This document shows positions 1 to 64,000 of a stretch of 64,000 bases of DNA, in pieces. The notes beneath the pieces were generated by a model that worked only from the letters and a program-made list of their open reading frames with translations, searched no databases and was not told the origin of the DNA. The translations under genes were made by a program, and so were the position numbers. The stretch comes from Deltaproteobacteria bacterium (lineage in GTDB: Bacteria; Myxococcota_A; Polyangia; Polyangiales; Houyiibacteriaceae). Numbering within the stretch: the first letter of the stretch is position 1; every line of letters starts with the position of its first letter. Where the stretch lies: the NCBI GenBank assembly GCA_034670305.1, contig JAXMNT010000010.1:64001-128000 (forward strand). The letters run 5' to 3'.

Positions 1-2984
1 ACGCGATCGTCGGTGCAGAAGTTGTAGGCGACCGGCGCGTAGCGCGGGGTGGCCCCACCGGCGGCGAGCTGGGCGGCGTCGGCGTCGAAGTTGCTGCAGA
101 TGTTGCCGAAGGCGGCACCGTTCGGGTGGGCGCCACAGGTCTGGGTCAGACCGGCGTCGCGGTTCGCCTGAACGAGGTCCGCCGACATGCTGCCACTGGC
201 CGAGAAGGGACACTCCGCGTCGGTGTTGCAGGTCTCACCACCCTGGTACCACTTGGCCCAGATGCGGGGGGTGTTCTCCGGGTTGATGTCGTCGATGCTG
301 GTGAGCGCGGCGTTGTCGTAGACCTCGACGAGCTGACCGTAGGCGAAGGAGATGGCCGCGTCGTCGTAACGACCGGTGCCCTGGCTTCCGCCACCGACAC
401 GCTCGTACCACTGCGCGGTGTAGTCCATCGTGGACGTGTCCATGTAGCGGTCGATGCCGGCGAGTTCGCGGCGTTCCTTGGCCGCGTCGTACTCACGCTG
501 GAAGTTCTGCTGCTCGTCCGGGTTGAGGCCGTTCGTGCCGTCCAGGTCGAAGTCGGCCGGGTCGGGGATCGGGATGGCCCGGTCGATCATGTAGTAGTTG
601 TCGTCGTAGTTCGCGCGGTCCGTGCTCGCGGCGAAGCTGTGACGAAGGCCAAGGCAGTGACCGAGCTCGTGGAGCTGCGTCTGGTAGTAGAGCAGCTGGT
701 TGAGGACGATCTCGAGACGGGCGCGGGGCCAGTCGCGGTGGCGCTGCACGAAGTCGAGCACGGAGTTGTCCGTGAACTCGTTCGGCATCATCACGTTGGC
801 TTCGCCGATCTTCTGTTCCACTTCGTTCTGGTAACGAAGCAGGTCGAAGGCGCTGTTGCGGAACGGGGAGACCCGGTCGAGCATGCCTTCGTTGATGTCG
901 CCCGGGCCGTAGCCTTCGGGCAGACGATCGATGCCGGCCATCATGAGCGTCTCGTGGTTTTCCATGAGACGACGCTCGATGTCGGTGCCCGCGAGGGTCG
1001 CGAGACGGTCGCTGAAGATGTTCGCGCGGCCTTCGGCGCCCTCGAGGCGCTCCGCTCGGCCGACGAACGCTTCCATGCGACGGTCGATCATGCTGCGGTC
1101 GATGAGGTCCGGGCGCGCGCTGGCGACCGAGAAGTCCTCGCGAGGCGGGAACGGGTTCTGGACGTTGCCGAGGTTCTCGAGGTAGCCGCGAACGTCTTCA
1201 CCGATGAGGAACTCGCGGTCCGTGACCGTGTCGTTGATGAGGTCGTACGCCTGGAGCGCCGAGGTGCGGTAGCCATCGAGGGCCGGTCCGCCGATGTTGG
1301 CGTCGCCCGTGATGATCTCGCCCGTGACGGGGTCGCCACGCAGGGTGGCCACACCGAGGAAGCCGGTGCCGGGCTGGTCGACGTAGCTGAGGAACTTGTA
1401 GCGGGCGTCGCCACGCTCCTGGCAGTTGAGGACCTCGTCGTCGCCGGCCGCCGCGAGAGACGCGCGGTTGCAGGTGTTGATGCGAAGTTCGACGACACAC
1501 TCGTCACCGAGCATCTCCGAACCGAACCAGCCCATGAAGTCGCCGTCGCTCAGGTCCGGCTTGTTGATGTCGGGCTGCGCGCCTTCCGGAACCTGCACGT
1601 GGCACTGGTACGGGTTGGCGACGCCAGCGGCGGCCGCGGCTTCAGGCGTGCTGAAGGGGTCGTATCCACCGTGGCAGGTCGGGTTGAGGACGTCGCCGGT
1701 GGCGCTGTCCCGAATGCAGAAGCAGTAGCCGTCCGGGTCGGCTTCCTGACAGGAGACGTCGGGGAAGCTCGGAAGCTCCTGGCCACGCAAGCTGCGGACC
1801 GTCCGCATGTAGACTTCGTTCCAGCGGCTGATGAGGTCGAAGCTCGGCTGCACGAGGTGCGCCGGAAGTTCGGGGGTCGTGAGCCAGACGCTCTTGCGGA
1901 CGCGACGCTCGGCGTACGGGACCGGCGTGCCGTCCTCGGTGATCCAGTCCTGCCAGATGTTCTGACGGTTCGCGCCGTAGTTCATGAAGTCGGTGCGGCC
2001 CCAGCTCGGGTCCTCGGCCGACGTGGAGCGGTCGAAGGTGTTGCGCTCGAGGCGGAAGTAGCCGTGGCGGTCGAAGCGGGTGTCGTTCCAGTTGACGGCC
2101 TGGTACTGGCGGCGCGGCGAGATCTTGAGGAACGAGTTCCGGATGTAGGCGGCGGTGGTCACACACGCGGGTGCGTCGCCGTAGGGCGACACACACCAGT
2201 TGACCGGCCGGCCGCTGAACGGATCCGGCACGTTGCCCGGGGAGAGGAGCTCCTGGGTGACGAAGCTGAAGTGGTAGAGTTCGCCCTGCTCGTAGTCGCC
2301 CGCGTAGTCGCGCTCGTTCGGGTCGCAGGTCTCGGACTCGTCCTCGAGACCCTGGCACTGCATGAACTGGAACTGGGGGCGCCAGCTGTCGGGGAACTCC
2401 GAGGAACCCTGCACGAAGAGGTCGGCCGGCTCGCGGTTGTAGAAGCCGATCACTTCGTACAGGTTCGCGATCTGACCGTAGTAGCCGGGCAGGTTGTTCT
2501 TGGACCAGTCGACCCGCATGTACTGGCGCTCGTACCAGCGGCGGTCGGTGGTCTGCTCGACGACGACGTTCCGCTCTTCGCCCGTCTGCGCGTTGTAATC
2601 GCGGCGGATGTCGAAGTGGGAGTCGATGCCGAAGGCTGCGACCGGGTGGCCGAGCTGCTCGCCCGCCTCCGAGTCGCGGTTGATGCCCTCGATGATCTCG
2701 TAGTCGCGGAATGCGTAGAGCATGTCCGCGTCGATCACCCAGCGAATGCGGGGCATGACGCCGAGGTCGCTGCCGACGAAGTCGATGGCTGCGTCACCCG
2801 GGTAGGTGCCGATGCCAGCGGCCTCGTAGTCCACGTCGATGACGACGCGGGAGTAGTACCAGGAGCCCGTGAACAGACCCTTGTCGACGACGTTGACGCC
2901 GACGCGGTTGACCGCGGTGGGGTCGTCGCACGCGCTGGTGAGCAACAACGCGAGAAGGGTGATCGGGAGGAGCGAGCGCTTCAT
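1..2984 (-). CDS. Large zinc-dependent metalloprotease (metzincin) lipoprotein; 3' end lies beyond the window edge
   Basis: Read manually on the minus strand. ATG at 2984 follows a GGAGG. N-terminus MKRSLLPITLLALLLTSAC has a lipobox. In-frame HELGHCLGLRH (HExxHxxGxxH) lies at 639-671, followed by a STMDY Met-turn. Absent from the ORF track because it has no stop in the window. Confidence 0.9.
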   Translation of the reverse strand, partial: MKRSLLPITLLALLLTSACDDPTAVNRVGVNVVDKGLFTGSWYYSRVVIDVDYEAAGIGTYPGDAAIDFVGSDLGVMPRIRWVIDADMLYAFRDYEIIEGINRDSEAGEQLGHPVAAFGIDSHFDIRRDYNAQTGEERNVVVEQTTDRRWYERQYMRVDWSKNNLPGYYGQIANLYEVIGFYNREPADLFVQGSSEFPDSWRPQFQFMQCQGLEDESETCDPNERDYAGDYEQGELYHFSFVTQELLSPGNVPDPFSGRPVNWCVSPYGDAPACVTTAAYIRNSFLKISPRRQYQAVNWNDTRFDRHGYFRLERNTFDRSTSAEDPSWGRTDFMNYGANRQNIWQDWITEDGTPVPYAERRVRKSVWLTTPELPAHLVQPSFDLISRWNEVYMRTVRSLRGQELPSFPDVSCQEADPDGYCFCIRDSATGDVLNPTCHGGYDPFSTPEAAAAAGVANPYQCHVQVPEGAQPDINKPDLSDGDFMGWFGSEMLGDECVVELRINTCNRASLAAAGDDEVLNCQERGDARYKFLSYVDQPGTGFLGVATLRGDPVTGEIITGDANIGGPALDGYRTSALQAYDLINDTVTDREFLIGEDVRGYLENLGNVQNPFPPREDFSVASARPDLIDRSMIDRRMEAFVGRAERLEGAEGRANIFSDRLATLAGTDIERRLMENHETLMMAGIDRLPEGYGPGDINEGMLDRVSPFRNSAFDLLRYQNEVEQKIGEANVMMPNEFTDNSVLDFVQRHRDWPRARLEIVLNQLLYYQTQLHELGHCLGLRHSFAASTDRANYDDNYYMIDRAIPIPDPADFDLDGTNGLNPDEQQNFQREYDAAKERRELAGIDRYMDTSTMDYTAQWYERVGGGSQGTGRYDDAAISFAYGQLVEVYDNAALTSIDDINPENTPRIWAKWYQGGETCNTDAECPFSASGSMSADLVQANRDAGLTQTCGAHPNGAAFGNICSNFDADAAQLAAGGATPRYAPVAYNFCTDDR

Positions 2985-3096
2985 CAAAAAGGCCTCCGGG
3001 ACACGGGTCCCAAAAATCAGGCGGAACAAATCGAAAGCAGGGCGCGTCAGAAGACGCACGATGAGAGGCGGGTGGATACCGCCCGGGGCCGTATAT

Positions 3097-3112
3097 CGCA
3101 ACCCGCGTGCCA
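3097..3112 (-). promoter_or_regulatory. sigma54 (-24/-12) promoter for the metalloprotease
   Basis: Minus strand TGGCAC-GCGGG-TTGCG closely matches TGGCAC-N5-TTGC, about 110 nt upstream of the ATG. Confidence 0.7.
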
Positions 3113-3312
3113 GGTAGGGTGTGACCGATCGCAAGGCTGCGAGATGACGCCGTTTTTTCCGAACGGGCCCACATGTACGCGGCAGGTCGTTCGCGACAGT
3201 TTGTCTCGCGCAGCGAAGATCGCGTCGGATCACCCGCGGATCCCGGCGTCAGTTCTCTGACGATCGGTAAAAACGCGGGAAAGTCGGCCTGTGGGTGCTA
3301 GCGTCCCGCCGC

Positions 3313-4023
3313 ATGCGCGAAGTCGAATTGGGTGGGCTGAAGGTCCGGTTGGTCGGTGGTGAGGACCGCGAGGGCGGCGGGGATGGACCGCTCGTCGTGC
3401 TCTTTCACGGATTCGGAGCGCCGGGGACCGACCTGGTCGCCCTGCATCGTGTGATGGATGTCACACGCAGAACCCGGTACGCGTTCCCCGAGGCCCCGAA
3501 CGACCTCGGTCCTGCCTATGGACATGGCCGCGCATGGTGGCTGCTGGACGCGGCGAAGCTCCAGCAGGCCATGATGACCGGGGTGCCGCGTGACCTGCGC
3601 GACGAGGATCCCGAAGCGCTTGGGCCACTCCGGGATCAGGTGACGGAGATGCTGGATGGCCTGACGGCAGAGCTCGGTCCGAGTCACCTGGTGCTCGGTG
3701 GATTCTCCCAGGGCGCCATGCTCGCCACCGAGATGACCTTGAGCACGCCGCGGAAGATCGATGGTCTCGTCTTGTGGAGTGGCGCCTACCTCGCCGGTCC
3801 CCGCTGGACCGCGGCGATGCCGGGCCGAGTGGCGGACCTGCCCGTGTATCAGAGCCACGGCAACATGGACCCGCTCCTCTCCTTCGAAGGCGCCGGCGCA
3901 CTGCGCGACGCCCTGTCGGCGGCGGGCGCAAAGATCACGTTCCAAGAGTTCCGCGGCGCCCACGAGATCCCGAGCCAGGTCATCGACGGAACCAGCGCGA
4001 TGCTCGAGTCCATCTTCGACTGA
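3313..4023 (+). CDS. Phospholipase/carboxylesterase (alpha/beta hydrolase)
   Basis: FHGFGA oxyanion region, GFSQG nucleophile motif, HGNMD and GAHEI catalytic Asp/His. Confidence 0.9.
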   Translation: MREVELGGLKVRLVGGEDREGGGDGPLVVLFHGFGAPGTDLVALHRVMDVTRRTRYAFPEAPNDLGPAYGHGRAWWLLDAAKLQQAMMTGVPRDLRDEDPEALGPLRDQVTEMLDGLTAELGPSHLVLGGFSQGAMLATEMTLSTPRKIDGLVLWSGAYLAGPRWTAAMPGRVADLPVYQSHGNMDPLLSFEGAGALRDALSAAGAKITFQEFRGAHEIPSQVIDGTSAMLESIFD

Positions 4024-4045
4024 CCCCAATCTCAACGTGAAGGTG

Positions 4046-4388
4046 CCCAGGTGGGGAGGAGGCCGCAGGCCGGGAGGGGGAACGCTTCCCCCTCAGAAAC
4101 AACGGACGCCGAATTAGGGCCGCCAGTCCCGCGAAGCGGGCCAGGCCACGCCCAGCGCCAGCGAGTCAGGCATTTCCACCCGTGCACCTGCGCAGCCCGC
4201 AGGGCGAGCAACTGGTGCACTCCCCAAGTGCGTCGCAGAGCGCCTCAAGGAGCGCGTGGACGCGCGCAGCCGCCAGATGCTCCAAGTGCTCTTCAACTGT
4301 ACTCGGAGAGCATGGGCGGCGAGCACGTGCACGCAGCGACGGGCGCGAATTAGGGCCGCCAGTCCCGCGAAGCGGGCCAGGCCCGTAG
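4046..4388 (+). repeat. Structured dispersed repeat, locus 1 (small hairpin element plus one full 236-bp unit and a partial unit)
   Basis: GAATTAGGGCCGCCAGT recurs at 4111 and 4347 (period 236). Near-identical to 48204-48761. Contains several stem-loops and lies between convergent genes. Confidence 0.9.
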
Positions 4389-4396
4389 TGGATCAA

Positions 4397-5644
4397 CTAG
4401 AGCCCTCGGCGGAGCGACCAGAGCAGCGGTAGGTAGAGCAGGCTCAGCACGGTGGCGGCTGCGAACACTGGGACGATGCCGTGGTGGTCGCCCACCAGTC
4501 CTGCGACCGGACCCGTGGGCATCTTGCCGAAGACCTCGATGCTCGCCAGCACGGTGAAGTGGGTCGCGCCGACCCGCCGATCGACCTTGGACATCATGAA
4601 CGCGAACATGACGGTGGTGAGTGCCCCACCGAAGAACGCTTCTGCACACGTGACCGCGATGATGGCGGCATCGCTCGGGTCGCCGGCGACCGCGAGCGCC
4701 CACTGCGCGCCGTGGGGCACCACGCGCAAACACGCGGTGAGCGCCAGCGCATGCAAAAGGCGGAGCCGCAGGGCGAGCAGCCCACCGACCACGCTGCCGA
4801 AGAGCGAGCAGCCCATACCCCAGGTGCCGAGCCAGAGCCCCAGCGTCTCCGGCGTGCGGCCTTGGTCGACGAGGTAGGGACCCCACACCGAGTCGGCCAT
4901 CTTCTCGCCGATCTTGTAGGTTGCCACGACGACCGCGAGCGCCCACGTGTCCCGGCCGAAGACGGCTTTGCGCAGCAGCGTCCAGAACGGGGTCTCCGGT
5001 GCGTCGGGATCGGACTCGGCGGGAGGGCGCGCTTCTGGCTCTCGCTGGGTCCACGAGATGCCGAACGCCAGCAAGGTCAGCCCGGACATGCTGGCGAAGA
5101 GCCCCGGCCACCCGATCCACTTGCTCGCCCAGACGAGCAGCCCGCCCCCGAGCAACATGCCGATCTTGAAGCCGACGACCTGCGCGGTGTTGCCGAGCCC
5201 GAGGTGTCGGCGGTCCAGCAGATCCACCGCGAGACCGTCCACTGCGACATCCAGTGTGGCGGCGACGAGGTTGGCGGAGAACACGAGCCCGAGCAGCAGG
5301 CCGAGCGTGCGATCCGGCGATGCGAACGCGGCGCAGGCGCACACGGCAGCGAGCAGGAGCTGCATCGGCAGGATCCAAGATCGACGGCGTCCCCACCGAG
5401 GGCAGTGGTGGCGATCGACCACCGGCGCCCAGAGCACCTTGAACAGCCATGGCAGCGCGAGCAGATCGAGCAGCGCGATCTCGGTGAGGCTGACTCCGCT
5501 TGCGCGAAGGTAGGCGGGCAGCGCGGTGGCCTGAAATCCGAACGGCAGTCCCTGCACCACGTAGAGTGACGCGAGCCAGCCGAGGTGGGTCCATCGCAGC
5601 GGCCGCTCGGGTGGGTCTTCGATGTCCTCCCCGCTCCGGGTCAC
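4397..5644 (-). CDS. AmpG-like MFS permease
   Basis: LYVVQGLPFG, LPWLFKVLWAPVVD, GRRRSWI and ATLDVAVDG motifs of the AmpG/acetyl-CoA transporter family. GTG start overlaps the upstream stop (GTGA). Confidence 0.85.
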   Translation of the reverse strand: MTRSGEDIEDPPERPLRWTHLGWLASLYVVQGLPFGFQATALPAYLRASGVSLTEIALLDLLALPWLFKVLWAPVVDRHHCPRWGRRRSWILPMQLLLAAVCACAAFASPDRTLGLLLGLVFSANLVAATLDVAVDGLAVDLLDRRHLGLGNTAQVVGFKIGMLLGGGLLVWASKWIGWPGLFASMSGLTLLAFGISWTQREPEARPPAESDPDAPETPFWTLLRKAVFGRDTWALAVVVATYKIGEKMADSVWGPYLVDQGRTPETLGLWLGTWGMGCSLFGSVVGGLLALRLRLLHALALTACLRVVPHGAQWALAVAGDPSDAAIIAVTCAEAFFGGALTTVMFAFMMSKVDRRVGATHFTVLASIEVFGKMPTGPVAGLVGDHHGIVPVFAAATVLSLLYLPLLWSLRRGL

Positions 5645-6984
5645 GACGAGGCTTCGACCGCGCGCACCGCGACTTCCGCGGCCTGCAGTGCGCCTTCCAA
5701 GTAGCCGGTGTACTCGGTCGCCTGCTCGGTTCCCGCGAAGTGGATCCGTGGCTCTGGTGCGCCGGCCAAGAGCCCCATCGCGCCGCTTCGACCCGCCGAG
5801 TTTGGCAGCAGTCCCACCGGGCACCCTCCGGTGAACGGTTCGGCGGCCCATGCTTGGGTGGTCATCTCGGTCGGGCGCGCGGCGTGCGGACCGAAGGCGC
5901 GCACGAGCGGGTCGAGCACCGCGCCCTCGGCAACCCGTGGCGCCATCGCGGCCAACCGCACCGCCGGCTCGCCCACCACAAACGCGACCAACGCGGGCTG
6001 CTGCAAGTCGTGGCTGCTCGCATCGAACGCGACGCTGACGATTCCGTCGGAGACGAGCTCGCCCGACAGACCGGCGTCGCGCCAGAACGCGCGCTCGTAG
6101 GTCAACAGAACTTTCGTGGTCGCACCCATTGCATAGTCGCGCAGCCGCTCCGCACGCGCGGACTGCAGCGGCGGGTCGAAGACGAGGGATTGCAGGGGGC
6201 GGGGTGGGAGCGCGACAACCACCTGATCGCAGGGGTACGCGACGTCATCGGTGCGCACGGTGATTCCGGAATCGCTGCGTTCGATCCGCCGCACCGCCGC
6301 CCCGAACCGAACGTCGAGGGCGTCTGCCAAACGATCGCTGAGCCCCTGGGCGCCACAAACGAACCGCGTCTGCTGCGCGCCACCCCGCGCTTCGGCGAGC
6401 GAGAGCAACCCTTCCCCCGCGTTCAGGTACGCGAGCCAGTAGAGCAGCCCCACGTCTTCGGGCTCGGCACCGAAGATGGTTCGGAACGCGGCGTCGAACA
6501 CGCCGCGCACCGAGTCGGGCACCCGGCCGCTCAGCGAGGCGACACTCGCCGCATCCATCCTTCGCTCGAGCCGGTTCAGCTCCGTGCGCAGCCCTTCGAA
6601 CGACACCTGCTGGCGCCAAAGATCCACCGCCGAGAGCAAGAGCTGCATGAACGCGAGGTCGGTGATCCGCAGCGAGGGGATCTCCCCGGCGTACTCGCTC
6701 CGCTGCGGATCTTTCCCGCCGCCCAGCAACAAGACTTTCCGACCATCGACGTGTTGTTCGAAGGTGTCGAGTCCGAGTTCACGGACCAGCGCGTGCATCC
6801 GCTTCTGGCGGGGTCCGATCCATTGGCCGCCGAGATCGAAGACGCCCCGGCCGATGGTTCGAGTGAGGGTCCTGCCGCCCACGCGGTCCCGCGCTTCGAG
6901 CACGACGACGTCGTGGCCCGCGCGCTGCAACGACCGGGCGGACGCCAGCCCCGACAGACCCGCACCCACCACCACCACCTTCAC
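5641..6984 (-). CDS. Flavin monoamine oxidase family protein
   Basis: VVVGAGLSGL Rossmann motif, LEARDRVGGR, DLGGQWIG and C-terminal HFAGTE...GYLEGAL. GGAGG precedes the GTG at 6984. Confidence 0.9.
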   Translation of the reverse strand: MKVVVVGAGLSGLASARSLQRAGHDVVVLEARDRVGGRTLTRTIGRGVFDLGGQWIGPRQKRMHALVRELGLDTFEQHVDGRKVLLLGGGKDPQRSEYAGEIPSLRITDLAFMQLLLSAVDLWRQQVSFEGLRTELNRLERRMDAASVASLSGRVPDSVRGVFDAAFRTIFGAEPEDVGLLYWLAYLNAGEGLLSLAEARGGAQQTRFVCGAQGLSDRLADALDVRFGAAVRRIERSDSGITVRTDDVAYPCDQVVVALPPRPLQSLVFDPPLQSARAERLRDYAMGATTKVLLTYERAFWRDAGLSGELVSDGIVSVAFDASSHDLQQPALVAFVVGEPAVRLAAMAPRVAEGAVLDPLVRAFGPHAARPTEMTTQAWAAEPFTGGCPVGLLPNSAGRSGAMGLLAGAPEPRIHFAGTEQATEYTGYLEGALQAAEVAVRAVEASS

Positions 6985-7149
6985 GACGTCGGCCTCCCGA
7001 AGGTCCGCCCACCCACGCACGCGTGGTGTGGGGACCGCTTGGCGTCCATGAACATGCCCGCTTCGTCCATGGGCGCACGATGCCAGAAACGCACGGCCGC
7101 CGCCTGAGGTCGATTGCTGGCGCCGACTGCGGGACGCTATTCTGGTGGC

Positions 7150-8136
7150 ATGGCCGACTCTCCCGACCCTCCGCCGAGCCGGCCGACCCACCGGCCCTCC
7201 CTGCGGGAGCTGGAAGCCGCGCGAGCGCGCATCGACGGTCGGGCCCACCGCACGCCGGTGCTGACCTCCAGCACACTGGACCGCCTCTCCATGGCCACGC
7301 TCTTCTTCAAGTGCGAGAACTTCCAGCGAGGCGGCGCGTTCAAGTTCCGGGGCGCGTGCAACGCCGTGTTCGGTCTCAGCGACGAAGACGCCGCCCGCGG
7401 GGTCGCGACGCACTCGTCGGGGAACCACGGCCAAGCGCTCGCGCTCGCGGCACGCATGCGTGGGGTGAACGCGCACATCGTCATGCCGGAGAACGCGCCC
7501 GCGGCCAAACGCGCGGCGGTGCTCGAGTACGGCGGTCAGATCACCGAGTGCGCGCCAACACTGGAAGCGCGGGAGACGACGCTCGCCACGGTGGTCGCGC
7601 AAACCGGCGCCACGTTCGTGCATCCGTACGACGACACCCGCATCGTGGCCGGTCAGAGCACCGCCACCCGCGAGCTCCTCGAAGACGTGGCCGACCTCGA
7701 CCGCATCGTCGCGCCGGTCGGAGGCGGTGGCTTGCTCTCCGGTGCGGTGCTGAGCGCGCACCATTTCGGGCGGGGCGTGCTCGTCAGTGGCGCCGAGCCC
7801 AAGCTGGCCGACGACGCGCGGCGAGGTCTGAAACGCGGCGAGCGGCTGACGCCGAAACCACCCAAGACGATCGCCGATGGCCTGCGCACCGCGCTCAGTC
7901 CGCTGACGTTCGGCATCCTGCGTGCTGCGGACACGGCGATCGACGTGGTCTCCGAAGCGCAGATCGTCGATGCGACCCGGCTCGTCTGGGAACGCATGAA
8001 GATCGTGATCGAGCCCTCTGCGGCCGTGGCGATCGCGGTGGCGCTCACGACCGCATTTGCGGGCGAACGGGTCGGGATTCTCGTGTCGGGCGGCAACCTC
8101 GACCTCGACATACTTCCGTGGCAGCGCCCCGCGTGA
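7150..8136 (+). CDS. PLP-dependent serine/threonine dehydratase / serine racemase family
   Basis: KCENFQRGGAFKFRGA (PLP lysine), HSSGNHG, PVGGGGLLSG, EPSAA, SGGN. Confidence 0.92.
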   Translation: MADSPDPPPSRPTHRPSLRELEAARARIDGRAHRTPVLTSSTLDRLSMATLFFKCENFQRGGAFKFRGACNAVFGLSDEDAARGVATHSSGNHGQALALAARMRGVNAHIVMPENAPAAKRAAVLEYGGQITECAPTLEARETTLATVVAQTGATFVHPYDDTRIVAGQSTATRELLEDVADLDRIVAPVGGGGLLSGAVLSAHHFGRGVLVSGAEPKLADDARRGLKRGERLTPKPPKTIADGLRTALSPLTFGILRAADTAIDVVSEAQIVDATRLVWERMKIVIEPSAAVAIAVALTTAFAGERVGILVSGGNLDLDILPWQRPA

Positions 8137-8152
8137 TAGGCCGAAGACACCG

Positions 8153-8557
8153 ATGGACTACGACTACGGCTCACCGCACCAGAGTTACGACGGCCGGCCG
8201 ACGGAGCTGACGAACTTCGACAAGCTCGCCGTGAGCGTCTCTTGGTTCGGGGCGATCATCTTGATCGGGCTGCACTTCACGTTGGTGCCCACCTTTCGCA
8301 CCATGTACACCGGGCTCGACGATCTCGTGCCCGGCCTGACCAGGTTCGTGATGAACAAGGGCTTCGGCGTGTCGCTCGCGATGTTGATGACGTTCCTCGC
8401 CTACTACGGCGCCCGGATGCGGAAGCTCTACGACAACAAGCTCGCGTCGAACCTGCTCTTGCTCGCGATGCTCACCTCGCTCATCGCAAACGGCGCGCTC
8501 ATCTACGCGCTCTACTCACCGGCCGGCGCCAGCCTGAACTACCTCCGCGGCGGCTGA
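8153..8557 (+). CDS. Small membrane protein, unknown function
   Basis: About three hydrophobic segments. Typical codon usage from the ATG at 8153. Confidence 0.7.
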   Translation: MDYDYGSPHQSYDGRPTELTNFDKLAVSVSWFGAIILIGLHFTLVPTFRTMYTGLDDLVPGLTRFVMNKGFGVSLAMLMTFLAYYGARMRKLYDNKLASNLLLLAMLTSLIANGALIYALYSPAGASLNYLRGG

Positions 8558-8598
8558 CTCGCTCGGCGACTCGGCGGGCGCTGACTCGCTCGCCCCAA

Positions 8599-8631
8599 GG
8601 GCAAGGGCAGGGGCAAGGGCAGGGGCAAGGG
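8599..8631 (+). repeat. (GGGCAA/GGGCAG)n tract, G-quadruplex-type motif
   Basis: Six G3-4 tracts with 2-3 nt loops, between convergent stop codons. Confidence 0.75.
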
Positions 8632-8650
8632 AGCAGGCGCTTGCGCCCTG

Positions 8651-9343
8651 CTAGTTCCCGATGCGGGTGATGCGGATCGGGGCTTGGCGCATGCGGCGGC
8701 GGCGGCGGCGCATCGTGGGCGGGGCTTCGACTTCGAAGTTCTGGGCGAGCACGAAGAGGTCGTCGTTGCCCTGGAACTGGAAGGTCGTGCTCGGGTTGGC
8801 CGGACGCATGCGCATGTTGGCCGAGGTGTCGAGCTGCATGCGGAAGACGCGGGGCGCGTTGCTGGTCATCTGGACGATGTGCGCGATGCCCGCGGAGTTG
8901 GTGCGGGCGACTTCTTCACCATCGATCTTCACAGGGAGGCCTTCGTGTCCGTTCGTGTGGACCACGAACGCGACGGTGCGCTCGGCCGGCGGGCAGTCGA
9001 GTTTCATGTGCAGTCCGATGCGGGCGTCTTCGGTGAGCGCGCGGAACGAATGCAAACGCAGCATCTTCGGGGCGTCGGGCTGAAGGTGTCCGGTCGGACA
9101 CTCGTAGGTGATCTCGACCCCCACGCCTTCGGGTCCGCGCAATGTCGTCTGAACCAACCCATCGTCGTCGGAGAGACCGACCTCGTTGCCGTTCGCGCGA
9201 ACCATCACCCCACCGAGCGCGACGCCTTCGTCGGCTTCGGCCGCGAAGGTCACGGAGAAGCTGGGAAGTTCATCCGCCCGCTGCGAACCGCCACAGGCGA
9301 GCGCGGGGACAAGGAGGAAGACAGAGACGAGAGAACGGTTCAT
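8651..9343 (-). CDS. Lipoprotein of unknown function at the distal end of the Tad locus
   Basis: Lipobox ALAC, beta-rich body, Arg/Met-rich C-terminal tail. Confidence 0.75.
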   Translation of the reverse strand: MNRSLVSVFLLVPALACGGSQRADELPSFSVTFAAEADEGVALGGVMVRANGNEVGLSDDDGLVQTTLRGPEGVGVEITYECPTGHLQPDAPKMLRLHSFRALTEDARIGLHMKLDCPPAERTVAFVVHTNGHEGLPVKIDGEEVARTNSAGIAHIVQMTSNAPRVFRMQLDTSANMRMRPANPSTTFQFQGNDDLFVLAQNFEVEAPPTMRRRRRRMRQAPIRITRIGN

Positions 9344-9386
9344 CCCGACAAGAATGCCGAAGATCGTCCAAGGCCGCCAGTCTCCC

Positions 9387-10796
9387 TCACCTCATCTTGG
9401 CGCGGAGCACGACGATCATCTGGGCGTAGGTCGCGTTGCCGGCGTTCTCTTCGGCGAGCCGCTGGTAGAACGCGAGCGCGTGCGGGTGGTTGTTGTTGAC
9501 GACCAGCTCGGCAGCACGCGACTCGAGCGCGATCCGAACCCGGTCCCGCGCGAATGCTTCCAGCTGTTCGGGCGTGGTGTCTTCGGGCAGCCCTTCGGCG
9601 GTGGCGGCGCGGGCACGCTCGACGATCGCGGTCATCGCGGGCTCCACGGTGGTGCGCACCGCAGCCTCGCGTTCCTCCCGCTGTGCGCGAATCGCCTCGT
9701 TGGCGGCGCGCCTCTCCTGCGCCGCGATTTCGGCCTGCTGCTCCTGCATCTGCGCCCGCTGAATCACGGCGGCAGCGTACGCGGCTTCGTCTTCCTGGCT
9801 CTGCTTGTAGCTCACGATCGAGACGCCGACGATGGTCACGAGCACAGTCACGCCGAGCAGAATGAGGGTCCGCCGCGGGGGTAGCTCGAGCCCACTGCTC
9901 GGCGCGCTGCCGTCCGGGATGGGCGGCATCGCGAACTTCTTCGCTTCTTCGGCGGCTGCGCTCATGTCCATGCCGCGCGGAATGATGTCGGTGCTCGCGG
10001 GCGACCCCATCAAGGTCGGTCGCTGGTCCCCCATCGTCCCGCTGCCGACACCGATTCCAGGCGCGAGCGCGGGACCGGGCGGTGGCGGCGGCCTCGAAGG
10101 CGGCAACCCGAACGCTTCGGTGTCGAGGATCTGCGTGTGCATCTCGCCGTGGGGGGCCGCTGGTGCATCCGACCCGCCACCGCCGAACAGCGGTCCAACG
10201 GTCGGTGCGCCGAGTCTCGGCACATCCCCGGCCTTGCCACTGCCGCCGCCGAACACGGGGCGAGGCAGCGCGGCGCTCGGCGCCTCGAGCATCCGGGTGG
10301 ATTCGCCGTCGAGTGGGTTGTCGAGCGGGTTGTCACCCGGCGCAAGCATCTGGGTCGCGTCGTCGTCGTCGAACGCGCCGATCTCTGGGACCGGCGGCGG
10401 CACGGCGGGCATCGCCTGGGACTGAGCGCCGGGCGCCGCCGCAGGTGCGCCACCGGGCATGGCGATCGACTGCGAACTCTCCACCATCAGCGCAGCGCGT
10501 CCGAACTCGATGCGGCACGTGCCCGCGAGCTGCCGCCAGGACTGCACGCGTTCGCCATCGACCGTCATGTTCCCGGAGGTCGGGGGCGAGACCCACAAGC
10601 TGGTCCCGTCCCAGTACAGCTCGAAGTGCACCGGCAGCACGCCGTCGGCCTGGATGATCCAGCCGGCCGGAGGCGAGGATCCAACCGTGACGCGGGCCTC
10701 GGGGACTGCGCTGGAGAGATCCCACGTGCCGGCGGTGGAGTCGCCCTGCGCGAGCTGCACGCGAGCCCATTGCGAAGGTGTGGGGACCGGACCCAT
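9387..10796 (-). CDS. FHA-like domain / Pro-rich linker / single TM / helical periplasmic protein
   Basis: N-terminal VTVGS...GVLPVHFEL...VDGERV...IEFGRA resembles FHA. The linker has DDATQML, GESTRML and DQRPTLM Thr motifs. One TM segment. Confidence 0.7.
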   Translation of the reverse strand: MGPVPTPSQWARVQLAQGDSTAGTWDLSSAVPEARVTVGSSPPAGWIIQADGVLPVHFELYWDGTSLWVSPPTSGNMTVDGERVQSWRQLAGTCRIEFGRAALMVESSQSIAMPGGAPAAAPGAQSQAMPAVPPPVPEIGAFDDDDATQMLAPGDNPLDNPLDGESTRMLEAPSAALPRPVFGGGSGKAGDVPRLGAPTVGPLFGGGGSDAPAAPHGEMHTQILDTEAFGLPPSRPPPPPGPALAPGIGVGSGTMGDQRPTLMGSPASTDIIPRGMDMSAAAEEAKKFAMPPIPDGSAPSSGLELPPRRTLILLGVTVLVTIVGVSIVSYKQSQEDEAAYAAAVIQRAQMQEQQAEIAAQERRAANEAIRAQREEREAAVRTTVEPAMTAIVERARAATAEGLPEDTTPEQLEAFARDRVRIALESRAAELVVNNNHPHALAFYQRLAEENAGNATYAQMIVVLRAKMR

Positions 10797-10865
10797 GGCG
10801 GTCAGTACCTTAGCAGAACGTGGAACAAGTCACGGATTTCTTTGCAGACGATCACAGGGCGAACG

Positions 10866-12017
10866 CTAGTGGGAAGCCATGGGAGACGGCTCTCCGCCTT
10901 CGTCGATGGGGTTCTGCGCGGCGGCGTAGACCGCGGGCGGCAGTTCGTGGCCGAGGGCGCGGATCATCTCCAGGCAACCTGGGATGCGACCGGTCGGGAC
11001 GAACTCGGAGATGACTTTGCCCTCAGGATCGCGCCCGTGGTAGCGGCGGATGAAGACGTTGCCGAGCTGGTAGCCGTGCTCGAGGTGGTACCCGAGCACT
11101 TCGGTGATGTGGGTGACACATCGAGAGCCGTCGAGGAGTCGGGTGGTCTGCACGATGAAGTTGATCGCAGAGGCGATCTGGGCGCGCATCGCGACGAGCG
11201 GGATCTCGACATCGCTCATCATCGCCATGGTCTCGAGGCGGTTGAGCGTGTCGATCGGGTAGGTCGCATGAACGGTGCTCAGACAGCCACCGTGACCAGA
11301 CGTCATCGCCTGGATCAACTCGAGCGCTTCGCCGGAACGAATCTCACCGACGACGATGCGGTCTGGCCGCATTCGGAGGGTCGCCTTGAAGAGGTCGCGA
11401 ATCGTCACCTGTCCGCGTCCGCGTGGGTCGGGCGGCTGTGCTTCCATCTGCACGATGTGCGGCATCTGCAGCTGCAGCTCGCGCGCATCTTCGATGATGA
11501 CCACCCGCTCGTCGTCCCCCGCAAACGACGACAGACAGTTGAGGAGCGAGGTCTTGCCCGAGCCGGTGCCGCCCGCGACGATGATGTTTTGTTTGCAGGC
11601 CACCAGTGCCTGCATGACCTGGGCTGCGTCTTGCGTGAAGCTGCCAAAACTCAGCAGCTTCTCGATGGTCAGGGTGTCCTTGAAGAAACGACGAATCGCG
11701 ACGCTCGGCCCATCGGGCGATGCGGGCGGGATGACCGCTTCGACGCGGGAGCCATCCGGCAGGCGGGCTTCGAGAATTGGGTTCTCTTCGTTCAGTTGTC
11801 GGCCGACGAACTGCGAGAGGTTGCGCAGTGCGCTCATCAGCGCCTCGCGGGATGGAAACTTCGCGTCGGTCTTGTAGAGCCGTCCGCTCTTCTCGATGAA
11901 GATCTCGTCGGGCCCGTTGATCATGATCTCCGAGACACCCGCATCGTCCATGAACGGCCGGATGGGATCGAAGAACTTCAAGATCGTCTGTTCGAAGACT
12001 TCGCGCGGAATGGTCAT
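10866..12017 (-). CDS. cpaF: CpaF/TadA pilus assembly ATPase (copy 2)
   Basis: Walker [30 protein letters not shown] and GHGGCLSTVHA. Confidence 0.93.
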   Translation of the reverse strand: MTIPREVFEQTILKFFDPIRPFMDDAGVSEIMINGPDEIFIEKSGRLYKTDAKFPSREALMSALRNLSQFVGRQLNEENPILEARLPDGSRVEAVIPPASPDGPSVAIRRFFKDTLTIEKLLSFGSFTQDAAQVMQALVACKQNIIVAGGTGSGKTSLLNCLSSFAGDDERVVIIEDARELQLQMPHIVQMEAQPPDPRGRGQVTIRDLFKATLRMRPDRIVVGEIRSGEALELIQAMTSGHGGCLSTVHATYPIDTLNRLETMAMMSDVEIPLVAMRAQIASAINFIVQTTRLLDGSRCVTHITEVLGYHLEHGYQLGNVFIRRYHGRDPEGKVISEFVPTGRIPGCLEMIRALGHELPPAVYAAAQNPIDEGGEPSPMASH

Positions 12018-12718
12018 GAGCCTTGGCCTTGTGGCAGATCGCTGCCCGGGGGTGGGGGGTGGTGCGCCTCTGGGGTCCGCTGGAAGTTCTCGAGGTGTTC
12101 GATGCGTTCGATGCGCTCGATGCGATCGGTCTGAGGGCTCACCGGAAAGGGTGCGATCGTCGGGGTCAACGCGGCGCGGACTTCTTCCGCGTGCGACCCC
12201 TCGGGGGCGAGCTCGAGGTACCGCTCGAGAAGCGGGCGGCTCGCCGCCACGTTCTGCAGTGTGTCCCGGTGCAACATGCCGAGGGTGTAGTAGGGCACCG
12301 GCATCTCCGGCACCGCCGCGATGACCTTCTCGAGCTCTTCGCGCGCTTCCGGAATGTTGCCGAGCCCGATCTGGATCGTGGCGACCAGATAACGAAGCGC
12401 CCAGTCGTTCGGGTGGTCGGAGAGGTAGGGCTGGGCGTAGTGCAGGGCGGAGGCCAGACGCGCGGAAGCGATGCAGACCCGCAGCAACATCGGCATCGCC
12501 TCGGCCACCGGGTAGCCGCGTTCGATCGCGGCGGTGATGTACTGCTCAGCGCGCACATGGTCGCCCCGCTGCGCCAGACCCACCGCGTGGTTGTAGAGGT
12601 CCGTGCCTTCCACATCGTCGAGCGGGTCCGGCATGGGTTGTCGGCCTCCGCCGTTGAGGGGCGGGCCACAAGCGGCGGCAAGTCCGAGCGCCAGGGCGAG
12701 GGGAATGAGCACGCGCAT
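12014..12718 (-). CDS. TPR lipoprotein (TadD/pilotin-like)
   Basis: Lipobox AAAC, TPR-like helices, YLELAPEG motif. Stop overlaps the cpaF start. Confidence 0.75.
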   Translation of the reverse strand: MRVLIPLALALGLAAACGPPLNGGGRQPMPDPLDDVEGTDLYNHAVGLAQRGDHVRAEQYITAAIERGYPVAEAMPMLLRVCIASARLASALHYAQPYLSDHPNDWALRYLVATIQIGLGNIPEAREELEKVIAAVPEMPVPYYTLGMLHRDTLQNVAASRPLLERYLELAPEGSHAEEVRAALTPTIAPFPVSPQTDRIERIERIEHLENFQRTPEAHHPPPPGSDLPQGQGS

Positions 12719-12818
12719 CAGCGGGCACTATGCCGTGCGCGGCCAGCTGGATCCAGCGCTGCGGTGTGGGTGGGCTCGGCAGGATGGGAGGCCGGCGGAG
12801 GCTTCGACTCTTCCAGCC

Positions 12819-13406
12819 TCAGGCCCGTTGTTCTGCGTTCGGGGCTTGCTCTTCGCGGAGCAAGGGCTGCGCAAATTTCTCCGGGTACTTGCCCTTTTTG
12901 TCCGCGTAAAACGCACGGATCACATCCATGTCCGCGGAGATGTCGCCGGTCGGCCGAAGCGCCGGGCCGAAACCGCCTCGTTTCCGCGCGTAGTCGAGGT
13001 AGCCGAGGATGATCGGGACGTCCGCGCCCTCCGCGATGCGGTAGAAGCCCGACTTCCAGTATTCGACGCGACCCCGGGTTCCTTCCGCGGGCACCATGAG
13101 GATGAGGCCTTCGCTCGCTTCGAAGAGATCGCACATCTGCTGGACAGTGTTCCGGCGTTCGGAGCGTACGATCGGCACCCCGCCCCAGGCCTTCATCAGC
13201 CAGCCGAACGGGGGTTTGAAGATGGACTGTTTGCCCATCCACTTGATCTCGATCCCGTAGACGTACGCCAGCGCGAGCATGAGGGGCAGATCCCAGTTGG
13301 TCGTGTGGGGCGCGGCGATCATCACCGCCTTGGGTTCTGGGGAGAGCTCCCCTTCCTCTTTCCAGCCCATGGTGGTGAGAAGGAGTCGTCCGATGACCTT
13401 GCGCAT
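12819..13406 (-). CDS. Lysophospholipid acyltransferase (PlsC family)
   Basis: AAPHTTNWD (HX4D), AEGTRG, WKSGFY. Confidence 0.9.
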   Translation of the reverse strand: MRKVIGRLLLTTMGWKEEGELSPEPKAVMIAAPHTTNWDLPLMLALAYVYGIEIKWMGKQSIFKPPFGWLMKAWGGVPIVRSERRNTVQQMCDLFEASEGLILMVPAEGTRGRVEYWKSGFYRIAEGADVPIILGYLDYARKRGGFGPALRPTGDISADMDVIRAFYADKKGKYPEKFAQPLLREEQAPNAEQRA

Positions 13407-13529
13407 GGGGCAATCCTAGTACGAAACCAACGGGGGTCGCCGGTCATCGTTCCGTCACACCTGGCACCTGCGAGAAGAGCCCCGAGGTCTGGACCTCGAG
13501 GCTCGATTCTTTCCCGCGCTTGAGGCGCC

Positions 13530-14420
13530 CTACTCTGCGGTCCGGGTGTCCGCCTCACGCTCGTGCTGCGCCTGCGCGATGCGACGCGAGCGAACCAGGT
13601 AGTCGACGAAGGGATGCGGCTCCTCTTCGCCTTCCTGCAGATGTTCCGTGAGCTGCAGCAGCGCCGTGGTCTCGATCACCACCCGTTCCCAGTCGGCGAC
13701 CTCACGGGCATGGTGCAAACGAAGCCGGCGGGCGGCGTAATCTGCGTTGATCTGGTCGCGGAGGGTCGCCGCCGCGGCGGTCATCTCGGGCACCCGAGAG
13801 GCGTCCTCGCCACCGGCCGCCGCGTAACACGCGCGGGCCTGATCGTAGAGCGTCACGGCGGACACTCCGTCGCGCAGGTTGTAGCGGTAGCGGTCTCCGC
13901 GGCTGTGGGCGCTGTACTCGAGGTCGCGCGCCTCGCTCCCGGGCGGACAGGTCGCGTCTCCGAGGTCTCCGAAGAGGATGGGTGCGTCTTCGACCGGCGG
14001 TTCGGGCAACGACGACATGGTGTCCTGCGTCAGCAGGTAGCCACAGATGCCGATGCCGAGCACACCGGCGATCGCGATGACGGGGCTGACGCCGCCCTCT
14101 TTGCCGCCCTTCTTGTCGCCACGTTTGTTCGTGACGCGGACCCGCAGCGAACCAATGGCGAACTCGGCCCCCCACGGGACCATGCCGCTGTTGAACGCTT
14201 TGCCCTTGTACTTGGTCGGGGTGAGCGCGCCCTGTGAGGTCGAGACCCAGCACCCTTCTTTGCCGCGCGGTGCGATCAGAAGGTGTTCGAGTTCCAGCTC
14301 GGCCGCAGCCGGGATCGAGACGCCTGCGGTACCGGACTTGCCGACCGTGATCTGAGCGCCTTCGATTGGAAAACGTTCTTGCGTGCCGTCCTCTTTGACG
14401 ACTTCGACGAAAGCATCCAT
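13530..14420 (-). CDS. FHA-like domain membrane protein
   Basis: N-terminal ITVGKS...LELEHLLI resembles FHA. Followed by one TM and a helical C-terminal domain. Confidence 0.7.
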   Translation of the reverse strand: MDAFVEVVKEDGTQERFPIEGAQITVGKSGTAGVSIPAAAELELEHLLIAPRGKEGCWVSTSQGALTPTKYKGKAFNSGMVPWGAEFAIGSLRVRVTNKRGDKKGGKEGGVSPVIAIAGVLGIGICGYLLTQDTMSSLPEPPVEDAPILFGDLGDATCPPGSEARDLEYSAHSRGDRYRYNLRDGVSAVTLYDQARACYAAAGGEDASRVPEMTAAAATLRDQINADYAARRLRLHHAREVADWERVVIETTALLQLTEHLQEGEEEPHPFVDYLVRSRRIAQAQHEREADTRTAE

Positions 14421-14491
14421 CGGGGTTCCTTAACTGCCACCACCGAGAAGGTGGAGTGGGGTGGTGCGTGCGTCCTTCATGCGTGCGTCCT

Positions 14492-15394
14492 TCACAGGCC
14501 GGTGCTCAACCACTTGACCACGAAGGGTCCGAGCAGGAGAAGAAGGATGCAAACGAACATCATCATGAGGGGGCCCATCATCATCAGGCCCGCTTTGGCT
14601 GCCGATTCCTCGGCGCGGACACTGCGGCGCATGCGCAACATCCGGGCCTGAATCATGAGCACTTCCGCGAGTGGGGTGCCCTTCGCTTCCGCCTGAACGA
14701 CGGTGCCGACGAAGTCTTTGACCGCTTCGATCGGGACCCGCTCGGCGAGTCCTTCGAGCGCTTTGCGGCGCGTGTGGCCGAGCTCGAGTTCCTGAAGGAT
14801 GCGGGTCAGCTCTTCGACCAACACCGCATCGCGCGAGCTCGACTTCTCGACGATCTGGCGGAGCGCGCCCGGAAAGTCGAGGCCGGCACCCATACACAGA
14901 GACGCGAGGTCGATGGCGGTCGGGAGCGAGCGGCTCACGGAGAGCTGCCGTTCCGTCGCGACGCCGGTGATCTGCATCCACGGAAGGTAGGCCCCGAGCA
15001 GGAACGCGAAGATCGGGATGAGCGTGGGGAAGCCGCCCAGATACATCATCGCGACGCCGGTTCCGGCCATCATGACCGCGGAGACGACCGAGAGTCCGAG
15101 CACGTCGTTCGCGCTCAGTCCGAGGTAGTCGCCCGCGTACGTGATCTGCGCCTGAACGGCCTGGCGCGTCTTCGGGATCGGCAGTCCGGACATCCACCCC
15201 GACACGAGCCGCATGCCGGGCTCGACCGTCTTGAAGAGGCCGCCCTCTTCGAGCGCCTTCATGCGCTTGAAGCCCTTGCCACCGAGCTCGGGCCGCTCCG
15301 CGGGTGGGTTGCGGCCGAGGATGAACGCCAGGACGAAGAGCCCCACGCCGATGCAGACAAGCGCTGCGTAGCCGAATACCTGTGCAGGAGGCAT
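14492..15394 (-). CDS. tadC: TadC / type II secretion F-family platform protein
   Basis: LPTAIDLASLCMGAGL, QAEAKGTPLAEVL, RAEESAAKA. Start overlaps the tadB stop. Confidence 0.88.
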   Translation of the reverse strand: MPPAQVFGYAALVCIGVGLFVLAFILGRNPPAERPELGGKGFKRMKALEEGGLFKTVEPGMRLVSGWMSGLPIPKTRQAVQAQITYAGDYLGLSANDVLGLSVVSAVMMAGTGVAMMYLGGFPTLIPIFAFLLGAYLPWMQITGVATERQLSVSRSLPTAIDLASLCMGAGLDFPGALRQIVEKSSSRDAVLVEELTRILQELELGHTRRKALEGLAERVPIEAVKDFVGTVVQAEAKGTPLAEVLMIQARMLRMRRSVRAEESAAKAGLMMMGPLMMMFVCILLLLLGPFVVKWLSTGL

Positions 15395-16260
15395 TAGATG
15401 TCCACCGCGAGGATCTTGCGGGACCAGATGATCCCGAGCAGCCAGAGCGTGAGCGCTGCGGCCAGAATCATGTACCCGACGAAGTTGGTGGTGAGCGGCT
15501 CGAGCCAGGTGCGGTCGATCCACGTGAGCAGAAGGGTCATGCCGAATGGAAGCACCGCGAGCACCACCGTCTGGCCCTTGCCTTCTGCGGTCTTGGTCCG
15601 GACCACACCTTCGAGTCGCGCCATCTCACGAAGCGACGAGGCGGACGTCTCCAGGATCTTCGGCAGGTCGCCACCGGTCTGGCGGGCGATGACCAGCGTC
15701 GCGAGCGCGCCGCTCACCACCTGGCTGCCAATGCGCTCCGACGCGTTGAGGACCGCTTGGTCGAGCGGGGTGCCGAGTTGGTTCTCTTTCACCAAGAGGT
15801 CGAGCTCTTCGCTCATCGGCGGCTGCACGAGGTTGACGGTGGAGTTGATCGCTTCACCAATCGCCGGGGTCGCCTTGAGCGCGTTGGCGAGCATCAGCAG
15901 CCACCCATCGAGCTGAATCTCGAGCTTCTCGATGCGCTGCTTCTTCTTGCTCGAGAGGCTGGCAAAGGGCGCGATGCCGACCAGCGCCGCCGCCACGACC
16001 GCCAGGACTTCGCCGGTCGCGGCGAAGACCAGAAGCAAGATCGAGATGATGATCGCCTGGTTGCGAGCGATCTCCGCACCGGTCTGTTTCAAGAGAAGAA
16101 ACTTCACGTACGCGTCGAGCTTGGAGACGTAGATGGCCCACTGGGTCTTGAGCGGACTGTTGGGCAGCGAGATCGCCAGGTAGATCGCGAGGAAGGATCC
16201 GACCGCCATCAAGCCGATCGCCACCCACCCGCTGACTGGACTTGCGAAGAACTCGTTCAT
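15394..16260 (-). CDS. tadB: TadB / type II secretion F-family platform protein
   Basis: LANALKA, ARQTGGDLPKIL, VRTKTAEGK, with TM segments. Confidence 0.9.
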   Translation of the reverse strand: MNEFFASPVSGWVAIGLMAVGSFLAIYLAISLPNSPLKTQWAIYVSKLDAYVKFLLLKQTGAEIARNQAIIISILLLVFAATGEVLAVVAAALVGIAPFASLSSKKKQRIEKLEIQLDGWLLMLANALKATPAIGEAINSTVNLVQPPMSEELDLLVKENQLGTPLDQAVLNASERIGSQVVSGALATLVIARQTGGDLPKILETSASSLREMARLEGVVRTKTAEGKGQTVVLAVLPFGMTLLLTWIDRTWLEPLTTNFVGYMILAAALTLWLLGIIWSRKILAVDI

Positions 16261-17981
16261 CAGAGGTACTCCCCGTCGCCATCAACCAATCCGTAGGTGA
16301 TGAACTCATCGAGGAACGAGGGCAGGTAGCCGCTCGCTCGGTACTCACCGGTCACGGTCCCGTCTTCTTGGGTGCCGGTCCGGTGGTAGGCGAAGATGTC
16401 GTTGAGGATCCAGTCGCCCTTTTCGTCGAGCCCACTGACCTCGGTGATGTAGCTGACCCGGCGGGAGCCGTCGCTGAATCGGCTCTGCTGGACGATGAGG
16501 TGCACCGAGCCCGCGATCTGCTCTCGGATCGCGCGACCGGGTAGGTCGATGCCGCTCATGAGACAGAGCGTCTCGAGACGGGCGACCGCTTCGAGCGGAG
16601 AGTTCGCGTGGGTCGTGGTCATCGAACCTTCGTGACCCGTGTTCATGGCCTGGAGCATGTCGAGCGCTTCGCCGCCACGACACTCACCGACCACGATCCG
16701 GTCCGGACGCATACGAAGTGCGTTCTTCACGAGATCGCGAATCGAGAACTCGCCCTTGCCTTCCATGTTGGCAGGCCGGGTCTCGAGGGAGACGACGTGC
16801 GGCTGATCCAACCGCAGTTCCGCCGCATCTTCGATCGTGACCACGCGCTCGCGCATGGGAATGGCGGCGGAGAGGACGTTGAGCAGAGTGGTCTTGCCCG
16901 AGCCGGTGCCGCCGGAGATGACGACGTTCTTCCGTACCTGCACAGACCGCACGAGGAACGTGGCCATCCGCTGCGTCAAGCTGCCGAAACGCACCAGGTC
17001 CGCGATCCGGAGTGGGTTCTTCTGGAACTTACGAATCGTGATGCACGCGCCGTTGATGGCGAGCGGCTTGATGATCGCGTTCACACGCGAGCCGTCTTTG
17101 AGGCGCGCGTCCACGAGCGGGGTGGACTCGTCGATGCGACGGCCGAGCGGCGTGACGATGCGTTCGATGACCGCGCGCGCGGACTCGTCGTCCGTGAACC
17201 GCAAGTCGGTCGCCCAGAGCTTGCCGCCCTTCTCGATGTAGATCTTCGAGGGATGGACGACCATGATCTCTGAGCAGTCTTCGTCGGCGAGCAGCCGCTC
17301 GAGCGGGCCGAGCCCCAGCGCTTCGTCTGCCATCTCCCGCATGAACGCGTTCTTGTCGGCGTTCGGCGGGATGTCGTGCACGAGCTGCTGCAGGATGCGG
17401 CCAAGCGCGGCAAGCACCTTCGGCCGCATGGACGCGTCGTCCATGTTCGACCGATCGAGGCTCACCAGATCGAGATGGTCCAACAGCATCCGGTGCACCC
17501 GGCGTCGCAGCTCCGCTGCAATGTCGGCGGTGCCGCCCGCGATCTGGAGCACGTCCTCGCCGGCATCGTTCTTCACCGTCCGTTCGGTCGGATCCTTGTG
17601 CGGCTTGGCGGGTTTGGGCGGAGGTGCAGCGGCGGCGGGCGCGGCTTGCGGCGCTGCGGCCCTCGAAGGCGGTGGGTCACCAATGCGGCGCAGCCGGACC
17701 AGGTACGGTCCGATCTGGAGCGGAATGTTCGGCGGGGTGTCGACCTTGGATCGTTTGACACGCTGAGTACCCATCAGGGTCCCGTTCGCGCTTTGATCGG
17801 TGAGCTTGAACCCGCGCTCTGAGGGCTCGACGATCAAGTGCCGCCGGCTGACCTCGGGAGAGGGCAGCACGACGTGGCAACTTGGATCCCGGCCGATGAC
17901 GACAGGACCATGCGCCTGGATCGGCAGCTCCTCGACGCTTCCGTCGGGCATTTCGATCGACAGCAGGACTCCCGTCGTCAT
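16260..17981 (-). CDS. cpaF: FHA-fused CpaF/TadA ATPase (copy 1)
   Basis: Canonical FHA motifs IGR, VSRRH and SANGT at the N-terminus. [31 protein letters not shown] and TTTHAN in the ATPase. Confidence 0.95.
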
Positions 17982-17984
17982 CTC

Positions 17985-19175
17985 TCAGTCTTCGGCGGGC
18001 GTGGTTCGCGGAGCGACGCCTTGCACACGGGGCTGTTCCATCAGTTCGACTTCATCCACGCCGCCGCGGTACTCCTCGTACAGACGAATGGCTTCTTGGA
18101 TGCGGTTGCGCTGCTGGAGCGGAATCGCGTTCACGACGCTCGGAACGATGAACATGAGCGCTTCGCTCTCTTCGAACCGGCGCGAGTGGCTGCCGAAGAG
18201 GGCACCGAGCACGGGGATCTGGCTGAGGCCGGGAAGGCCCGAGCGGTTGCGGCCCTCGGAGCGGGAGATGAGCCCACCGAGCACGATGGTCTGACCGAGC
18301 TCGAGGTTCACGATGGTGTTCAGGGTCGAGGTGGTTCTGCCAGGAATGCCGGTGCCGCGGTCGTCCGCGAGGTCCGACACGTTCGCCTGGATGCGAAGTT
18401 CGATGCGGCCGGTCTCCGGATCGTACCGAGGCTGGCACTGGATCTCGGTGCCGAACTCGATCTTCTGAACCTGGCCGGAGAGCGCGCCCTGCACCGCAAC
18501 GTTGATCTCGCCGCCAGCGCTGAACTGCGCATCGGTGCCGTTGGCGGTGATGAGCGCGGCCTGTCGGTAGAGGCGGGCCCAACCGTTGCTCTGTGCGATG
18601 TCGATGCGGGGGAGCGCCGACTGGAGCGCCAGCGTCACTTGGCTCTCGACTGACTCGCCGGTCGCCCACTGCGTCTGGATCTGCGCGGTGCTCTGGTTGG
18701 AGCCGATCGAGCCGGGGAAGTTGATGCCGATCGCGTGGCTGTAGGTGTCGGAGAGAAGGACGAAGTACAGGTCGAGACGGATGTTCTCGCGCGCTTGCAC
18801 GCCGCCCTGCTCTTCTTCGACTTCGCCGCCGGGCACCGTGATTCGGTACTGGACCTGGGAGCCGTCGCGCATGATGAGGAGAAGAGACGTGTCGCCGGGC
18901 CGCTGGCCGACGATGACGAATCGGCTCTGGTCGTCGGTGAGACGCACCTGGACGATGCCGCGCGCGCCTTCGGAGTAGGAGCGGACGCCGTCGGCAGAGA
19001 TGGTCTCTTGCTCACCCACTTCGACGGTCAGCTCGCGCGGTCCCTGCTGCTGGGCAGAGGCCATGCTGGCCGACGCGAGCACACACGCCGTGGCGAGCCG
19101 GAACAACGTCGTGCTGCCGGTGACACCACTGGCTCGCTTCGCGAGACTGCGCGCTGTCGGTTTTCTCGATTGCAT
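17985..19175 (-). CDS. cpaC: CpaC/RcpA-like secretin
   Basis: Signal peptide, pilus-formation N-domain (GQRPGDTSLL) and secretin C-terminus GLPGLSQIPVLGALF...FIVP. Confidence 0.85.
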   Translation of the reverse strand: MQSRKPTARSLAKRASGVTGSTTLFRLATACVLASASMASAQQQGPRELTVEVGEQETISADGVRSYSEGARGIVQVRLTDDQSRFVIVGQRPGDTSLLLIMRDGSQVQYRITVPGGEVEEEQGGVQARENIRLDLYFVLLSDTYSHAIGINFPGSIGSNQSTAQIQTQWATGESVESQVTLALQSALPRIDIAQSNGWARLYRQAALITANGTDAQFSAGGEINVAVQGALSGQVQKIEFGTEIQCQPRYDPETGRIELRIQANVSDLADDRGTGIPGRTTSTLNTIVNLELGQTIVLGGLISRSEGRNRSGLPGLSQIPVLGALFGSHSRRFEESEALMFIVPSVVNAIPLQQRNRIQEAIRLYEEYRGGVDEVELMEQPRVQGVAPRTTPAED

Positions 19176-19972
19176 CACTCGATCCTCATGATGGTTTCCA
19201 TTGTCTGTCGCCGACGCTGAATCTTCTGCCGGAACTCGGCTTCGATGAGGTCGGTGTCGGTCGTCTCGGGCACACCCTCGACGATGGCCACATCGTCGGG
19301 GTTTCGAAGCACGAGCTGCAGCAGCCCGCGGTCCCGCGCGTGGGTGAGCATGGTGGCCTGTTCGAGCGTCACCGCAAGGCTGACGTCTCGGCCGCGTCGG
19401 CTGGAGCTGGCCTGGTTCTCGTCGGCCTGGGTCTGGTCGGGACCACCGGTGTCGGTGCCGACCGCGAGCACGAGCACGTTCTGAAGCAGAGGCACGGTGA
19501 CGCGGGTCTCGTCGACGGATCCCGGCCGCGTGGCCGTGAGCAGCACATCCACGCGGTCGCCCGCACGGAGCAATCCACCGAACGCACTGGTGACACCGGT
19601 GCGAACGGTCATGGCACGCATGCCCTCGCGCAACAGGGTCGCCAGGTCGCGGCGCTCGCTGCCCGAGGTCGCCAGGTCGGACCACAACAAGGATTGGTTG
19701 GCACGAAGGGCGGCGTTCACGCGCACCCCGAGCACCCGACGCAAGTCGGAGACCCGCACGTGGCGATCCTCGACGTACGCTTCAGGGAGCGGTCGGGCAG
19801 AGACGTTGGTGTCGGTCAGGGGTTCCCCGATCGCCATGTCCGAGTTGACCATGAGGACTTCGATGGGTTCTCCACCAGCGGCCTCGGTTTCGAATCGACG
19901 CATGTACAGGCCGAAGAGAGCGACTCCGACGAGTGCGACGACTACAGCTGCAAGCAGCGCGGTCTTGTTCAT
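19175..19972 (-). CDS. cpaB: Flp pilus assembly protein CpaB/RcpC
   Basis: N-terminal TM, SAF-like domain, GMRAMTV, GDRVDVL, LLQNVLVLAVG, LVLRNPDD. Confidence 0.92.
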   Translation of the reverse strand: MNKTALLAAVVVALVGVALFGLYMRRFETEAAGGEPIEVLMVNSDMAIGEPLTDTNVSARPLPEAYVEDRHVRVSDLRRVLGVRVNAALRANQSLLWSDLATSGSERRDLATLLREGMRAMTVRTGVTSAFGGLLRAGDRVDVLLTATRPGSVDETRVTVPLLQNVLVLAVGTDTGGPDQTQADENQASSSRRGRDVSLAVTLEQATMLTHARDRGLLQLVLRNPDDVAIVEGVPETTDTDLIEAEFRQKIQRRRQTMETIMRIE

Positions 19973-20072
19973 TCTACCTCACCCAGCGTCTTCCAAAACC
20001 CCGTGTGGGGCCCGACGCGAAGGTACCTCAGACCGGGGGTGCGCGGAAGCGCGATCCGATCGTGAACGCGGT

Positions 20073-21053
20073 TTACGGTTCTTGGTCCGAGCTGAGGATG
20101 CTGGCGCTTGTGACGCCTTCCGACTCGGTGAAAAGTAGGGTGATCACACGGTCGCCCTGGGAGACGGCGAATGTCTCTGCGCCATCGACGGTCACCCGCT
20201 CGCCAGCTCGGCCAGCCAGTTCTTGCCAGCCAGCCTCCGGGAGGCGGGCGCGGTACCAAGTGTTCAGTTCTTCGGGCGAATGATCCTCGGTCGCGTAGAG
20301 GGTCATGCCGTAGGGCTGGCCCGCCACTCGAGAGGACAGGAGCCGCCGCGAATCCGGAGGACGCGGGATGCCATCGACATCGGAGCCAACCGCATCGCCT
20401 TCGGCGGGAAACATCTCGTAGATGTTGATCGGGCTGTCCGTGTACATCGAGATGATCTGCGAGACCTCTTGGTCGCCGTCCCGGTGTCGTTCGACGTAGG
20501 CGTAGCGGAGCGCGCCCACCTCGGAGAGATCGCCGCTGTCCAAGAACGCCGCCACGCGCTCGGCGATCGACGCCGCGTCGCCGTTGTCGTGGTTCTCGCC
20601 GGGGTCGAGACAGGCGACGAAGGCCGTCGGTCCGAAGTCGTGACGAATCACCGAGTCCGAATCGGCCGGGTCACCGGCGCCGAGCGTTCCGACCGCCTGC
20701 ATCTCGGCGATCTGCTCGTGCATGCGGTCGAGCTCCATGCACTTGGCTTCGAAATGGTCGAGCACCGCGTCGACCGGCTGGCGCACCGAGCCACTCATCA
20801 GGTGCACGACGGCGCCGTTGAACTCGACGTCGCGCACCACACCCTGGGTCGATCCCGGGTAGCGCATCAGTTCCGCGCCGAGCCCGAGCATGACCTCGTG
20901 CACATCCGCTTCGGCCTGACGGACCGCGAGGTAGGCGAATCCGGCCCACACCGCGAGCAGGAAGACGAGCACGCGGAGCAGCGCTGGAAGTTTGCGGAGC
21001 GAGCGGCGGGCAAAGCCTTCGCGCGGCTTCGTCGGTGTCTTGGTCGTGGCCAT
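20073..21053 (-). CDS. Membrane-anchored protein of unknown function in the Tad locus
   Basis: One N-terminal TM. Translationally coupled to the upstream TadE-like gene. Confidence 0.75.
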   Translation of the reverse strand: MATTKTPTKPREGFARRSLRKLPALLRVLVFLLAVWAGFAYLAVRQAEADVHEVMLGLGAELMRYPGSTQGVVRDVEFNGAVVHLMSGSVRQPVDAVLDHFEAKCMELDRMHEQIAEMQAVGTLGAGDPADSDSVIRHDFGPTAFVACLDPGENHDNGDAASIAERVAAFLDSGDLSEVGALRYAYVERHRDGDQEVSQIISMYTDSPINIYEMFPAEGDAVGSDVDGIPRPPDSRRLLSSRVAGQPYGMTLYATEDHSPEELNTWYRARLPEAGWQELAGRAGERVTVDGAETFAVSQGDRVITLLFTESEGVTSASILSSDQEP

Positions 21054-21598
21054 CAGAAGATGTCTCCGATGATGCCGTCCCAGACGTCGCCGAGGATCGA
21101 GCCGATGGTTTGACGTTCCGGGTTGCAGACCATCGTGTAGCCCGATGAGACATCCACCGTGCCTCCCCCCAGATACGCTGGTCGATCGTACGACGCGTTG
21201 CCGAATCGGGTGACCTGGCCTCCGAAGAGCCCATCGAGCAGGCTGCCGAGCACGCCACTGAGCGCGCCACCGACGATGCCTTCACCACCGATGTCGGAGA
21301 CGGCACCGCGCAGGTCGCCCATCGCCGTGCCGTCGTCGGTCGGGAATCCTTCGGCGGTGGCGGAACAACTCGGACATCCGGACTCGTCGCCGGCGCCGCA
21401 ATCGCTGAATGCCGCGGCCCAACCGGCTTGCCGGGACTCCGCCATGGAGATCGTCTTCGCGATGGCGCTGTCGTGCACCATGTAGAAGAGCGCGAACACC
21501 AAGATGTACACCGGCAGCATCACGACTGCTTCGGTGTAGGCGGCGCCCTTCTCATCGGCGTGCAGGGTCTTGCGCTGGGTCTGACGTACGATCTTCAT
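21053..21598 (-). CDS. TadE-like minor pilin
   Basis: Prepilin motif DEKG|AAYTE followed by a hydrophobic helix. Confidence 0.8.
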   Translation of the reverse strand: MKIVRQTQRKTLHADEKGAAYTEAVVMLPVYILVFALFYMVHDSAIAKTISMAESRQAGWAAAFSDCGAGDESGCPSCSATAEGFPTDDGTAMGDLRGAVSDIGGEGIVGGALSGVLGSLLDGLFGGQVTRFGNASYDRPAYLGGGTVDVSSGYTMVCNPERQTIGSILGDVWDGIIGDIF

Positions 21599-21607
21599 GG
21601 TCGTTCC

Positions 21608-23803
21608 CTAGTGCGAGAAGAGGTTTCCGAGGAGGGCACCAAACCCGCCTCCGCTGCCACAGGATCCGCCTCCGCCACCACCGGCGCATGCGTCTTCGAT
21701 GGAACCCTCGTCCGCGTCGCCGAAGCTCACGCGACGCAGCCGTGCCATCCAGGACATGTCCCACATCCACTCGGTGCGGCCATGGTCGAGGCCACCTTCC
21801 CAAGTCTCGGTCTGGTTCCAGAAGTACTCCGCCTGGGCCACGCTGAAGCGAGACACCTGGCGTGCGAACGACATGAACTCTCCGACCGTACCGCCGCCGC
21901 CATCGGCCTCGGATCGATCGGTCGCGGCGATCGCCACCCCGTTGTGACCCTGCCGCGACGCGTTCTGGCCCACGACGATGCCGCGCAGCTGGAAGTCGTC
22001 GTCGCCGAGGTAGAGGTCGCCTTCGGTCGAGTCCGGGCAGTCGGTCGAGATGAACGCGCTGTTGCGGTAGCGGCACACCTGCTTGGGACAGCCCCACGCG
22101 CTCGAGCCACCGCAGCTGCCATCGCCCGGCGAGTCACCGAGTTCGAGGGAGACCTCTTCGGTGGTGGTCTTGGTGCAGCTCGAGATCTCGTAGACGATCT
22201 GAACCATCTCCGTGAAACTCTCGACGTCGCTCGGACGTCCCGAAGTCTGCATGCGCCGGAGCGCGTTGGCTTCGGTGGGGAGCGCGTCGCACTGACCCGC
22301 GCAGAGGAGGGGATCGGCGGTGCCACGACAGGGGTTGGTCGGCGCTTCGTATCGGCATGCCGCGCGCCAGGGCGACGACTGCGGACCCCAGAGGGACGGC
22401 CTTCCGAAGCCGGGCCCGTAACACTGGCGGATGTCGTCCCGCCGCTCGGGGCGGCCTTCCACCAGACCCTGGTTCATGTCGTTGCGCTGAATGTCCATGA
22501 ACCGGACCTGACAAGTGCCGCTGCTCGTATCCTTGTAATAAGCGCGGTAGCGGTTCTCGAGCACGTACTGGATGTTCTCCAGGTTGCGGTCTCGGTCCTT
22601 GCGGCAGGTGTTGGCGGCCTGGTTGGCGTTCGCGATGCACTGGCTGTATTCCGAGCCGGTGAGCTGCGGCGAGAATCCGAACGAACCCACACCACCGCGG
22701 GACGAATCCGGTCCCGAACCCTTGTCGCCACATGCGCCGCGGGGCACGGCGTCGGCTGCGTCTTCACAGCTGCCGGGATCGCACTCGAGAATGCTCACCA
22801 CCCGCAGCGAAGCGGTGTAGTCCTCGCACACGCTCTCCCGAGCGCTCTGGCATGCGGGTGAGTCTCGGCTCGACCGACATGGATCGCACCCCGAGTAGGG
22901 TTCGACGTCTCCGGTGTCCGGATCGATGCAGCTGTGCGCGCACGCTTGTTGGACCGCGCTCTCGGGGAAGCCCACCGTGGTCTCGGTGCCGAAGGAAGGT
23001 GGCTCACTCGAGTCCCCGTCGCTGGCGCCGCAGTAGTAGGCCTTGAGGGGTGTGAGGATCGCGCCGATCGAACCGCTCACGGCACTGCCGATCGCACCGC
23101 CGACCACTGGGATCGCTTCGAACGGCGCCGCCACGACGTCCTTCACCATCTTGCCACCGCGGTCGCAGGTCTCGCGTAAACGATCGTCGTCGACGGGTAA
23201 ACGCCCCCACACCGGCCACACGAATCCGAACTCCGAGGGTGGCGAATACGCAGAGGCCCGCGACATGTCGACCGCGCGCACTTGAGAGAGCGCTGGCCAG
23301 ACGAGCGCGATCACGTCCTGTGCTTTGGACGCCACCTTGGTGATCTTCTGCACCGCGGTCTCGACGCGGTTGATGATGTTGTTCAGGCGGATGTTGATGT
23401 TGGCGAGCGTCGGCAACACGGCGCAGCCGATGCCTGGGAAGAAGCACAAGCCCGTGGCGATCGCGGTGCCGATCGCCACCAGCACCTGCGCGACCCGGAG
23501 CGCGAGAAGCACGGCCACGGCAACAGCCATGATGATGTTGAGCAGCACGATGAGGTTCATGCCGCGGGCATTCATCGACGCGCCGGCGAATGACGTCGCG
23601 TCGGCGGCGTCCTGCATCGCTTCGCGGTGAATCACCGCCTCGGTGATGCCCACGATGTAGTAGAGGAGCGCCACCAAGAACACGGCCATGAACAGGCCCA
23701 TGATCATGATCGCGCCGCCCTTGTCCTCGTGGAGCGAGCGCGACTCGTCGTCGAGCGCATCCACGTCCACAACGGCGGGTACGTGTCGGGTTCGTCGGAT
23801 CAT
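21608..23803 (-). CDS. TadG-like large Cys-rich minor pilin / tip protein
   Basis: DKGG|AIMIMGLF pilin-like N-terminus, MQDAADATSFAGA Tad motif, long Cys-rich body. ATG overlaps the upstream stop (ATGA). Confidence 0.8.
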   Translation of the reverse strand: MIRRTRHVPAVVDVDALDDESRSLHEDKGGAIMIMGLFMAVFLVALLYYIVGITEAVIHREAMQDAADATSFAGASMNARGMNLIVLLNIIMAVAVAVLLALRVAQVLVAIGTAIATGLCFFPGIGCAVLPTLANINIRLNNIINRVETAVQKITKVASKAQDVIALVWPALSQVRAVDMSRASAYSPPSEFGFVWPVWGRLPVDDDRLRETCDRGGKMVKDVVAAPFEAIPVVGGAIGSAVSGSIGAILTPLKAYYCGASDGDSSEPPSFGTETTVGFPESAVQQACAHSCIDPDTGDVEPYSGCDPCRSSRDSPACQSARESVCEDYTASLRVVSILECDPGSCEDAADAVPRGACGDKGSGPDSSRGGVGSFGFSPQLTGSEYSQCIANANQAANTCRKDRDRNLENIQYVLENRYRAYYKDTSSGTCQVRFMDIQRNDMNQGLVEGRPERRDDIRQCYGPGFGRPSLWGPQSSPWRAACRYEAPTNPCRGTADPLLCAGQCDALPTEANALRRMQTSGRPSDVESFTEMVQIVYEISSCTKTTTEEVSLELGDSPGDGSCGGSSAWGCPKQVCRYRNSAFISTDCPDSTEGDLYLGDDDFQLRGIVVGQNASRQGHNGVAIAATDRSEADGGGGTVGEFMSFARQVSRFSVAQAEYFWNQTETWEGGLDHGRTEWMWDMSWMARLRRVSFGDADEGSIEDACAGGGGGGSCGSGGGFGALLGNLFSH

Positions 23804-24810
23804 TCGCACAGCTCGCTTCGATGGCAGGCCGAACCTCGGCCGACGTGGCATTCCAGGTCGCGGTTGATGCAGGTGTTGCCGCAGGGCTTGCCGATGTTGC
23901 AGACCGGGCTGCAGGAAGTGACGCAGTCGCGGCTGCTGCTCGAGCCTCCGCCGGAGCTCGCGGTGTCGGCTTCGCCACCCTGTTCGCTCGCGTACTGGTA
24001 ACCGGCGCCCTGGTAGATGAGGGTGCTCTCGGCACGCAGGATCTGGAAACACGCGCCGGACAAGCTCGCCACCGCCGTGAAGAGGCCCGCGCCCTCGCCG
24101 AAGATCGGCATCATCGCGCCCGAGAGCTCGTGGTAGCCGTCCTCGCTCTGCGAGCTGAGGTTGATCGGCGAATCGCACATGAGCTGCGCCGCGAACGGCA
24201 CCGCGCAGTTGAAGAGGTACGTCACGCGGGTCGTGATCGGGACCGGCGTCACGGGCGGCGGTGAGGCAGGAAAGTTCTGCGCGCCACTCGTCTGGACCCC
24301 AGTCGCACCGGGTCCGGTCGGGAACGTCACCGCGACCGCGGTGAAGTTGTAGATGAGCCCGCTCAAGAATCGATAGTGGGCGTCGCCGATCGCGCCGCGC
24401 ACACTCTCGGCGCCGCCCCGACCGAGGTGGGAGGGCTGAGGCGCGATGCCGAGCAACGGCTTGTACGCCGCCCAGCGGATCGTGTTGAGGCGCGGATCCC
24501 CGTTGAAGGAGACCGCGCCGAAGATGTCGAACCCACCGAGCGTGGAGGGCGTGCCGCCGTCTCCCGAGTCGCTCCAGTTGATCTGGTGTTTGGGGGTCTC
24601 GCTGCCGCGGTAGCGCGCGGGATCGTCCGGAAGCACGACCACCGCCGAGCGCGCAGCGGCGTCGGCGGAGTGTTGAACGATGACGTCGGCCCCGTAGAGG
24701 AGACCGATCTGGGTCATGCCCAACCACAGCGTGAAGAGCGGCATGAACACCACCAGGAACTCGACGTAAACCGCGGCGCGGGTGTCGTCTCGAAGGCGCC
24801 GTCTCTTCAT
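23800..24810 (-). CDS. TadE-like minor pilin with C-terminal Cys-rich module
   Basis: DDTRA|AVYVEF, VQHSADAAARSAVV TadE motif, C-terminal 8-Cys segment. Confidence 0.82.
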   Translation of the reverse strand: MKRRRLRDDTRAAVYVEFLVVFMPLFTLWLGMTQIGLLYGADVIVQHSADAAARSAVVVLPDDPARYRGSETPKHQINWSDSGDGGTPSTLGGFDIFGAVSFNGDPRLNTIRWAAYKPLLGIAPQPSHLGRGGAESVRGAIGDAHYRFLSGLIYNFTAVAVTFPTGPGATGVQTSGAQNFPASPPPVTPVPITTRVTYLFNCAVPFAAQLMCDSPINLSSQSEDGYHELSGAMMPIFGEGAGLFTAVASLSGACFQILRAESTLIYQGAGYQYASEQGGEADTASSGGGSSSSRDCVTSCSPVCNIGKPCGNTCINRDLECHVGRGSACHRSELCE

Positions 24811-24814
24811 GGCG

Positions 24815-25354
24815 TCAGCTCCAAAGTTCGGGGTGGTGGGAAAGTACGGATACGGAAGCGCCGATGAAGAACGCGCCCCCCATACGAACGGTGCTCATCA
24901 ACGAAGGAGGAACACGGCGGCGCCACGATTTGGGCATGAGGGGGTTGAGGGCCAGGAACACAGAATTGGAGAGGGTGCGGAAGAGTTTGCCTTCGTAGGC
25001 GAGTCGTCCAAACGCATAAAGCGCAGCCACGACGAAACCTGCGAGCTCGAACTCGAGCCCATTGGTCAGTCCCGCGACCGCGCCCATTGCGGCGACCAGT
25101 TTCAGGTCGCCTCCTCCGATCGCACGCAACTTCCAAAGAAGCCACGGGACGAAGGCACAGGCAGCCATCCCTCCAACGGAGGATGCCAGCCCCCAGAAAC
25201 CCTCTGCCAGCCCCCAAACGAGGGGGCCGATGAACAGAGGTGGGTACGTCAACCAGTTGGGGATTTCCCCCTTGCGCCAATCAGTGACTGCGGCAACGAA
25301 CGCGAGTCCGACCGCAGCACACTGACCAGCGAGGGTGACGTCCAGAGAGGGCAC
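24815..25354 (-). CDS. cpaA: Prepilin peptidase CpaA/TadV (A24)
   Basis: AAVTDWRKGEIPN and IGGGDLKL catalytic Asp motifs. Confidence 0.9.
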   Translation of the reverse strand: MPSLDVTLAGQCAAVGLAFVAAVTDWRKGEIPNWLTYPPLFIGPLVWGLAEGFWGLASSVGGMAACAFVPWLLWKLRAIGGGDLKLVAAMGAVAGLTNGLEFELAGFVVAALYAFGRLAYEGKLFRTLSNSVFLALNPLMPKSWRRRVPPSLMSTVRMGGAFFIGASVSVLSHHPELWS

Positions 25355-25378
25355 GTCGGTTACGCCAACGTGCTGCGG

Positions 25379-25567
25379 TCAGCTACCGCGCAAGCCCTCG
25401 ATGTCGGTCGTCGACGTCGTCACGTTCTCACGTACCGCGTCGCCGAAGCTGCGCCACACCGTGATGGCGAGCACCGCGATGAGGACGAGAATGATGATGT
25501 ACTCGACCGTCGAAAGTCCTTCTTCGTTGGAAGCGAGCTTGGTCTGGAGGTTTCTTACGATCTTCAT
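25379..25567 (-). CDS. flp: Flp major pilin
   Basis: NEEG|LSTVEY Flp motif, 62 aa, hydrophobic helix. Confidence 0.92.
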   Translation of the reverse strand: MKIVRNLQTKLASNEEGLSTVEYIIILVLIAVLAITVWRSFGDAVRENVTTSTTDIEGLRGS

Positions 25568-25630
25568 TGTGGTGTCACCCTTGGTTTGGTCCGGTTTGGG
25601 GGTCCCGGCTCAGCCGGGTACCGCTCCACA

Positions 25631-25861
25631 TCATGGGATGGGGAGCAGAATCACGAGTTCTACGTAGTCGTAGAGGTTCAGGAGAGGGGTTCCGAGCGTC
25701 ACGACCGCGGCCGCGCCGCCAATCGTCACCATGCTGGCGAGCGTGAGGTACTCGACGAAGATGGCGCCGGTGGTGTCGTCGCGAAGGCTCTCGGCTTTCC
25801 GAGTGCGCGTGCGCTTCAACCAGCCGCCCGTAGCGGCATCTTGCAAAAGTCGTCCAGCCAT
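25631..25861 (-). CDS. Flp-like small pilin
   Basis: DDTTG|AIFVEY motif with a hydrophobic C-terminus ending LLPIP. Exact start uncertain. Confidence 0.7.
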   Translation of the reverse strand: MAGRLLQDAATGGWLKRTRTRKAESLRDDTTGAIFVEYLTLASMVTIGGAAAVVTLGTPLLNLYDYVELVILLPIP

Positions 25862-25967
25862 GCGGCGGGCACCATTCTCCCGACCTTGGTGTACTCCGGT
25901 TCCAGCGAGGCTGTCAACGGGTACCGATATGGTGGAAGCGAAGGTCATTGGGAACGGGGACCTCTAG

Positions 25968-25983
25968 TGCAACCGCAGTGCCA
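25968..25983 (-). promoter_or_regulatory. sigma54 promoter of the flp/tad operon
   Basis: Minus strand TGGCAC-TGCGG-TTGCA is a perfect -24/-12 consensus, with a lower-GC upstream region. Confidence 0.85.
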
Positions 25984-26311
25984 TCTCTGCAAACCTTAGA
26001 GATCTCCCATTAACCCCACGATCTTTGGATCGGCGAGCAGCGATCGGGACGGAGTGTCGCGATCCGTAGGAGACTTAAAACCCATTATGGGGTCAGCGGT
26101 CCCCAGCTGTACAAAGCTTGCACACTGTTTCTTTTCTCGAAGGAATGGGCCCGATCGGATCGGAAAACGCCGCAATCGTGCCGTGGCCTCCAAGGACACA
26201 CCGATCGGGGCGAAGAAATGCGATCTAGCGGTCGAGGTTTGCTCGAGCCCAAAGCCGGACGCCCGTGGCGAAGCCGTATCCGAACTGCGGTGGGGTGCGA
26301 TATGTTGCAGC

Positions 26312-27598
26312 ATGCGTTTTGTCCTGATCGGGTGTGGGTGCCTTCTGGCGTGCAGTGGCGGGGAGTCGAGGGAGCGCAGCGCGGTGGCGTTGGCGGTTGG
26401 CATCAACGACGTGTGCGTGATCAGTGGCGAAACCTCTGCAGCCGAGGACGCGGGCCAGGACGCGGGCCAGGACGCGGGCCAGGACGCAGGCCAGGACGCG
26501 GGCAGCCTGGAAGACGCCGGCGTGCTCGAGGATGCGGGGCTGCTGGAAGACGCTGGATCCCCCGAAGACGCTGGGGTGGACGCCGGTTTGGTCGACCTGG
26601 ACGCTGGGTCGTCGGGCGATGCCGGTCCCGCGCCGGTCGCCGTCAGTGGCCAGGTCTCCTGCTGGGGCAACGGTCAGTCGCCCCTCCGGCCCACTGACGG
26701 GATGCGCAGCGCCTCTCAGATCACGCTCGGTGCTGCGCGCTGCTTCATCGACGATGGCGAGCTGCTCTGCCTCGGCCAGAACGACGATGGGGAGCTCGGC
26801 GACGGGACCACCGAAGATCGGGAGCGGGCGGTGGGCCTGCCTACGCTTCGCCGCGCCGAGTTCGTGCAGACCAGCCGCTTCGGGGCCCAACACTTCACGT
26901 GCGCCATCGTGGAGGGAGAAGTGTGGTGTTGGGGCGCCGGCGACCGCGGTCAGCTCGGCGACCGCACGACCGACACCCGCTCGACTCCGGCTCGGGTCCG
27001 CGGGATCTCCGCCGCGACGGCGCTGACGCTCGGGGCCGAACACGCATGCGTACTCGAAGGCGGACAGCCGTTCTGCTGGGGCGCGGGCACGCTCGGCCAG
27101 CTCGGCAACGACATGTTGTTCGACCAGGACGCGCCGGTGGGCGTCGAACTCACGGACGTCCTCTCGATCGCGGCCGGCGGCTACCACACCTGCGCGGTGA
27201 CCTCCGATGGCATCGTCCACTGCTGGGGCGACTCGAGCCAAGGCCAGCTCGGCGTGGCCATTCCTGGGGACGATGGGTTCCCGACGCCCATCGCCATCTT
27301 CGGTGTCGCCGACGCGGTGTCGGTCGCGGCGGGTGCGGCCCACACCTGCGCCCTCTCCGCCGGCACGATGTTCTGCTGGGGTGCCAACGACGCGGCCCAA
27401 ACCGGCGAGAGTGGCGTCACCGTCCGCCGCACCCCCGTGAGCCCTGAGATCGCCAACGTGGTCCAGATGGGCCTCGGCGCCCGTTTCACCTGCGCCCTCA
27501 CCAGCGAAGGCGCCGTTCTCTGCTTCGGCGCCAACGACCTCGCCCAACTCGGCTCCCCCGGCGCCGACCGCGTCCGCCCCCAGACCGTCCGCTTCTAA
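26312..27598 (+). CDS. RCC1-repeat lipoprotein with DAG-repeat linker
   Basis: Lipobox LLAC, repeated CWG...GQLG / HTCA units, (DAGQ)n 12-bp repeats. Confidence 0.88.
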   Translation: MRFVLIGCGCLLACSGGESRERSAVALAVGINDVCVISGETSAAEDAGQDAGQDAGQDAGQDAGSLEDAGVLEDAGLLEDAGSPEDAGVDAGLVDLDAGSSGDAGPAPVAVSGQVSCWGNGQSPLRPTDGMRSASQITLGAARCFIDDGELLCLGQNDDGELGDGTTEDRERAVGLPTLRRAEFVQTSRFGAQHFTCAIVEGEVWCWGAGDRGQLGDRTTDTRSTPARVRGISAATALTLGAEHACVLEGGQPFCWGAGTLGQLGNDMLFDQDAPVGVELTDVLSIAAGGYHTCAVTSDGIVHCWGDSSQGQLGVAIPGDDGFPTPIAIFGVADAVSVAAGAAHTCALSAGTMFCWGANDAAQTGESGVTVRRTPVSPEIANVVQMGLGARFTCALTSEGAVLCFGANDLAQLGSPGADRVRPQTVRF

Positions 27599-27610
27599 GT
27601 CGTCAGACCA

Positions 27611-27937
27611 GCGTCGGCTCCGGCGTCGGCATCGGCTCCGGCGTCGGCTCCGGCTTCGGCTTCGGCGTCGGCTTCGGCATCGCCATCGGCTTCGGCGTCG
27701 GCATCGGCATCGGCATCGGCCTCGGCATCGGCTTCGGCGTCGGCTTCGGCATCGCCATCGGCGTCGGCATCGGCATCGGCGTCGGCGTCGGCATCGGCTT
27801 CGGCTCCGGCGTCGGCATCGGCATCGGCTTCGGCATCGGCTTCGGCATCGGCTTCGGCATCGGCCTCGGCTTCGGCTTCTGCTTCTGCTTCGGCGTCGCC
27901 TTCGGCTTCAGTATCGGCTTCGGCTTCGGCGTCGGCC
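27611..27937. repeat. Hexamer tract T1 (GGCTTC/GGCGTC/GGCATC)n
   Basis: Fills the gap between convergent stops at 27598 and 27939. Confidence 0.95.
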
Positions 27938-27938
27938 T

Positions 27939-29819
27939 CTAACGCTGGCGCCGTCGCAGCCCGACCATCGCCACGAAGACCCACGCCGCCCCCGCGCCCG
28001 CGCCCCCACCGACGCTGCACCCGCCGCCCCCAGCCGCCTCGGGCTCCGGCGGCGGCACGCAGAGCAGTTCGCCCTCGTGGTCGTCGCAGACGGTGCCGAC
28101 GTCGCATCCGCCGGCCGCCCCACAACTCCGGGTGCAGGTGCCGCCCGAGTCACGGACCACGCACCGGCCGCTCAAACACTCGGCGTCGACGCCGCATGCT
28201 TCGCCGAGCACGGCGCCCGCCGGCACGCAGCGTTCCCCGTCGCACTCGAAGCCGTCGGCGCAGTCACCGGCCGAGGGGCAGCGGGTGGTGCAGACCGTGC
28301 CGCCTTCGGTCGCGGTGCACTCGCGCTCGCCGGCGCAGTCCATCGCGTCGACGCAGCGCGCGCCATCCGAACCGAGGTCGCCGCGCTCACACAATCCGCT
28401 GCGGCAGTGAAATCCATCCGCGCAGTCGGGCGGGCACGCCGTCGTGCAGTACCCCTCCGCATGGCAGTTGCCGGACACACACTGTTCCGCCGCGTCGCAC
28501 GCATCGCCGAGGCCCCGAGCTTCCCCGAGGATCGCCGGATCGACGCAGCCGCCGCACGCACCGTCCGGCGCCGCGCATGCCCGATCGATCGGACATTGAC
28601 CGGCGCCGCCTTCGCAACGGTGCACGCATCGGCGGTTGCCGTCGCCGGGATCGACGCAGGCCAGACTTGCGCAGTCGGTGTCGGCCGCGCAGGTCTCGCC
28701 GTCGGGGGCGGCGCCACGCACGCCGGCCACGCAGGTCCCCTCGCAGCCACTGGTCGGCGCGCAGTACGCGCCGGGCGTCGCGATCGAATCGCCACCGAAC
28801 GGATGATCGATCGAAGCGCAGGTATCGACCGGCTGCCGCGGATCGCACGCATGGGTGCAGACCCGTCCGGCCGGCGTGTCTCCGCAGACAACCGGATCGT
28901 CGAGCAACCCGCGCAAGCCGAACCCGAACCGTTCCGGCAGTTGCGCGAAGGCGCAATCGTCGTCGGTTTCACACGCCCCGCCGAGCGGCTGACAGGTCTC
29001 GTCGATCGTGCCGTCGCAGTCGTCGTCGACCGAGTTGCAGGCCTCGTCCGACACGCCAGGGCAGTCGCCCGCTTCCAGCAACGCTTCATCCACGATGCCA
29101 CTGAGCCGATCGATCCGGTTGTGGCCGTCTCGGGAGCTCGGACAACTCTCGGCCTGACCGAAACTCGCGACCCCCACGATGCGGCGCGGCGAGCCCTCGA
29201 GGATCATCGGGCCACCCGAGTCGCCGGAGCAGATGTTCATCGACGAGTAGAGCACGTTGGCGTCGATCGAGTTGAGCGTGCCCGTCGTGAGGTACTTCGT
29301 GCCGGAGCCGCCTTCGGGTGTCTGTCCGTAGCCGATGAACGTGAAGGTCTCGCCCACGAGCGCGCTCGGGTCCTCGCGCATCATTTCCATGGGCGCGACG
29401 TCGGGGAGGTTGCCGTCCGCGTCGGGACGGATCGTGACCACGCCGACGTCCTGACCAATGAGCCCAGTGAGCAGACCGTCGTCTCGGTAGGTGCCCGGCG
29501 TCGTGTCCACGCGTCGAATGCGGTAGTCGACGGTGTTCCGTACGTCTCGTCCGACGCCGATGGAGAGCAGCCCGAGCGCGTGGGGCCGCCCGAGACCCGC
29601 GCCCTGCACACAGTGTTTGGCGGTGAGCACGACCGTCGGCGAGACGAAGGTGCCGGTGCACAGACCCACCCCGCCGACCAGCTTCACGAGCACCACGCTG
29701 TGTTCGTCCGGAGCCAGGGTGCCGTCGACGATCTCCGCCCGCGAGGCGCCGATGTCCTCGTCGGGTCCGACCACACAACCGACCCCAAGGAGCACAACCA
29801 GCCACGGAACATGTTTCAC
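27939..29819 (-). CDS. S1 (trypsin-like) serine protease with Cys-rich repeats and MYXO-CTERM sorting signal
   Basis: LTAKHC, DVGVV and CSGDSGGP triad motifs. C-terminal GGGGCSV-hydrophobic-RRRQR. Confidence 0.9.
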   Translation of the reverse strand: MKHVPWLVVLLGVGCVVGPDEDIGASRAEIVDGTLAPDEHSVVLVKLVGGVGLCTGTFVSPTVVLTAKHCVQGAGLGRPHALGLLSIGVGRDVRNTVDYRIRRVDTTPGTYRDDGLLTGLIGQDVGVVTIRPDADGNLPDVAPMEMMREDPSALVGETFTFIGYGQTPEGGSGTKYLTTGTLNSIDANVLYSSMNICSGDSGGPMILEGSPRRIVGVASFGQAESCPSSRDGHNRIDRLSGIVDEALLEAGDCPGVSDEACNSVDDDCDGTIDETCQPLGGACETDDDCAFAQLPERFGFGLRGLLDDPVVCGDTPAGRVCTHACDPRQPVDTCASIDHPFGGDSIATPGAYCAPTSGCEGTCVAGVRGAAPDGETCAADTDCASLACVDPGDGNRRCVHRCEGGAGQCPIDRACAAPDGACGGCVDPAILGEARGLGDACDAAEQCVSGNCHAEGYCTTACPPDCADGFHCRSGLCERGDLGSDGARCVDAMDCAGERECTATEGGTVCTTRCPSAGDCADGFECDGERCVPAGAVLGEACGVDAECLSGRCVVRDSGGTCTRSCGAAGGCDVGTVCDDHEGELLCVPPPEPEAAGGGGCSVGGGAGAGAAWVFVAMVGLRRRQR

Positions 29820-29921
29820 GCGGGCACCTTTCCATGGCGCCGACCTCGAACCGCTGAGCAAACACACGACGCGGCGCCCCGTCGCAGCGCCGCCCTCGGT
29901 GCGCGGGGTAGGCTCACGCCC

Positions 29922-31901
29922 ATGAACGTCGAAGGACTGCTCACGCTCGGTCGATTGGCCACCGTTGCCCTCCACCCCACCGAAGACTGGTTGTGCGCGG
30001 CCGTCTCCCGACGGTCGACCTCCGGCGCGCGATGGGTTCACGACCTCTGGCGCATCCCGCTCGATGGGTCCGATGCGCAGCAGCTCACGTTCGGCGAGTG
30101 GAACGACCGGGCGCCGCACTTCTCCAGCCAGGGTCTGCTCGGGTTTCTGTCCAACCGACCGGTGGGCAAGTCGCCCACGCCGGGCGAAGACGAGCGCAGT
30201 CAGATCTGGGGCTTCGATCCCGGTGGACGCGAAGCGCGCCGACTCAGCGACGTGGCGCTGGGGGTGAACGACTTCCGGTTCGCTGGCGCGCGCTTGCTCG
30301 TGTGGACCCGGCACTGGCCGGATGTGCCCGACACCGAACAACGGGCGCACGCGGCCAAGCGCGCCAAAGACGGACCGAGCGTGCTGCATTACCGGCGGAC
30401 CCCGGTGCGGCACTGGGACCACTGGCTCGGTCCGGACCGGGCGCAGCTGCTGTGCATTCATCCCGAGGGCGCGCAGTTCGACCTCACCGAAGGCACCACC
30501 CACGAACACGAACGCGACGTGAGCTGGGACGTGAGCACCGACGGACGCTTCGTCGCCATGAACGCGGAAGAGAAGGCGGAGGACCAAGTCGCGCGCAGCT
30601 GGCTGCGCCGCATCGCGATCCAGGCCGATGGATCGCCCGAACGGATCGAAGACCTGGGCCGCGCAGGCAACGTCTCGCACTACGGCGCGAAACTCTCTCC
30701 TTCCGGCGCCAGCCTCGCAACCCAGCGGCACACCCGGTCCGGCCCGGATGGCGACGGGCGTCTTCCGCGGGTGGATCTCGTCGTGTTCGGTCCCGACGGC
30801 TCCGCGCGTTCGCTCGCGACCGAGCTCGACCGGTGGCTCTCGCCGGAGTGCTGGCTCGACGAACGCCGACTGCTCTGCACCTTCGACGACCGAGGCCGCA
30901 CACGACTTGCCGAGGTCGACACCGAAGCGGACCAAGTCACGCCGTGGACCGAACGCGGCGTCGTGCACGGGGTCGTGTGCCGGCCGATTGCGACGGGCGC
31001 GAAGACGCCGGCGCGGGTCGCCATGATCCACAGCACACTCACCTCCGCGCCGCGTGCGGCGGCCGTCGACGCCAAGGGCGCACAGCCGCTCGCGGATCCC
31101 ACGGGGTTTGCAGAGCACGCCGAGGCGCTCTCGAGCTTGGTCGTCGAGGACATGTCGGTCGAAGCCGCCGACGGCCAAACGGTGCACGGACTCCTGCTGA
31201 AACCGAACACACCTGGACCGCACCCGTGTCTGCTCTGGATCCACGGCGGCCCGATCCACCAGTGGGCCGACGGTTGGCATTGGCGCTGGAACCCGGCCGC
31301 GTTCGTCGAACAGGGGTACGCCATCGCGCTTCCGAACCCGCGCGGGTCGACCGGTGAAGGCTATGAGTTCACCGCCGGCATCTGGGGCAACGAGTGGGGC
31401 GCCGCTTGCTACGACGATCTCATGCGCTTCACGGACGCGCTCGAACAGCGCGACGACATCGACGCGACCAAGGTGGCTGCGATGGGCGGCTCGTTCGGCG
31501 GCTACATGGCGAACTGGATCGGCGGACACACCGGCCGCTTCCGCGCGCTCATCACCCACGCGAGCCTCTTCGACCTGCGCGCGTTCCACGGGCGCACCGA
31601 CGCGAGCGCCTACTTCGGACTGCACCTCGCCTCCACGCCGTGGACCGGCGAGATGGACCGCTACTCACCGCACCGCGCGGTGCCGGATTGGAAGACGCCG
31701 ACGTTGATCCTGCACGGTGAGAAGGACTACCGGGTGCCCCTCGGCGAAGCGCTCGCGCTCTTCGAAGGCCTGCAAGCACACGGCGTCGAAAGCGAGCTCG
31801 TCGTGTTCCCAGACGAGAACCACTGGATCCTCCAGCCCAACAACGCGCAGGCCTGGCACGAGGCCATCCTCACGTTCCTCCAGAAGCACGTTCTTTCGTA
31901 G
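29922..31901 (+). CDS. S9 family prolyl oligopeptidase / dipeptidyl peptidase
   Basis: IHGGP, NPRGSTG, GGSFGG, HGEKDYRV and FPDENH motifs after a beta-propeller region. Confidence 0.93.
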   Translation: MNVEGLLTLGRLATVALHPTEDWLCAAVSRRSTSGARWVHDLWRIPLDGSDAQQLTFGEWNDRAPHFSSQGLLGFLSNRPVGKSPTPGEDERSQIWGFDPGGREARRLSDVALGVNDFRFAGARLLVWTRHWPDVPDTEQRAHAAKRAKDGPSVLHYRRTPVRHWDHWLGPDRAQLLCIHPEGAQFDLTEGTTHEHERDVSWDVSTDGRFVAMNAEEKAEDQVARSWLRRIAIQADGSPERIEDLGRAGNVSHYGAKLSPSGASLATQRHTRSGPDGDGRLPRVDLVVFGPDGSARSLATELDRWLSPECWLDERRLLCTFDDRGRTRLAEVDTEADQVTPWTERGVVHGVVCRPIATGAKTPARVAMIHSTLTSAPRAAAVDAKGAQPLADPTGFAEHAEALSSLVVEDMSVEAADGQTVHGLLLKPNTPGPHPCLLWIHGGPIHQWADGWHWRWNPAAFVEQGYAIALPNPRGSTGEGYEFTAGIWGNEWGAACYDDLMRFTDALEQRDDIDATKVAAMGGSFGGYMANWIGGHTGRFRALITHASLFDLRAFHGRTDASAYFGLHLASTPWTGEMDRYSPHRAVPDWKTPTLILHGEKDYRVPLGEALALFEGLQAHGVESELVVFPDENHWILQPNNAQAWHEAILTFLQKHVLS

Positions 31902-31929
31902 CGTCTCGGGGCGGGCTCGCAGCGCGGGA

Positions 31930-32649
31930 CTACCAGCGCAGGAGCGGGGCGAGCGCTGCGAAGCCGAGGCCGAGTCCCGCGCCCACGGCGGTGCCGACGA
32001 TGGCCCCCGTGTCTCCGTGTCCTTGTCGCGCGGCATGGGCACCAGCCATGCCCGCCATCAGCACCAGCCCGTAGAAGATCCCGGTGACCCAACCCGCGCC
32101 CCCGCGCAGCCGGTTGTACAGAATCATGGAGACCGCAGTGAACGCAGTCATCAGCGTTCCGTAGAGCATGGGTCGAACCGACCGGCCCATCGGAGTCTCT
32201 GCGAATGCCGTGGCCACCAGCGCACCGGCGACGAGTCCCGGCCCGAGTCCCGCGAGTGTGCTCCCCGCTTTCAACGACCAGTCGTGGCGCTCGCTCAGCC
32301 GCCGAAGCGCAAGGCCCAAGGCCAGCGGGAGGAGGGCGGGCAGGATCCACGCGCCGTGTTCGTCGGGGTCCGTCGTCTCGACGGCCGCCGCGATGCCTCC
32401 CCCCACGAGGATCCCCAGGTGTGCGCCCCCGACCGCCCACCCGCTGTACCGTCGCCGCCCCTGAAACCGGGGCTCGTCGACCTCCTCTTCAGGCGTCGCC
32501 GCAACCGCATCCGCCTCGACCTTCCGCTGAATGGCGCCCGCCTCGTCCTGAGGATCGATGTCCGGCGGAGGCGCCGCCGCCGCATGAACGGTCGACCCCG
32601 ACGCCAACGCCAAGACCAGAACCAACCCCGCCCGAACGATGCACTCCAT
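31930..32649 (-). CDS. Secreted/membrane protein, unknown function
   Basis: Signal peptide followed by Gly-rich hydrophobic helices. Confidence 0.65.
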   Translation of the reverse strand: MECIVRAGLVLVLALASGSTVHAAAAPPPDIDPQDEAGAIQRKVEADAVAATPEEEVDEPRFQGRRRYSGWAVGGAHLGILVGGGIAAAVETTDPDEHGAWILPALLPLALGLALRRLSERHDWSLKAGSTLAGLGPGLVAGALVATAFAETPMGRSVRPMLYGTLMTAFTAVSMILYNRLRGGAGWVTGIFYGLVLMAGMAGAHAARQGHGDTGAIVGTAVGAGLGLGFAALAPLLRW

Positions 32650-32762
32650 GCCGACCCAACGGCGAACCGCTCTGGGGGCTTACACCCGGAGGATGGCAGA
32701 GAGGATGCGCTTCGCCGGTACGTGCCCGTGCCCGTTGGGATCTGAATCCGAACGAGCCGTCG

Positions 32763-33740
32763 TCAGCCGCGAACCGCCCCGCACACCTCGGCCCCATCGA
32801 CCCACACACTCCCATCCACCGGCAGCAACACCATCTGCTGCACCGTGATCTCCATCTTCACCTCCGGATCCCCGAGGATGGAGAACGCCTGAGGCGGCGT
32901 CAGGTGCGTGTTCGCGAGCAGCCGCGCGCGGTCGAATCGCTGGCACGCCGTGGCGCCGAGGATCCCGCGCGCGCCGCCATCGGTCAGGCTGCGGTAGTCG
33001 TTCGTGACCACCAAGGGACCAGCATCAACCGTGCGCAGCGCGTGGCGCGATGGGGTGCGCTCGACCACCACGCGATCGCCTGGGCGCGCGCCGACCACGA
33101 GCAGCAGACAATCGGACGCGATGGGCGTCTCCGCCAGGCGCAGCACCGCCTCGTCGAAGTCTGACGCGGTCTCCAGCACTTCGCGGATCAAGAACGTGAC
33201 TGGCGTCTGCACCGCGGGTGGGTCCTCGCTCAAGACCGCGTTGAGCGTGACCGAGAACTTGCCGGGCGCGACGCCGCTGAACGCACCGATGAACCCAGGC
33301 CAGCCCACCGTCCGGGCTACGACGCGTCCGCTCCGCCGCAACTCGAAGACGGCCGTGTGCTTCTGCAAGACCTTGTGCGGTGCATGCCAGTCGAGGTTGC
33401 GCGCATGCAGCGGACCAGACGCCGTGTCGACCCCGAACGCGGTGCAGCCGAGCAAACCGGAGAACGCGAACTTAAGCGCGTCGTAGTAGAGGTTCGCGAG
33501 CGCGGCGTGTGCATGGGGCCGCCCGGCGATCGCGGCCACGGCGTCGAGCTCGGCGCGCTGCTCGACCGTGAGGCATTGCGCTTCGTAGCCCGCGAGCAGA
33601 GGCGTGTACTCGTCCACCCCACCCAGGTCCTCGAGGTAGACGTCGCAGAGCTTACGAATCGCGGACGCGTGAGGGGCGAGCCCGCGCCACCGGGTGGCGG
33701 GCGGGTCGTCGAGGTCGATGGCGAAGACGGGCGTGGACAT
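32763..33740 (-). CDS. Acid ceramidase / NAAA-like Ntn cysteine hydrolase
   Basis: N-terminal [11 protein letters not shown], autocleavage G|CTAF...HARNLDW, VTLNA, VVTND. Confidence 0.82.
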
Positions 33741-33804
33741 GACGGGGCCGGCCAGAGTGGGTCCGACTCGGTGCTTGGCAAGGCCGTCCGAGTCGATAGA
33801 GGAC

Positions 33805-34021
<217 letters not shown>

Positions 34022-34022
<1 letters not shown>

Positions 34023-34049
34023 CGAACCGAATCCTCTCCTTCGGTTCGC
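34022..34049 (-). terminator. Perfect 10-bp hairpin immediately after the larE stop
   Basis: GCGAACCGAA-TCCTCTCC-TTCGGTTCGC. No U-tract. Confidence 0.55.
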
Positions 34050-35140
34050 TACGGCAGCAGGTTGAGGCGGCCTTGGCGGTAGCCGCTGGGATCGAGATGC
34101 ACTCTCTGGAAGCCGGTGGCGCGGAGCGCGCATTCGATCTCGGCGAAGAGGTCGCGGGCGCGGGGGAGTTCGTCTTGGCCGACTTCGAGGCTGGCCTCTT
34201 CTCCGAACCAGCGGACGCGGACCACGCGGAAGTCGAGCGCGCGCATTGCGCGTTCGGCGGCAGCGACTTGGGCGAGGCGCGCAGCGGTGATCTCGGTGCC
34301 GTAGGGAAAGCGGCTCGAGAGGCAGGCGAGCGCCGGTTTGTCCCAGACCGGCAGACCGAGTGCGTGGGCCGCCGCGCGGATGTCCGCTTTGGTGAAGCGG
34401 TGGTCGTCGAGCGGGGAGCGCACGCCGAGTTCCTTGGCGGCTTTGCGTCCCGGACGGTGGTCGCCCCGATCGTCGAGGTTGAACCCGTCGACGACCACCG
34501 CGAAGCCATGCTCCGTCGCGAAGCGGCGGGCCGCACCGTAGACCTCGGTCTTGCAGAAGTAGCAGCGGTTCTTCGGGTTGGTCGTGTAGCGCGCGTCGTC
34601 GAGCTCGTGGGTGTCGACCAGCGCATGCGGCGCGCCGAGCGACGCGGCGATCTCGGCCGCGTGCGCGCGCTCCTGGGGATCCAGGCTCGCAGACACCGCA
34701 GTGAATGCGTGCGCCCTCCCCGGCCCGAGGGCACGCACCGCCTCGGCGAGCAGATACGACGAGTCGACCCCACCACTGAAACACACGAGCACGGACGGCT
34801 GCGACGACAACCAAGTCCGCAGCCCAGAAGCGGAACCGGAACCGGAACCGGAAGCGGAACCGGAGGCGGAAGCGGAAGCGGAGGCGGACGCGGAAGCGGT
34901 ACCGGAAGCGACAGCGGAAGCGGTACCGGAAGCGACAGCGGAAGCGGAACCGGAAGCGGCTTCGGCGTCGGAATCGGCTTCGGCGTCGGAATCGGCTTCG
35001 GCGTCGGCGTCGGCTTCGGCTTCGGAATCGGCTTCGGCTTCGGCTTCGGCTGCGGCTTCGGCTTCGGCGTCGGCGTCGGCGTCGGCTTCGGGATCGGCCC
35101 CGCCGCCACGAACCCCACGCACTCGCTCAACCGGCGTCAC
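34049..35140 (-). CDS. larE: LarE, ATP-dependent sulfur transferase (NPN cofactor biosynthesis)
   Basis: PP-loop [22 protein letters not shown] and [10 protein letters not shown]. Likely GTG start overlaps the larC stop, with a repeat tract in frame in the N-terminus. Start uncertain. Confidence 0.9.
34829..35098. repeat. Hexamer tract T3, (GCGGAA)n then (GGCTTC)n, quasi-palindromic
   Basis: Read directly from sequence. Lies within the probable larE reading frame. Confidence 0.93.
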
Positions 35141-36309
35141 GCCGTCCCCGTTCGGAACGCAGCGACCGCCGCTTCGAACACTTCTCCGAGCGGCACGCCG
35201 TGCGTCTCGGCGGCCGCGCGGCACGAATCGAACTCCGGTGCGACCAGCTCGGGCAACCCATCGCCGGAGGCCACCTTCACCTCGAGCGCGCCGAAGCGGG
35301 TCTCGACCGTCACCACGCGGCGCGGCCGCTCGACCCGCTCGACCCCGCGTACCCGCACGCCGAGCGAGCCGGTCTCGGTCAGCAGGATCTCGGTCAGCAC
35401 GTCGCGGGTCGCCGCATCACACAGGGCGCTCAGCATGGTGCCGAGCCGACCCTTCTTCATCGTGATCGGCGTCATCCACGCGTCGCGCGCGCCGGCCGCC
35501 ATCAACCGGGCGAGCGCATAGGCGAGCCGTTCCGGAGGGCAGTCGTCGATGTTGCATTCGATCACCAGGAGCGAGCGGCGCGTCTGCGATCTCTCCGCCA
35601 CGCCCCGCACCACCCGCAATACGTTGGGCCGGTCGGGCAGCTCCCGGGTGCCTGCGCCCCAGCCCACCGCGACCGGCTTCATCGCAGGCCAGCGTACGAA
35701 GCGGGTCGCTTGGGTCGCGACGATGGTCGCGCCGGTCGGCGTGACGAGCTCCGCGTCGACGCCGCCATCGAAGGTGGCCACGCCGCGCAGGCACTCGAGC
35801 GTCGCGGGGGCCGGCAGCGGCAAGACGCCGTGTTGAGAGTGGGTGGTCCCGCGGCCGAGCGGAAGCGGCGACGCGACGATCTCGCCACCGAAGAACTCGA
35901 GGCACGCCGCCACCGCGACGATGTCGACGATCGAGTCGAGCGCGCCGACCTCGTGAAAGTGCACGTCGTCGACCGCGCATCCGTGGACCGCCGCTTCGGC
36001 CTCCGCGAGGCGCGCGAACATCGCGACCGAACGCGCGCGCACGGCCGGCGGGAGCGCCTGGAGCAGTTGCCGGATGTCGCGCCACGTGCGCTGCGGCGCG
36101 TCCTCGAGCGGCTCGACCAGGAACTGCTTCGCCGCGATCCCAGATCGGAACACCGTTCGAACACTTCGTTCGTGGCGCTCCAGTGGCAGCGCCGAGAGCG
36201 CCTCGGTGATCGCGGCCTCCGGTGCGCCCGCGTCCACGAGCGCCGCGACGCACATGTCGCCGGCGATGCCGCTGCCCGACGCGTCCAGAAAGAGCAGGTC
36301 GGGTGTCAC
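35137..36309 (-). CDS. larC: LarC, nickel insertase (NPN cofactor biosynthesis)
   Basis: [46 protein letters not shown] and ETGSLGVR. Confidence 0.95.
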
Positions 36310-37055
36310 TCGGACCTCGACGACACGATGCGGGCGGCGAGGCATGCCGCGCCGAAGCCGTTGTCGATGTTCACCACAGCGACCCCTGGCGCGCAGCCGC
36401 TCAGCATGCCGAGCAGCGCCGCGAGCCCACCGAAGCTCGCGCCGTAGCCCACGCTCGTCGGCACCGCGACGATGGGCCGGCTGGTGAGGCCCGCCACCAC
36501 GCTCGCGAGCGCGCCCTCCATGCCCGCGATCACCAGAAGCACATCGGCGCGTTCCAGCAGCGGCCGATGGGCGGCGATGCGGTGCAGTCCCGCGACGCCC
36601 ACGTCGTCGAGCCGTTCGACGCCGTACCCGAAGGCGCGCGCGGTGACCTCGGCCTCCTGCGCGACGAACCGGTCGCTGGTGCCCGCACACACGATGACGA
36701 AGGTGTGCGGGCGGCTCGGCCGCGCGTCCCAGACGACCGTGCGGGCGAGCGGATCGTGGTGTGCGTCGGGCAGCGCCGCCACGACCTCCGCGGCCGCGTC
36801 GGGGTCGACCCGGGTCGCGAGCGCGACCCCGTCGGAGGCATGCAGGTCCTTCATGATCTCGACGATCTGCGCGGCGGTCTTGCCCGCCCCGTAGACGACC
36901 TCCGGCAACCCGGTGCGCAGACTGCGGTGGTGGTCGACCTTCGTGTGCACGAGATCGCGAAACGGCAGCTCCGCGAGCTCGGCCATCGCCTCGTCCACCG
37001 CCAGCTCGCCGCCCCGGACGCGTTCGAGCAGCGCACGCACGTGTTCCGGACTCAT
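36306..37055 (-). CDS. larB: LarB, NaAD carboxylase/hydrolase (NPN cofactor biosynthesis)
   Basis: [42 protein letters not shown] and [11 protein letters not shown]. Confidence 0.96.
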
Positions 37056-37110
37056 CGCGCGCACGGTATCAGCGCGATGGGTACGCACCAATCCGAACCG
37101 GAACTCCAAC

Positions 37111-37396
37111 GGCTTCGGCTTCGGCGTCGGGGTCGGGGTCGGGGTCGGATTCGGCTTCGGCTTCGGCCTCGGCTTCGGCTTCGGCGTCGGTTTCGGCTTC
37201 GGCGTCGGCTTCGGCTTCGGCGTCGGCTTCGGCGTCGGTTTCGGTTTCGGCCTCGGCGTCGGCGTCGGCTTCGGCGTCGGCTTCGGCTTCCGCTTCGGCT
37301 TCGGCTTCGGCTTCGGCTTCGGCTTCCACTTCGGCGTCGGCGACCGCTTCCGCGACCGCTTCCGCTTCCGCTTCCGCTTCGGCTTCCGCTTCCGCT
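37111..37396. repeat. Hexamer tract T4 (GGCTTC/GGCGTC)n then (CGCTTC)n
   Basis: Between the aminopeptidase stop and the larB start. Confidence 0.93.
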
Positions 37397-37423
37397 AACG
37401 CGAACGCGACCGCCGCATATGAG

Positions 37424-38869
37424 TCAGCTCTCTGCGTCCTCGCCCGTGCCCTCGTCCTCGTCTTCGGTGAAGAGCTTCTCCACGAGCGCGAAACAGGCGC
37501 GAAGCGCCATCGCTTCGCCTCCACGCGGGCGACCCGGGCGGGTGTCGTTGTTCCAGGCCATCAGATCGAGGTGACCCCAGGTGACGTCGTTCGAGACGAA
37601 GCGGGAGAGAAAGAGCGCTGCGGTGATCGCGCCGCCGAAGCGGGTGCTCGAGGTGTTGCTGACGTCGGCGACCTTCGACTCCAAGTAGCGCTGGTACGGC
37701 GCGTGGAGTGGCATCTGCCAGACCGGATCGTGTTCGCGTCGTCCGAGCTTCTGCAGCGCCACCGCGAGCTGGTCGTCGTTGGTGAAGAGCGCCGGCATCT
37801 CGGTGCCGAGCGCGACGCGAGCGGCGCCGGTCAACGTGGCGAAGTCGAGCAACAACTTCGGCGCATCCATCGACGCTTCGTGGAGGGCGTCGCAAAGCAC
37901 GAGCCGACCTTCGGCGTCGGTGTTGCCGACCTCGACGGTCAGGCCCTTGCGGGTCTGCAGCACATCGAGCGGCCGGAAGGCGTTGCCGGAGATCGAGTTC
38001 TCCACGGCGGGCACGATCATGCGCAGCCGCACCGGGAGCTTCGCGTCCATGATCGCGTGCGCGAGCGCGAGCACGTGGGCGCCGCCGCCCATGTCCTTCT
38101 TCATGATGAGCATGCCGCCAGCCGGCTTGATGTCGAGACCGCCGCTGTCGAAGGTCACGCCCTTGCCGACGAGTGTGACCTTCGGGTGACTGGCGTCGCC
38201 CCACGTCAGGTCGATCACCCGCGGCTCTTTGACGCTCGCGCGGCCCACCGCGTGCACGGCAGGCCAGCCCTTCTTCAAGAGGGCGTCGCCGCGAATGGTC
38301 GTGACCTTCGCGCCGTGCAGGCCCGCGAGCGCGTTGGCGCACGCTTCCATTTCGGCCGGTCCCATGTCCTCGGCTGGGGTGTTGACGAGGTCGCGCACGA
38401 GGTACGTCGCTTCGGCGATGCGCCGCACCGAATCTTTGCGCGCGAGCTCCGGCCACACGAGTTTGCGGGTGGCTTTGGCCGGCGACGCCTTGTAGCGATC
38501 GAACCGGTACGCGGCGAGCGCCCAGCCGAGCGCTGCGGCTTCCGCGTGGCGTTCGTCGGGCAAGCCGTCGAGTTCGTAGCGGCCCTTCGGCACGCTCCCG
38601 AAGAGCCGCGCGTAGACGAAGGGGTCGGCGTCGCTCGGGCGTACGAAGAGCCCGCCCCACACGGTGCCGTCGCGCTTCGGCAACATGGTCGCGCGCCCGA
38701 CGCTGCTCGACCCGGCCGACGACTTCACCCAGTTGCGCACCGCGGCCGGCGCATCCTTGACCCACTTCTTGAGGTCCGATTTGGCGACCGCATGGATCTT
38801 CACGGTGGTCTTGGTCGGGCGCGCGGCGAAAGCCGACGCGACGCGGTCGAACGGGAGGATGTCGGTCAC
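37424..38869 (-). CDS. M17 leucyl aminopeptidase family protein
   Basis: VGKGVTFDSGG, MKKDMGG, NTDAEGRL and ATLTGA. GTG at 38869 follows AGGAG. Confidence 0.93.
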   Translation of the reverse strand: MTDILPFDRVASAFAARPTKTTVKIHAVAKSDLKKWVKDAPAAVRNWVKSSAGSSSVGRATMLPKRDGTVWGGLFVRPSDADPFVYARLFGSVPKGRYELDGLPDERHAEAAALGWALAAYRFDRYKASPAKATRKLVWPELARKDSVRRIAEATYLVRDLVNTPAEDMGPAEMEACANALAGLHGAKVTTIRGDALLKKGWPAVHAVGRASVKEPRVIDLTWGDASHPKVTLVGKGVTFDSGGLDIKPAGGMLIMKKDMGGGAHVLALAHAIMDAKLPVRLRMIVPAVENSISGNAFRPLDVLQTRKGLTVEVGNTDAEGRLVLCDALHEASMDAPKLLLDFATLTGAARVALGTEMPALFTNDDQLAVALQKLGRREHDPVWQMPLHAPYQRYLESKVADVSNTSSTRFGGAITAALFLSRFVSNDVTWGHLDLMAWNNDTRPGRPRGGEAMALRACFALVEKLFTEDEDEGTGEDAES

Positions 38870-38983
38870 GGAAGAGCTCCTGGAGATGACGCGTGTCGAG
38901 GGAGACGCATGGGGGAGGCGAGAGGCTGCCGGAGGTTGCCACGGTCTGTTGTGAGACGTCCATGCGCGCGACGTCGGTCGCGG

Positions 38984-39580
38984 GTCGCGGTCGCGGTCGC
39001 GGTCGCGGTCGCGGTCGCGGTCGCTGTCGCCGTCGCTGTCGCTGTCGCGGTCGCTGTCGCGGTCGCTGTCGCTGTCTCTGTCGCTGTCTCTGTCGCTGTC
39101 TCTGTCTCTGTCGCGGTCTCTGTCGCTGTCGCTGTCGCTGTCTCTGTCTCTGTCTCTGTCTCTGTCTCTGTCTCTGTCTCTGTCTCTGTCTCTGTCTCTG
39201 TCTCTGTCTCTGTCTCTGTCGCTGTCGCTGTCGCTGTCTCTGTCTCTGTCTCTGTCGCTGTCTCTGTCTCTGTCTCTGTCTCTGTCTCTGTCTCTGCTTC
39301 GGGCGGAACCCGATGCCGAAGAAGCCGAAGCCGAAGCCGAAGCCGAAACCGATCCCGAACCCGAACCCGAAGCCGAACCCGAAGCCGAACCCGAAGCCGA
39401 ACCCGAAGCCGAACCCGAAGCCGACCCCGACCCCGACCCCGACGCCGAAGCCGAAGCCGAAGCCGACCCCGACCCCGAAGCCGACCCCGAAGCCGACCCC
39501 GAAGCCGAACCCGAAGCCGAACCCGAAGCCGACCCCGATGCCGAAGCCGATCCCGACCCCGATCCCGAAGCCGAATCCGC
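38984..39580. repeat. Hexamer tract T5 (GGTCGC)n-(TGTCGC/TGTCTC)n-(GAAGCC/GAACCC)n, about 600 bp
   Basis: Between the DUF362 stop and the aminopeptidase start. Confidence 0.95.
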
Positions 39581-39605
39581 CGACTTCCGGTCCGGGTTTT
39601 GGGGC

Positions 39606-40640
39606 TCAGGCGTCGCGCAGCGCGCGGAGGTGGGGTTCGTCCAGGACTTCGAAGCGCTGGGCGATCGCCTCGATCGCTTCGCCGCGCTGTTCGATGTTCT
39701 TCTCGAGGATCGGGCCGAGCCAGCCGGAGGCGAGCGGAAGGTAGGTGGTCCCAAGGGGGTTGAGGCCCATGAGGCGTGCGCAGGTGGCGTCCACGGCGGG
39801 CAGGTTGCGGCCCATCACGAGGCAGCCGAGTTCCTTCGGGTTGCCCATGATCGGTCCGTCGCCGTCCATACCCACGACTCCGTCCACGATTGCGAAGTCC
39901 GGTTGAATGGTGGCGTTCAGATCCACGATCGACTGCGGGATGCCGGCGCGGTGGAGCGGGTTCTTCGGCCAGCCGTAGACGAGCCCCGGCACGGTGCCGA
40001 AGAAGTTCTTCATCGAGCAGGTGATGCCCGCCCAGTGGTGGGTCTTCATCTTCGGGAGGGAGACCACGAAGTCCGCCTCGAGGACCGTCTTCGGCAACCA
40101 GAGGTGTTCGAAGTGCGAGACGCCGCCGCCGTTCGGCACCTGCACGATCTCGTCGTGGTTCAGATCGACGAAGTCGAGTTCGCCGGCCTCCAGCGTGTCG
40201 ATCATCCCGGACTCGGCGAGCACGAGCCAGCTGTCGCGGCGGTGGCCCTGTCCTTCGGCGAGGAACGGGTCGGCGCCTAGGCCGCGCAGCGCCTGGGCCA
40301 CCGCGAGCACCACCGAGGGATGCGTGTTGATGTGTCCGTGGCCGAGCGCGGTCTCCACGAGGTTCGGTTTCAAGAGCACCCGCTTGCCGGAGAGCTCCGT
40401 CTCGGTGACCCCGAGCACCGCGAAGCCTTCGAGGATCTGCGCCTCGAGCGGGAGCGGTTCGTACGCCGGCGCACGCGCGATGTAGACCGAGGCTGCGAGC
40501 CCGTTCTCCCGGCCGTCGAGCAGCTCGCCGATGGTCGCGGCGGCGGCTCCGGTCGCGAGCACGCCGAGCCCGCGCAGGAGCGTGCGCCTCGAGATCTTCG
40601 CTTCGGACGAAGCAGGCTTGCGCTCTTTGTCAGTCGCCAT
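39606..40640 (-). CDS. DUF362 family protein with twin-arginine signal
   Basis: SRRTLL Tat motif, [38 protein letters not shown] and AVDAT. Confidence 0.85.
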
Positions 40641-41628
40641 CGACCACGCCCTCGTCTCGTGCGCTCGCGTCCGGAACGCCACCCGCGCCGGCCGCGTCCG
40701 GGTCCGCCATGACTGCGCCGACGGGCACGACCGGCTCGGCCGGGATGCGCTGGCCCGCCGGGCCCCACAGCATCGGCTCGGTGTCGCTCAGCGCGAGCAA
40801 GAGGAGCGCGTCGTGCATCGGGTCGGGCGGCCGCCGGCGGGGATGTTCCACGCTGTTCAAGATCCAGTCGTCGCCTTCGGGCATCGCCTCGCCCCAGGCT
40901 CGAAGCGCCATGAGCGACCACGCGAGCGAGATGGGCGCGCGGATGGATCGCACCGCGCCCCGCAGGTAGTCGATGGACCGATCGACCTCGTCGGTGCGCT
41001 CTTCGCCGACGAGCGCCAGAAGCGCCACGCCAGTCGTCGCCGGAAACGGGCGCAAGAGGTTCCGGAGCACCCGCGTGTTGCCGTAGTTCCAGCCGCCTTC
41101 GGGCAAACATCGATCCCGCAGCAGGCGCGCCCCCTCGGCGACCCGCGTGTGGTCGGCGTGACCGGCCGCACGCAATCCGATCATCGCGTAGCCCGTGGGC
41201 TCCACCCACGAGTGTGTCTCCGCGACCCACGACCATCCCTTGATGCTCGGGTCGTGGCCCAGCTGCGGGTCGCGCGCGTAGACCGTGCCGGCCGTGGTGA
41301 GCAGGTGCTGACTCGCTTGGACCGCGAAGTCGTTCTCCGAGCCGCGCACCCGCGCCGCAGCCGCGAGGGCGAGGGAGGTCGGCCAGAGCGGTTCGGGAAG
41401 TTGCATGGTTGCAGGCACCCCACCCCGTTCGTCCTGGATGCTGGCGATCCAGTCGAGCGCGTCGCGCACCAAGGCGGGTGAATCGCTCCGGGCGTGGAGC
41501 GCCAGCGCGGCGAGTGCGGTGGCTTCGGACGCGCCGCCGGTGGTGCGGTACCCGTACGACCAGCGAACGCCCCCGCCCACCGCGGTCCCTCGCCGCAATC
41601 GTTCCAGCAGAGTGTCCGCCGCGCCCAC
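40630..41628 (-). CDS. Prenyltransferase/squalene-cyclase-repeat (alpha/alpha toroid) protein
   Basis: QDERGG, GWSW...SWVEPT and EGGWNYGN repeats. Overlaps the DUF362 start. Confidence 0.7.
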   Translation of the reverse strand: MGAADTLLERLRRGTAVGGGVRWSYGYRTTGGASEATALAALALHARSDSPALVRDALDWIASIQDERGGVPATMQLPEPLWPTSLALAAAARVRGSENDFAVQASQHLLTTAGTVYARDPQLGHDPSIKGWSWVAETHSWVEPTGYAMIGLRAAGHADHTRVAEGARLLRDRCLPEGGWNYGNTRVLRNLLRPFPATTGVALLALVGEERTDEVDRSIDYLRGAVRSIRAPISLAWSLMALRAWGEAMPEGDDWILNSVEHPRRRPPDPMHDALLLLALSDTEPMLWGPAGQRIPAEPVVPVGAVMADPDAAGAGGVPDASARDEGVVDGD

Positions 41629-41822
41629 GACCCATCAGAGCACATCCGCACCGCGGCGCACGAGTTCTTCCGTCGGGCCCGCTGCCCGGAGTACGCTCAC
41701 GCCCGATGGCTCTGGGCACACCGCATTCACTGCGATTCGAGAAGCCAGTGCGCGTCGCGCGGACGGCATTGCAACGGACGCCCCATCGAACACCGTGGAG
41801 TCGGACCCAGGGACCACGCTGG

Positions 41823-42722
41823 ATGGTGGGCACCGCGGTGCTCCTGTGTCTGGCGACGTTCGCGCGCCCAGCGGCGGCCCAAGAGGATGCGCGCACGCTC
41901 TTCTTGCGAGGCGCCGAGGCGTACCAAGCCGGCGACTACCCGACGGCAGTCGAGGCGTTCGAGGCATCGTACGCGCAAGCCCCCGTGCCGGTGGTGCTCT
42001 TCAACCTCGCGCAGACCCTCGTGGCGCTCCACCGCCGCGCGGAAGCCATCGACGCGTTCCACCGCTACCTCTCCACCGAAGAGTCGATCGACGCCGAACG
42101 CCAAGCCGCAGTCGAACAGGCGATGCGGGAACTCGAGCGCGAACTCACCCCGGTGCGGATCGAGATCAATGTGCGCGGCGCAGAGGTTCGAGTGGACGGC
42201 CGCGTGCTTGGGGAGAGTCCGTTTCGAGAGACGGTCTACGTGGATGCGGGGCGGCGGCGATTCACCGCCACCGCGGATGGACATGTGGAAGCTTCGCGGA
42301 GTTTGATGCTGCGCGCCGGCACCCAGAGCACGCTCTCGCTTCGGCTCGAACCGATCCCGGTCGAAGGCACGCTGCGGCTGCGCGCCAACGTGCATCCGGC
42401 GATGGTCTTCCTCGACGACACCGAGCTCGGCCGCGCGCCGCTCGATCGCACCGTGCGCGTCGGTGCGCACACGGTGCGGGTCGAAGCGAACGGCTACGAC
42501 GACTTCGAAGAAGCCATCCGCATCGAAGAAGACCAGCGGATCGATCTGCGGGCGGTGCTCGAGGAGCGCAGCCGCGTGGTCGACCAGTGGTGGCTCTGGG
42601 CCGGGCTCGGAGGCGCAGTGCTCCTCGGGGTGATCCTCGCGATCGGACTGACCGTGCCGGCGAGTGTCGACCCGCTCGAAGGATCGCTGCCAACCGTCAA
42701 CGCGCTCTCGGTGGGCCGATGA
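41823..42722 (+). CDS. TPR + PEGA domain protein
   Basis: Signal peptide, TPR (AYQAGDY...VLFNLA), two PEGA-like repeats, C-terminal WWLW-TM. Start uncertain. Confidence 0.8.
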   Translation: MVGTAVLLCLATFARPAAAQEDARTLFLRGAEAYQAGDYPTAVEAFEASYAQAPVPVVLFNLAQTLVALHRRAEAIDAFHRYLSTEESIDAERQAAVEQAMRELERELTPVRIEINVRGAEVRVDGRVLGESPFRETVYVDAGRRRFTATADGHVEASRSLMLRAGTQSTLSLRLEPIPVEGTLRLRANVHPAMVFLDDTELGRAPLDRTVRVGAHTVRVEANGYDDFEEAIRIEEDQRIDLRAVLEERSRVVDQWWLWAGLGGAVLLGVILAIGLTVPASVDPLEGSLPTVNALSVGR

Positions 42723-43264
42723 GCCGAGTGTTCGCAGCGCTTCGGTCGGTGTTCTGCCTGGCCGCACTGATACTCACGACGAGCTGCGGCGAGGAGCTGA
42801 CCCAGTTCTTCGTCTGCTACGAGATCGCGCCCGATTTGGTCGCGGATTCCACGGTCGTCCACGCCTGCGTCCGCGACGCGGACGGCAACACGATCTTCGG
42901 CTGCGGCGACAGCGAACTCTCGCTCGGGCGCACCGGCGAGACCGCCACCCAGTCGATCGTCGGCAACGGCGAGGTGGACATCACGCTCTCCGCCGACGTC
43001 ACCCGCGCTGGCCCCGGCGGCACCACCCGCGTGGTGCCCGTCGAGCAGCGCGTGGTGGCCACCCTCGAACCCGGCCGGATCATCGATCTGCGCTTGCGAC
43101 TCGAAGCGGTCTGTCTCGAGCGCGCGTGCGACGCCGGCGAGACCTGCGTCGGGGGCGAGTGTCGGGCGGCGGAAGTCACCGCCCGCTGCTTGACCGCACA
43201 CGGGGAGCCGCCGCCGGACCGGTGCGACGACCCGAGGCTGGAAGGCGGCTGCTCGGCGAGGTAG
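42719..43264 (+). CDS. Lipoprotein with Cys-rich C-terminus
   Basis: Lipobox TTSC. ATGA overlap with the upstream gene. Confidence 0.7.
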   Translation: MSRVFAALRSVFCLAALILTTSCGEELTQFFVCYEIAPDLVADSTVVHACVRDADGNTIFGCGDSELSLGRTGETATQSIVGNGEVDITLSADVTRAGPGGTTRVVPVEQRVVATLEPGRIIDLRLRLEAVCLERACDAGETCVGGECRAAEVTARCLTAHGEPPPDRCDDPRLEGGCSAR

Positions 43265-43287
43265 GAGGAGGCGGAGCGCGGACGCGG

Positions 43288-43608
43288 CCCGTGCCCGTGC
43301 CCGTGGTTGTTCGGACGCCGAAGCCGAAACCGAAGCCGAAACCCGACGCCGAAGCCGAAGCCGAAGCCGACGCCGAAGCCGAAGCCGACGCCGAAGCCGA
43401 CGCCGACGCCGAATCCGACGCCGAATCCGAGCCCGATGCCGCGGCCGCTTCCGCTTCCGCTGCCGCTTCCGCCGCCGCTTCCGCTTCCGCTTCCGCTGCC
43501 GCTTCCGCCGCCGCTTCCGCTTCCGCTTCCGCTGCCACGGCCGCTTCCGCTGCCGCTTCCGCTTCGGCTGCCGTCGCCGCTGCCGCTTCCGCTACCGCTT
43601 CCGCTTCC
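43288..43608. repeat. Hexamer tract T6, (CCCGTG)n then (GAAGCC/GACGCC)n then (GCTTCC)n, quasi-palindromic
   Basis: Between convergent stops at 43264 and 43618. Confidence 0.93.
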
Positions 43609-43617
43609 TGGACCGCT

Positions 43618-44046
43618 TCAGGGTTCGGTGGCGGTCCAGCTTTGGTCGGCTTCCAGTCGGTAGGCGCCGCGGTGAGGATGGGGGGGCGTGCCCCACTCGG
43701 CGGGGCTGAGCATGGACCAGTAGAGGCCGTCGGGGCCGTCGTAGAGGTGGTAGACGTGGCCGGGGCGGCGGGGGAACGAACACTGCGCGCGGTGCAGCTG
43801 CGCGTCTTGTTCCGCTTGGGCGACGATCGTCTGGGCTTCGTCCTGCAGTTTTCGGATCTGGTCTGCGAGCATGCGCAGCTTCGCGCCCGCCACGGTTCCG
43901 ATCATGTGGTCGGCGCGTTCGATCTCCGCCGCTGCGTCCACCAGGCGGATCGGCGGGGCGAGCCGATGCAGGCCGTAGGTCGTCATCTTCGACGACGGCG
44001 CGGCAGGGGCCTTGCGGGTGGGATCGTCTTCGTCCGTCATCCCCAT
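43618..44046 (-). CDS. DUF2452-like protein
   Basis: Coiled coil followed by LHRAQCSF...PGHVYHLY...LSPAEWG...YRLEADQSW. Confidence 0.75.
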
Positions 44047-44080
44047 GGGCCTAGCGCGAAAACCGCTGCCGCGCGAAGGG

Positions 44081-45799
44081 CTACGGGTAGCCGAGGTCGA
44101 TCTGCATGCCGAGCATCGTCGAGGTCATGCGCACCGTCATCATCGAGGTCATGCGTGTCATCGACGGCGGGTCGCGGCGGATGACCATGATCGGACCACG
44201 CACGCGCATCGTCGTTCGACGAACGCGCATCGTGGGTTCGGGCTCGGTGATTTCCGGTTCGGCGTTCGAGACCTCTGGCGCAGCCTCGGTCGTCTCCGGC
44301 ACCGAGAGCGGTGGCAGCTCGACCACGATCGCCTCTCGGAAGATGCCGTCGTACCGCCAGAGTTCCCGCTCGCCATGGAGCGCACGCACGTGGCGCACTT
44401 CGTCGCTCGGCGCGACCGTCAGCTGGGCACTGCCGGCGGACGTCGGTTCGAGCGCGACCCCGTCGACTTGAACCACCACGCCGGCTGGGATCGACTCGAA
44501 CCTCACCACGACCTCGGCCGGCGGCACCTCGGTTGGCGTCTCGATCTGCGGGGGGAGGCTGACCATCGGAGGCGGCGTCAGCGGTGGCGGCTCGTCTTTC
44601 GACAGCGCGGCCGCCGTGATGCCGAACGCCACACACAACAACGCCACCCCAGCGCCCACGATCTTCCAGATCGGAAGCGGCTTGCTCGCCGCCGGCAGGT
44701 TCTGTGGCGGCGGCGGTGTGATGTCGGGTGGCGGCGGCGGGGGCCCCTTGTCGAGCAAACTCTTCGAACTCACGCCACTGTGGGAAGGCGTGAGTTCGTT
44801 GGTGACGAGGCTGAGATCTTCGTCACCGAGTTCACTGGTTCCGACCTCTGGCTCGTAGAACGCCTCGTCCTCACCGACGGGCACCGCGGAGTTCAACAGC
44901 CGCTTCACGAGCCGGTTCTCGGTGTCCGCCGACTCGGACGCGAGCCACGCACGGATCGCCACCGCGAGGCTCTCGCAGCTGTCGAAGCGGTCGGTCGGGC
45001 TCCGGGCCAGACACCGCATGATGATGCGCTCCAGCACATCCGGCACGGGCCGCACACTCGACGGCTCCGGCGTGGCCTCGCTGAACATCGCGGTCATGGT
45101 CTGAAGCGGATCGTCCCGCGCGAAGAGCCGCTTGCCCGTGACCATCTCCCAGAGGACGACGCCGAGCGCGAAGAGATCCGCCCGGTGGTCCACGTCTTTG
45201 CCGCGCGCCTGCTCGGGCGCCATGTACGGCAGCTTGCCTTTGATGATGCCGCTCTCGGTGCGCTGGGTCTGGTACGCGCTCTTCGCGATGCCGAAGTCGA
45301 GCACCCGCACTTGACCTTCGCGGGTCAGGAAGAGGTTGTGGGGGGAGATGTCCCGATGGACGAGGTCGAGCGACTGCCCCGCCCGGTCGCGCTTGCGGTG
45401 GGCGTAGTCGAGCCCCGACGCCGCCTGCGCGATCACGGCGGCCGCGTGGTGGGGCGGTGCGGCTTCCTCGCGCCCCTGGAAACGCTGCATCACCGTCCAG
45501 AGATCGCGTCCCTTCAAGAACTCCATGACCAGGCACGGCCGGTCCTCGAGCTTTGTCACATCGTGGATGTGCACGATGTTCGGATGCGAGAGCATGGCGG
45601 CGACGCGTGCCTCCCGCATGAACATGTCCACAAAGCGCTCGTCCTCGGCCAGGTGAGGAAGGATCGCCTTGATGACGACCGGACGCGTGACGCCCCCGTC
45701 CATCCGCTGCGCAGCGAGGAACACCTCGGCCATCCCACCGGTGCCAAGTTTGCGGACCAGTTGGTACTGGCCCAGCGACTTCGCTTTGGGCGCGCCCAC
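44081..45799 (-). CDS. Membrane Ser/Thr protein kinase
   Basis: LGTGGMAEV, VVIK, HRDISPHN, DFGIAK and YMAPEQ. One TM and an extracellular domain. Confidence 0.95.
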   Translation of the reverse strand: MGAPKAKSLGQYQLVRKLGTGGMAEVFLAAQRMDGGVTRPVVIKAILPHLAEDERFVDMFMREARVAAMLSHPNIVHIHDVTKLEDRPCLVMEFLKGRDLWTVMQRFQGREEAAPPHHAAAVIAQAASGLDYAHRKRDRAGQSLDLVHRDISPHNLFLTREGQVRVLDFGIAKSAYQTQRTESGIIKGKLPYMAPEQARGKDVDHRADLFALGVVLWEMVTGKRLFARDDPLQTMTAMFSEATPEPSSVRPVPDVLERIIMRCLARSPTDRFDSCESLAVAIRAWLASESADTENRLVKRLLNSAVPVGEDEAFYEPEVGTSELGDEDLSLVTNELTPSHSGVSSKSLLDKGPPPPPPDITPPPPQNLPAASKPLPIWKIVGAGVALLCVAFGITAAALSKDEPPPLTPPPMVSLPPQIETPTEVPPAEVVVRFESIPAGVVVQVDGVALEPTSAGSAQLTVAPSDEVRHVRALHGERELWRYDGIFREAIVVELPPLSVPETTEAAPEVSNAEPEITEPEPTMRVRRTTMRVRGPIMVIRRDPPSMTRMTSMMTVRMTSTMLGMQIDLGYP

Positions 45800-45859
45800 G
45801 GATCCATCCTCGCGTGCGGCGGGGCGACGGTCAATGGCGACGGGTGGAACCCGCGCCGG

Positions 45860-46429
45860 TCACGCGCCTTCGAGCACGTTCTGCAGGCGCGCGAGGTCCG
45901 CCGGTGGCAGGGCCGCCTGAATGCGCGCGCAGTCCTGACGGTTCTCCATCGCGTGGGTCGGGATCAGGCACTGCTGCGCCTCGTCGGGCAGCCGGCGGCA
46001 CGCGTCGAGAAAGAGGCCTTCGGGCGGCATCTCGCGCGTCCGGTCCGGATAACGGACCCGCACCACCTCGACCATGGCGGCGATGCTCTGGTAGGCGGCG
46101 TCGCAGTAAGACGCCCCGACTTCGGACCCATCGGCGGCTGCCATCGCAGCTTCCATCAGTTCCACGGTCCCCTCGAGGTCGCGCGGATCGACCCGGCTCG
46201 CCTCCGCCTCGGGAAGGTCGGCCGTCGCTTCGGGCCGAGCGGGTTCCGCAGGTTCCGTGGGTTCGACGCGTTCGGTGGGTTCGCCGCGGGGGACCGTCCG
46301 GGGCGCTTCTTCCTGGATCCGCGCTTGGTCCGCGGCGGTCTCGCGGGACACCCGCGATTCCAACCCCTCGTCGCCACAGCCGGCAAAAGCCAGCGCGCCG
46401 AGCACTACCCACCCCGAGATTCGAGCCAT
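45860..46429 (-). CDS. Lipoprotein, unknown function
   Basis: Lipobox FAGC, four Cys in a helical domain. Confidence 0.7.
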   Translation of the reverse strand: MARISGWVVLGALAFAGCGDEGLESRVSRETAADQARIQEEAPRTVPRGEPTERVEPTEPAEPARPEATADLPEAEASRVDPRDLEGTVELMEAAMAAADGSEVGASYCDAAYQSIAAMVEVVRVRYPDRTREMPPEGLFLDACRRLPDEAQQCLIPTHAMENRQDCARIQAALPPADLARLQNVLEGA

Positions 46430-46684
46430 GGGCCACCCTAGCACCAGCGGCCGCGCAGGCCCCTGTCTGCTGCAACCCCTCGTTGGGCACCGCCCCGCGC
46501 TTCTCGCTCTACTGCGTGGAGACCTTTCAGTTGGTGCACGATGGGGGGCGTGGTCCCCAACGAACCGCCCGCCCGCAGCGATCTCGACGGCATGGCGGGG
46601 ACCAATGTCCCCGGCACCTGGGGTCCCGGGGGCGACAATTCCCAGATCGTCCCTGGCGCGCTTCTTGAAGAAGCATCTGCCACG

Positions 46685-48202
46685 ATGCGTTCACTCTCCC
46701 GCTCATTCGCTTTCGTCGCCGCCTTCCTCGCCCTCGCCGGATGCGCGGCCGAGACCCTCGGGTCCAGCCGCGACCGCGACCCGGACCGCCCGGACGGCGA
46801 CGAGTGCGTGGTGGACCGCGACTGCGTCACCGGCCTCGTGTGCGACCGGGGCCTCTGCCTCCCGCCGATCGACGAGCCGACCGAGCGCATGGACTGCGAC
46901 ACCGAAGCGGACTGTCCCACCGACTACACCTGCGAAGACCGCGGCGCGGTGCGCATCTGCATCCCGCCGCCCGTCGACGGCCCCAGCTGCGGCCACTGCC
47001 CCTTCCCGAACGAGTGCCGCGACGGGGTCTGCATTCCGCCGAGCGACGACGGCGACGTCTGCGAGTTCGACCCGGAGTGCGGCGAAGGCATGCTCTGCAT
47101 CGCCGGCCGCTGCACCACCGACCCGCGCATTCCCCTCGACTGCGTGGACGCCGTCGACTGTCCGGAAGGCCTGATCTGCAGCGACATGGGCGAGTGCATC
47201 TGCACCGCGACCGCGGACTGCCCCGTCGGCACGCTGTGCCGGATGGGCATGTGTTTGCCGGACGACGGCGGCTGCGTGGGCGACGACGAGTGCCCGATGG
47301 GCATGCTCTGCGAAGGCGGCGAATGCCGCGACGGATCGACCTGCGACGTCGTGCACCCGGATCTCTCGACCCCAGCCACCTGGGAAGTGGCCTCCATCTA
47401 CAACTTCCGCGAAGCCCTTCCGAGCTGGCTCAGCGACTTCCTCGACGCGGTCGCCGGTCCCTTCCGCTTCCTCGCTGGCGACAGCGACGACCCGGATCTC
47501 GGCCTGCCCGGATTCATCGAAGACGCCATCGGCTCCGCCATCCGCCGCTGGGCCGAAGACAACCTGCCTCCGTACGCGCTGTCGGCCATGGGTGGCATCG
47601 CGGACCTCAACGACATCCTCTCCACGTGGATCGTGGACGAACGCATGGAGCTGACCCCGAACGGGATCCGCGACGGCTACCAGGGCACCCACGAGTGGGT
47701 CCAGGTGAGCTTCGAGTACCGGGACATGCGTGTCATCGGCCGCCCGGAAGACATCGTCGGATGGACCTTCGAGCCGGAAGACTTCCAGGCCCAGGCCGTG
47801 TGCGGCGTCTTCAACATCGATCGTCACCCGGTCGAAGTCGGCATCGGTGCCATCATCGCGTGGGCGGTCGACGCCATCGTCTACGAGGCGTCCGATCACC
47901 GCTACCGCGACACCGAAGCGATGCTCAACAGCCTCCGCACCGGCCTGTGCTCCGAAGCCCGCCGGATCGCCGACGGCATCTACGACGGCGCCGGCCCGCT
48001 CGCCGAGTCCTGGTGCAACAGCGAGCTCGACGACCTCGCGACCCGCATGATCATGGCGCTCGACGAAGCCTTGCTTCGGCTGAACCTGATGCGCCTCAAG
48101 GGCCACAGCCCGATCGTCTCGGGCACGAACATGGAGCCCGGCGTCTGGGAAGGTTCGCTCGTGGGCGGCGACTTCTCCGGCAGCTGGAGCGCCGACCGCT
48201 AG
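46685..48202 (+). CDS. Cys-rich repeat lipoprotein
   Basis: Lipobox LAGC, multiple C-x4-C-x5-C-x4-C repeats, globular C-terminal domain. Confidence 0.82.
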   Translation: MRSLSRSFAFVAAFLALAGCAAETLGSSRDRDPDRPDGDECVVDRDCVTGLVCDRGLCLPPIDEPTERMDCDTEADCPTDYTCEDRGAVRICIPPPVDGPSCGHCPFPNECRDGVCIPPSDDGDVCEFDPECGEGMLCIAGRCTTDPRIPLDCVDAVDCPEGLICSDMGECICTATADCPVGTLCRMGMCLPDDGGCVGDDECPMGMLCEGGECRDGSTCDVVHPDLSTPATWEVASIYNFREALPSWLSDFLDAVAGPFRFLAGDSDDPDLGLPGFIEDAIGSAIRRWAEDNLPPYALSAMGGIADLNDILSTWIVDERMELTPNGIRDGYQGTHEWVQVSFEYRDMRVIGRPEDIVGWTFEPEDFQAQAVCGVFNIDRHPVEVGIGAIIAWAVDAIVYEASDHRYRDTEAMLNSLRTGLCSEARRIADGIYDGAGPLAESWCNSELDDLATRMIMALDEALLRLNLMRLKGHSPIVSGTNMEPGVWEGSLVGGDFSGSWSADR

Positions 48203-48203
48203 G

Positions 48204-48761
48204 CCCCCAGGTGGGGAGGAGGCCGCAGGCCGGAGGGGGAACCCTTCCCCCTCAGAGAGTACAGGTCGAGCGAAGCGAGCCAGGCCATCTCACAACGCCA
48301 GCGAGTCAGGCGACTCCACCCGTGCACCTGCGCAGGCCGTAGGCCGAGCAACTGGTGCACTCCCCAAGTGCGTCATAGAGGCGGCGGGAGTGCCTTCACC
48401 GCGCGCAGCCGCCAGTTGTTCCAATCGCTTCTTCAGTGCGTCCAATGCTCGGGCGGCGAGCACGTGAAGGTGCTCTGGACGCCGAATTAGGGCCGCCAGT
48501 CTCGCGAAGCGAGCCAGGCCTCGAACAGCGCCAGCGAGTCAGGCATCTCCACCCGTGCACCTGCGCAGGCCGTAGGCCGAGCAACTGGTGCACTCCCCAA
48601 GTGCGTCACAGAGCGCCTCAAGGAGCGCGTGGACGCGCGCAGCCGCCAGATGCTCCAAGTGCTCTTCAACTCTACTCGGAGAGCATGGGCGGCGAGCACG
48701 TGCACGCAGCGACGGGCGCGAATTAGGGCCGCCAGTCGAGCGAAGCGAGCCAGGCCCGTAG
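48204..48761 (+). repeat. Structured dispersed repeat, locus 2 (small hairpin element, variant unit B, unit A, partial unit)
   Basis: GAATTAGGGCCGCCAGT at 48484 and 48720 (period 236). Homologous to 4046-4388 and ends at the same CCAGGCCCGTAG. Confidence 0.92.
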
Positions 48762-48813
48762 CGGTCAGTGAGTAACGTGAACCGGTGGCGATTGCGTAGT
48801 AGGCTCCGGGTCG

Positions 48814-49719
48814 ATGCAGCAGTCCCGAATTGGCTACGCCATCCTCCTGATTCTCGCGAGCACGGTGGCCATCCCCGCGTACGCGCAACCAGAGGCCACC
48901 CCACCTCCGCCGAACGAGGACGACGGCGAAGACCACACGATGCGGACCGAGGGACTGAACGACGAGGCGGGGCGCAGCGCGTTCCGCGTCGGCCAAACGC
49001 TCTTTCAGGAAGGCCGCTTCGTCGAAGCCGGCCGCGAGTTCGAACGGGCATTCGAACTCTCCCAGCGCGCCTCGTTGCTGTACAACGCCTACCTCGCCTA
49101 CCGCGATGGCGGGCAGCTCGGCGACGCTGCGCGTTGCCTCGAGGGGTACCTGGACGCCAACCCGGAGGTCGCCGATGCCGAGCGCCTGGGGCACCGGCTC
49201 GCCGCGATGCGCAATACGCTGGCAGAGCAGGAACGCGCCGCCGCTGCCACCGAGGAGGAACGAGCGCGCCTCGCCGCGGAACGAGAAGCCGAGCAGGCCG
49301 CCGCGGCCGCGGAGCAGGAGCGCCTGCGGCTCGAAGCGGAAGAACAGCGACGGCGGGCCGAGTCGGCCGAGACCGCATTGAACCCGATCGGGTACGCGGT
49401 CGGAGGCGCGGGGCTGGCGCTGCTCGGCGGTGCGCTGGCGATGGGTCTTGTCGCCAACAGCCGCGTGGGATCGCTCGAAGACAACTGCCCCGACGATCGG
49501 TGCATCCCCTCCTTCGACCTCGCTGGCGAACGGGACAAAACCGACCGCGCCATCGTGGTCACGGACGTCTTGCTCTTCACGGGCATCGCCACGCTCGCGG
49601 TGGGCGTGGTTCTGCTCTTCGTCGGCCGCGGCTCAGGCGACGACGAAGCACCCGCCGCGACGGCCGGGGCCATGTGCACCGGCGAAGGATGCGCCTTCAG
49701 CGTCCAGGGGAACTTCTGA
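48814..49719 (+). CDS. TPR protein with coiled coil and C-terminal TM pair
   Basis: Signal peptide, TPR (FQEGRF...LLYNA), typical myxobacterial architecture. Confidence 0.8.
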   Translation: MQQSRIGYAILLILASTVAIPAYAQPEATPPPPNEDDGEDHTMRTEGLNDEAGRSAFRVGQTLFQEGRFVEAGREFERAFELSQRASLLYNAYLAYRDGGQLGDAARCLEGYLDANPEVADAERLGHRLAAMRNTLAEQERAAAATEEERARLAAEREAEQAAAAAEQERLRLEAEEQRRRAESAETALNPIGYAVGGAGLALLGGALAMGLVANSRVGSLEDNCPDDRCIPSFDLAGERDKTDRAIVVTDVLLFTGIATLAVGVVLLFVGRGSGDDEAPAATAGAMCTGEGCAFSVQGNF

Positions 49720-50660
49720 TGCGACTCTCTTTGCTTCTGCTTCTCGGACTCACCGGTTGTTTTGCGATCACCGACACCGGCGCGTTCGTGCCCGACGAGG
49801 ACTGCGACCTGCAGCTGCGCGTGCGCAACTTCTCGCCCCACTTGCGCGACAACTTCATCGCGCGTCTGGTCCAGGATCAACCGGACGGCGTCCTGGGCGG
49901 TCCGCAGCAGCACACCTACATCCGGATGGAACCGAACTCCGTCTTGGACATCGACTTCCGCCTGCCGAACTCGGTGCCCGCCCTGCGGCGCGCGGATCAG
50001 ACGCGGCCGCGGATCGAGTTCATCGCCGACGCCAACGGCAACGGCATGCAAGATCCTCCGCCCACGGACCACAGTTGGATCCTTCAGGACGCCTGCTCGA
50101 CCGGTCCGGAGCTCTTCCCCCACAACTTCGACTTCCAAGGCGTCACGCCCCCGGCGGACCTGATCACCCAGGGCGCGGACTTGGTGGTTCGGGTCTGCGG
50201 CCTGTTCGACAATGCGGTGGAGGTCCACCTCGAGACCACCGTGCCGAGTGTCGACGGAGAGCCGGAGCAGGTTCGCGCGACGGGCCTGGTCCGCGTGGCC
50301 AGCTTCCGCGATCGCGGCCGGGACATCGTGTTGCCGGGCGCCGTCGACAGCGGCTTCCAGCAGACCGTCAAAGTGTTCTTCGACAATGGCGACGGAGCCG
50401 GGGGTGGCCCAGACGCCGTGTTCCAGCCCTCGTCCGACGAAGGCTTCGAGTACGTGCATCGGCCGGACTCCATCGTGTTCTGCGCCGACCGACCCCTCGA
50501 GATCCGCGAGTGCACCGTCATGCGGCCGCCCATGGATCCGGTCGCGCCGTGCATGCAGGAAGACGGCACGATGCTCGTGGTCGCCAACCGCATCTTCGGA
50601 CGCAACGAGGTCTCCGAGATCCCGTCGTGGATCGACCTGAGCCCGCCGGCCGAAGACTGA
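49719..50660 (+). CDS. Lipoprotein, unknown function
   Basis: MRLSLLLLLGLTGC lipobox. TGATG overlap with the upstream gene. Confidence 0.78.
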   Translation: MRLSLLLLLGLTGCFAITDTGAFVPDEDCDLQLRVRNFSPHLRDNFIARLVQDQPDGVLGGPQQHTYIRMEPNSVLDIDFRLPNSVPALRRADQTRPRIEFIADANGNGMQDPPPTDHSWILQDACSTGPELFPHNFDFQGVTPPADLITQGADLVVRVCGLFDNAVEVHLETTVPSVDGEPEQVRATGLVRVASFRDRGRDIVLPGAVDSGFQQTVKVFFDNGDGAGGGPDAVFQPSSDEGFEYVHRPDSIVFCADRPLEIRECTVMRPPMDPVAPCMQEDGTMLVVANRIFGRNEVSEIPSWIDLSPPAED

Positions 50661-50669
50661 CGGGTGAGT

Positions 50670-52040
50670 TCAGAGGCGGTCGGTGTGCGGCCGGACCTCG
50701 ACCTCAGTCACCCCGCCGAGCTTCGAGAGCGCGGGCTCCAAGAGCCGGCGGTCCCCCACCGCGACGATCGCGAGGTCGCGCGGTTGGATGCGCTTCGCGA
50801 CCGCTTCGCTCGCGGTGCGCCGGTTCACTGCGCGCACGTCGGACCGGAACCGATCGATCGGTTCGGGGGCCGTGCGACCGACTCGGAGCGCACGCTCGAG
50901 GCGCATGTCGAGCCGCTTGGCCGCGGTGTCTTCATCGAAACAGCGGCCTCGAATGAGCCACTGCTTCGCACGGCCGACCTCGCGGGCACGCAGACCCTCT
51001 GCAGCCCACTCGTCGAGCAACCGCAACTGAAGTTCGGCGCAGTCCGCGAGCCGTTCGGTCGCGGGGTGCGACCACATCTCCCAGGCGTCGCGCACCAGGC
51101 CGACCGAGAGTGAACTGTAGGTGGAGTAGCTGTACCCGTGCACCGTGCGCACCTGATGCGAGAGCCGCGACGTGAAGAGTCCTCCGAACGCCGCGTCGGC
51201 CACCACGAGCGGCATCCGGTGCGGGTCCGAAAACCAGGTCCCGAGCGTGGCGATGCCGAGCTGGGTCTGGGCGCGGTCCGGCTTGTCGATGATCCGGACG
51301 CGGCGACCGCGCGCCATCTTCGGAGTCGGGACCTTCGGTGCGCCCTTCGAGCGGTCCTTGGGCAGATCACTGAAGTGGCGCGCGAGCACCGCCGCCACCT
51401 CTTCGGCGTCCACCGCACCGGCCGCGCCGTAGAGCACGCGGTCGCGGCGGAGCAATGTCCGATGCTGCGCAATCAGCCGGGTGCGATCGATGCGGCCCAG
51501 GCTCGCGTGGGTGCCGCCCACCGGACGGCCGAGCGGATGGTCCCCGAACAAGTGGTTGCGCAGGTGCCGATGGGCGAGTGCTCCGTCGTCGTCGCGCATG
51601 GCATGCAGCGCGGCCCGGATGCGCCGCTTGGCGCGGGCGAGATCGTCGTTGCGGAACGCCGGTTCGCGCACGAGCCTGGCGAGCAGCGCCACCAGCGGTT
51701 CGAAGTTGCGGGCGAGCACCGTCGCCGAGATCCGAATCGAGCGCTGTCCGAGCGTGATGGAGAGACGCGCGCCGAGGCGATCGAGTTGTTCGTCGACCGA
51801 GGACGGCTGCGCGCCGCGCCACCCTCGCCGCAGCAGCCGCGCCATGAGGCGGGTGGTTCCGAGCGCGTCTTCGGGATCCGTGCCCGCGCCGCCCCGCAGA
51901 CACACGACGAAGTCGATGAGCGGGAGGCCAGGCGCGGGTTCGACGAACACGGGCGCGCCTTCGAAGAAGAAACGTTCTCCGGTCGGCGACGCGTTCGATC
52001 GCTTGGCCTTCTTCCGGACCTTGGCAGCCGTCGCGGTCAT
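50670..52040 (-). CDS. M16 peptidase, non-catalytic subunit
   Basis: M16-like fold motifs (FGGLFTSRL..VR...GYSY) with no HxxEH. Confidence 0.85.
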   Translation of the reverse strand: MTATAAKVRKKAKRSNASPTGERFFFEGAPVFVEPAPGLPLIDFVVCLRGGAGTDPEDALGTTRLMARLLRRGWRGAQPSSVDEQLDRLGARLSITLGQRSIRISATVLARNFEPLVALLARLVREPAFRNDDLARAKRRIRAALHAMRDDDGALAHRHLRNHLFGDHPLGRPVGGTHASLGRIDRTRLIAQHRTLLRRDRVLYGAAGAVDAEEVAAVLARHFSDLPKDRSKGAPKVPTPKMARGRRVRIIDKPDRAQTQLGIATLGTWFSDPHRMPLVVADAAFGGLFTSRLSHQVRTVHGYSYSTYSSLSVGLVRDAWEMWSHPATERLADCAELQLRLLDEWAAEGLRAREVGRAKQWLIRGRCFDEDTAAKRLDMRLERALRVGRTAPEPIDRFRSDVRAVNRRTASEAVAKRIQPRDLAIVAVGDRRLLEPALSKLGGVTEVEVRPHTDRL

Positions 52041-53443
52041 CCCGGGGTCACCCGGACGACCGTCCGACGGCGCGGCACGAGCACGGACTTCGCCACGTGC
52101 TGGACCTCCGCCGGCGTCACCGAACGGTACGCTTCGGCACGTTCGAGGGCACCGGTTGGATCGCGAGAAACGAGCGAGTGGAAGCCGACCTGCTCCGCGC
52201 GGCCGCCGACGGTCTCGAGCGAGGTCAGCAGCGACAGCTCGATCCGCGCACACGCCCGCTCCACTTCTTCATCGGTGCAGGGCCGGTCGACCACATGGGC
52301 GACGTGGGCGTCGATGGCTTTCAAGAGCGCGGCCGGGCTCGACTTGGCCGAGCCGATCGCACCGATCTCGAACAGACACGCTTCGGCGAATGGGGGCAGG
52401 TCCGCCCACGCGCTCGTGGCCAGCTCGGTCTCGAGCACCATCGAGCGGTACGCGCGGGAGCCTCGGCCCCCGAACAGAATCTCGCTGAGTACCCGCAGCA
52501 CCACCCATTCGCGGCTCCGGTAGCCCGGACCTCGGTACCCGACGAAGACCCGCGGCGCGGACGCCGCCAAGGTCAGTTCGACCGAACGTTCGGTTCGCTG
52601 GCCGGCCGGTGCGGTCGGCGTGCGGCGGCGCACCCGAGTGCGCCGGAGGTCTTGGTAGTTCTTGCGAATCGCGCGCAGCAGCGACAGCTCGTCGAACGCC
52701 CCCGCCACCACCACCGTCGCGTTCGAGGGCGCATACCAGCGCGTGTGAAACGCGCGGCAGTCGGCCACCGAGAGGTGCTCGATGTCGCGTTGCCAGCCGA
52801 GCGTTGGGTGGCCGTAGGCGTGTTTGCGGAACGCGTGTTTCCACAGCTGCTCGCCCGCCACTCCGTCAACGTCGTCGTCGACCCGATCCCGCCGTTCGCT
52901 GAGCACCACCTGCCGTTCGGCATCCACATCGTCCGGCTCCAGCGAGAGCCCGCGCATGCGATCGGCTTCGAGCTGCATCACGACGTCGAGACACCCCTCG
53001 GGCACGTCGTCCTGGTAGTAGGTCCAGTCGGTCCACGTCGCCGCGTTGTTGTCGCCGCCCACGTCCTCGAGCAGCTCGTCGAGCACGCCGGCCTCGAACT
53101 TCGGCGTACCGAGAAACATCAGGTGCTCGAGAAAATGCGCGAGCCCGGTCTTGCCCGGCTGCTCGTTTGCAGAGCCGACCTGAAACCAGGTCTGGTAGCT
53201 GACCACTGGCGCGCTCGGATCCTGGAGCAGCCGGATGGTGAGGCCGTTGTCGAGCCGGTAGCTCCGCAGCTGGTGCGCCAGGTACGGCTGTTCCCCGAGC
53301 AAGCGCACCTTCGCCGCTTGGGCGAGCTTGTCCGCCGCCCCGGTCTTGCCCGCCTTGGTCTTGCCCGCCTTGGTCGTGCGCGCTTGGGTCGTGCGCGTCT
53401 TGGTCGTGCGCGTCTTGGTCGCCTTGGTCGTGCGGGCACTCAT
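52037..53443 (-). CDS. M16 zinc peptidase, catalytic subunit
   Basis: LDNGL, GLAHFLEHLMF (HxxEH), NAAT, EADRM. N-terminal Lys/Thr/Arg pentapeptide repeats. Confidence 0.92.
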   Translation of the reverse strand: MSARTTKATKTRTTKTRTTQARTTKAGKTKAGKTGAADKLAQAAKVRLLGEQPYLAHQLRSYRLDNGLTIRLLQDPSAPVVSYQTWFQVGSANEQPGKTGLAHFLEHLMFLGTPKFEAGVLDELLEDVGGDNNAATWTDWTYYQDDVPEGCLDVVMQLEADRMRGLSLEPDDVDAERQVVLSERRDRVDDDVDGVAGEQLWKHAFRKHAYGHPTLGWQRDIEHLSVADCRAFHTRWYAPSNATVVVAGAFDELSLLRAIRKNYQDLRRTRVRRRTPTAPAGQRTERSVELTLAASAPRVFVGYRGPGYRSREWVVLRVLSEILFGGRGSRAYRSMVLETELATSAWADLPPFAEACLFEIGAIGSAKSSPAALLKAIDAHVAHVVDRPCTDEEVERACARIELSLLTSLETVGGRAEQVGFHSLVSRDPTGALERAEAYRSVTPAEVQHVAKSVLVPRRRTVVRVTPG

Positions 53444-54111
53444 TGCGTGGGACGGGCTCCGCAGTTCGAGCACTTCATGTCGTGCGCCAGAAACGCTTGG
53501 TTGCAGTACACGCAGATCTGGTGCCCCGGCCGGGTCTCTTTCTTCACCGAGAGCAGCGTGGGCGAGCCGCCCATCACGCCCGAGGCCTGCGCCACCTGCG
53601 CGTGCGCGAACCGGTCTGGTGTCCACGCGGCGATCTTGCGCAGCTCGGCAACCACTGCCCCGAGATCTTGGTCGTCGGAGACGCTGTCGAGCGGCATCGT
53701 GCTGCCGACCCGGAACCCGGCGATGACGCCTCCGCTGAGACCACAGCCGCATTGTTCGATCGCAATGGCCGACGTCATGGGACCGACGAACGCATGCGTG
53801 GCGGTCGGCGCCGCCCGCACCAGGTCGAGCGCCGCTTCGCGCGCCGCCGCCGCACCCGCGATCTGCGCGTGCCGCCCGATCAGCTCCCGAACGTACGCTT
53901 CGTCGTCCGCGCCCTCGAAGCGCAAGAAGAAGATGAGGTCGCGCGACTTCGGTGCCGGCGCCACGGCACTCGGCGCGTGGGGCGCTTGTGTAGAGGAGCC
54001 GCGCGCAGCCCGCACCACGAAGAACACGATCGCCCCCACCGCTGCGAGCAGGACGAGGACCCCGCAGATGATGGCCATCTCCATGGCGCCCATTCCGATT
54101 CCAGAATTCAT
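53440..54111 (-). CDS. Membrane-anchored protein with C-terminal zinc ribbon
   Basis: N-terminal TM and CVYC-x10-CSNC. Confidence 0.7.
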   Translation of the reverse strand: MNSGIGMGAMEMAIICGVLVLLAAVGAIVFFVVRAARGSSTQAPHAPSAVAPAPKSRDLIFFLRFEGADDEAYVRELIGRHAQIAGAAAAREAALDLVRAAPTATHAFVGPMTSAIAIEQCGCGLSGGVIAGFRVGSTMPLDSVSDDQDLGAVVAELRKIAAWTPDRFAHAQVAQASGVMGGSPTLLSVKKETRPGHQICVYCNQAFLAHDMKCSNCGARPTQ

Positions 54112-54252
54112 CGAACGCGCATCCTACGCGAAGCACCGCCACACACCAGCCGGGCATCGCGCCTGGCGGCGCTGGCAAGGGAACGGTGGCTCGCTTCGCT
54201 CGCCTCCGTTTTCTGACACACCCATGTGGATCATGGGAGGGTGGCACCTTCG

Positions 54253-56064
54253 ATGACGCTCCTGAGCCTACCCACCGCCGCCGCGCGCATCCGCGAGACG
54301 CGCCGGGCGGCTTCGACGCGGCGTGCGCCGAGCCCGTACTTCTTCGTATGCGGCGCGGGCATCTCGGTCCCATCGGTGCCCCTCGCGTGGGCGATCGAGA
54401 AGGAATGTCGCGAGCGGGCCGAGTCGCTCGGACTGACCACCGCGGACGGTCCGGACGATCCGGCGGGCGGGTACTCGTTCTGGCTCGAGCAAGCGTACCC
54501 AGACCCCGACCAGCGGCGGCTCTACTTCCGCGAGAAGATCGAAGGCCGCCCTCTGACCGACGCGAACCTTCGGCTCGCGCACCTGCTCTCCGACGGCGCG
54601 CTCACCCGCTTCTTGGTCACCACCAACTTCGACGACTTCGTCAGCCGCAGCCTCCACTTGTTCGGGCAGCCGCACGTGGTGTGCGACCACCCCGCGACCA
54701 CCGCGCGCATCGATCTGGACTCGACCGACGTGCAGATCGCGCACGTGCACGGCACGTACTGGTTCTACGATCTCGTGAACACCGACGTGGAGATCTCGGA
54801 CCGCGCCAAGGGCGTGCGCGCGGGGACCGGCATGAGCGAGCTGCTCGGTGACCTCCTGCGTGGACGCGCGCCGCTCGTGCTCGGCTACTCCGGCTGGGAG
54901 GGCGACGTGTTGATGAACGCACTGAAGCAACGGCTCAAGGCCGGGCTGCGGCATCAGCTCTACTGGTTCTGTTACAACCGCGACGCGCTCGTCTCGCTCC
55001 CGACCTGGCTGACCGGCCACCCCAACGCGTGTTTCGTGGTGCCGGAAGACGGCGAGACCCTGAGCGCCGACCGGGTGCTCGACGAGCTGCTCCGGGTCTT
55101 CAAGGTCGACGCCCCGCCGCTCACCCGCGACCCGCTCGGCTTCTTCGCGGATCGTCTCCGAGAGAGTGCGCCGCGCCGCGCGCCGGACGCACCACCGGAT
55201 CTGTACTTCTTCGAAGACTTGGTGCGCCGGGTCGAAGATGCGGCCCGCCGCTCGACCGACGGCCACGCGGTGATCGCCGCGATCGAGTCGGTCCGCGATG
55301 CCGTCCGCCGCGGCCACTACGCGAGCGCTGCGCAACGGGCCTCCCGCATCTCGCTCGCGGGACTGAAGAAGGCGCTCCGGCGCAACCTCGCCGACGCGCT
55401 CTGGCCCGCGGTCAGCCGCGGAGGCCGGAGCGCCGCGGAGGACCTGCGGATCGCCGATGCGTTCCTCCGGATCGTGGACGCGGGCCCTTCCGGGATCGTC
55501 TCGTCCGGTCGCTACGCGGCCGTGCTGATCGGCCGGGTCGGCGCACTGCACCGACAAGGCCACCACCGCCGGACCCGCGCCGCCGTCGCCGACGCGCTGA
55601 CCCGCCTCGGCTCGATGCTCTCGCGCATGCCCCGCGCCCACCACCGGCTGCTCCGCCTCGAAGCCCGCAGCCTCGCCGCGGAACGCCGCTTCAAAGCCGC
55701 GCTCGTGAAGTACGAGTCGCTCCCCGGCGACTTCGATTCCGCCACCGACGCGCGACTGCGGGTCGCGGTGTGCGGAGGCGAGCGCGAACGCGCCGCCGTG
55801 CTCGCCGAGCTCGACCGGCTGCCGGAGGCCGAGGTCATCCTCGACGTGCTCACCCGGCGATTGAAGAAGTGGCGCGCCCGAACGGCGCAACGGGAGCTGG
55901 TGCTCGTGCTGAGCCTGCGCGCCGACCTCGCGAGCGCACTCGGCCACGAAGACGCCGCCGACGAACACCGCCTCGCCGCCGCCGAAGTCGCCGGGGAACT
56001 CGCCGCGCACCCAACCGGGGTCCCGAGCCGCACCGTGAGTGGCTTCCCCGCCCCCAGCGAGTAG
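54253..56064 (+). CDS. SIR2-like (SIR2_2) domain protein with helical/TPR-like C-terminus
   Basis: CGAGIS, VTTNFDD, HVHG and VLGYSG...D sirtuin motifs. Confidence 0.85.
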   Translation: MTLLSLPTAAARIRETRRAASTRRAPSPYFFVCGAGISVPSVPLAWAIEKECRERAESLGLTTADGPDDPAGGYSFWLEQAYPDPDQRRLYFREKIEGRPLTDANLRLAHLLSDGALTRFLVTTNFDDFVSRSLHLFGQPHVVCDHPATTARIDLDSTDVQIAHVHGTYWFYDLVNTDVEISDRAKGVRAGTGMSELLGDLLRGRAPLVLGYSGWEGDVLMNALKQRLKAGLRHQLYWFCYNRDALVSLPTWLTGHPNACFVVPEDGETLSADRVLDELLRVFKVDAPPLTRDPLGFFADRLRESAPRRAPDAPPDLYFFEDLVRRVEDAARRSTDGHAVIAAIESVRDAVRRGHYASAAQRASRISLAGLKKALRRNLADALWPAVSRGGRSAAEDLRIADAFLRIVDAGPSGIVSSGRYAAVLIGRVGALHRQGHHRRTRAAVADALTRLGSMLSRMPRAHHRLLRLEARSLAAERRFKAALVKYESLPGDFDSATDARLRVAVCGGERERAAVLAELDRLPEAEVILDVLTRRLKKWRARTAQRELVLVLSLRADLASALGHEDAADEHRLAAAEVAGELAAHPTGVPSRTVSGFPAPSE

Positions 56065-56116
56065 AACACTGCGGATCGCTCGCACACGCCTCGCGGATGC
56101 GATCTACCCTCGCGCG

Positions 56117-57478
56117 ATGCCGACCTCGATGATCGACGATGCCGCACTCCAAGACGACGCGCTCCGCCTGCTGACCGACCTGCTTCGCATCCCGAGCGTG
56201 AACCCGCCAGGGGACGAGCGGGCGGCGGCGGACTATGTGGCGCGGGAGCTGACCCAGGCGGGCATCGAACCCACGGTGCTCGAGTCCAGCGCGGGGCGGG
56301 TGAATGTGGTGGGGCGGGTGAAGGGCAGTGGGCAGAACGCGCCGCTGCTTCTGACCGGGCACCTCGATGTGGTGCCGGTGGAGCCGGAGCATTGGACGCA
56401 TCCGCCGTTCGATGGAGTCACGGCCGACGGGTGTCTCTACGGGCGCGGCGCGGTGGACATGAAGAACCACGTCGCAGCCAGCCTCGCGATCATCAAGCGG
56501 CTCAAACAAGACGCGGTGGCGCTCGATCGGGATGTGATCTTCGCGGCGGTCGCCGACGAAGAACAAGGGTGCCGCGCCGGGTCGCTCTGGCTCTGCGAAC
56601 ATCATCGCGACTTGGTGTCGGCCGAGTACGCGCTCGGGGAAGGCGGCGGCTTCAGCCTGCACGTGGGCGGCCGCTGCTTCTACCCGGTGCAGGTCGCCGA
56701 GAAGGGCGTCTGTTGGCTCAAGGCCAGCGTCGATGGACCGCCCGGCCATGGCTCGATGCCGCGGGAAGACTCGGCGGCGCTGCAACTCTGTCAGCGGATC
56801 GCCAACCTCACCCCGACCGCCCTGCCCGCCCACCGCACACCCATCGTCGAAGCGTTCCTCCAAGAGCTCGTGGATGCCATCGCGCCCAACATGCCCGGCC
56901 TGCGCGGAATGGCGCAGCAGCTCGTGGCGCGTCCGGCCGCGCTTCGTTCGCTCATCGCGAAGGTGCCCGACCCCACGGTGCGCATGGGTCTGCTCGCGAT
57001 GCTCTCGAACACCGCGAGCCCCACGATGCTGCGTTCCGGCGACAGCGTGAACGTCATCCCGGGCACCGCGAGCGTCGAGATCGATGGCCGGCTCTTGCCG
57101 GGGCACACCGAAGCGAGTTTCCTCGCCGAGCTGCGCGGGGTGCTCGGCGACGACGTGACGTTCGAAGTCACCCACTCGATGCCCGCGGTCGAAGCGAACC
57201 CGTGGAAGGGCCCGCTCTACCACTTGATCGAAGAGGTCATGAGCACCCGCGCGCCGGGCTGCCCGGTGGTCCCCTACATGCTCCCCGGGTTCACCGACGC
57301 CAAAGCGTTCGCGGGCATCGGCGCCACCTGGGTCGGCTTTGCACCGATCAAGCTTCCCAAAGAGCTCCGGTTCGCCGACCTCTTTCATGCGCACGACGAA
57401 CGCATCCCAGTGGACGGCTTCCGCTGGGGCGTGAGTGTGCTGAGCGAGATCGTGACCAGCTGGGCCACGCCCGGCTAG
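56117..57478 (+). CDS. M20 family metallopeptidase / deacylase
   Basis: GHLDVVP, GRGAVDMK, ADEE, GHGS, PGFTD and HAHDE. Confidence 0.92.
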   Translation: MPTSMIDDAALQDDALRLLTDLLRIPSVNPPGDERAAADYVARELTQAGIEPTVLESSAGRVNVVGRVKGSGQNAPLLLTGHLDVVPVEPEHWTHPPFDGVTADGCLYGRGAVDMKNHVAASLAIIKRLKQDAVALDRDVIFAAVADEEQGCRAGSLWLCEHHRDLVSAEYALGEGGGFSLHVGGRCFYPVQVAEKGVCWLKASVDGPPGHGSMPREDSAALQLCQRIANLTPTALPAHRTPIVEAFLQELVDAIAPNMPGLRGMAQQLVARPAALRSLIAKVPDPTVRMGLLAMLSNTASPTMLRSGDSVNVIPGTASVEIDGRLLPGHTEASFLAELRGVLGDDVTFEVTHSMPAVEANPWKGPLYHLIEEVMSTRAPGCPVVPYMLPGFTDAKAFAGIGATWVGFAPIKLPKELRFADLFHAHDERIPVDGFRWGVSVLSEIVTSWATPG

Positions 57479-58764
57479 AACGTCTTCGGTTCCGTCTTCG
57501 GGGTGTCGATGCGGGACGACTCTTCGAGGGTCATGCCGGTGGTCTCGGGCAGGAACGCGTAGATGAGGCCGATGGCGACGAAGTTGAACACGGCGAGCGA
57601 CGCGACGACCGGGCCGAACGCTTCGGTCTTGCTGACGAGGTAGCCGACCACGAACGGGCTGATCACGTAGCCGAGCCGTCCAATGAGGTTGTTGGCCCAG
57701 GCGTACGCGACGCCGCGCAGCTTCGTGGGGAAGAGCTCGGTCGAGTAGGCGTTGAGCACTGGCATGTACGCACTCGCGGCAAAGATGCCGGCCATGAGCG
57801 CGATGGTGAGCGCCCAGAAGCCGTGAAGCAGGTAGCAGCAGCACACCCCGATGGCGCCGATGGTGAAGATGAGCGCCGCACCGCGCCGCCGGCCAACGAT
57901 GTCGATGAGTCGACCAGCGTAGAAGACGAAGGGCATCGAACCGACGGCCGCGATGCTGATCGCCAAACCCACTTCGCCATCGGTGAACCCGCGTTCGCCC
58001 ATCGCGAACTCTTTCCAGAACGCGACCGCGTTCTGCGCGGGGATGTACGCCACGAACCAGATGAGCGCGAGCAAGAGCAGCCGCTTGGCGTAGGGCGTCG
58101 ACCAAATCTCCATCAAGCCCATCGGCGGCTCGGCCTTGGCCTTCTCGAACGCGTCCGTCTCCTTGAGCGAACGCCGGGCGAACGCCAGGATCAGGAGCGG
58201 CACGATGCCGACGAGGTACACGCTGCGCCAGCCGTACTCCGTGTTGAGCAGCAGCGGCACGACGCCCGCGCAGAAGATGGCGCCGAGGCTCGAGCAACCT
58301 TGAATGACGCCCATCACCATGCCGCGTCTCGCGGCAGGAAACTCTTCGGCCGCGATGACCATGCTGATCGCCCACTCACCGATCAAGAAGATGCGCGCGA
58401 CGAGCTGCAGCACCGCGAACACCCACACGTTCGGCGCCAGGCCCGACGCGAACGTGCATAAGGTGTAGCCCGCGATCGTGATCGTCAGGACGCGTTTGCG
58501 TCCCCACACATCGGCTTTGCGGACGATCCAAAACGCCAGGATCGTGCCGAAGTTGATGAACCCGATGAGGTACCCCGACGCCGAAGGCGGCAGGTCGAGA
58601 TCGGCGCGCAGGTTCGGGAGTATCTGCGTCAGCGCGAGGAAGTCGTACCCTTCGAAGAAGGTCGCGACGCTCAAGAACAGAAACAGCCGCTTCTGGTACT
58701 GGGTCAGTTTGCCGCCGGGGGCCGCGGGCGCGCCACCACCGGCCATGGGTGCACCACCGGCCAC
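57475..58764 (-). CDS. MFS transporter
   Basis: FFEGYD, ADVWGRKR, EEFPAARRG, ELFPTKLRG and LPET. Start may be 58746. Confidence 0.9.
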   Translation of the reverse strand: MAGGAPMAGGGAPAAPGGKLTQYQKRLFLFLSVATFFEGYDFLALTQILPNLRADLDLPPSASGYLIGFINFGTILAFWIVRKADVWGRKRVLTITIAGYTLCTFASGLAPNVWVFAVLQLVARIFLIGEWAISMVIAAEEFPAARRGMVMGVIQGCSSLGAIFCAGVVPLLLNTEYGWRSVYLVGIVPLLILAFARRSLKETDAFEKAKAEPPMGLMEIWSTPYAKRLLLLALIWFVAYIPAQNAVAFWKEFAMGERGFTDGEVGLAISIAAVGSMPFVFYAGRLIDIVGRRRGAALIFTIGAIGVCCCYLLHGFWALTIALMAGIFAASAYMPVLNAYSTELFPTKLRGVAYAWANNLIGRLGYVISPFVVGYLVSKTEAFGPVVASLAVFNFVAIGLIYAFLPETTGMTLEESSRIDTPKTEPKTF

Positions 58765-58821
58765 CGGATCAGAAGGTTCCCAGGTAGCAGCCGCAGAAAC
58801 CCCTGAACTCGGCGGGAAGGT

Positions 58822-59385
58822 TCATGCGTCGAGCGCGGCCTTGATGTCGGCTTCTTCGACGACTCGACTGTTGGCGATCAACTCCTTCACGAAGTCGTCG
58901 TAGGTGAGGCCTTCGTCGTCGCAGTACTGCTTCACCGCGGTCGGCAACATGTAGCCGGCGCCGGTGCGCACGAACGATCCGGTGTCGATCTCGCGCTCGA
59001 CCGCGATGCGGACTTCGCCCTTCGGGATCTTCTCGCCGGTGACGATGCAGCTGGCCCGACCGGTCGGCGCGCGGTCTGCGTAGGGGAACGCGCCGGGCTT
59101 CTTCTTCTCTTTCTTGGCGCCCTCTTCGATCAGCTTGTCGATCTCGGCGCGGTCCGGGATGTCCCCGTCGAACGCTTCGATCGCCTTCTTCACCTTGGAC
59201 GGGAACTTCTTCGCGGCGGCTTTGAGCTTGTGCCAGCGGTACGAGATGCTGCCGCTCGACGAGAAGGTGTTCACGAACGCTTCGCCGAACCGAAGTTCGC
59301 CCTTGGCGATCTTCTCGCCGGTGCTCCGGCACTTGGCGCGCCCCGACGGCGAAACCTCGATGATGTCGATCAACTCCTCGGCCAT
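58822..59385 (-). CDS. Tandem PARP-type zinc-finger-like protein (degenerate ligands)
   Basis: Two repeats, SPSGRAKC...KIAKGELRFG and APTGRASC...KIPKGEVRI. GGAGGAG precedes the ATG at 59385. Confidence 0.8.
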   Translation of the reverse strand: MAEELIDIIEVSPSGRAKCRSTGEKIAKGELRFGEAFVNTFSSSGSISYRWHKLKAAAKKFPSKVKKAIEAFDGDIPDRAEIDKLIEEGAKKEKKKPGAFPYADRAPTGRASCIVTGEKIPKGEVRIAVEREIDTGSFVRTGAGYMLPTAVKQYCDDEGLTYDDFVKELIANSRVVEEADIKAALDA

Positions 59386-59531
59386 TGCACTTCTCCTCCA
59401 GCGGCGCCCATCGGTTGGGGCGGCGAACCGGCGTACCGTACGAGAGAGTTCCACCGATCGACAAGAACGATGGTCTTCCCGGTTTGGGGGACGTTTGGCA
59501 GACGCCCCATGGCCCGTGCTATGAGCCCTGC

Positions 59532-60206
59532 ATGCGAACCCGAAGCTTCTGTCTTGTACTTGGCCTTCTCGCGGCGTGCGGCGGGGACGACGACGGCGGG
59601 GTCGACGCCGCGACGAACGACGCAGGCGCGGTCGATGGTGGTCAGGACGCCGGCGGCGGCGAGGACGCCGGCGCAGGCGAAGACGCCGGCGGGGACGAAG
59701 ACGCGGGCGAAGGCGAAGACGCTGGCGGGGACGATGCGGGCCTGGACGCGGGTGCGATGGACGCAGGCACGGACGCGGCGATGCTCGCCGACGGAGAGTG
59801 CCGCTCCGAAGCCGATTGCACGGGCTTCATGTCCTGTTTCCGTCCCGGCGACCCCTTCTGCGGGATCTGCATGGACCCGCCGACCTGCGCCGACTCGGAC
59901 GAGTGCTCCGACGGACAGGTCTGCGACGCCCCGAGCCGGTCCGCCTGTCTGTGCGGCGGAGGCGGTATGATCTGCCAGGCCCACTGTTCCGAGCGCACCT
60001 GCGACGAAGGCCTCACCTGCGACGCCGACGGCCTCTGCAAAGCGACGGCCTGCACGAACGACGACGAGTGTCCCAGCGGCTTCGCGTGCGACGCGGAGAC
60101 CTGCGCACGCCGCACCTGCACCACCGACGCCCAATGCGCCGGCGCCTACTGCGTCCGCGGCAGCTGCTTCTCCGAACCCGGCTTCTGCTCCGTCCCGCCC
60201 GCTTGA
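59532..60206 (+). CDS. Cys-rich lipoprotein with DAG-repeat linker
   Basis: Lipobox LAAC, (EDAG) repeats, Cys repeats. Confidence 0.8.
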   Translation: MRTRSFCLVLGLLAACGGDDDGGVDAATNDAGAVDGGQDAGGGEDAGAGEDAGGDEDAGEGEDAGGDDAGLDAGAMDAGTDAAMLADGECRSEADCTGFMSCFRPGDPFCGICMDPPTCADSDECSDGQVCDAPSRSACLCGGGGMICQAHCSERTCDEGLTCDADGLCKATACTNDDECPSGFACDAETCARRTCTTDAQCAGAYCVRGSCFSEPGFCSVPPA

Positions 60207-60224
60207 CCTGAGGTCGACGGCAAC

Positions 60225-60442
60225 GGCTTCGGCTTCGGCTTCGGCTTCGGCTTCGGCGTCGGATTCGGCTTCGGCTTCGGATTCGGCTTCGGGATCGGAT
60301 TCGGCTTCGGCGTCGGCTTCGGCTTCGGATTCGGATTCGGGGTCGGCTTCGGGGTCGGCTTCGGGGTCGGCTTCGGGATCGGATTCGGCTTCGGGGTCGG
60401 ATGCGGGATCGGCGTCGGATCGGGCACGGGCACGGGCACGGG
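60225..60442. repeat. Hexamer tract T7 (GGCTTC/GGATTC/GGGGTC)n capped by (GGGCAC)3GGG
   Basis: Between convergent stops at 60206 and 60484. Confidence 0.93.
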
Positions 60443-60483
60443 TCTCGTTCGCCGGGGCTCACTCCCGGGCCTCACTCCCGGGC

Positions 60484-61338
60484 TCACTCCCGGGCGTTGA
60501 TCGACCAGTCGTACGGCCGGTACCGAAGGCGGGTGCGTTCGTTCGACACCGTCGACGCGCCCGCTTCGTCGAGCTGGGCGGCGACGAACGCCCGCACTCC
60601 GCCGACCCGTTCGAAGTCGCCCTCGAACCACTCGAAGAGCTGACTCACCGTAGCGCGGCGGCCGGCGATCTCGGTCGTGCGCCGCACGTGTTCGCGCGCG
60701 CCGGCGGCCAGCTGCGCCTCGAGGTTCTCTGCCGTGAACGGAAGCGGCTGCAGTGGCGGACACGAAGTGCTCGCACAGTTCACCGCGAAATGAATCCGCG
60801 GCTCCGCGAACCGCTCCCCGCGAATCGTCTCGTTCTCGAGCGCGTTCAAGGTCACCGTCTGACCAGCGACCTGGTGGGTCCGCTCGTCGAAGAAGCCTTC
60901 TTCCGACAAGACGTTCTCCACTGGCCACAACTCGAGCACGGATGCGATGGTCAGCGCGTTGTAGGCGTTGATGTAGAACGCGAGCGCTTCGTCCCGGCTC
61001 AGGCCTTCGACCGAGGCGGTGGCGATGGCTTCGGTGAACGCGTTCAACTTCGCGCGGTCTTCGGTCGCCGCATGAAGAGCCGCGTAGCGGAAACCCCCGT
61101 CTTCGGTCCGGTATGTCGCGAGGATCGAGCCCCACCCTGCCAGGTCCAGGGCAGAAGGCGGCGCTGGGTCCGCCACCTCGACTGCAGCGCGTTCGACCGG
61201 CGCTTCGGCCGGTGCTTCGGCTTCGGTCGGTGATGCCTCCATCGTGGAAGCACCCGACGAACGTTCGGTGGGGGTTGGCGACTCGGAACCGCATCCGAGC
61301 CCGAGAGCCGCGACCAGTAAGCAGAAGGAATGACGCAT
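60484..61338 (-). CDS. DUF547 lipoprotein
   Basis: Lipobox GLGC, AFYINAYNA, EPRIHFAVNCASTSCP and YDWSIN. Confidence 0.9.
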   Translation of the reverse strand: MRHSFCLLVAALGLGCGSESPTPTERSSGASTMEASPTEAEAPAEAPVERAAVEVADPAPPSALDLAGWGSILATYRTEDGGFRYAALHAATEDRAKLNAFTEAIATASVEGLSRDEALAFYINAYNALTIASVLELWPVENVLSEEGFFDERTHQVAGQTVTLNALENETIRGERFAEPRIHFAVNCASTSCPPLQPLPFTAENLEAQLAAGAREHVRRTTEIAGRRATVSQLFEWFEGDFERVGGVRAFVAAQLDEAGASTVSNERTRLRYRPYDWSINARE

Positions 61339-61477
61339 GGACCCCGTACGCCAACACGGGCTCGATGTTTTGGTCAATCGTTCCCTGCGCACAGAAAGGC
61401 CCGCGGCCGGCGCTGTCTTCGCGAACCGCAGCGCCGAGTGAGAACGTTTCGGGGGCTGGGGCGTCTGCACCCGTAAG

Positions 61478-62401
61478 ATGTCGGTGGTGGGGACGAGCGT
61501 GCACGACGAAGAGCAGGAAGACCGGCGGCGGTGGTTGTGGCTGCTGGCTGCTGTTGCGGTGTCGGTCGTGCTGCACGTGGTGCTCTACGGCTCGTTCGTG
61601 CCCAGCCGTTCCGAAGGTTGGGCGGAGGAACAGGCCGCGCAGACGCTGTTCGTCGACACGCCGCCGGCCACCGTGGGCCCAGGCGCGGACTCCCGGCGCA
61701 CCGAACCAGAAGGCGAAGGGGCCGAGACCACGGCCACCGACCTGCCACGGCAGGGTTCCGCCCGTGCGCTGCGCCCCACTCCGAACACCGTGTCTCCGAA
61801 CACCGTGTCTCCCAACACCGTGTCTGCAGAAGACCCCGACTCGCCGCTGATCCCAGTCCAGACCGAAGAGACGGAGTCCGGGGATCCCGACGGCGAGGCA
61901 GAGTCGAACGAAGCGTTCCTCGCCGCGCTCGCCGCCCGGTCGCAGGTGGCACGCGGTCCGGGCTCGGCCGGTGGCTGCGGCGACCCGTTGCTCGGGACGT
62001 GGCGGGCCCGGCGCTACGACACCGATCACGAACGCCATGTGACGTTCACGCTGCGCATCGAAGAACGCCGACCCGCGGGCGGACACGATGCGCTCACTGG
62101 AACCATCACCCTGCGGGCTTGGAACGGTGGGCGGGACCAACGAAGTCCACCCCGCTGCCGACCGGGCGTGTCCGACCACACCGTGCGCCAACCGGCGACC
62201 GGACAAATCGCCGGCGACCAAGTGCGCTTCGAAGGGCGCTCGCACGTGCGTACGATCAACTGCATCGACGCGGGCCAGTGGGTCTACAACCTCGACCGGT
62301 TCACCGGCACGCTCGAAGGCAACACGCTGAGCGTGGTGAACAACGACGGCGGCAACGAACGCAACGCGCCCTACCGCTTCCGCCGCACCGCCTGCAACTG
62401 A
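61478..62401 (+). CDS. Membrane-anchored protein, unknown function
   Basis: N-terminal TM, (PNTVS)3 15-bp repeat, beta-rich C-terminal domain with Cys pairs. Start may be the GTG at 61487. Confidence 0.7.
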   Translation: MSVVGTSVHDEEQEDRRRWLWLLAAVAVSVVLHVVLYGSFVPSRSEGWAEEQAAQTLFVDTPPATVGPGADSRRTEPEGEGAETTATDLPRQGSARALRPTPNTVSPNTVSPNTVSAEDPDSPLIPVQTEETESGDPDGEAESNEAFLAALAARSQVARGPGSAGGCGDPLLGTWRARRYDTDHERHVTFTLRIEERRPAGGHDALTGTITLRAWNGGRDQRSPPRCRPGVSDHTVRQPATGQIAGDQVRFEGRSHVRTINCIDAGQWVYNLDRFTGTLEGNTLSVVNNDGGNERNAPYRFRRTACN

Positions 62402-62497
62402 GCACAGCTCGCCTCGCGAGCGTGGCCACGACAAGACTGCGTCCAGGCTGCCGAGTCTTGCTGCCCGGTGATTGACTCCGAGACGCCGCTCGGCCCT

Positions 62498-63103
62498 TCA
62501 GCGTTTGGGCGCGACCATGCGGGCGCGCTGCACATGGGTCAGCGCGACGGCGAGCGCGTCGGTCTCGTCGTTGGGGACGTCGGTGGTCATCTGAAGGATC
62601 GCGCCGACGAGCCGGGCAACCTGCTCTTTGGTCGCGCTGCCTTTGCCGGCCACGGTGCGTTTCACGAGCGCCGGCGCGTAGGCGTGCACCGGCAAACCCG
62701 CTTGCGCCGCGACCAAGAGCGCGACGCCCCGCGCGTGCCCGAGCACCAACGCAGAGCGTGCGTTCTTGTGGTGGAACAGGTCCTCCACCGCCACCGCCTG
62801 CGGCCGGTGCGCGGCGATGGCTGCGGTCAGCCCTTCGGCGATCGCGGCAAGGCGCTTCTCAAGCGGCTCTTTGGCGCCGGTCTTGACCACGCCCGATGCG
62901 ATGCGCCGGGCGCGCGGACCATGCGTCTCCACCACGCCCCATCCGGTCACGCGGGTGCCAGGGTCGATGCCGAGGACGCGCAGACTCGGTGCCGGCGCCC
63001 TCGCCACCCGAGGTTTGCCCGCGGCCCGCGGAGCCCCCGAACGCAGCTCGTCCATCGAACGCAACGTGCTCTTCGTCGAGGGATCCTTCTTCTTCGTGCT
63101 CAC
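62498..63103 (-). CDS. ruvC: Holliday junction resolvase RuvC
   Basis: LGIDPG, AVEDLF, LGHARGV, GKGSATKEQV and DETDALAVA. Confidence 0.95.
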   Translation of the reverse strand: MSTKKKDPSTKSTLRSMDELRSGAPRAAGKPRVARAPAPSLRVLGIDPGTRVTGWGVVETHGPRARRIASGVVKTGAKEPLEKRLAAIAEGLTAAIAAHRPQAVAVEDLFHHKNARSALVLGHARGVALLVAAQAGLPVHAYAPALVKRTVAGKGSATKEQVARLVGAILQMTTDVPNDETDALAVALTHVQRARMVAPKR

Positions 63104-63852
63104 TCGTCTTCGAGCGCGGCCAGCGCTTCGGCCGAGAGCTCGAAGTCCGTGAACACGTTCTGGACGTCGTCGTGATCTTCGAGCGCTTCGTAGAGCCCCA
63201 TCAACTTCGCCGCGTCGTCACCCGAGACTTCTTTGACGTTGTTCGGGATGTACTCGAGCTTCGCTTCTTTGGGCTCCATGCCACCCGCCGCCAAACCGGT
63301 GGAGACCGAGTCGAGATCCTCCCGCACGGTCACGACCAACCAGACGTCGTCTTCGTCTTGCAGGTCTTCTGCGCCGACCCCAGCGGCGAGCTCGAACACG
63401 GTCTCGAAGTCGCCCACCTTCTTGTCGAGCCGGATCATGCCCTTCTGCTCGAAGGCCCACATCGCAGCGCCGCTCGAGCTGAGCTCGCCGTTGCCCTTCT
63501 CGAAGATCTTTCGAACTTCGGCCGCGGTGCGGTTTCGGTTGTCGGTCATCACCTCGAGCAAGAACAACGTGCCGCTCGGCCCCACGCCCTCGTAGATGAA
63601 CTCCTCGTACATCACCCCTTCGAGCTCGCCGGTGCCCTTCTTGATGGCCCGGGTGATGTTGTCGTTCGGCATGTTCTCGGCGCGCGCGGCTTCGATCGCG
63701 TGCCGCAGTCGGGCATTGCCGGCTGGGTCACCGCCGCCCATGCGCGCGGAGATGGTGATCTCCTTGATCAGCTTCGTAAAAATCTTCCCGCGTTTGGCGT
63801 CGGCTGCGCCCTTCTTGCGTTTGATCGTCGACCACTTGCTGTGCCCACTCAT
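63100..63852 (-). CDS. yebC: YebC/PmpR family protein
   Basis: MSGHSKWSTIKRKKG, TDNRNRT, LEDHDDVQNV. Confidence 0.97.
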   Translation of the reverse strand: MSGHSKWSTIKRKKGAADAKRGKIFTKLIKEITISARMGGGDPAGNARLRHAIEAARAENMPNDNITRAIKKGTGELEGVMYEEFIYEGVGPSGTLFLLEVMTDNRNRTAAEVRKIFEKGNGELSSSGAAMWAFEQKGMIRLDKKVGDFETVFELAAGVGAEDLQDEDDVWLVVTVREDLDSVSTGLAAGGMEPKEAKLEYIPNNVKEVSGDDAAKLMGLYEALEDHDDVQNVFTDFELSAEALAALEDE

Positions 63853-64000
63853 GGGGGCGCTGATAGCACTGGCACGGCCGACGCGAAAGACAGGTTGTGG
63901 CGCCGGGTCGTGGTGCGTGTGCGCCGGCGCCCACGGGAGATCTTCCGAACCTCTGCGCCACGCGGTCGGTCGGAACGGGACCCGCGATGAAATGGGTCTA

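Follow-up and report, generated by a model that had tools for sequence, protein, structure and literature searches.

A LarA-like DUF362 protein with a predicted Tat signal and a toroid partner as a candidate nickel-pincer enzyme

The window, which is the whole 64,000-nt stretch of DNA analysed, encodes a LarA-like DUF362 protein that is predicted to be exported. Together with the alpha/alpha-toroid protein encoded beside it, it is a strong candidate to represent a nickel-pincer enzyme class of its own. We put the probability at about 0.55 that the two proteins form a two-part, Tat-tagged enzyme that depends on the nickel-pincer cofactor. Which proteins use this rare cofactor in the many makers that have no LarA has been a question since 2014-2015, partly answered in 2026 by an enzyme of the aldo-keto-reductase fold, according to excerpts from PMC13524815. 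No paper proposing a link between DUF362 and the cofactor was found in the literature searched.

All the genes named in the sequence-only reading were found, on the minus strand. The toroid gene (41628-40630, 332 aa) is followed by the DUF362 gene (40640-39606, 344 aa counted from its ATG), and the two overlap by 11 nt, from the ATG of the second to the stop codon of the first. Farther along lie larB (37109-36306; NF033503, 274 bits, with the cut-off at 175), larC (about 36294-35137; PF01969, E 1e-124) and larE (about 34850-34049, start approximate, with the ORF open up to 35224; TIGR00268, 290 bits against 150). The LarC1 and LarC2 domains are in a single frame (TIGR00299, 193 bits against 90; NF052512, 133 against 50). 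The three lar frames are free of stops and score above the NCBIfam equivalog cut-offs, and they are intact, as had been stated.

The DUF362 product matched PF04015 over its full length (169.6 bits against a gathering threshold of 24, E 1.2e-49, profile positions 1-200 of 200). A Pfam scan yielded this family only, with no match to Lar_N (PF09861) or the LarA C-domain. When the predicted model (pLDDT 91) was compared with the PDB by Foldseek, all 19 matches at E<=0.001 were LarA or LarA homologues. VIA-align gave Z scores of 14.3-17.5 for 12 LarA-family entries, with 209-222 residues aligned at an rmsd of 2.8-3.5 A; the next best Z was 6.0. These comparisons indicated that the protein, as modelled, has the fold of the LarA N-domain, and they bore out a likeness that had been drawn from motifs.

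Residues 56-334 of the model aligned to residues about 34-294 of LarA, and the chain stops after this region, with no substrate-binding C-terminal domain. In LarA homologues, as excerpts from PMC12611868 describe them, the cofactor is bound by the N-domain and the substrate by the C-domain. On the evidence of the model, the DUF362 protein is a distant and shortened relative of lactate racemase, which keeps the cofactor-binding N-domain of LarA without its substrate-binding C-domain. With LarA (PF09861 plus LarA_C; PDB 5HUQ, 9EIA, 6D6Z and 9Q3J) it has in common the N-domain fold, a His-x2-Ala-Gly-x5-Lys motif and the Pfam clan, which excerpts from PMC11770544 give as one for DUF362 and the LarA N-domain family (DUF2088). 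On the other hand, it is 344 aa long against about 425, and it differs in having a Tat signal and an obligate toroid partner.

The His-x2-Ala-Gly-x5-Lys motif was present in the translation at 40040-40008 (minus strand), within the range reported for it. Profile comparison of DUF362 with LarA by hhalign was weak (E 0.06, probability <1%), and LarA was not recovered by HMM searches of PDB sequences with DUF362. The Viterbi core of the hhalign alignment was exactly this motif, with H201 on the catalytic His174 of LarA, AG on AG, and K211 on Lys184, the cofactor tether. The equivalence proposed from the letters appeared here as the best-scoring local profile match. Among 44 relatives, 43 retained H201 and 41 retained K211. 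By this alignment, the DUF362 protein carries the putative equivalents of the catalytic His and the tether Lys of LarA.

H133, which had been proposed as the equivalent of His108, was one column off the LarA His in the hhalign alignment and was kept in only 32/44 relatives. H230, in the PKNPLH motif (39951..39953, minus strand), is a candidate nickel ligand equivalent to His200, and was kept in 41/44. Its alignment is insecure: in hhalign the nickel-ligand His of LarA falls in an insertion missing from DUF362 and is unpaired with H230, whereas without gaps (alignment A2) H230 lies 11 residues past a conserved Pro-Gly, the same offset as that of the invariant His of LarA.

The Tat signal region (40527..40592, minus strand) consists of SRRTLL, confirmed in the translation, and an Ala/Gly-rich hydrophobic stretch. 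The twin arginines, R18 and R19, were kept in 39/44 and 40/44 relatives, and TatC is present in the genome. From this N-terminus and the presence of TatC, export by the Tat pathway is predicted. An extracytoplasmic enzyme, as the sequence-only reading had it, would fit this protein, but such a location does not extend to the whole subfamily, since toroid-DUF362 fusions occur that have no N-terminal export signal. One of these fused forms (P0183) has a Pro at the position of the tether Lys.

The absence of larA, which had been noted for the window, extended to the genome. A search of the full genome (7.93 Mb, 96.2% complete) for Lar_N (PF09861) gave no match at E<=0.001; control genomes yielded matches under the identical search. 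LarC and DUF362 each occur once in the genome, with about 3.3 kb between them. LarC, DUF362 and LarA were all missing from the 16 genomes of this family that were searched, and the lar and DUF362 block therefore looks to have been taken up in one piece. In L002, the closest relative (70% identity), the genes stand in a different order, larB-larC-larE-toroid-DUF362, and its genome gave no LarA match.

The distribution of LarC bears on an alternative in which DUF362 does not use the nickel-pincer cofactor. The LarA-like pocket would then hold another ligand or cofactor, and the larBCE genes nearby would serve a client encoded at some other place, such as an NphT-like enzyme of the aldo-keto-reductase type. 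Among 251 genomes of the same phylum, LarC was found in 126/129 with a DUF362-like gene, against 42/122 without one. This rate was near that for LarA-bearing genomes (111/112); a genome-wide dependence on LarC is seen for DUF362 as for LarA. In genomes of the phylum that have no LarA, the counts were 35/37 with a DUF362-like gene and 22/102 without; the Fisher values for the phylum overstate the case, because related genomes are not independent. LarC was also present in all 20 genomes of the phylum that hold an orthologue. In Planctomycetota, DUF362 was found in 0/19 LarC-less genomes and in 21/38 LarC-bearing ones. In both phyla, then, the presence of DUF362 predicts LarC.

Other counts spoke against use of the cofactor or for the alternative. 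A DUF362-like gene without a LarC match was found in three genomes of the phylum (G022, G084 and G131) and in the control Bacteroides thetaiotaomicron. Of the genomes holding an orthologue that were tested (50, from 80 loci), 44 had LarC, which is not above the Planctomycetota background of 132/151; LarB was present in 4 of the 6 that missed LarC. Association with lar genes by neighbourhood did not hold across the subfamily, as lar genes lay within about 10 kb of it in only 1/80 loci. Among the 57 genomes of the phylum with LarC and no LarA, 35 had a DUF362-like gene and 22 had none, so other cofactor clients must exist.

Clients other than LarA have been described, namely NphT, a hydride transferase of the aldo-keto-reductase fold, and an ornithine cyclodeaminase (PMC13524815, excerpts). 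In the same excerpts, NphT was likewise found through larBCE clusters without larA, and a conserved Lys and His were proposed as its cofactor tether and nickel ligand, as in DUF362. NphT has a TIM-barrel structure with no relation to LarA, and its cofactor binding has been established by mass spectrometry and crystallography, whereas DUF362 is LarA-like and, from its sequence, a candidate. Against the absence of the cofactor stand the LarC counts, the almost invariant tether Lys and catalytic His, the closeness of LarC and DUF362 here in a family where none of the 16 relatives has either, and the second arrangement of the same genes in L002. We consider this alternative unlikely, and keep to the reading of DUF362 as a cofactor-dependent protein.

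The toroid protein proved to be a true partner of DUF362. Its gene lay upstream of and adjoining the DUF362 gene in 75 of the 80 loci, the other five being cut at a contig end, and four representatives were fusions of the two proteins. The conserved unit is the toroid plus DUF362. The window toroid matched Pfam SQHop_cyclase_C at 26.9 bits (cut-off 26.1), and its model (pLDDT 86.7) was an alpha/alpha barrel like that of class II terpene cyclases. The top Foldseek matches were 8paj, 8pak, 3sqc, 7xru and 6sbe (E 9e-6 to 2e-4, TM about 0.55).

With 8PAJ, 8PAK, squalene-hopene cyclase, drimenyl-diphosphate synthase and MstE the toroid shares the barrel and Gln/Trp-rich repeat motifs. It differs from class II terpene cyclases in always being paired or fused with DUF362 and in having no conserved DxDD proton-donor motif, the conserved catalytic acid motif of these cyclases. 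DxDD was found in only 2/37 aligned toroid proteins, at differing, non-conserved places, and the window protein does not have it. No signal peptide was found on the window toroid, whose reading frame is open from just past a stop codon, and the orthologues begin at the first helix, also without one.

Three features, namely no signal peptide here or in orthologues, no conserved cyclase motif, and a gene translationally coupled upstream of a Tat-signal protein, would also suit a cytoplasmic chaperone. The toroid would then act in maturation or proofreading, in the manner of TorD or DmsD, and be left behind at export of DUF362 with no part in catalysis. We think this distinctly unlikely. In the four representatives the two proteins form a single chain, an unusual arrangement if one were the chaperone of the other; many polar and aromatic residues of the toroid are invariant, which suggests a binding site; and the known Tat chaperones differ from the toroid in fold.

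That DUF362 is no enzyme and binds the cofactor in order to carry, store or deliver it or a precursor would agree with the LarC co-occurrence, which fits a user and a carrier alike, and with the missing substrate domain, but we hold this very improbable, in view of the retention of His201 (the acid/base residue in LarA), the up to 8 DUF362-like matches per genome, which suit a diversified enzyme family, the Tat signal and dedicated partner, which would be odd features in a chaperone that handles the cofactor in the cytoplasm, and 20 genomes of the phylum with LarA and LarC and no DUF362, from which LarA appears to be loaded independently of it.

In the enzyme that we favor, DUF362 would receive the nickel-pincer nucleotide in the cytoplasm from the neighbouring LarB, LarE and LarC. 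The cofactor would be tethered at Lys211, with His201 above it as the acid/base residue. The loaded and folded protein would then be exported by the Tat pathway, and the signal-less toroid would travel along. Chemistry of the LarA type, with transient abstraction of a hydride from a secondary alcohol, might lead to epimerisation or oxidoreduction.

In other genomes the toroid and DUF362 pair is usually found in or beside Tad/Flp pilus loci, sometimes with GT-C and GT2 glycosyltransferase genes downstream. This suggests that the substrate is a sugar, possibly lipid-linked, for a surface or pilus glycan. A more extended reading may be drawn, which we regard as speculative and rather improbable. 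DUF362 as a whole would supply a second large nickel-pincer enzyme family, missing until now, that stands behind most larBCE sets without larA, and the toroid branch would have exchanged the LarA substrate domain for a lipid-binding partner resembling a terpene cyclase. After Tat export, the pair would epimerise or oxidise a polyprenyl-phosphate-linked sugar outside the cytoplasm, as a nickel counterpart of the mycobacterial DprE1/DprE2 step, and the product would pass to a GT-C glycosyltransferase, which would use it to modify Tad/Flp pili or some other structure of the cell surface.

If DUF362 does bind the cofactor, a large and widespread family could be assigned both a cofactor and a chemistry, and nickel-pincer catalysis would reach beyond the cytoplasm. 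The toroid-linked branch would also connect it to the biology of pilus and envelope glycans.

The stretch between DUF362 and larB contains a repeat and an unrelated aminopeptidase gene, a separation that counts against the favored reading. The repeat, which the sequence-only reading does not mention, consists of two hexanucleotide tandem arrays, at 38984-39296 and 39321-39579 (52 and 43 copies at a period of 6 by Tandem Repeats Finder). The M17 leucyl aminopeptidase (37424..38800, minus strand, start approximate; Peptidase_M17, E 6e-102) had been listed among the genes upstream of larB, larC and larE. A homologue was present in 0/80 related loci, which places it outside the conserved unit. Its domains begin at residue 319 of a 776-aa ORF (39754-37424). 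With about 600 bp of hexamer repeat between the DUF362 and aminopeptidase genes, the cluster may be two transcription units. An alternative GTG start for DUF362 is present at 40682; the database form (P0002) begins at the ATG at 40640.

Six features lie in succession on the minus strand of the window. The alpha/alpha-toroid gene (41628-40630; a borderline Pfam match to SQHop_cyclase_C) is followed by the DUF362 gene (40640-39606; Pfam DUF362, E 1.2e-49), a hexanucleotide repeat tract of about 600 bp, an M17 aminopeptidase gene (about 38800-37424; Peptidase_M17, E 6e-102), larB (37109-36306) with larC (about 36294-35137), and larE (about 34850-34049). LarB and LarE were identified by NCBIfam models well above the curated cut-offs, as was LarC (LarC1 and LarC2), which also matched Ni_insertion (LarC) at E 1e-124. 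The toroid ORF opens immediately after a stop codon, and its own stop codon and the ATG of DUF362 overlap by 11 nt. The DUF362 translation contained S-R-R-T-L-L followed by a hydrophobic stretch rich in Ala and Gly. The 11-residue motif that the sequence-only reading had likened to the LarA active site was also present, at 40040-40008, in agreement with the position proposed.

The gap between the DUF362 and aminopeptidase genes is filled by two period-6 arrays (38984-39296 and 39321-39579; 52 and 43 copies). Translated in the frame of the aminopeptidase, the arrays encode Gly/Ala-Ser repeats followed by Arg/Ser-Asp repeats. Because the arrays leave this frame open, the aminopeptidase ORF appeared to be 776 codons long; the gene itself probably starts elsewhere. 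The aminopeptidase was ruled out as a component of the system, being present in none of 80 loci encoding DUF362 orthologues.

An AlphaFold2 model of the DUF362 protein, built from 44 relatives, had a pLDDT of 91. All 19 matches at E<=0.001 in a Foldseek search of the PDB were LarA or LarA homologues. With VIA-align, 12 LarA-family entries gave Z scores of 14.3-17.5 (rmsd 2.8-3.5 A, 209-222 residues aligned), and the runner-up outside the family, S-adenosylhomocysteine hydrolase, gave 6.0. The alignment spanned model residues 56-334 and LarA residues of about 34-294, which is the N-terminal domain of LarA. The C-terminal domain had no counterpart in the DUF362 protein. In LarA homologues, the N-terminal domain is described as binding the cofactor and the C-terminal domain the substrate (2025, PMC12611868). 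DUF362 was the outgroup of the LarA tree in a 2024 paper, which places both in Pfam clan CL0471 (PMC11770544).

The link seen at the level of sequence was weak. Neither phmmer with the DUF362 protein nor a 44-sequence profile found LarA among PDB sequences; the top E-values for both queries were 0.5-1.5, all from unrelated proteins. Comparison by hhalign of the DUF362 profile with seven LarA homologues from related genomes gave E 0.06. The Viterbi core of this comparison consisted of precisely DUF362 residues 179-214 aligned to LarA residues 151-186. Within it, H201 falls on LarA His174 and K211 on Lys184, and the Ala-Gly dipeptides of the two proteins coincide. Global-mode hhalign gave a meaningless alignment, which was discarded. 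H201 was kept in 43 of the 44 relatives, and K211 and H230 in 41 each. H133, which had been proposed as the equivalent of His108, was kept in 32 and lay one column away from the LarA His in hhalign. At the His200 position, hhalign set the invariant LarA His in an insertion; an ungapped count from a shared Pro-Gly gave H230 the same +11 offset. The database form of the protein (P0002) also matched 'Npun_F2552 family protein' (NF052623), at 127 bits far below the cut-off of 500. The existence of this model means that NCBI names at least one further DUF362 branch, still without a function.

The sequence-only reading could be weakened by a larA gene elsewhere in the genome. A search of the whole source assembly (7.93 Mb, 105 contigs, 96.2% complete) with Lar_N (PF09861) gave no match at E<=0.001, and two control genomes gave matches. 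The genome contained exactly one DUF362 gene and one LarC gene, both within the cluster in the window. Searches of the other 16 genomes in its family found no DUF362-like gene, no LarC and no LarA, so the DUF362-lar block looks like a single acquisition.

The expectation that this DUF362 subfamily would adjoin lar genes in other genomes failed. The 80 orthologue loci (46-70% identity) were mostly from Planctomycetota, with some from Myxococcota, Acidobacteriota, Geobacter, Nitrospirota and gammaproteobacteria, and in 45 both flanks extended for 6 kb or more. Holders that can be cultured include Geobacter hydrogenophilus, Aquisphaera insulae and Bythopirellula polymerisocia. LarB, LarC and LarE were found together inside the fetched flanks of one locus only, L002. 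This was the closest relative, with the order larB-larC-larE-toroid-DUF362, unlike that of the window. No LarA match was found in its genome.

Co-occurrence across whole genomes, on the other hand, was borne out in the phylum of the source genome, where the same 251 genomes were searched with the DUF362 protein (E<=1e-5), PF01969 and PF09861. LarC was present in 126 of 129 genomes with a DUF362-like gene and in 42 of 122 without one, an association that Fisher values overstate because related genomes are not independent. The corresponding figure for genomes with LarA was 111 of 112. Among genomes lacking LarA, LarC was found in 35 of 37 with DUF362 and in 22 of 102 without it. All 20 genomes with an orthologue-grade match (E<1e-50) had LarC; five of these, the source genome among them, had no LarA.

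The same pattern was seen by family. For the 30 families listed, LarC was present in all 22 that had any DUF362 and in one of the eight that had none. Agreement within families recurred. In family f18, DUF362 was found in one and LarC in two of 22 genomes, and in f27, with six genomes, both were found in the same four. In f26, LarC was present in five of seven DUF362-bearing genomes versus one of six without DUF362. Family f26 (13 genomes: none with LarA, 6 with LarC, 7 with DUF362-like genes, 5 with both of the latter) offers a ready-made test set for whether DUF362 depends on LarC. The DUF362-like genes without a LarC match in this phylum were those of genomes G022, G084 and G131, the first two from f26.

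LarC was dropped as a discriminator in Planctomycetota, where it was near-universal (132 of 151 genomes). Its presence in 44 of 50 genomes holding DUF362 orthologues (50 of the 80 loci, mostly those with long flanks) was therefore uninformative. Four of the six holders missing LarC carried LarB above the cut-off. In the reverse test, PF04015 was found in none of the 19 LarC-less Planctomycetota and in 21 of 38 genomes with LarC, these 38 being the ones with the lowest handle numbers among the 132.

Two control genomes were also searched. Synechococcus elongatus had LarC and DUF362, and LarA was not found. Bacteroides thetaiotaomicron had DUF362, and LarC was not found, so some DUF362 proteins either can do without the nickel-pincer cofactor or obtain it otherwise. 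The latter genome would be accommodated if the DUF362 protein held a different ligand and the lar genes served another client. This alternative sits less easily with the presence of LarC in nearly all DUF362-bearing genomes of the phylum, and we consider it unlikely.

The true conserved unit is the toroid-DUF362 pair. DUF362 was immediately preceded by a toroid homologue in 75 of the 80 loci; each of the remaining five had a contig end within 460 nt of DUF362. Four representatives in a 50%-identity library (P0137, P0147, P0179 and P0183) were toroid-DUF362 fusions of 630-662 residues, two of them recognized by Pfam and two by BLASTP (E 1e-29 and 1e-23). The fusions had no N-terminal signal, and their linkers retained just a degraded Arg-Arg/hydrophobic relic. 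Export is therefore not general for this subfamily. P0183 had Pro at the position of the tether Lys and Gly at that of the second His.

The structures most similar to the toroid model (pLDDT 86.7) were single-domain class II terpene-cyclase-like proteins, with C3d-type thioester domains next. The DxDD motif was not conserved in its relatives, which ruled out an active terpene cyclase. Adjacency, gene overlap and the fusions make the toroid a candidate binding partner of the DUF362 protein. Toroid orthologues began at the first helix, without a hydrophobic leader, as would suit a cytoplasmic chaperone; that role, compatible with DUF362 being a nickel-pincer client, explains the fusions less readily and appears quite improbable.

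We favor the interpretation, at a probability of roughly 0.55, that the DUF362 protein is a nickel-pincer client. It would be a LarA-type cofactor domain that receives the nickel-pincer nucleotide, the product of LarB, LarE and LarC, while still in the cytoplasm. K211 would tether the cofactor and H201 would act as the acid/base residue, with the toroid standing in for the substrate domain of LarA. In the source genome Tat would export the DUF362 protein, and the signal-less toroid would ride along. The chemistry may be a LarA-like shuttling of hydride at a secondary alcohol. A carrier, not an enzyme, would suit a cofactor domain lacking its substrate domain but fits less well with the conservation of H201 and with a dedicated partner protein, and is very unlikely.

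For the nickel-pincer client, the genomic context elsewhere suggests a sugar substrate, perhaps on a polyprenyl carrier. All ORFs from -7 to +8 kb of DUF362 in the 80 loci were clustered, and representatives were scanned against Pfam. One cluster ('c3', 61 loci) was dropped as shadow ORFs of high-GC DNA. Tad/Flp pilus genes were frequent: prepilin peptidase in 35 loci, RcpC in 34, TadZ in 29, CpaF-type ATPase in 18, secretin in 17, Flp pilin in 14, and TadE and TadB/C in 13 each. Of the 80 loci, 38 held two or more Tad families. Where both flanks reached 6 kb or more, the count was 26 of 45, and the other 19 of these full-flank loci lacked such a context. The nearest Tad gene lay at a median distance of 595 nt. 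The toroid-DUF362 pair and the tad operon were divergent in 29 loci. They were co-oriented in eight, and in some of these the pair was placed between the genes for TadZ and the ATPase.

In 10 Pirellulales-type loci (L018, L025, L051, L055, L056, L059, L066, L067, L070 and L077), a gene for a YfhO-like GT-C membrane protein with 8-10 hydrophobic segments lay directly downstream of DUF362. A GT2 gene, with hydrophobic segments behind the catalytic domain, came next in nine; L055 ended within the GT-C gene. Systems for extracytoplasmic glycosylation with lipid-linked sugars are laid out in this way. No Tad, GT-C or GT2 genes lay beside the pair in the window. A Tad-like pilus locus was present at 10866-24810, on the same minus strand and about 9 kb from larE, with two T2SSE ATPases (one with an FHA domain), two T2SSF platform genes, a secretin, RcpC, a TadE-like gene and a TPR gene.

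Full-text literature searches found no paper connecting DUF362 with the nickel-pincer cofactor other than through the outgroup role mentioned above. According to the 2026 NphT paper, its AKR enzyme provided the first fold other than LarA shown to tether the cofactor; the adduct is +450 Da for both LarA and NphT (PMC13524815). DUF362 was not found in the supplements of that paper that were searched; the others may list it near larC. The present analysis adds the toroid-partnered, Tad-associated DUF362 branch, together with the genome-wide counts.

Directly downstream of larE, an ORF at 32763-34814 (minus strand) gave a weak match (E 3.5e-9) to peptidase C45, the acyl-CoA:6-aminopenicillanic-acid acyltransferase family. 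The ORF is long and runs over larE in a different frame, so its true start is probably near 34000.

Follow-up and report, generated by a model that had tools for sequence, protein, structure and literature searches.

Two intergenic loci in the window, the whole 64-kb stretch of DNA that was analysed, hold one common element (4041-4391, locus A; 48201-48764, locus B). We interpret it, with a probability of roughly 0.55, as a lineage-restricted non-coding mosaic repeat assembled in the manner of BIME and BOX elements, with its stems under selection. As a family it is new, but it belongs to a well-known class of elements and does not represent a novel type of system. Its host is a GC-rich bacterium, probably a member of Myxococcota, to which a weak lead points (Atlas score 0.83). 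The element runs from a 55-nt head through one or two units of ~236 nt to a CCCGTAG tail, and a junction hairpin, called J and containing a C-GAA-G mini-hairpin, marks the boundaries of each unit. Each unit consists of two hairpins, H1 and H2. There are two unit types, in which H1 is near-identical and the H2 outer arm differs, the arm pairing in both. Locus A contains one unit, retaining only the final bases of a type-1 unit, and locus B contains two. The features of locus A are as follows.

4041..4099, + strand: head module, starting 18 nt past the TGA of a carboxylesterase-like gene (3295-4023)
4061-4071, + strand: head mini-hairpin GGCCGCAGGCC
4074-4094, + strand: 9-bp head hairpin GAGGGGGAA-CGC-TTCCCCCTC
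4100..4147, + strand: type-1 unit end and junction J1; GGACGCC, the last bases of the type-1 unit, is identical to 48477-48483, and J1 runs GAATTAGGGCCGCCAGTC, CCCGC-GAA-GCGGG (4128-4140), GCCAGGCC
4148..4346, + strand: type-2 unit
4182-4220, + strand: H1 (GTGCACC...GGTGCAC)
4195-4205, + strand: H1 mini-hairpin GCCC-GCA-GGGC (GCCCGCAGGGC)
~4254-4334, + strand: H2, with core CGCGCGCAGCCGCC (4261-4274) and GGCGGCGAGCACGTG (4315-4329)
4347..4391, + strand: junction J2 and tail, with hairpin 4364-4376 and CCCGTAG 4382-4388

The sites of CCCGCGAAGCGGG are 4128-4140 and 4364-4376. Locus A ends 6 nt short of a convergent MFS-transporter gene (4397-5851, - strand), whose stop codon occupies 4397-4399 and reads CTA on the + strand. 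The features of locus B are as follows.

48201..48258, + strand: head module, overlapping the TAG stop (48200-48202) of gene 46541-48202
48221-48231, + strand: head mini-hairpin GGCCGCAGGCC
48233-48253, + strand: head hairpin GAGGGGGAA-CCC-TTCCCCCTC
48259..48286, + strand: truncated first junction, without GAATTAGGGCCGCCA; CGAGC-GAA-GCGAG (48267-48279), then GCCAGGCC
48287..48483, + strand: type-1 unit B1
48322-48360, + strand: H1 of B1 (GTGCACC...GGTGCAC), with mini-hairpin GGCC-GTA-GGCC (GGCCGTAGGCC) at 48335-48345
48388-48475, + strand: H2 of B1, with conserved core 48400-48413 and 48452-48466
48388-48399 and 48464-48475, + strand: 12-bp outer arm of B1 H2, GAGTGCCTTCAC / GTGAAGGTGCTC, with two G.T pairs
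48484..48520, + strand: middle junction, with hairpin CTCGC-GAA-GCGAG (CTCGCGAAGCGAG) at 48501-48513
48521..48719, + strand: type-2 unit B2, with both its junctions 95% identical to the locus A counterpart (288 nt)
48555-48593, + strand: H1 of B2 (GTGCACC...GGTGCAC), with GGCCGTAGGCC at 48568-48578
~48627-48707, + strand: H2 of B2
48720..48764, + strand: last junction and tail, with CGAGC-GAA-GCGAG 48737-48749 and CCCGTAG 48755-48761

The gene after locus B probably starts at ATG 48814. The genes flanking the two loci are unrelated.

The repeat period is 236 nt (4111 to 4347; 48484 to 48720), or 234 nt for the variant unit B1. Identity between 4104-4391 and 48477-48764 is 95% across 288 nt, and the number of motif matches expected by chance was between 0 and 0.46 for all motifs searched; the shared motifs and the identity between the loci exceed chance. 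It was found that each sequence statement of an earlier note on this DNA could be located where the note had placed it, and its description of a tandem and dispersed element is supported. Both loci terminate, as it had said, at CCAGGCCCGTAG (4377-4388; 48750-48761). H1 and H2 share the asymmetric internal loop 5'-GCGCAG/CGAGC-3', a G.A mismatch plus a bulged A, and the loop motif that had been described beside both inner stems was seen flanking them as GCGCAG...CGAGCA. J is a two-tier, REP-like hairpin of ~32 nt, GGGCC..CCGCGAAGCGG..GGCCC, in which the C-GAA-G mini-hairpin caps an inner stem that an internal loop separates from the outer stem.

The stems are maintained through changes on both sides. 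At the variable pair of the H1 mini-hairpin, locus A has C-G where B1 and B2 have G-C, and one pair of the J inner stem reads C-G in locus A but T-A in locus B's middle J. The two mini-hairpin changes claimed earlier, from CCCGC-GAA-GCGGG (4128) to CTCGC-GAA-GCGAG (48501) with pairing kept and from GCCC-GCA-GGGC (4195) to GGCC-GTA-GGCC (48335) inside GTGCACC/GGTGCAC, are both present. Two of the three J hairpins in locus B read CGAGC-GAA-GCGAG, in which a tandem G.A/A.G replaces two Watson-Crick pairs. The GCCGCC/GGCGGC core of H2 is flanked by GAGTGCCTTCAC/GTGAAGGTGCTC in B1 and by GCGTGGACG/CGTGCACGC in the other units. This claimed replacement of the long arm around a common stem held up: the type-1 outer arm of B1 pairs, with an energy of -22.9 kcal/mol as RNA compared to a shuffle mean of -8.5 and with 1 of 5000 shuffles as good (9 of 5000 with DNA parameters). 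The nucleotide comparison covers three full units, two of them near-identical, so that covariation rests on a handful of pairs. RNAalifold on the three units set the B1 arm off register by one column and paired two J copies together, and its pair table was not used. The folding energy of the whole loci only weakly beats shuffles (z -0.8 to -2.35), with inconsistent strand preference. As DNA, locus B scored -2.35 on the + strand and -0.80 on the - strand, and locus A -1.22 and -1.93 respectively; as RNA, the + strand scored -1.8 to -2.0 and the - strand -0.9, locus B being the only one folded as RNA on that strand.

Within 915 nt, the + strand carries 10 GNA triloops closed by C-G (stems of at least 3 bp) and the - strand none, with a background of 0.71 per kb per strand; the 10 represent just 4 independent positions within the element. 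Their loop sequences are GAA, GCA, GTA and GGA, on one strand. Triloops of the C-GNA-G type are described as far weaker in RNA than in DNA, d(GCGAAGC) melting at 76.5 C and an RNA mini-hairpin at 39 C (PMC13037366). The folding strand is the sense strand of the co-directional neighbour at the three sites where strand could be assessed, namely locus B and two solo J copies. GC skew gave no usable replication direction in the window because its sign switches within it.

The solo copies were found with the J pattern, which at up to 3 mismatches gave 7 matches in comparison to 0.39 expected. Two of these lie alone in other intergenic regions.

19129..19149, - strand: solo J hairpin CAGTCTCGCGAAGCGAGCCAG, with 21/21 identity to 48497-48517
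54186..54206, - strand: solo J-like hairpin, with the inner CGAGC-GAA-GCGAG as in J

The first is located 25 nt past the TGA (19175-19177) of an RcpC/CpaB-like gene and before a secretin gene, on the sense strand. The second sits within the divergent intergenic region 54124-54216, and AACGG...CCGTT replaces the flanking GGGCC...GGCCC. A profile of the units (nhmmer) detected no further units in the window. The copies of the element are dispersed, intergenic and non-coding, and the solo J copies are likewise intergenic.

The element is non-coding: Pfam gives no match, GC3 carries no signal, and the repeat period is not divisible by 3. None of 12 frame translations was significant against Pfam (best E 0.096, 0.17 and 0.25, all falling well short of the cut-offs). 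Codon-position GC in the element was flat, at 0.60-0.76, compared to a GC3 of 0.80-0.98 in likely-gene ORFs, a set itself selected by GC3 of at least 0.80. Neither 236 nor 234 nt is a multiple of 3. Two reading frames are open across an entire unit, and protein word-index searches with frames 4024-4353 (+) and 4114-4392 (-) returned no match in the near-length range.

Relatives were found in public protein sets. Three entries, P0002, P0003 and P0004, can be aligned to the units only if frame switches are permitted (scores 213-305), and tblastn E-values against the two loci were 3e-16 and 7e-22. No Pfam entries are listed for P0003 and P0004. The three are spurious ORFs translated from related copies of the element, so that the family extends past the two loci. 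They display the head, J, type-1-like and type-2-like units and an RPV(V/A) tail in new contexts, with the tail shared by P0002 and P0003 and the order head, type-2-like unit, J, type-1-like unit in P0004. When only codon-determined bases were considered, H1 and H2 together had 150 covered pairs, none of them certainly non-canonical and 57 certainly canonical, most partner positions in these protein-derived copies being invisible wobble bases; on the same basis 4 of 40 in the J inner stem were certainly non-canonical. One outer pair of H2, T-A, becomes C-G in P0003 through F>S and E>R on opposite sides, with the C assigned by parsimony. The closing pair is certainly broken in one J copy of P0004, and by eye the outer pairs of the head mini-hairpin are lost in P0002 and P0004. 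At the level of translation only, the P0003 copy adjoins tRNA-like stretches on the opposite strand. A further candidate, P0001 (1613 aa, low-complexity repeat, E 1.3e-4), was discarded as a compositional match.

The earlier note had looked to an enzyme acting in trans, and the RAYT/IS200-like TnpA or reverse transcriptase that it suggested looking for was absent from the 64-kb window. Among 160 ORF translations scanned there, no transposase (including Y1_Tnp), HUH/RAYT/IS200-type protein, reverse transcriptase or integrase was detected. Since no gene for a mobilising enzyme lies in the window, we infer mobility from dispersal alone. Terminal inverted repeats joining the element ends were not seen, nor were target-site duplications or direct repeats at the flanks of loci A and B (by eye). 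Rfam gave 0 matches at gathering score for the entire window and 0 at E<=10 for region 47900-49000, in line with the earlier view that no named family applies. When a contig collection was scanned with the 18-mer GGTGCACTCCCCAAGTGC, the 7 loci returned came from unrelated MAGs and matched by chance, in the seed only; plasmid and phage collections in distant mode gave no match, and literature searches, including the element's sequence strings, found no description of it. A scan limited to sigma-70-like promoters and intrinsic terminators detected neither.

The element can be compared with several known systems. As in BIME/REP of enterobacteria and pseudomonads, J is a short imperfect palindrome that occurs alone or in mosaics with other motifs, the mosaics occupy short intergenic stretches following genes, and the sequence varies without loss of the stems (PMC3733652). 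According to the same source, REPs and their kin are found after genes, in the gaps between ORFs that are unidirectional or convergent. At ~32 nt, J, which stands solo twice, is within the size range of a REP palindrome (20-40 bp); the 236-nt unit is outside it. A feature of REPs is an unpaired GTAG (or CGTC) directly at one palindrome end (PMC3733652), whereas here GTAG occurs once per array, only after the last J, at the array 3' end and 8 nt past the hairpin foot on its 3' side; the internal and both solo J copies have none. In contrast to the alternating copies of a BIME, J copies inside arrays are direct in 5 of 5 cases, and the filling is a two-hairpin unit of ~200 nt rather than a short linker. 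Further differences are that no sequence similarity to known families was found and that the window holds no RAYT gene, the Y1 transposase that REPs, numerous in their genomes, flank. A REPIN is described as two inverted REPs forming a single long hairpin (PMC3337134); no long inverted pair was found, and the element fails the defining features of a REPIN. The REP/REPIN-like interpretation first proposed for this DNA is accordingly not retained, given the 236-nt units, the direct J copies and a GTAG confined to the array end on the wrong side of the hairpin.

The element is made of distinct modules (head, J, type-1 unit, type-2 unit, tail), and its copies differ in how many internal modules they contain, which recalls the boxA-(boxB)n-boxC layout of BOX in Streptococcus pneumoniae (PMC3049150). 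Both have fixed end modules and variable tandem internal modules, both are intergenic, and in both the internal module folds largely by itself (PMC3049150). BOX, however, has terminal inverted repeats and target-site duplications, and the element's internal module exceeds that of BOX fivefold in length and occurs as two types with a swapped arm. Those two features, the hallmarks of MITEs (BOX in the strict sense included), are both absent from the element. IS200/IS605-derived elements (PATE) have neither, and carry imperfect subterminal hairpins with a bulge or mismatch, with structures on one strand; they insert 3' of a fixed short target word, with a TnpA (Y1) in the genome. The element is similar in its lack of terminal repeats and duplications, in its imperfect hairpins with a bulge or mismatch, in its one-stranded structures and in the position of its end hairpins (head mini-hairpin 15 nt from the left end, J 12 nt from the right). 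It differs in that its left and right hairpins do not resemble each other, nothing in those elements corresponds to its tandem internal units, and the 64-kb window has no TnpA gene. The left flanks are GAAGG and CTAGG, two sites being too few to define a target word. Mini-hairpins of the d(GCGAAGC) type at the phage G4 origin and in ssiA of RSF1010 likewise have C-G-closed GNA triloops on one strand (PMC13037366), but those are single sites in replication origins and the element bears no sign of a priming or origin function.

For a mosaic repeat of this kind, unit number may change through recombination between direct J copies, and the H2 distal arm can be exchanged for another sequence provided that pairing persists. 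Spread to new intergenic sites would occur in trans through a hairpin-reading enzyme, most likely acting on single-stranded DNA, which is favoured because the ten C-G-closed GNA triloops are confined to a single strand and such loops are far stabler in DNA than in RNA. When co-transcribed behind a gene, the hairpins could serve as a barrier or terminator at the RNA 3' end, a role described for REP, BIME and BOX. Interspersed structured repeats influence transcript ends, genome rearrangement and gene calling, and this family is large for its kind. Public sets already contain related copies wrongly annotated as proteins (P0002-P0004), and a covariance model of the family would clean up the annotation of its carrier lineage. 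Given clean stem-preserving changes and C-GNA-G mini-hairpins all on one strand, the element is a practical system for finding out whether single-stranded DNA or RNA is the form in which such repeats are read.

An undescribed structured ncRNA, present in one or several copies per locus, is a possible though doubtful alternative, in which H1 and H2 would present a protein-binding loop, the H2 arm would tune specificity and J would supply processing or termination signals. The preservation of stems despite changes on both sides and the identical asymmetric internal loop twice per unit are consistent with it. So are the two G.T pairs of the B1 arm, tolerated on the + strand only, the folding strand being the sense of the co-directional neighbour at locus B and two solo J, and an RNA fold better on the + strand than on the - strand of locus B. 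Against it, the variable unit number, truncated junctions, indels and solo J in unrelated contexts are repeat-like rather than RNA-gene-like, and C-GNA-G triloops are reported as much weaker in RNA (PMC13037366). Rfam was without a match even at E<=10, the scan limited to sigma-70-like promoters and intrinsic terminators was empty, and the tRNA-like stretches adjoining P0003 (translation only) are on the opposite strand. A bolder proposal, which we consider unlikely, is that the units form an undescribed Myxococcota-like structured nucleic-acid module, presenting the H1/H2 loop GCGCAG/CGAGC to a dedicated protein with the exchangeable H2 arm as specificity; this would be either an arrayed ncRNA class or a hairpin-guided ssDNA mobile element with its own enzyme.

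It is improbable that the loci are a neutral spacer, copied once in the chromosome and then tandemly duplicated, with no structural selection or mobility. Two composite loci only in 64 kb, on the same strand and 95% alike, the lack of an enzyme gene nearby and the weak folding z-scores would fit such a history. The flanking genes are unrelated, however, the boundaries are sharp and common to both loci (and to P0002 and P0003, through the RPV(V/A) tail), solo J hairpins are found elsewhere, related copies occur in other contexts including beside tRNA-like sequence, and the replaced arm pairs as only 1 of 5000 shuffles does. The simple segmental duplication that the earlier note had named as a possible refutation is likewise contradicted by the unrelated flanks, the solo J hairpins and the related copies elsewhere. 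It is very improbable that a regulator or nucleoid protein binds the loci as double-stranded DNA, with the GTGCAC and CACGTG palindromes as operators and the hairpins incidental. GTGCAC does occur in every H1 arm and CACGTGCAC in the type-2 H2, but an unrelated replacement arm that still pairs and base-pair flips in 4-bp mini-hairpins are unexpected for operators, and a GNA-loop strand asymmetry of 10 to 0 is meaningless in duplex DNA. Least probable of all is a remnant of a protein-coding gene or small-ORF array: two frames stay open from one end of a unit to the other and gene callers predicted ORFs over the related copies (P0002-P0004), but there is no Pfam match (and none listed for P0003 and P0004), no GC3 signal and no period in multiples of 3, the word index yielded no match for two other frames, and the relatives align only via frame switches.

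The same element was found on the + strand of two intergenic stretches of the window, which has a GC content of 67.8% and a gene content (a Tad/Cpa pilus cluster, FHA and Ser/Thr kinase genes, RCC1, PEGA, RuvC and YebC) resembling that of a chromosomal stretch from a Myxococcota-like bacterium; for the phylum, the one lead from a database tool was weak (Atlas score 0.83). The genes flanking one locus had no kinship with those flanking the other, and the edges of the two loci were placed as follows.

4041-4391, + strand: locus A; left edge 18 nt past the stop of a carboxylesterase-like gene, right edge 6 nt short of the stop codon of an MFS transporter gene running convergently
48201-48764, + strand: locus B; left edge on the TAG stop of the gene 46541-48202, right edge ~50 nt upstream of the following + strand gene

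The element runs from a head through junctions (J), with units of ~200 nt between them, to the tail CCCGTAG. Locus A holds one unit and locus B two (B1 and B2); start-to-start spacing was 236 nt, or 234 nt for B1. The component hairpins were as follows.

Head: ~55 nt, containing GGCCGCAGGCC (mini-hairpin) and GAGGGGGAA-NNN-TTCCCCCTC (9-bp hairpin)
J, bounding the units: a GAA-triloop hairpin of 5 bp, with GAATTAGGGCCGCCAGTC on its 5' side and GCCAGGCC on its 3' side
H1, first hairpin inside the unit: GTGCACC...GGTGCAC enclosing a mini-hairpin (4 bp, GNA triloop)
H2, second hairpin inside the unit: an outer arm and a GCCGCC/GGCGGC core, topped by a less regular apex

One asymmetric internal loop was common to H1 and H2, bordering the inner stem with 5' GCGCAG opposite 3' CGAGC and reading G-C, C-G, G.A, C-G, bulged A and then the inner stem. 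An alternative partner for the 3' strand of the H2 core (GGCGGC) is the GCCGCC in the next J, ~30 nt downstream (4315-4364, 48688-48737), so that H2 and the H2-3'/J hairpin would be mutually exclusive folds. In addition, GAGCAACTGG in H1 was complementary to CCAG(A/T)TG(C/T)TC just past the H2 core, as partly read by eye.

Two unit types were distinguished. The locus A unit and B2 (type 2) were 95% identical across 288 nt, two junctions included, and B1 (type 1) was 96% identical to B2 across the 89 nt holding H1 and diverged in a block at 48380-48480 spanning the H2 outer arm and apex. The motif GGACGCC, which ends the type-1 unit in locus B, is retained directly before the first J of locus A, which therefore looks like locus B minus most of the type-1 unit. 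Unequal recombination between direct copies of J could account for such altered unit numbers.

The element is non-coding and outside the known RNA families. Pfam returned nothing at a meaningful level for 12 frame translations, the periods of 236 and 234 nt are indivisible by three, and codon-position GC was flat in all six frames (0.60-0.76), with a GC3 of 0.80-0.98 in the likely genes of the window, these being ORFs selected by GC3 of at least 0.80. Rfam, applied at gathering score to the whole window and at E<=10 to 47900-49000, gave no match, and a simple scan found neither a sigma-70-like promoter nor an intrinsic terminator.

The preservation of stems through sequence change was described in the earlier note, whose coordinates and motifs were all recovered in the sequence. 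The changes proved real at one J inner pair, the H1 mini-hairpin pair and the H2 outer arm. Locus A has C-G at one inner pair of J, where the middle J of locus B has T-A; at the second pair of the H1 mini-hairpin it has C-G, against G-C in B1 and B2. In B1 the type-2 outer arm of H2, GCGTGGACG/CGTGCACGC (one G.G mismatch), gives way to GAGTGCCTTCAC/GTGAAGGTGCTC, which forms 12 pairs, two being G.T. When the 16 nt on each side of the conserved H2 core were shuffled (n=5000) and duplex energies compared, the B1 arm was equalled by 1/5000 shuffles under RNA parameters and 9/5000 under DNA parameters, and the type-2 arm by 331-348/5000 (RNA) and 113-116/5000 (DNA). Three observations count against a strong claim: in two of the locus B J hairpins, CGAGC-GAA-GCGAG, a tandem G.A/A.G stands in for two pairs; whole-locus fold energies were only 0.8 to 2.35 sd better than those of shuffles; and these energies disagreed on strand.

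Related copies were sought outside the window. A representative-genome scan with an 18-mer gave seven loci, each a chance match limited to the seed, and plasmid and phage collections held no match to the element. Mis-called ORFs covering such copies were then sought by exhaustive phmmer; the + frame ORF 4118-4432 as query recovered the protein records P0002 (159 aa, E 2.5e-4) and P0003 (249 aa, E 5.6e-4, from a 16,860-nt NCBI contig); a further match, P0001, was dropped as a low-complexity protein. P0003 as query in turn recovered P0004 (182 aa, on an 820-nt ENA contig). All three could be aligned to the units only with reading-frame switches (alignment scores 213-305), which indicates translations of non-coding relatives differing by indels; tblastn E-values against the two loci were 3e-16 and 7e-22. 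Their layouts were as follows.

P0002: head, J, one unit, J, tail
P0004: head, degenerate J, type-2-like unit, J, type-1-like unit
P0003: end of a type-2-like unit and tail; ~90 tRNA-antisense-like residues; J and type-1-like unit

Pairing in these copies is readable only at bases fixed by the amino acid. Across H1 and H2 in five aligned unit copies, 0/150 covered pairs were certainly non-canonical and 57 certainly canonical, the remainder being compatible with either; for the J inner stem 4/40 pairs were certainly non-canonical, partly of G.A type and partly from a degenerate first J. The H1 mini-hairpin pair was G-C in P0002, P0003 unit 2 and P0004 unit 1 and (C or T)-G in P0004 unit 2, the mismatched combination being seen in none, and P0003 unit 1 showed an apparent loss of one base per side. 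One type-1 H2 outer pair, T-A, became C-G in P0003 (TTC>TCC on one side, GAA>[C/A]GA on the other, with C by parsimony), and for four more single changes the partner was an invisible wobble base. As a descriptive reading of translated copies, these data are consistent with selection on pairing.

In P0003, residues ~70-160, between the two element copies, contain letters resembling antisense tRNA T-arms (GESNSQ, ESRTP). By the protein letters, these ~90 residues resemble two tRNA genes translated in antisense, and related copies may thus flank a tRNA gene pair on the opposite strand. No tRNA genes were found in the window.

J also occurs apart from the units. A window-wide nhmmer search with a profile built from the units yielded no additional unit and two short matches.

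19129-19149, - strand: solo J, 21/21 bases identical to the middle J of locus B; 25 nt past the stop of an RcpC/CpaB-like gene, ahead of a secretin gene
54186-54206, - strand: J-like hairpin, inner CGAGC-GAA-GCGAG as in locus B; flanks AACGG...CCGTT versus GGGCC...GGCCC in the element

The second match is only suggestive, since a 5-bp complementary flank in flexible register has, by rough estimate, a random chance of a few percent. The pattern CAGTCNNGCGAAGCGNGCCAG with <=3 mismatches gave 7 matches versus 0.39 expected, and J is itself a repeat. The 54186-54206 hairpin adjoins the start of a gene for a SIR2_2-domain protein (PF13289, E 4e-11; 54217-56061, +), 3 kb beyond which lies a gene for a zf-PARP domain protein (58825-59826, -).

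Taken together, the element is a real feature and a new family within a known kind of repeat, most likely a lineage-restricted mosaic interspersed repeat. This reading rests on its modules, the variable number of internal units, a palindrome that is also solo, the intergenic position behind genes and the change-tolerant stems, properties which match REP/BIME and BOX elements as described in PMC3733652 and PMC3049150, respectively. A full-text literature search on myxobacterial and Myxococcota repeats, stem-loops and MITEs, and on element sequence strings, did not find the element described. The earlier note was right about the kind, a structure-constrained non-autonomous repeat, but the REP/REPIN family that it suggested does not fit.

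The main rival, less likely, is a structured ncRNA that would be produced from these loci. In a count of hairpins with a C-G-closed GNA triloop and at least three Watson-Crick pairs, the 915 nt of both loci contained 10 mini-hairpins on the + strand, representing four independent positions (head, J, H1 and H2 apex), and 0 on the - strand, against 0.71 per kb per strand in the rest of the window. Such mini-hairpins are unusually stable in DNA, d(GCGAAGC) melting at 76.5 C versus 39 C for an RNA counterpart (PMC13037366). Together these favour the + strand as the folding strand, and a folded form of DNA rather than RNA is weakly favoured.

A REPIN was rejected, the J copies being direct, GTAG missing from internal and solo copies, and the tail GTAG lying 3' of the hairpin; a MITE in the strict sense was rejected because neither terminal inverted repeats nor target duplications were seen. 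IS200/IS605-type elements carry hairpins near both ends and structure on a single strand. The element resembles this geometry, with hairpins 15 and 12 nt from its ends and one-strand structure. As a mosaic repeat it would probably be spread by an enzyme encoded elsewhere that recognizes the hairpins, probably in single-stranded DNA; no Y1/HUH or other transposase, integrase or reverse transcriptase genes were present among 160 scanned ORF translations of the window. Where the element is transcribed behind a gene, its hairpins could act as a 3' barrier.

Elsewhere in the window, the Tad/Cpa-like pilus cluster at ~10.8-25.4 kb contains two T2SSE-type ATPase paralogues (10869-12545, -, and 16263-17984, -), one with an FHA domain, together with secretin, RcpC, TadE, two T2SSF genes and prepilin peptidase. 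Cumulative GC skew runs upward to about 24-28 kb and then downward, the sign switching from ~+0.04 to -0.03; this switch at 24000-28000 may be a gene orientation effect or a replication landmark. Hexanucleotide tandem arrays (CGGCTT, GAAGCC, GTCGCT, CTGTCG and relatives; 20-52 copies each) were located as follows.

27614-27936
33804-33988
34827-35091
37110-37396
38984-39579
43317-43608
60224-60420

One frame over these arrays matches Trypan_PARP at E 4e-6, far below the family cut-off. The arrays lie within or at the ends of unrelated enzyme ORFs (peptidase S9, AIR carboxylase-like, M17 aminopeptidase and others), so several proteins seem to bear long low-complexity dipeptide-repeat extensions.
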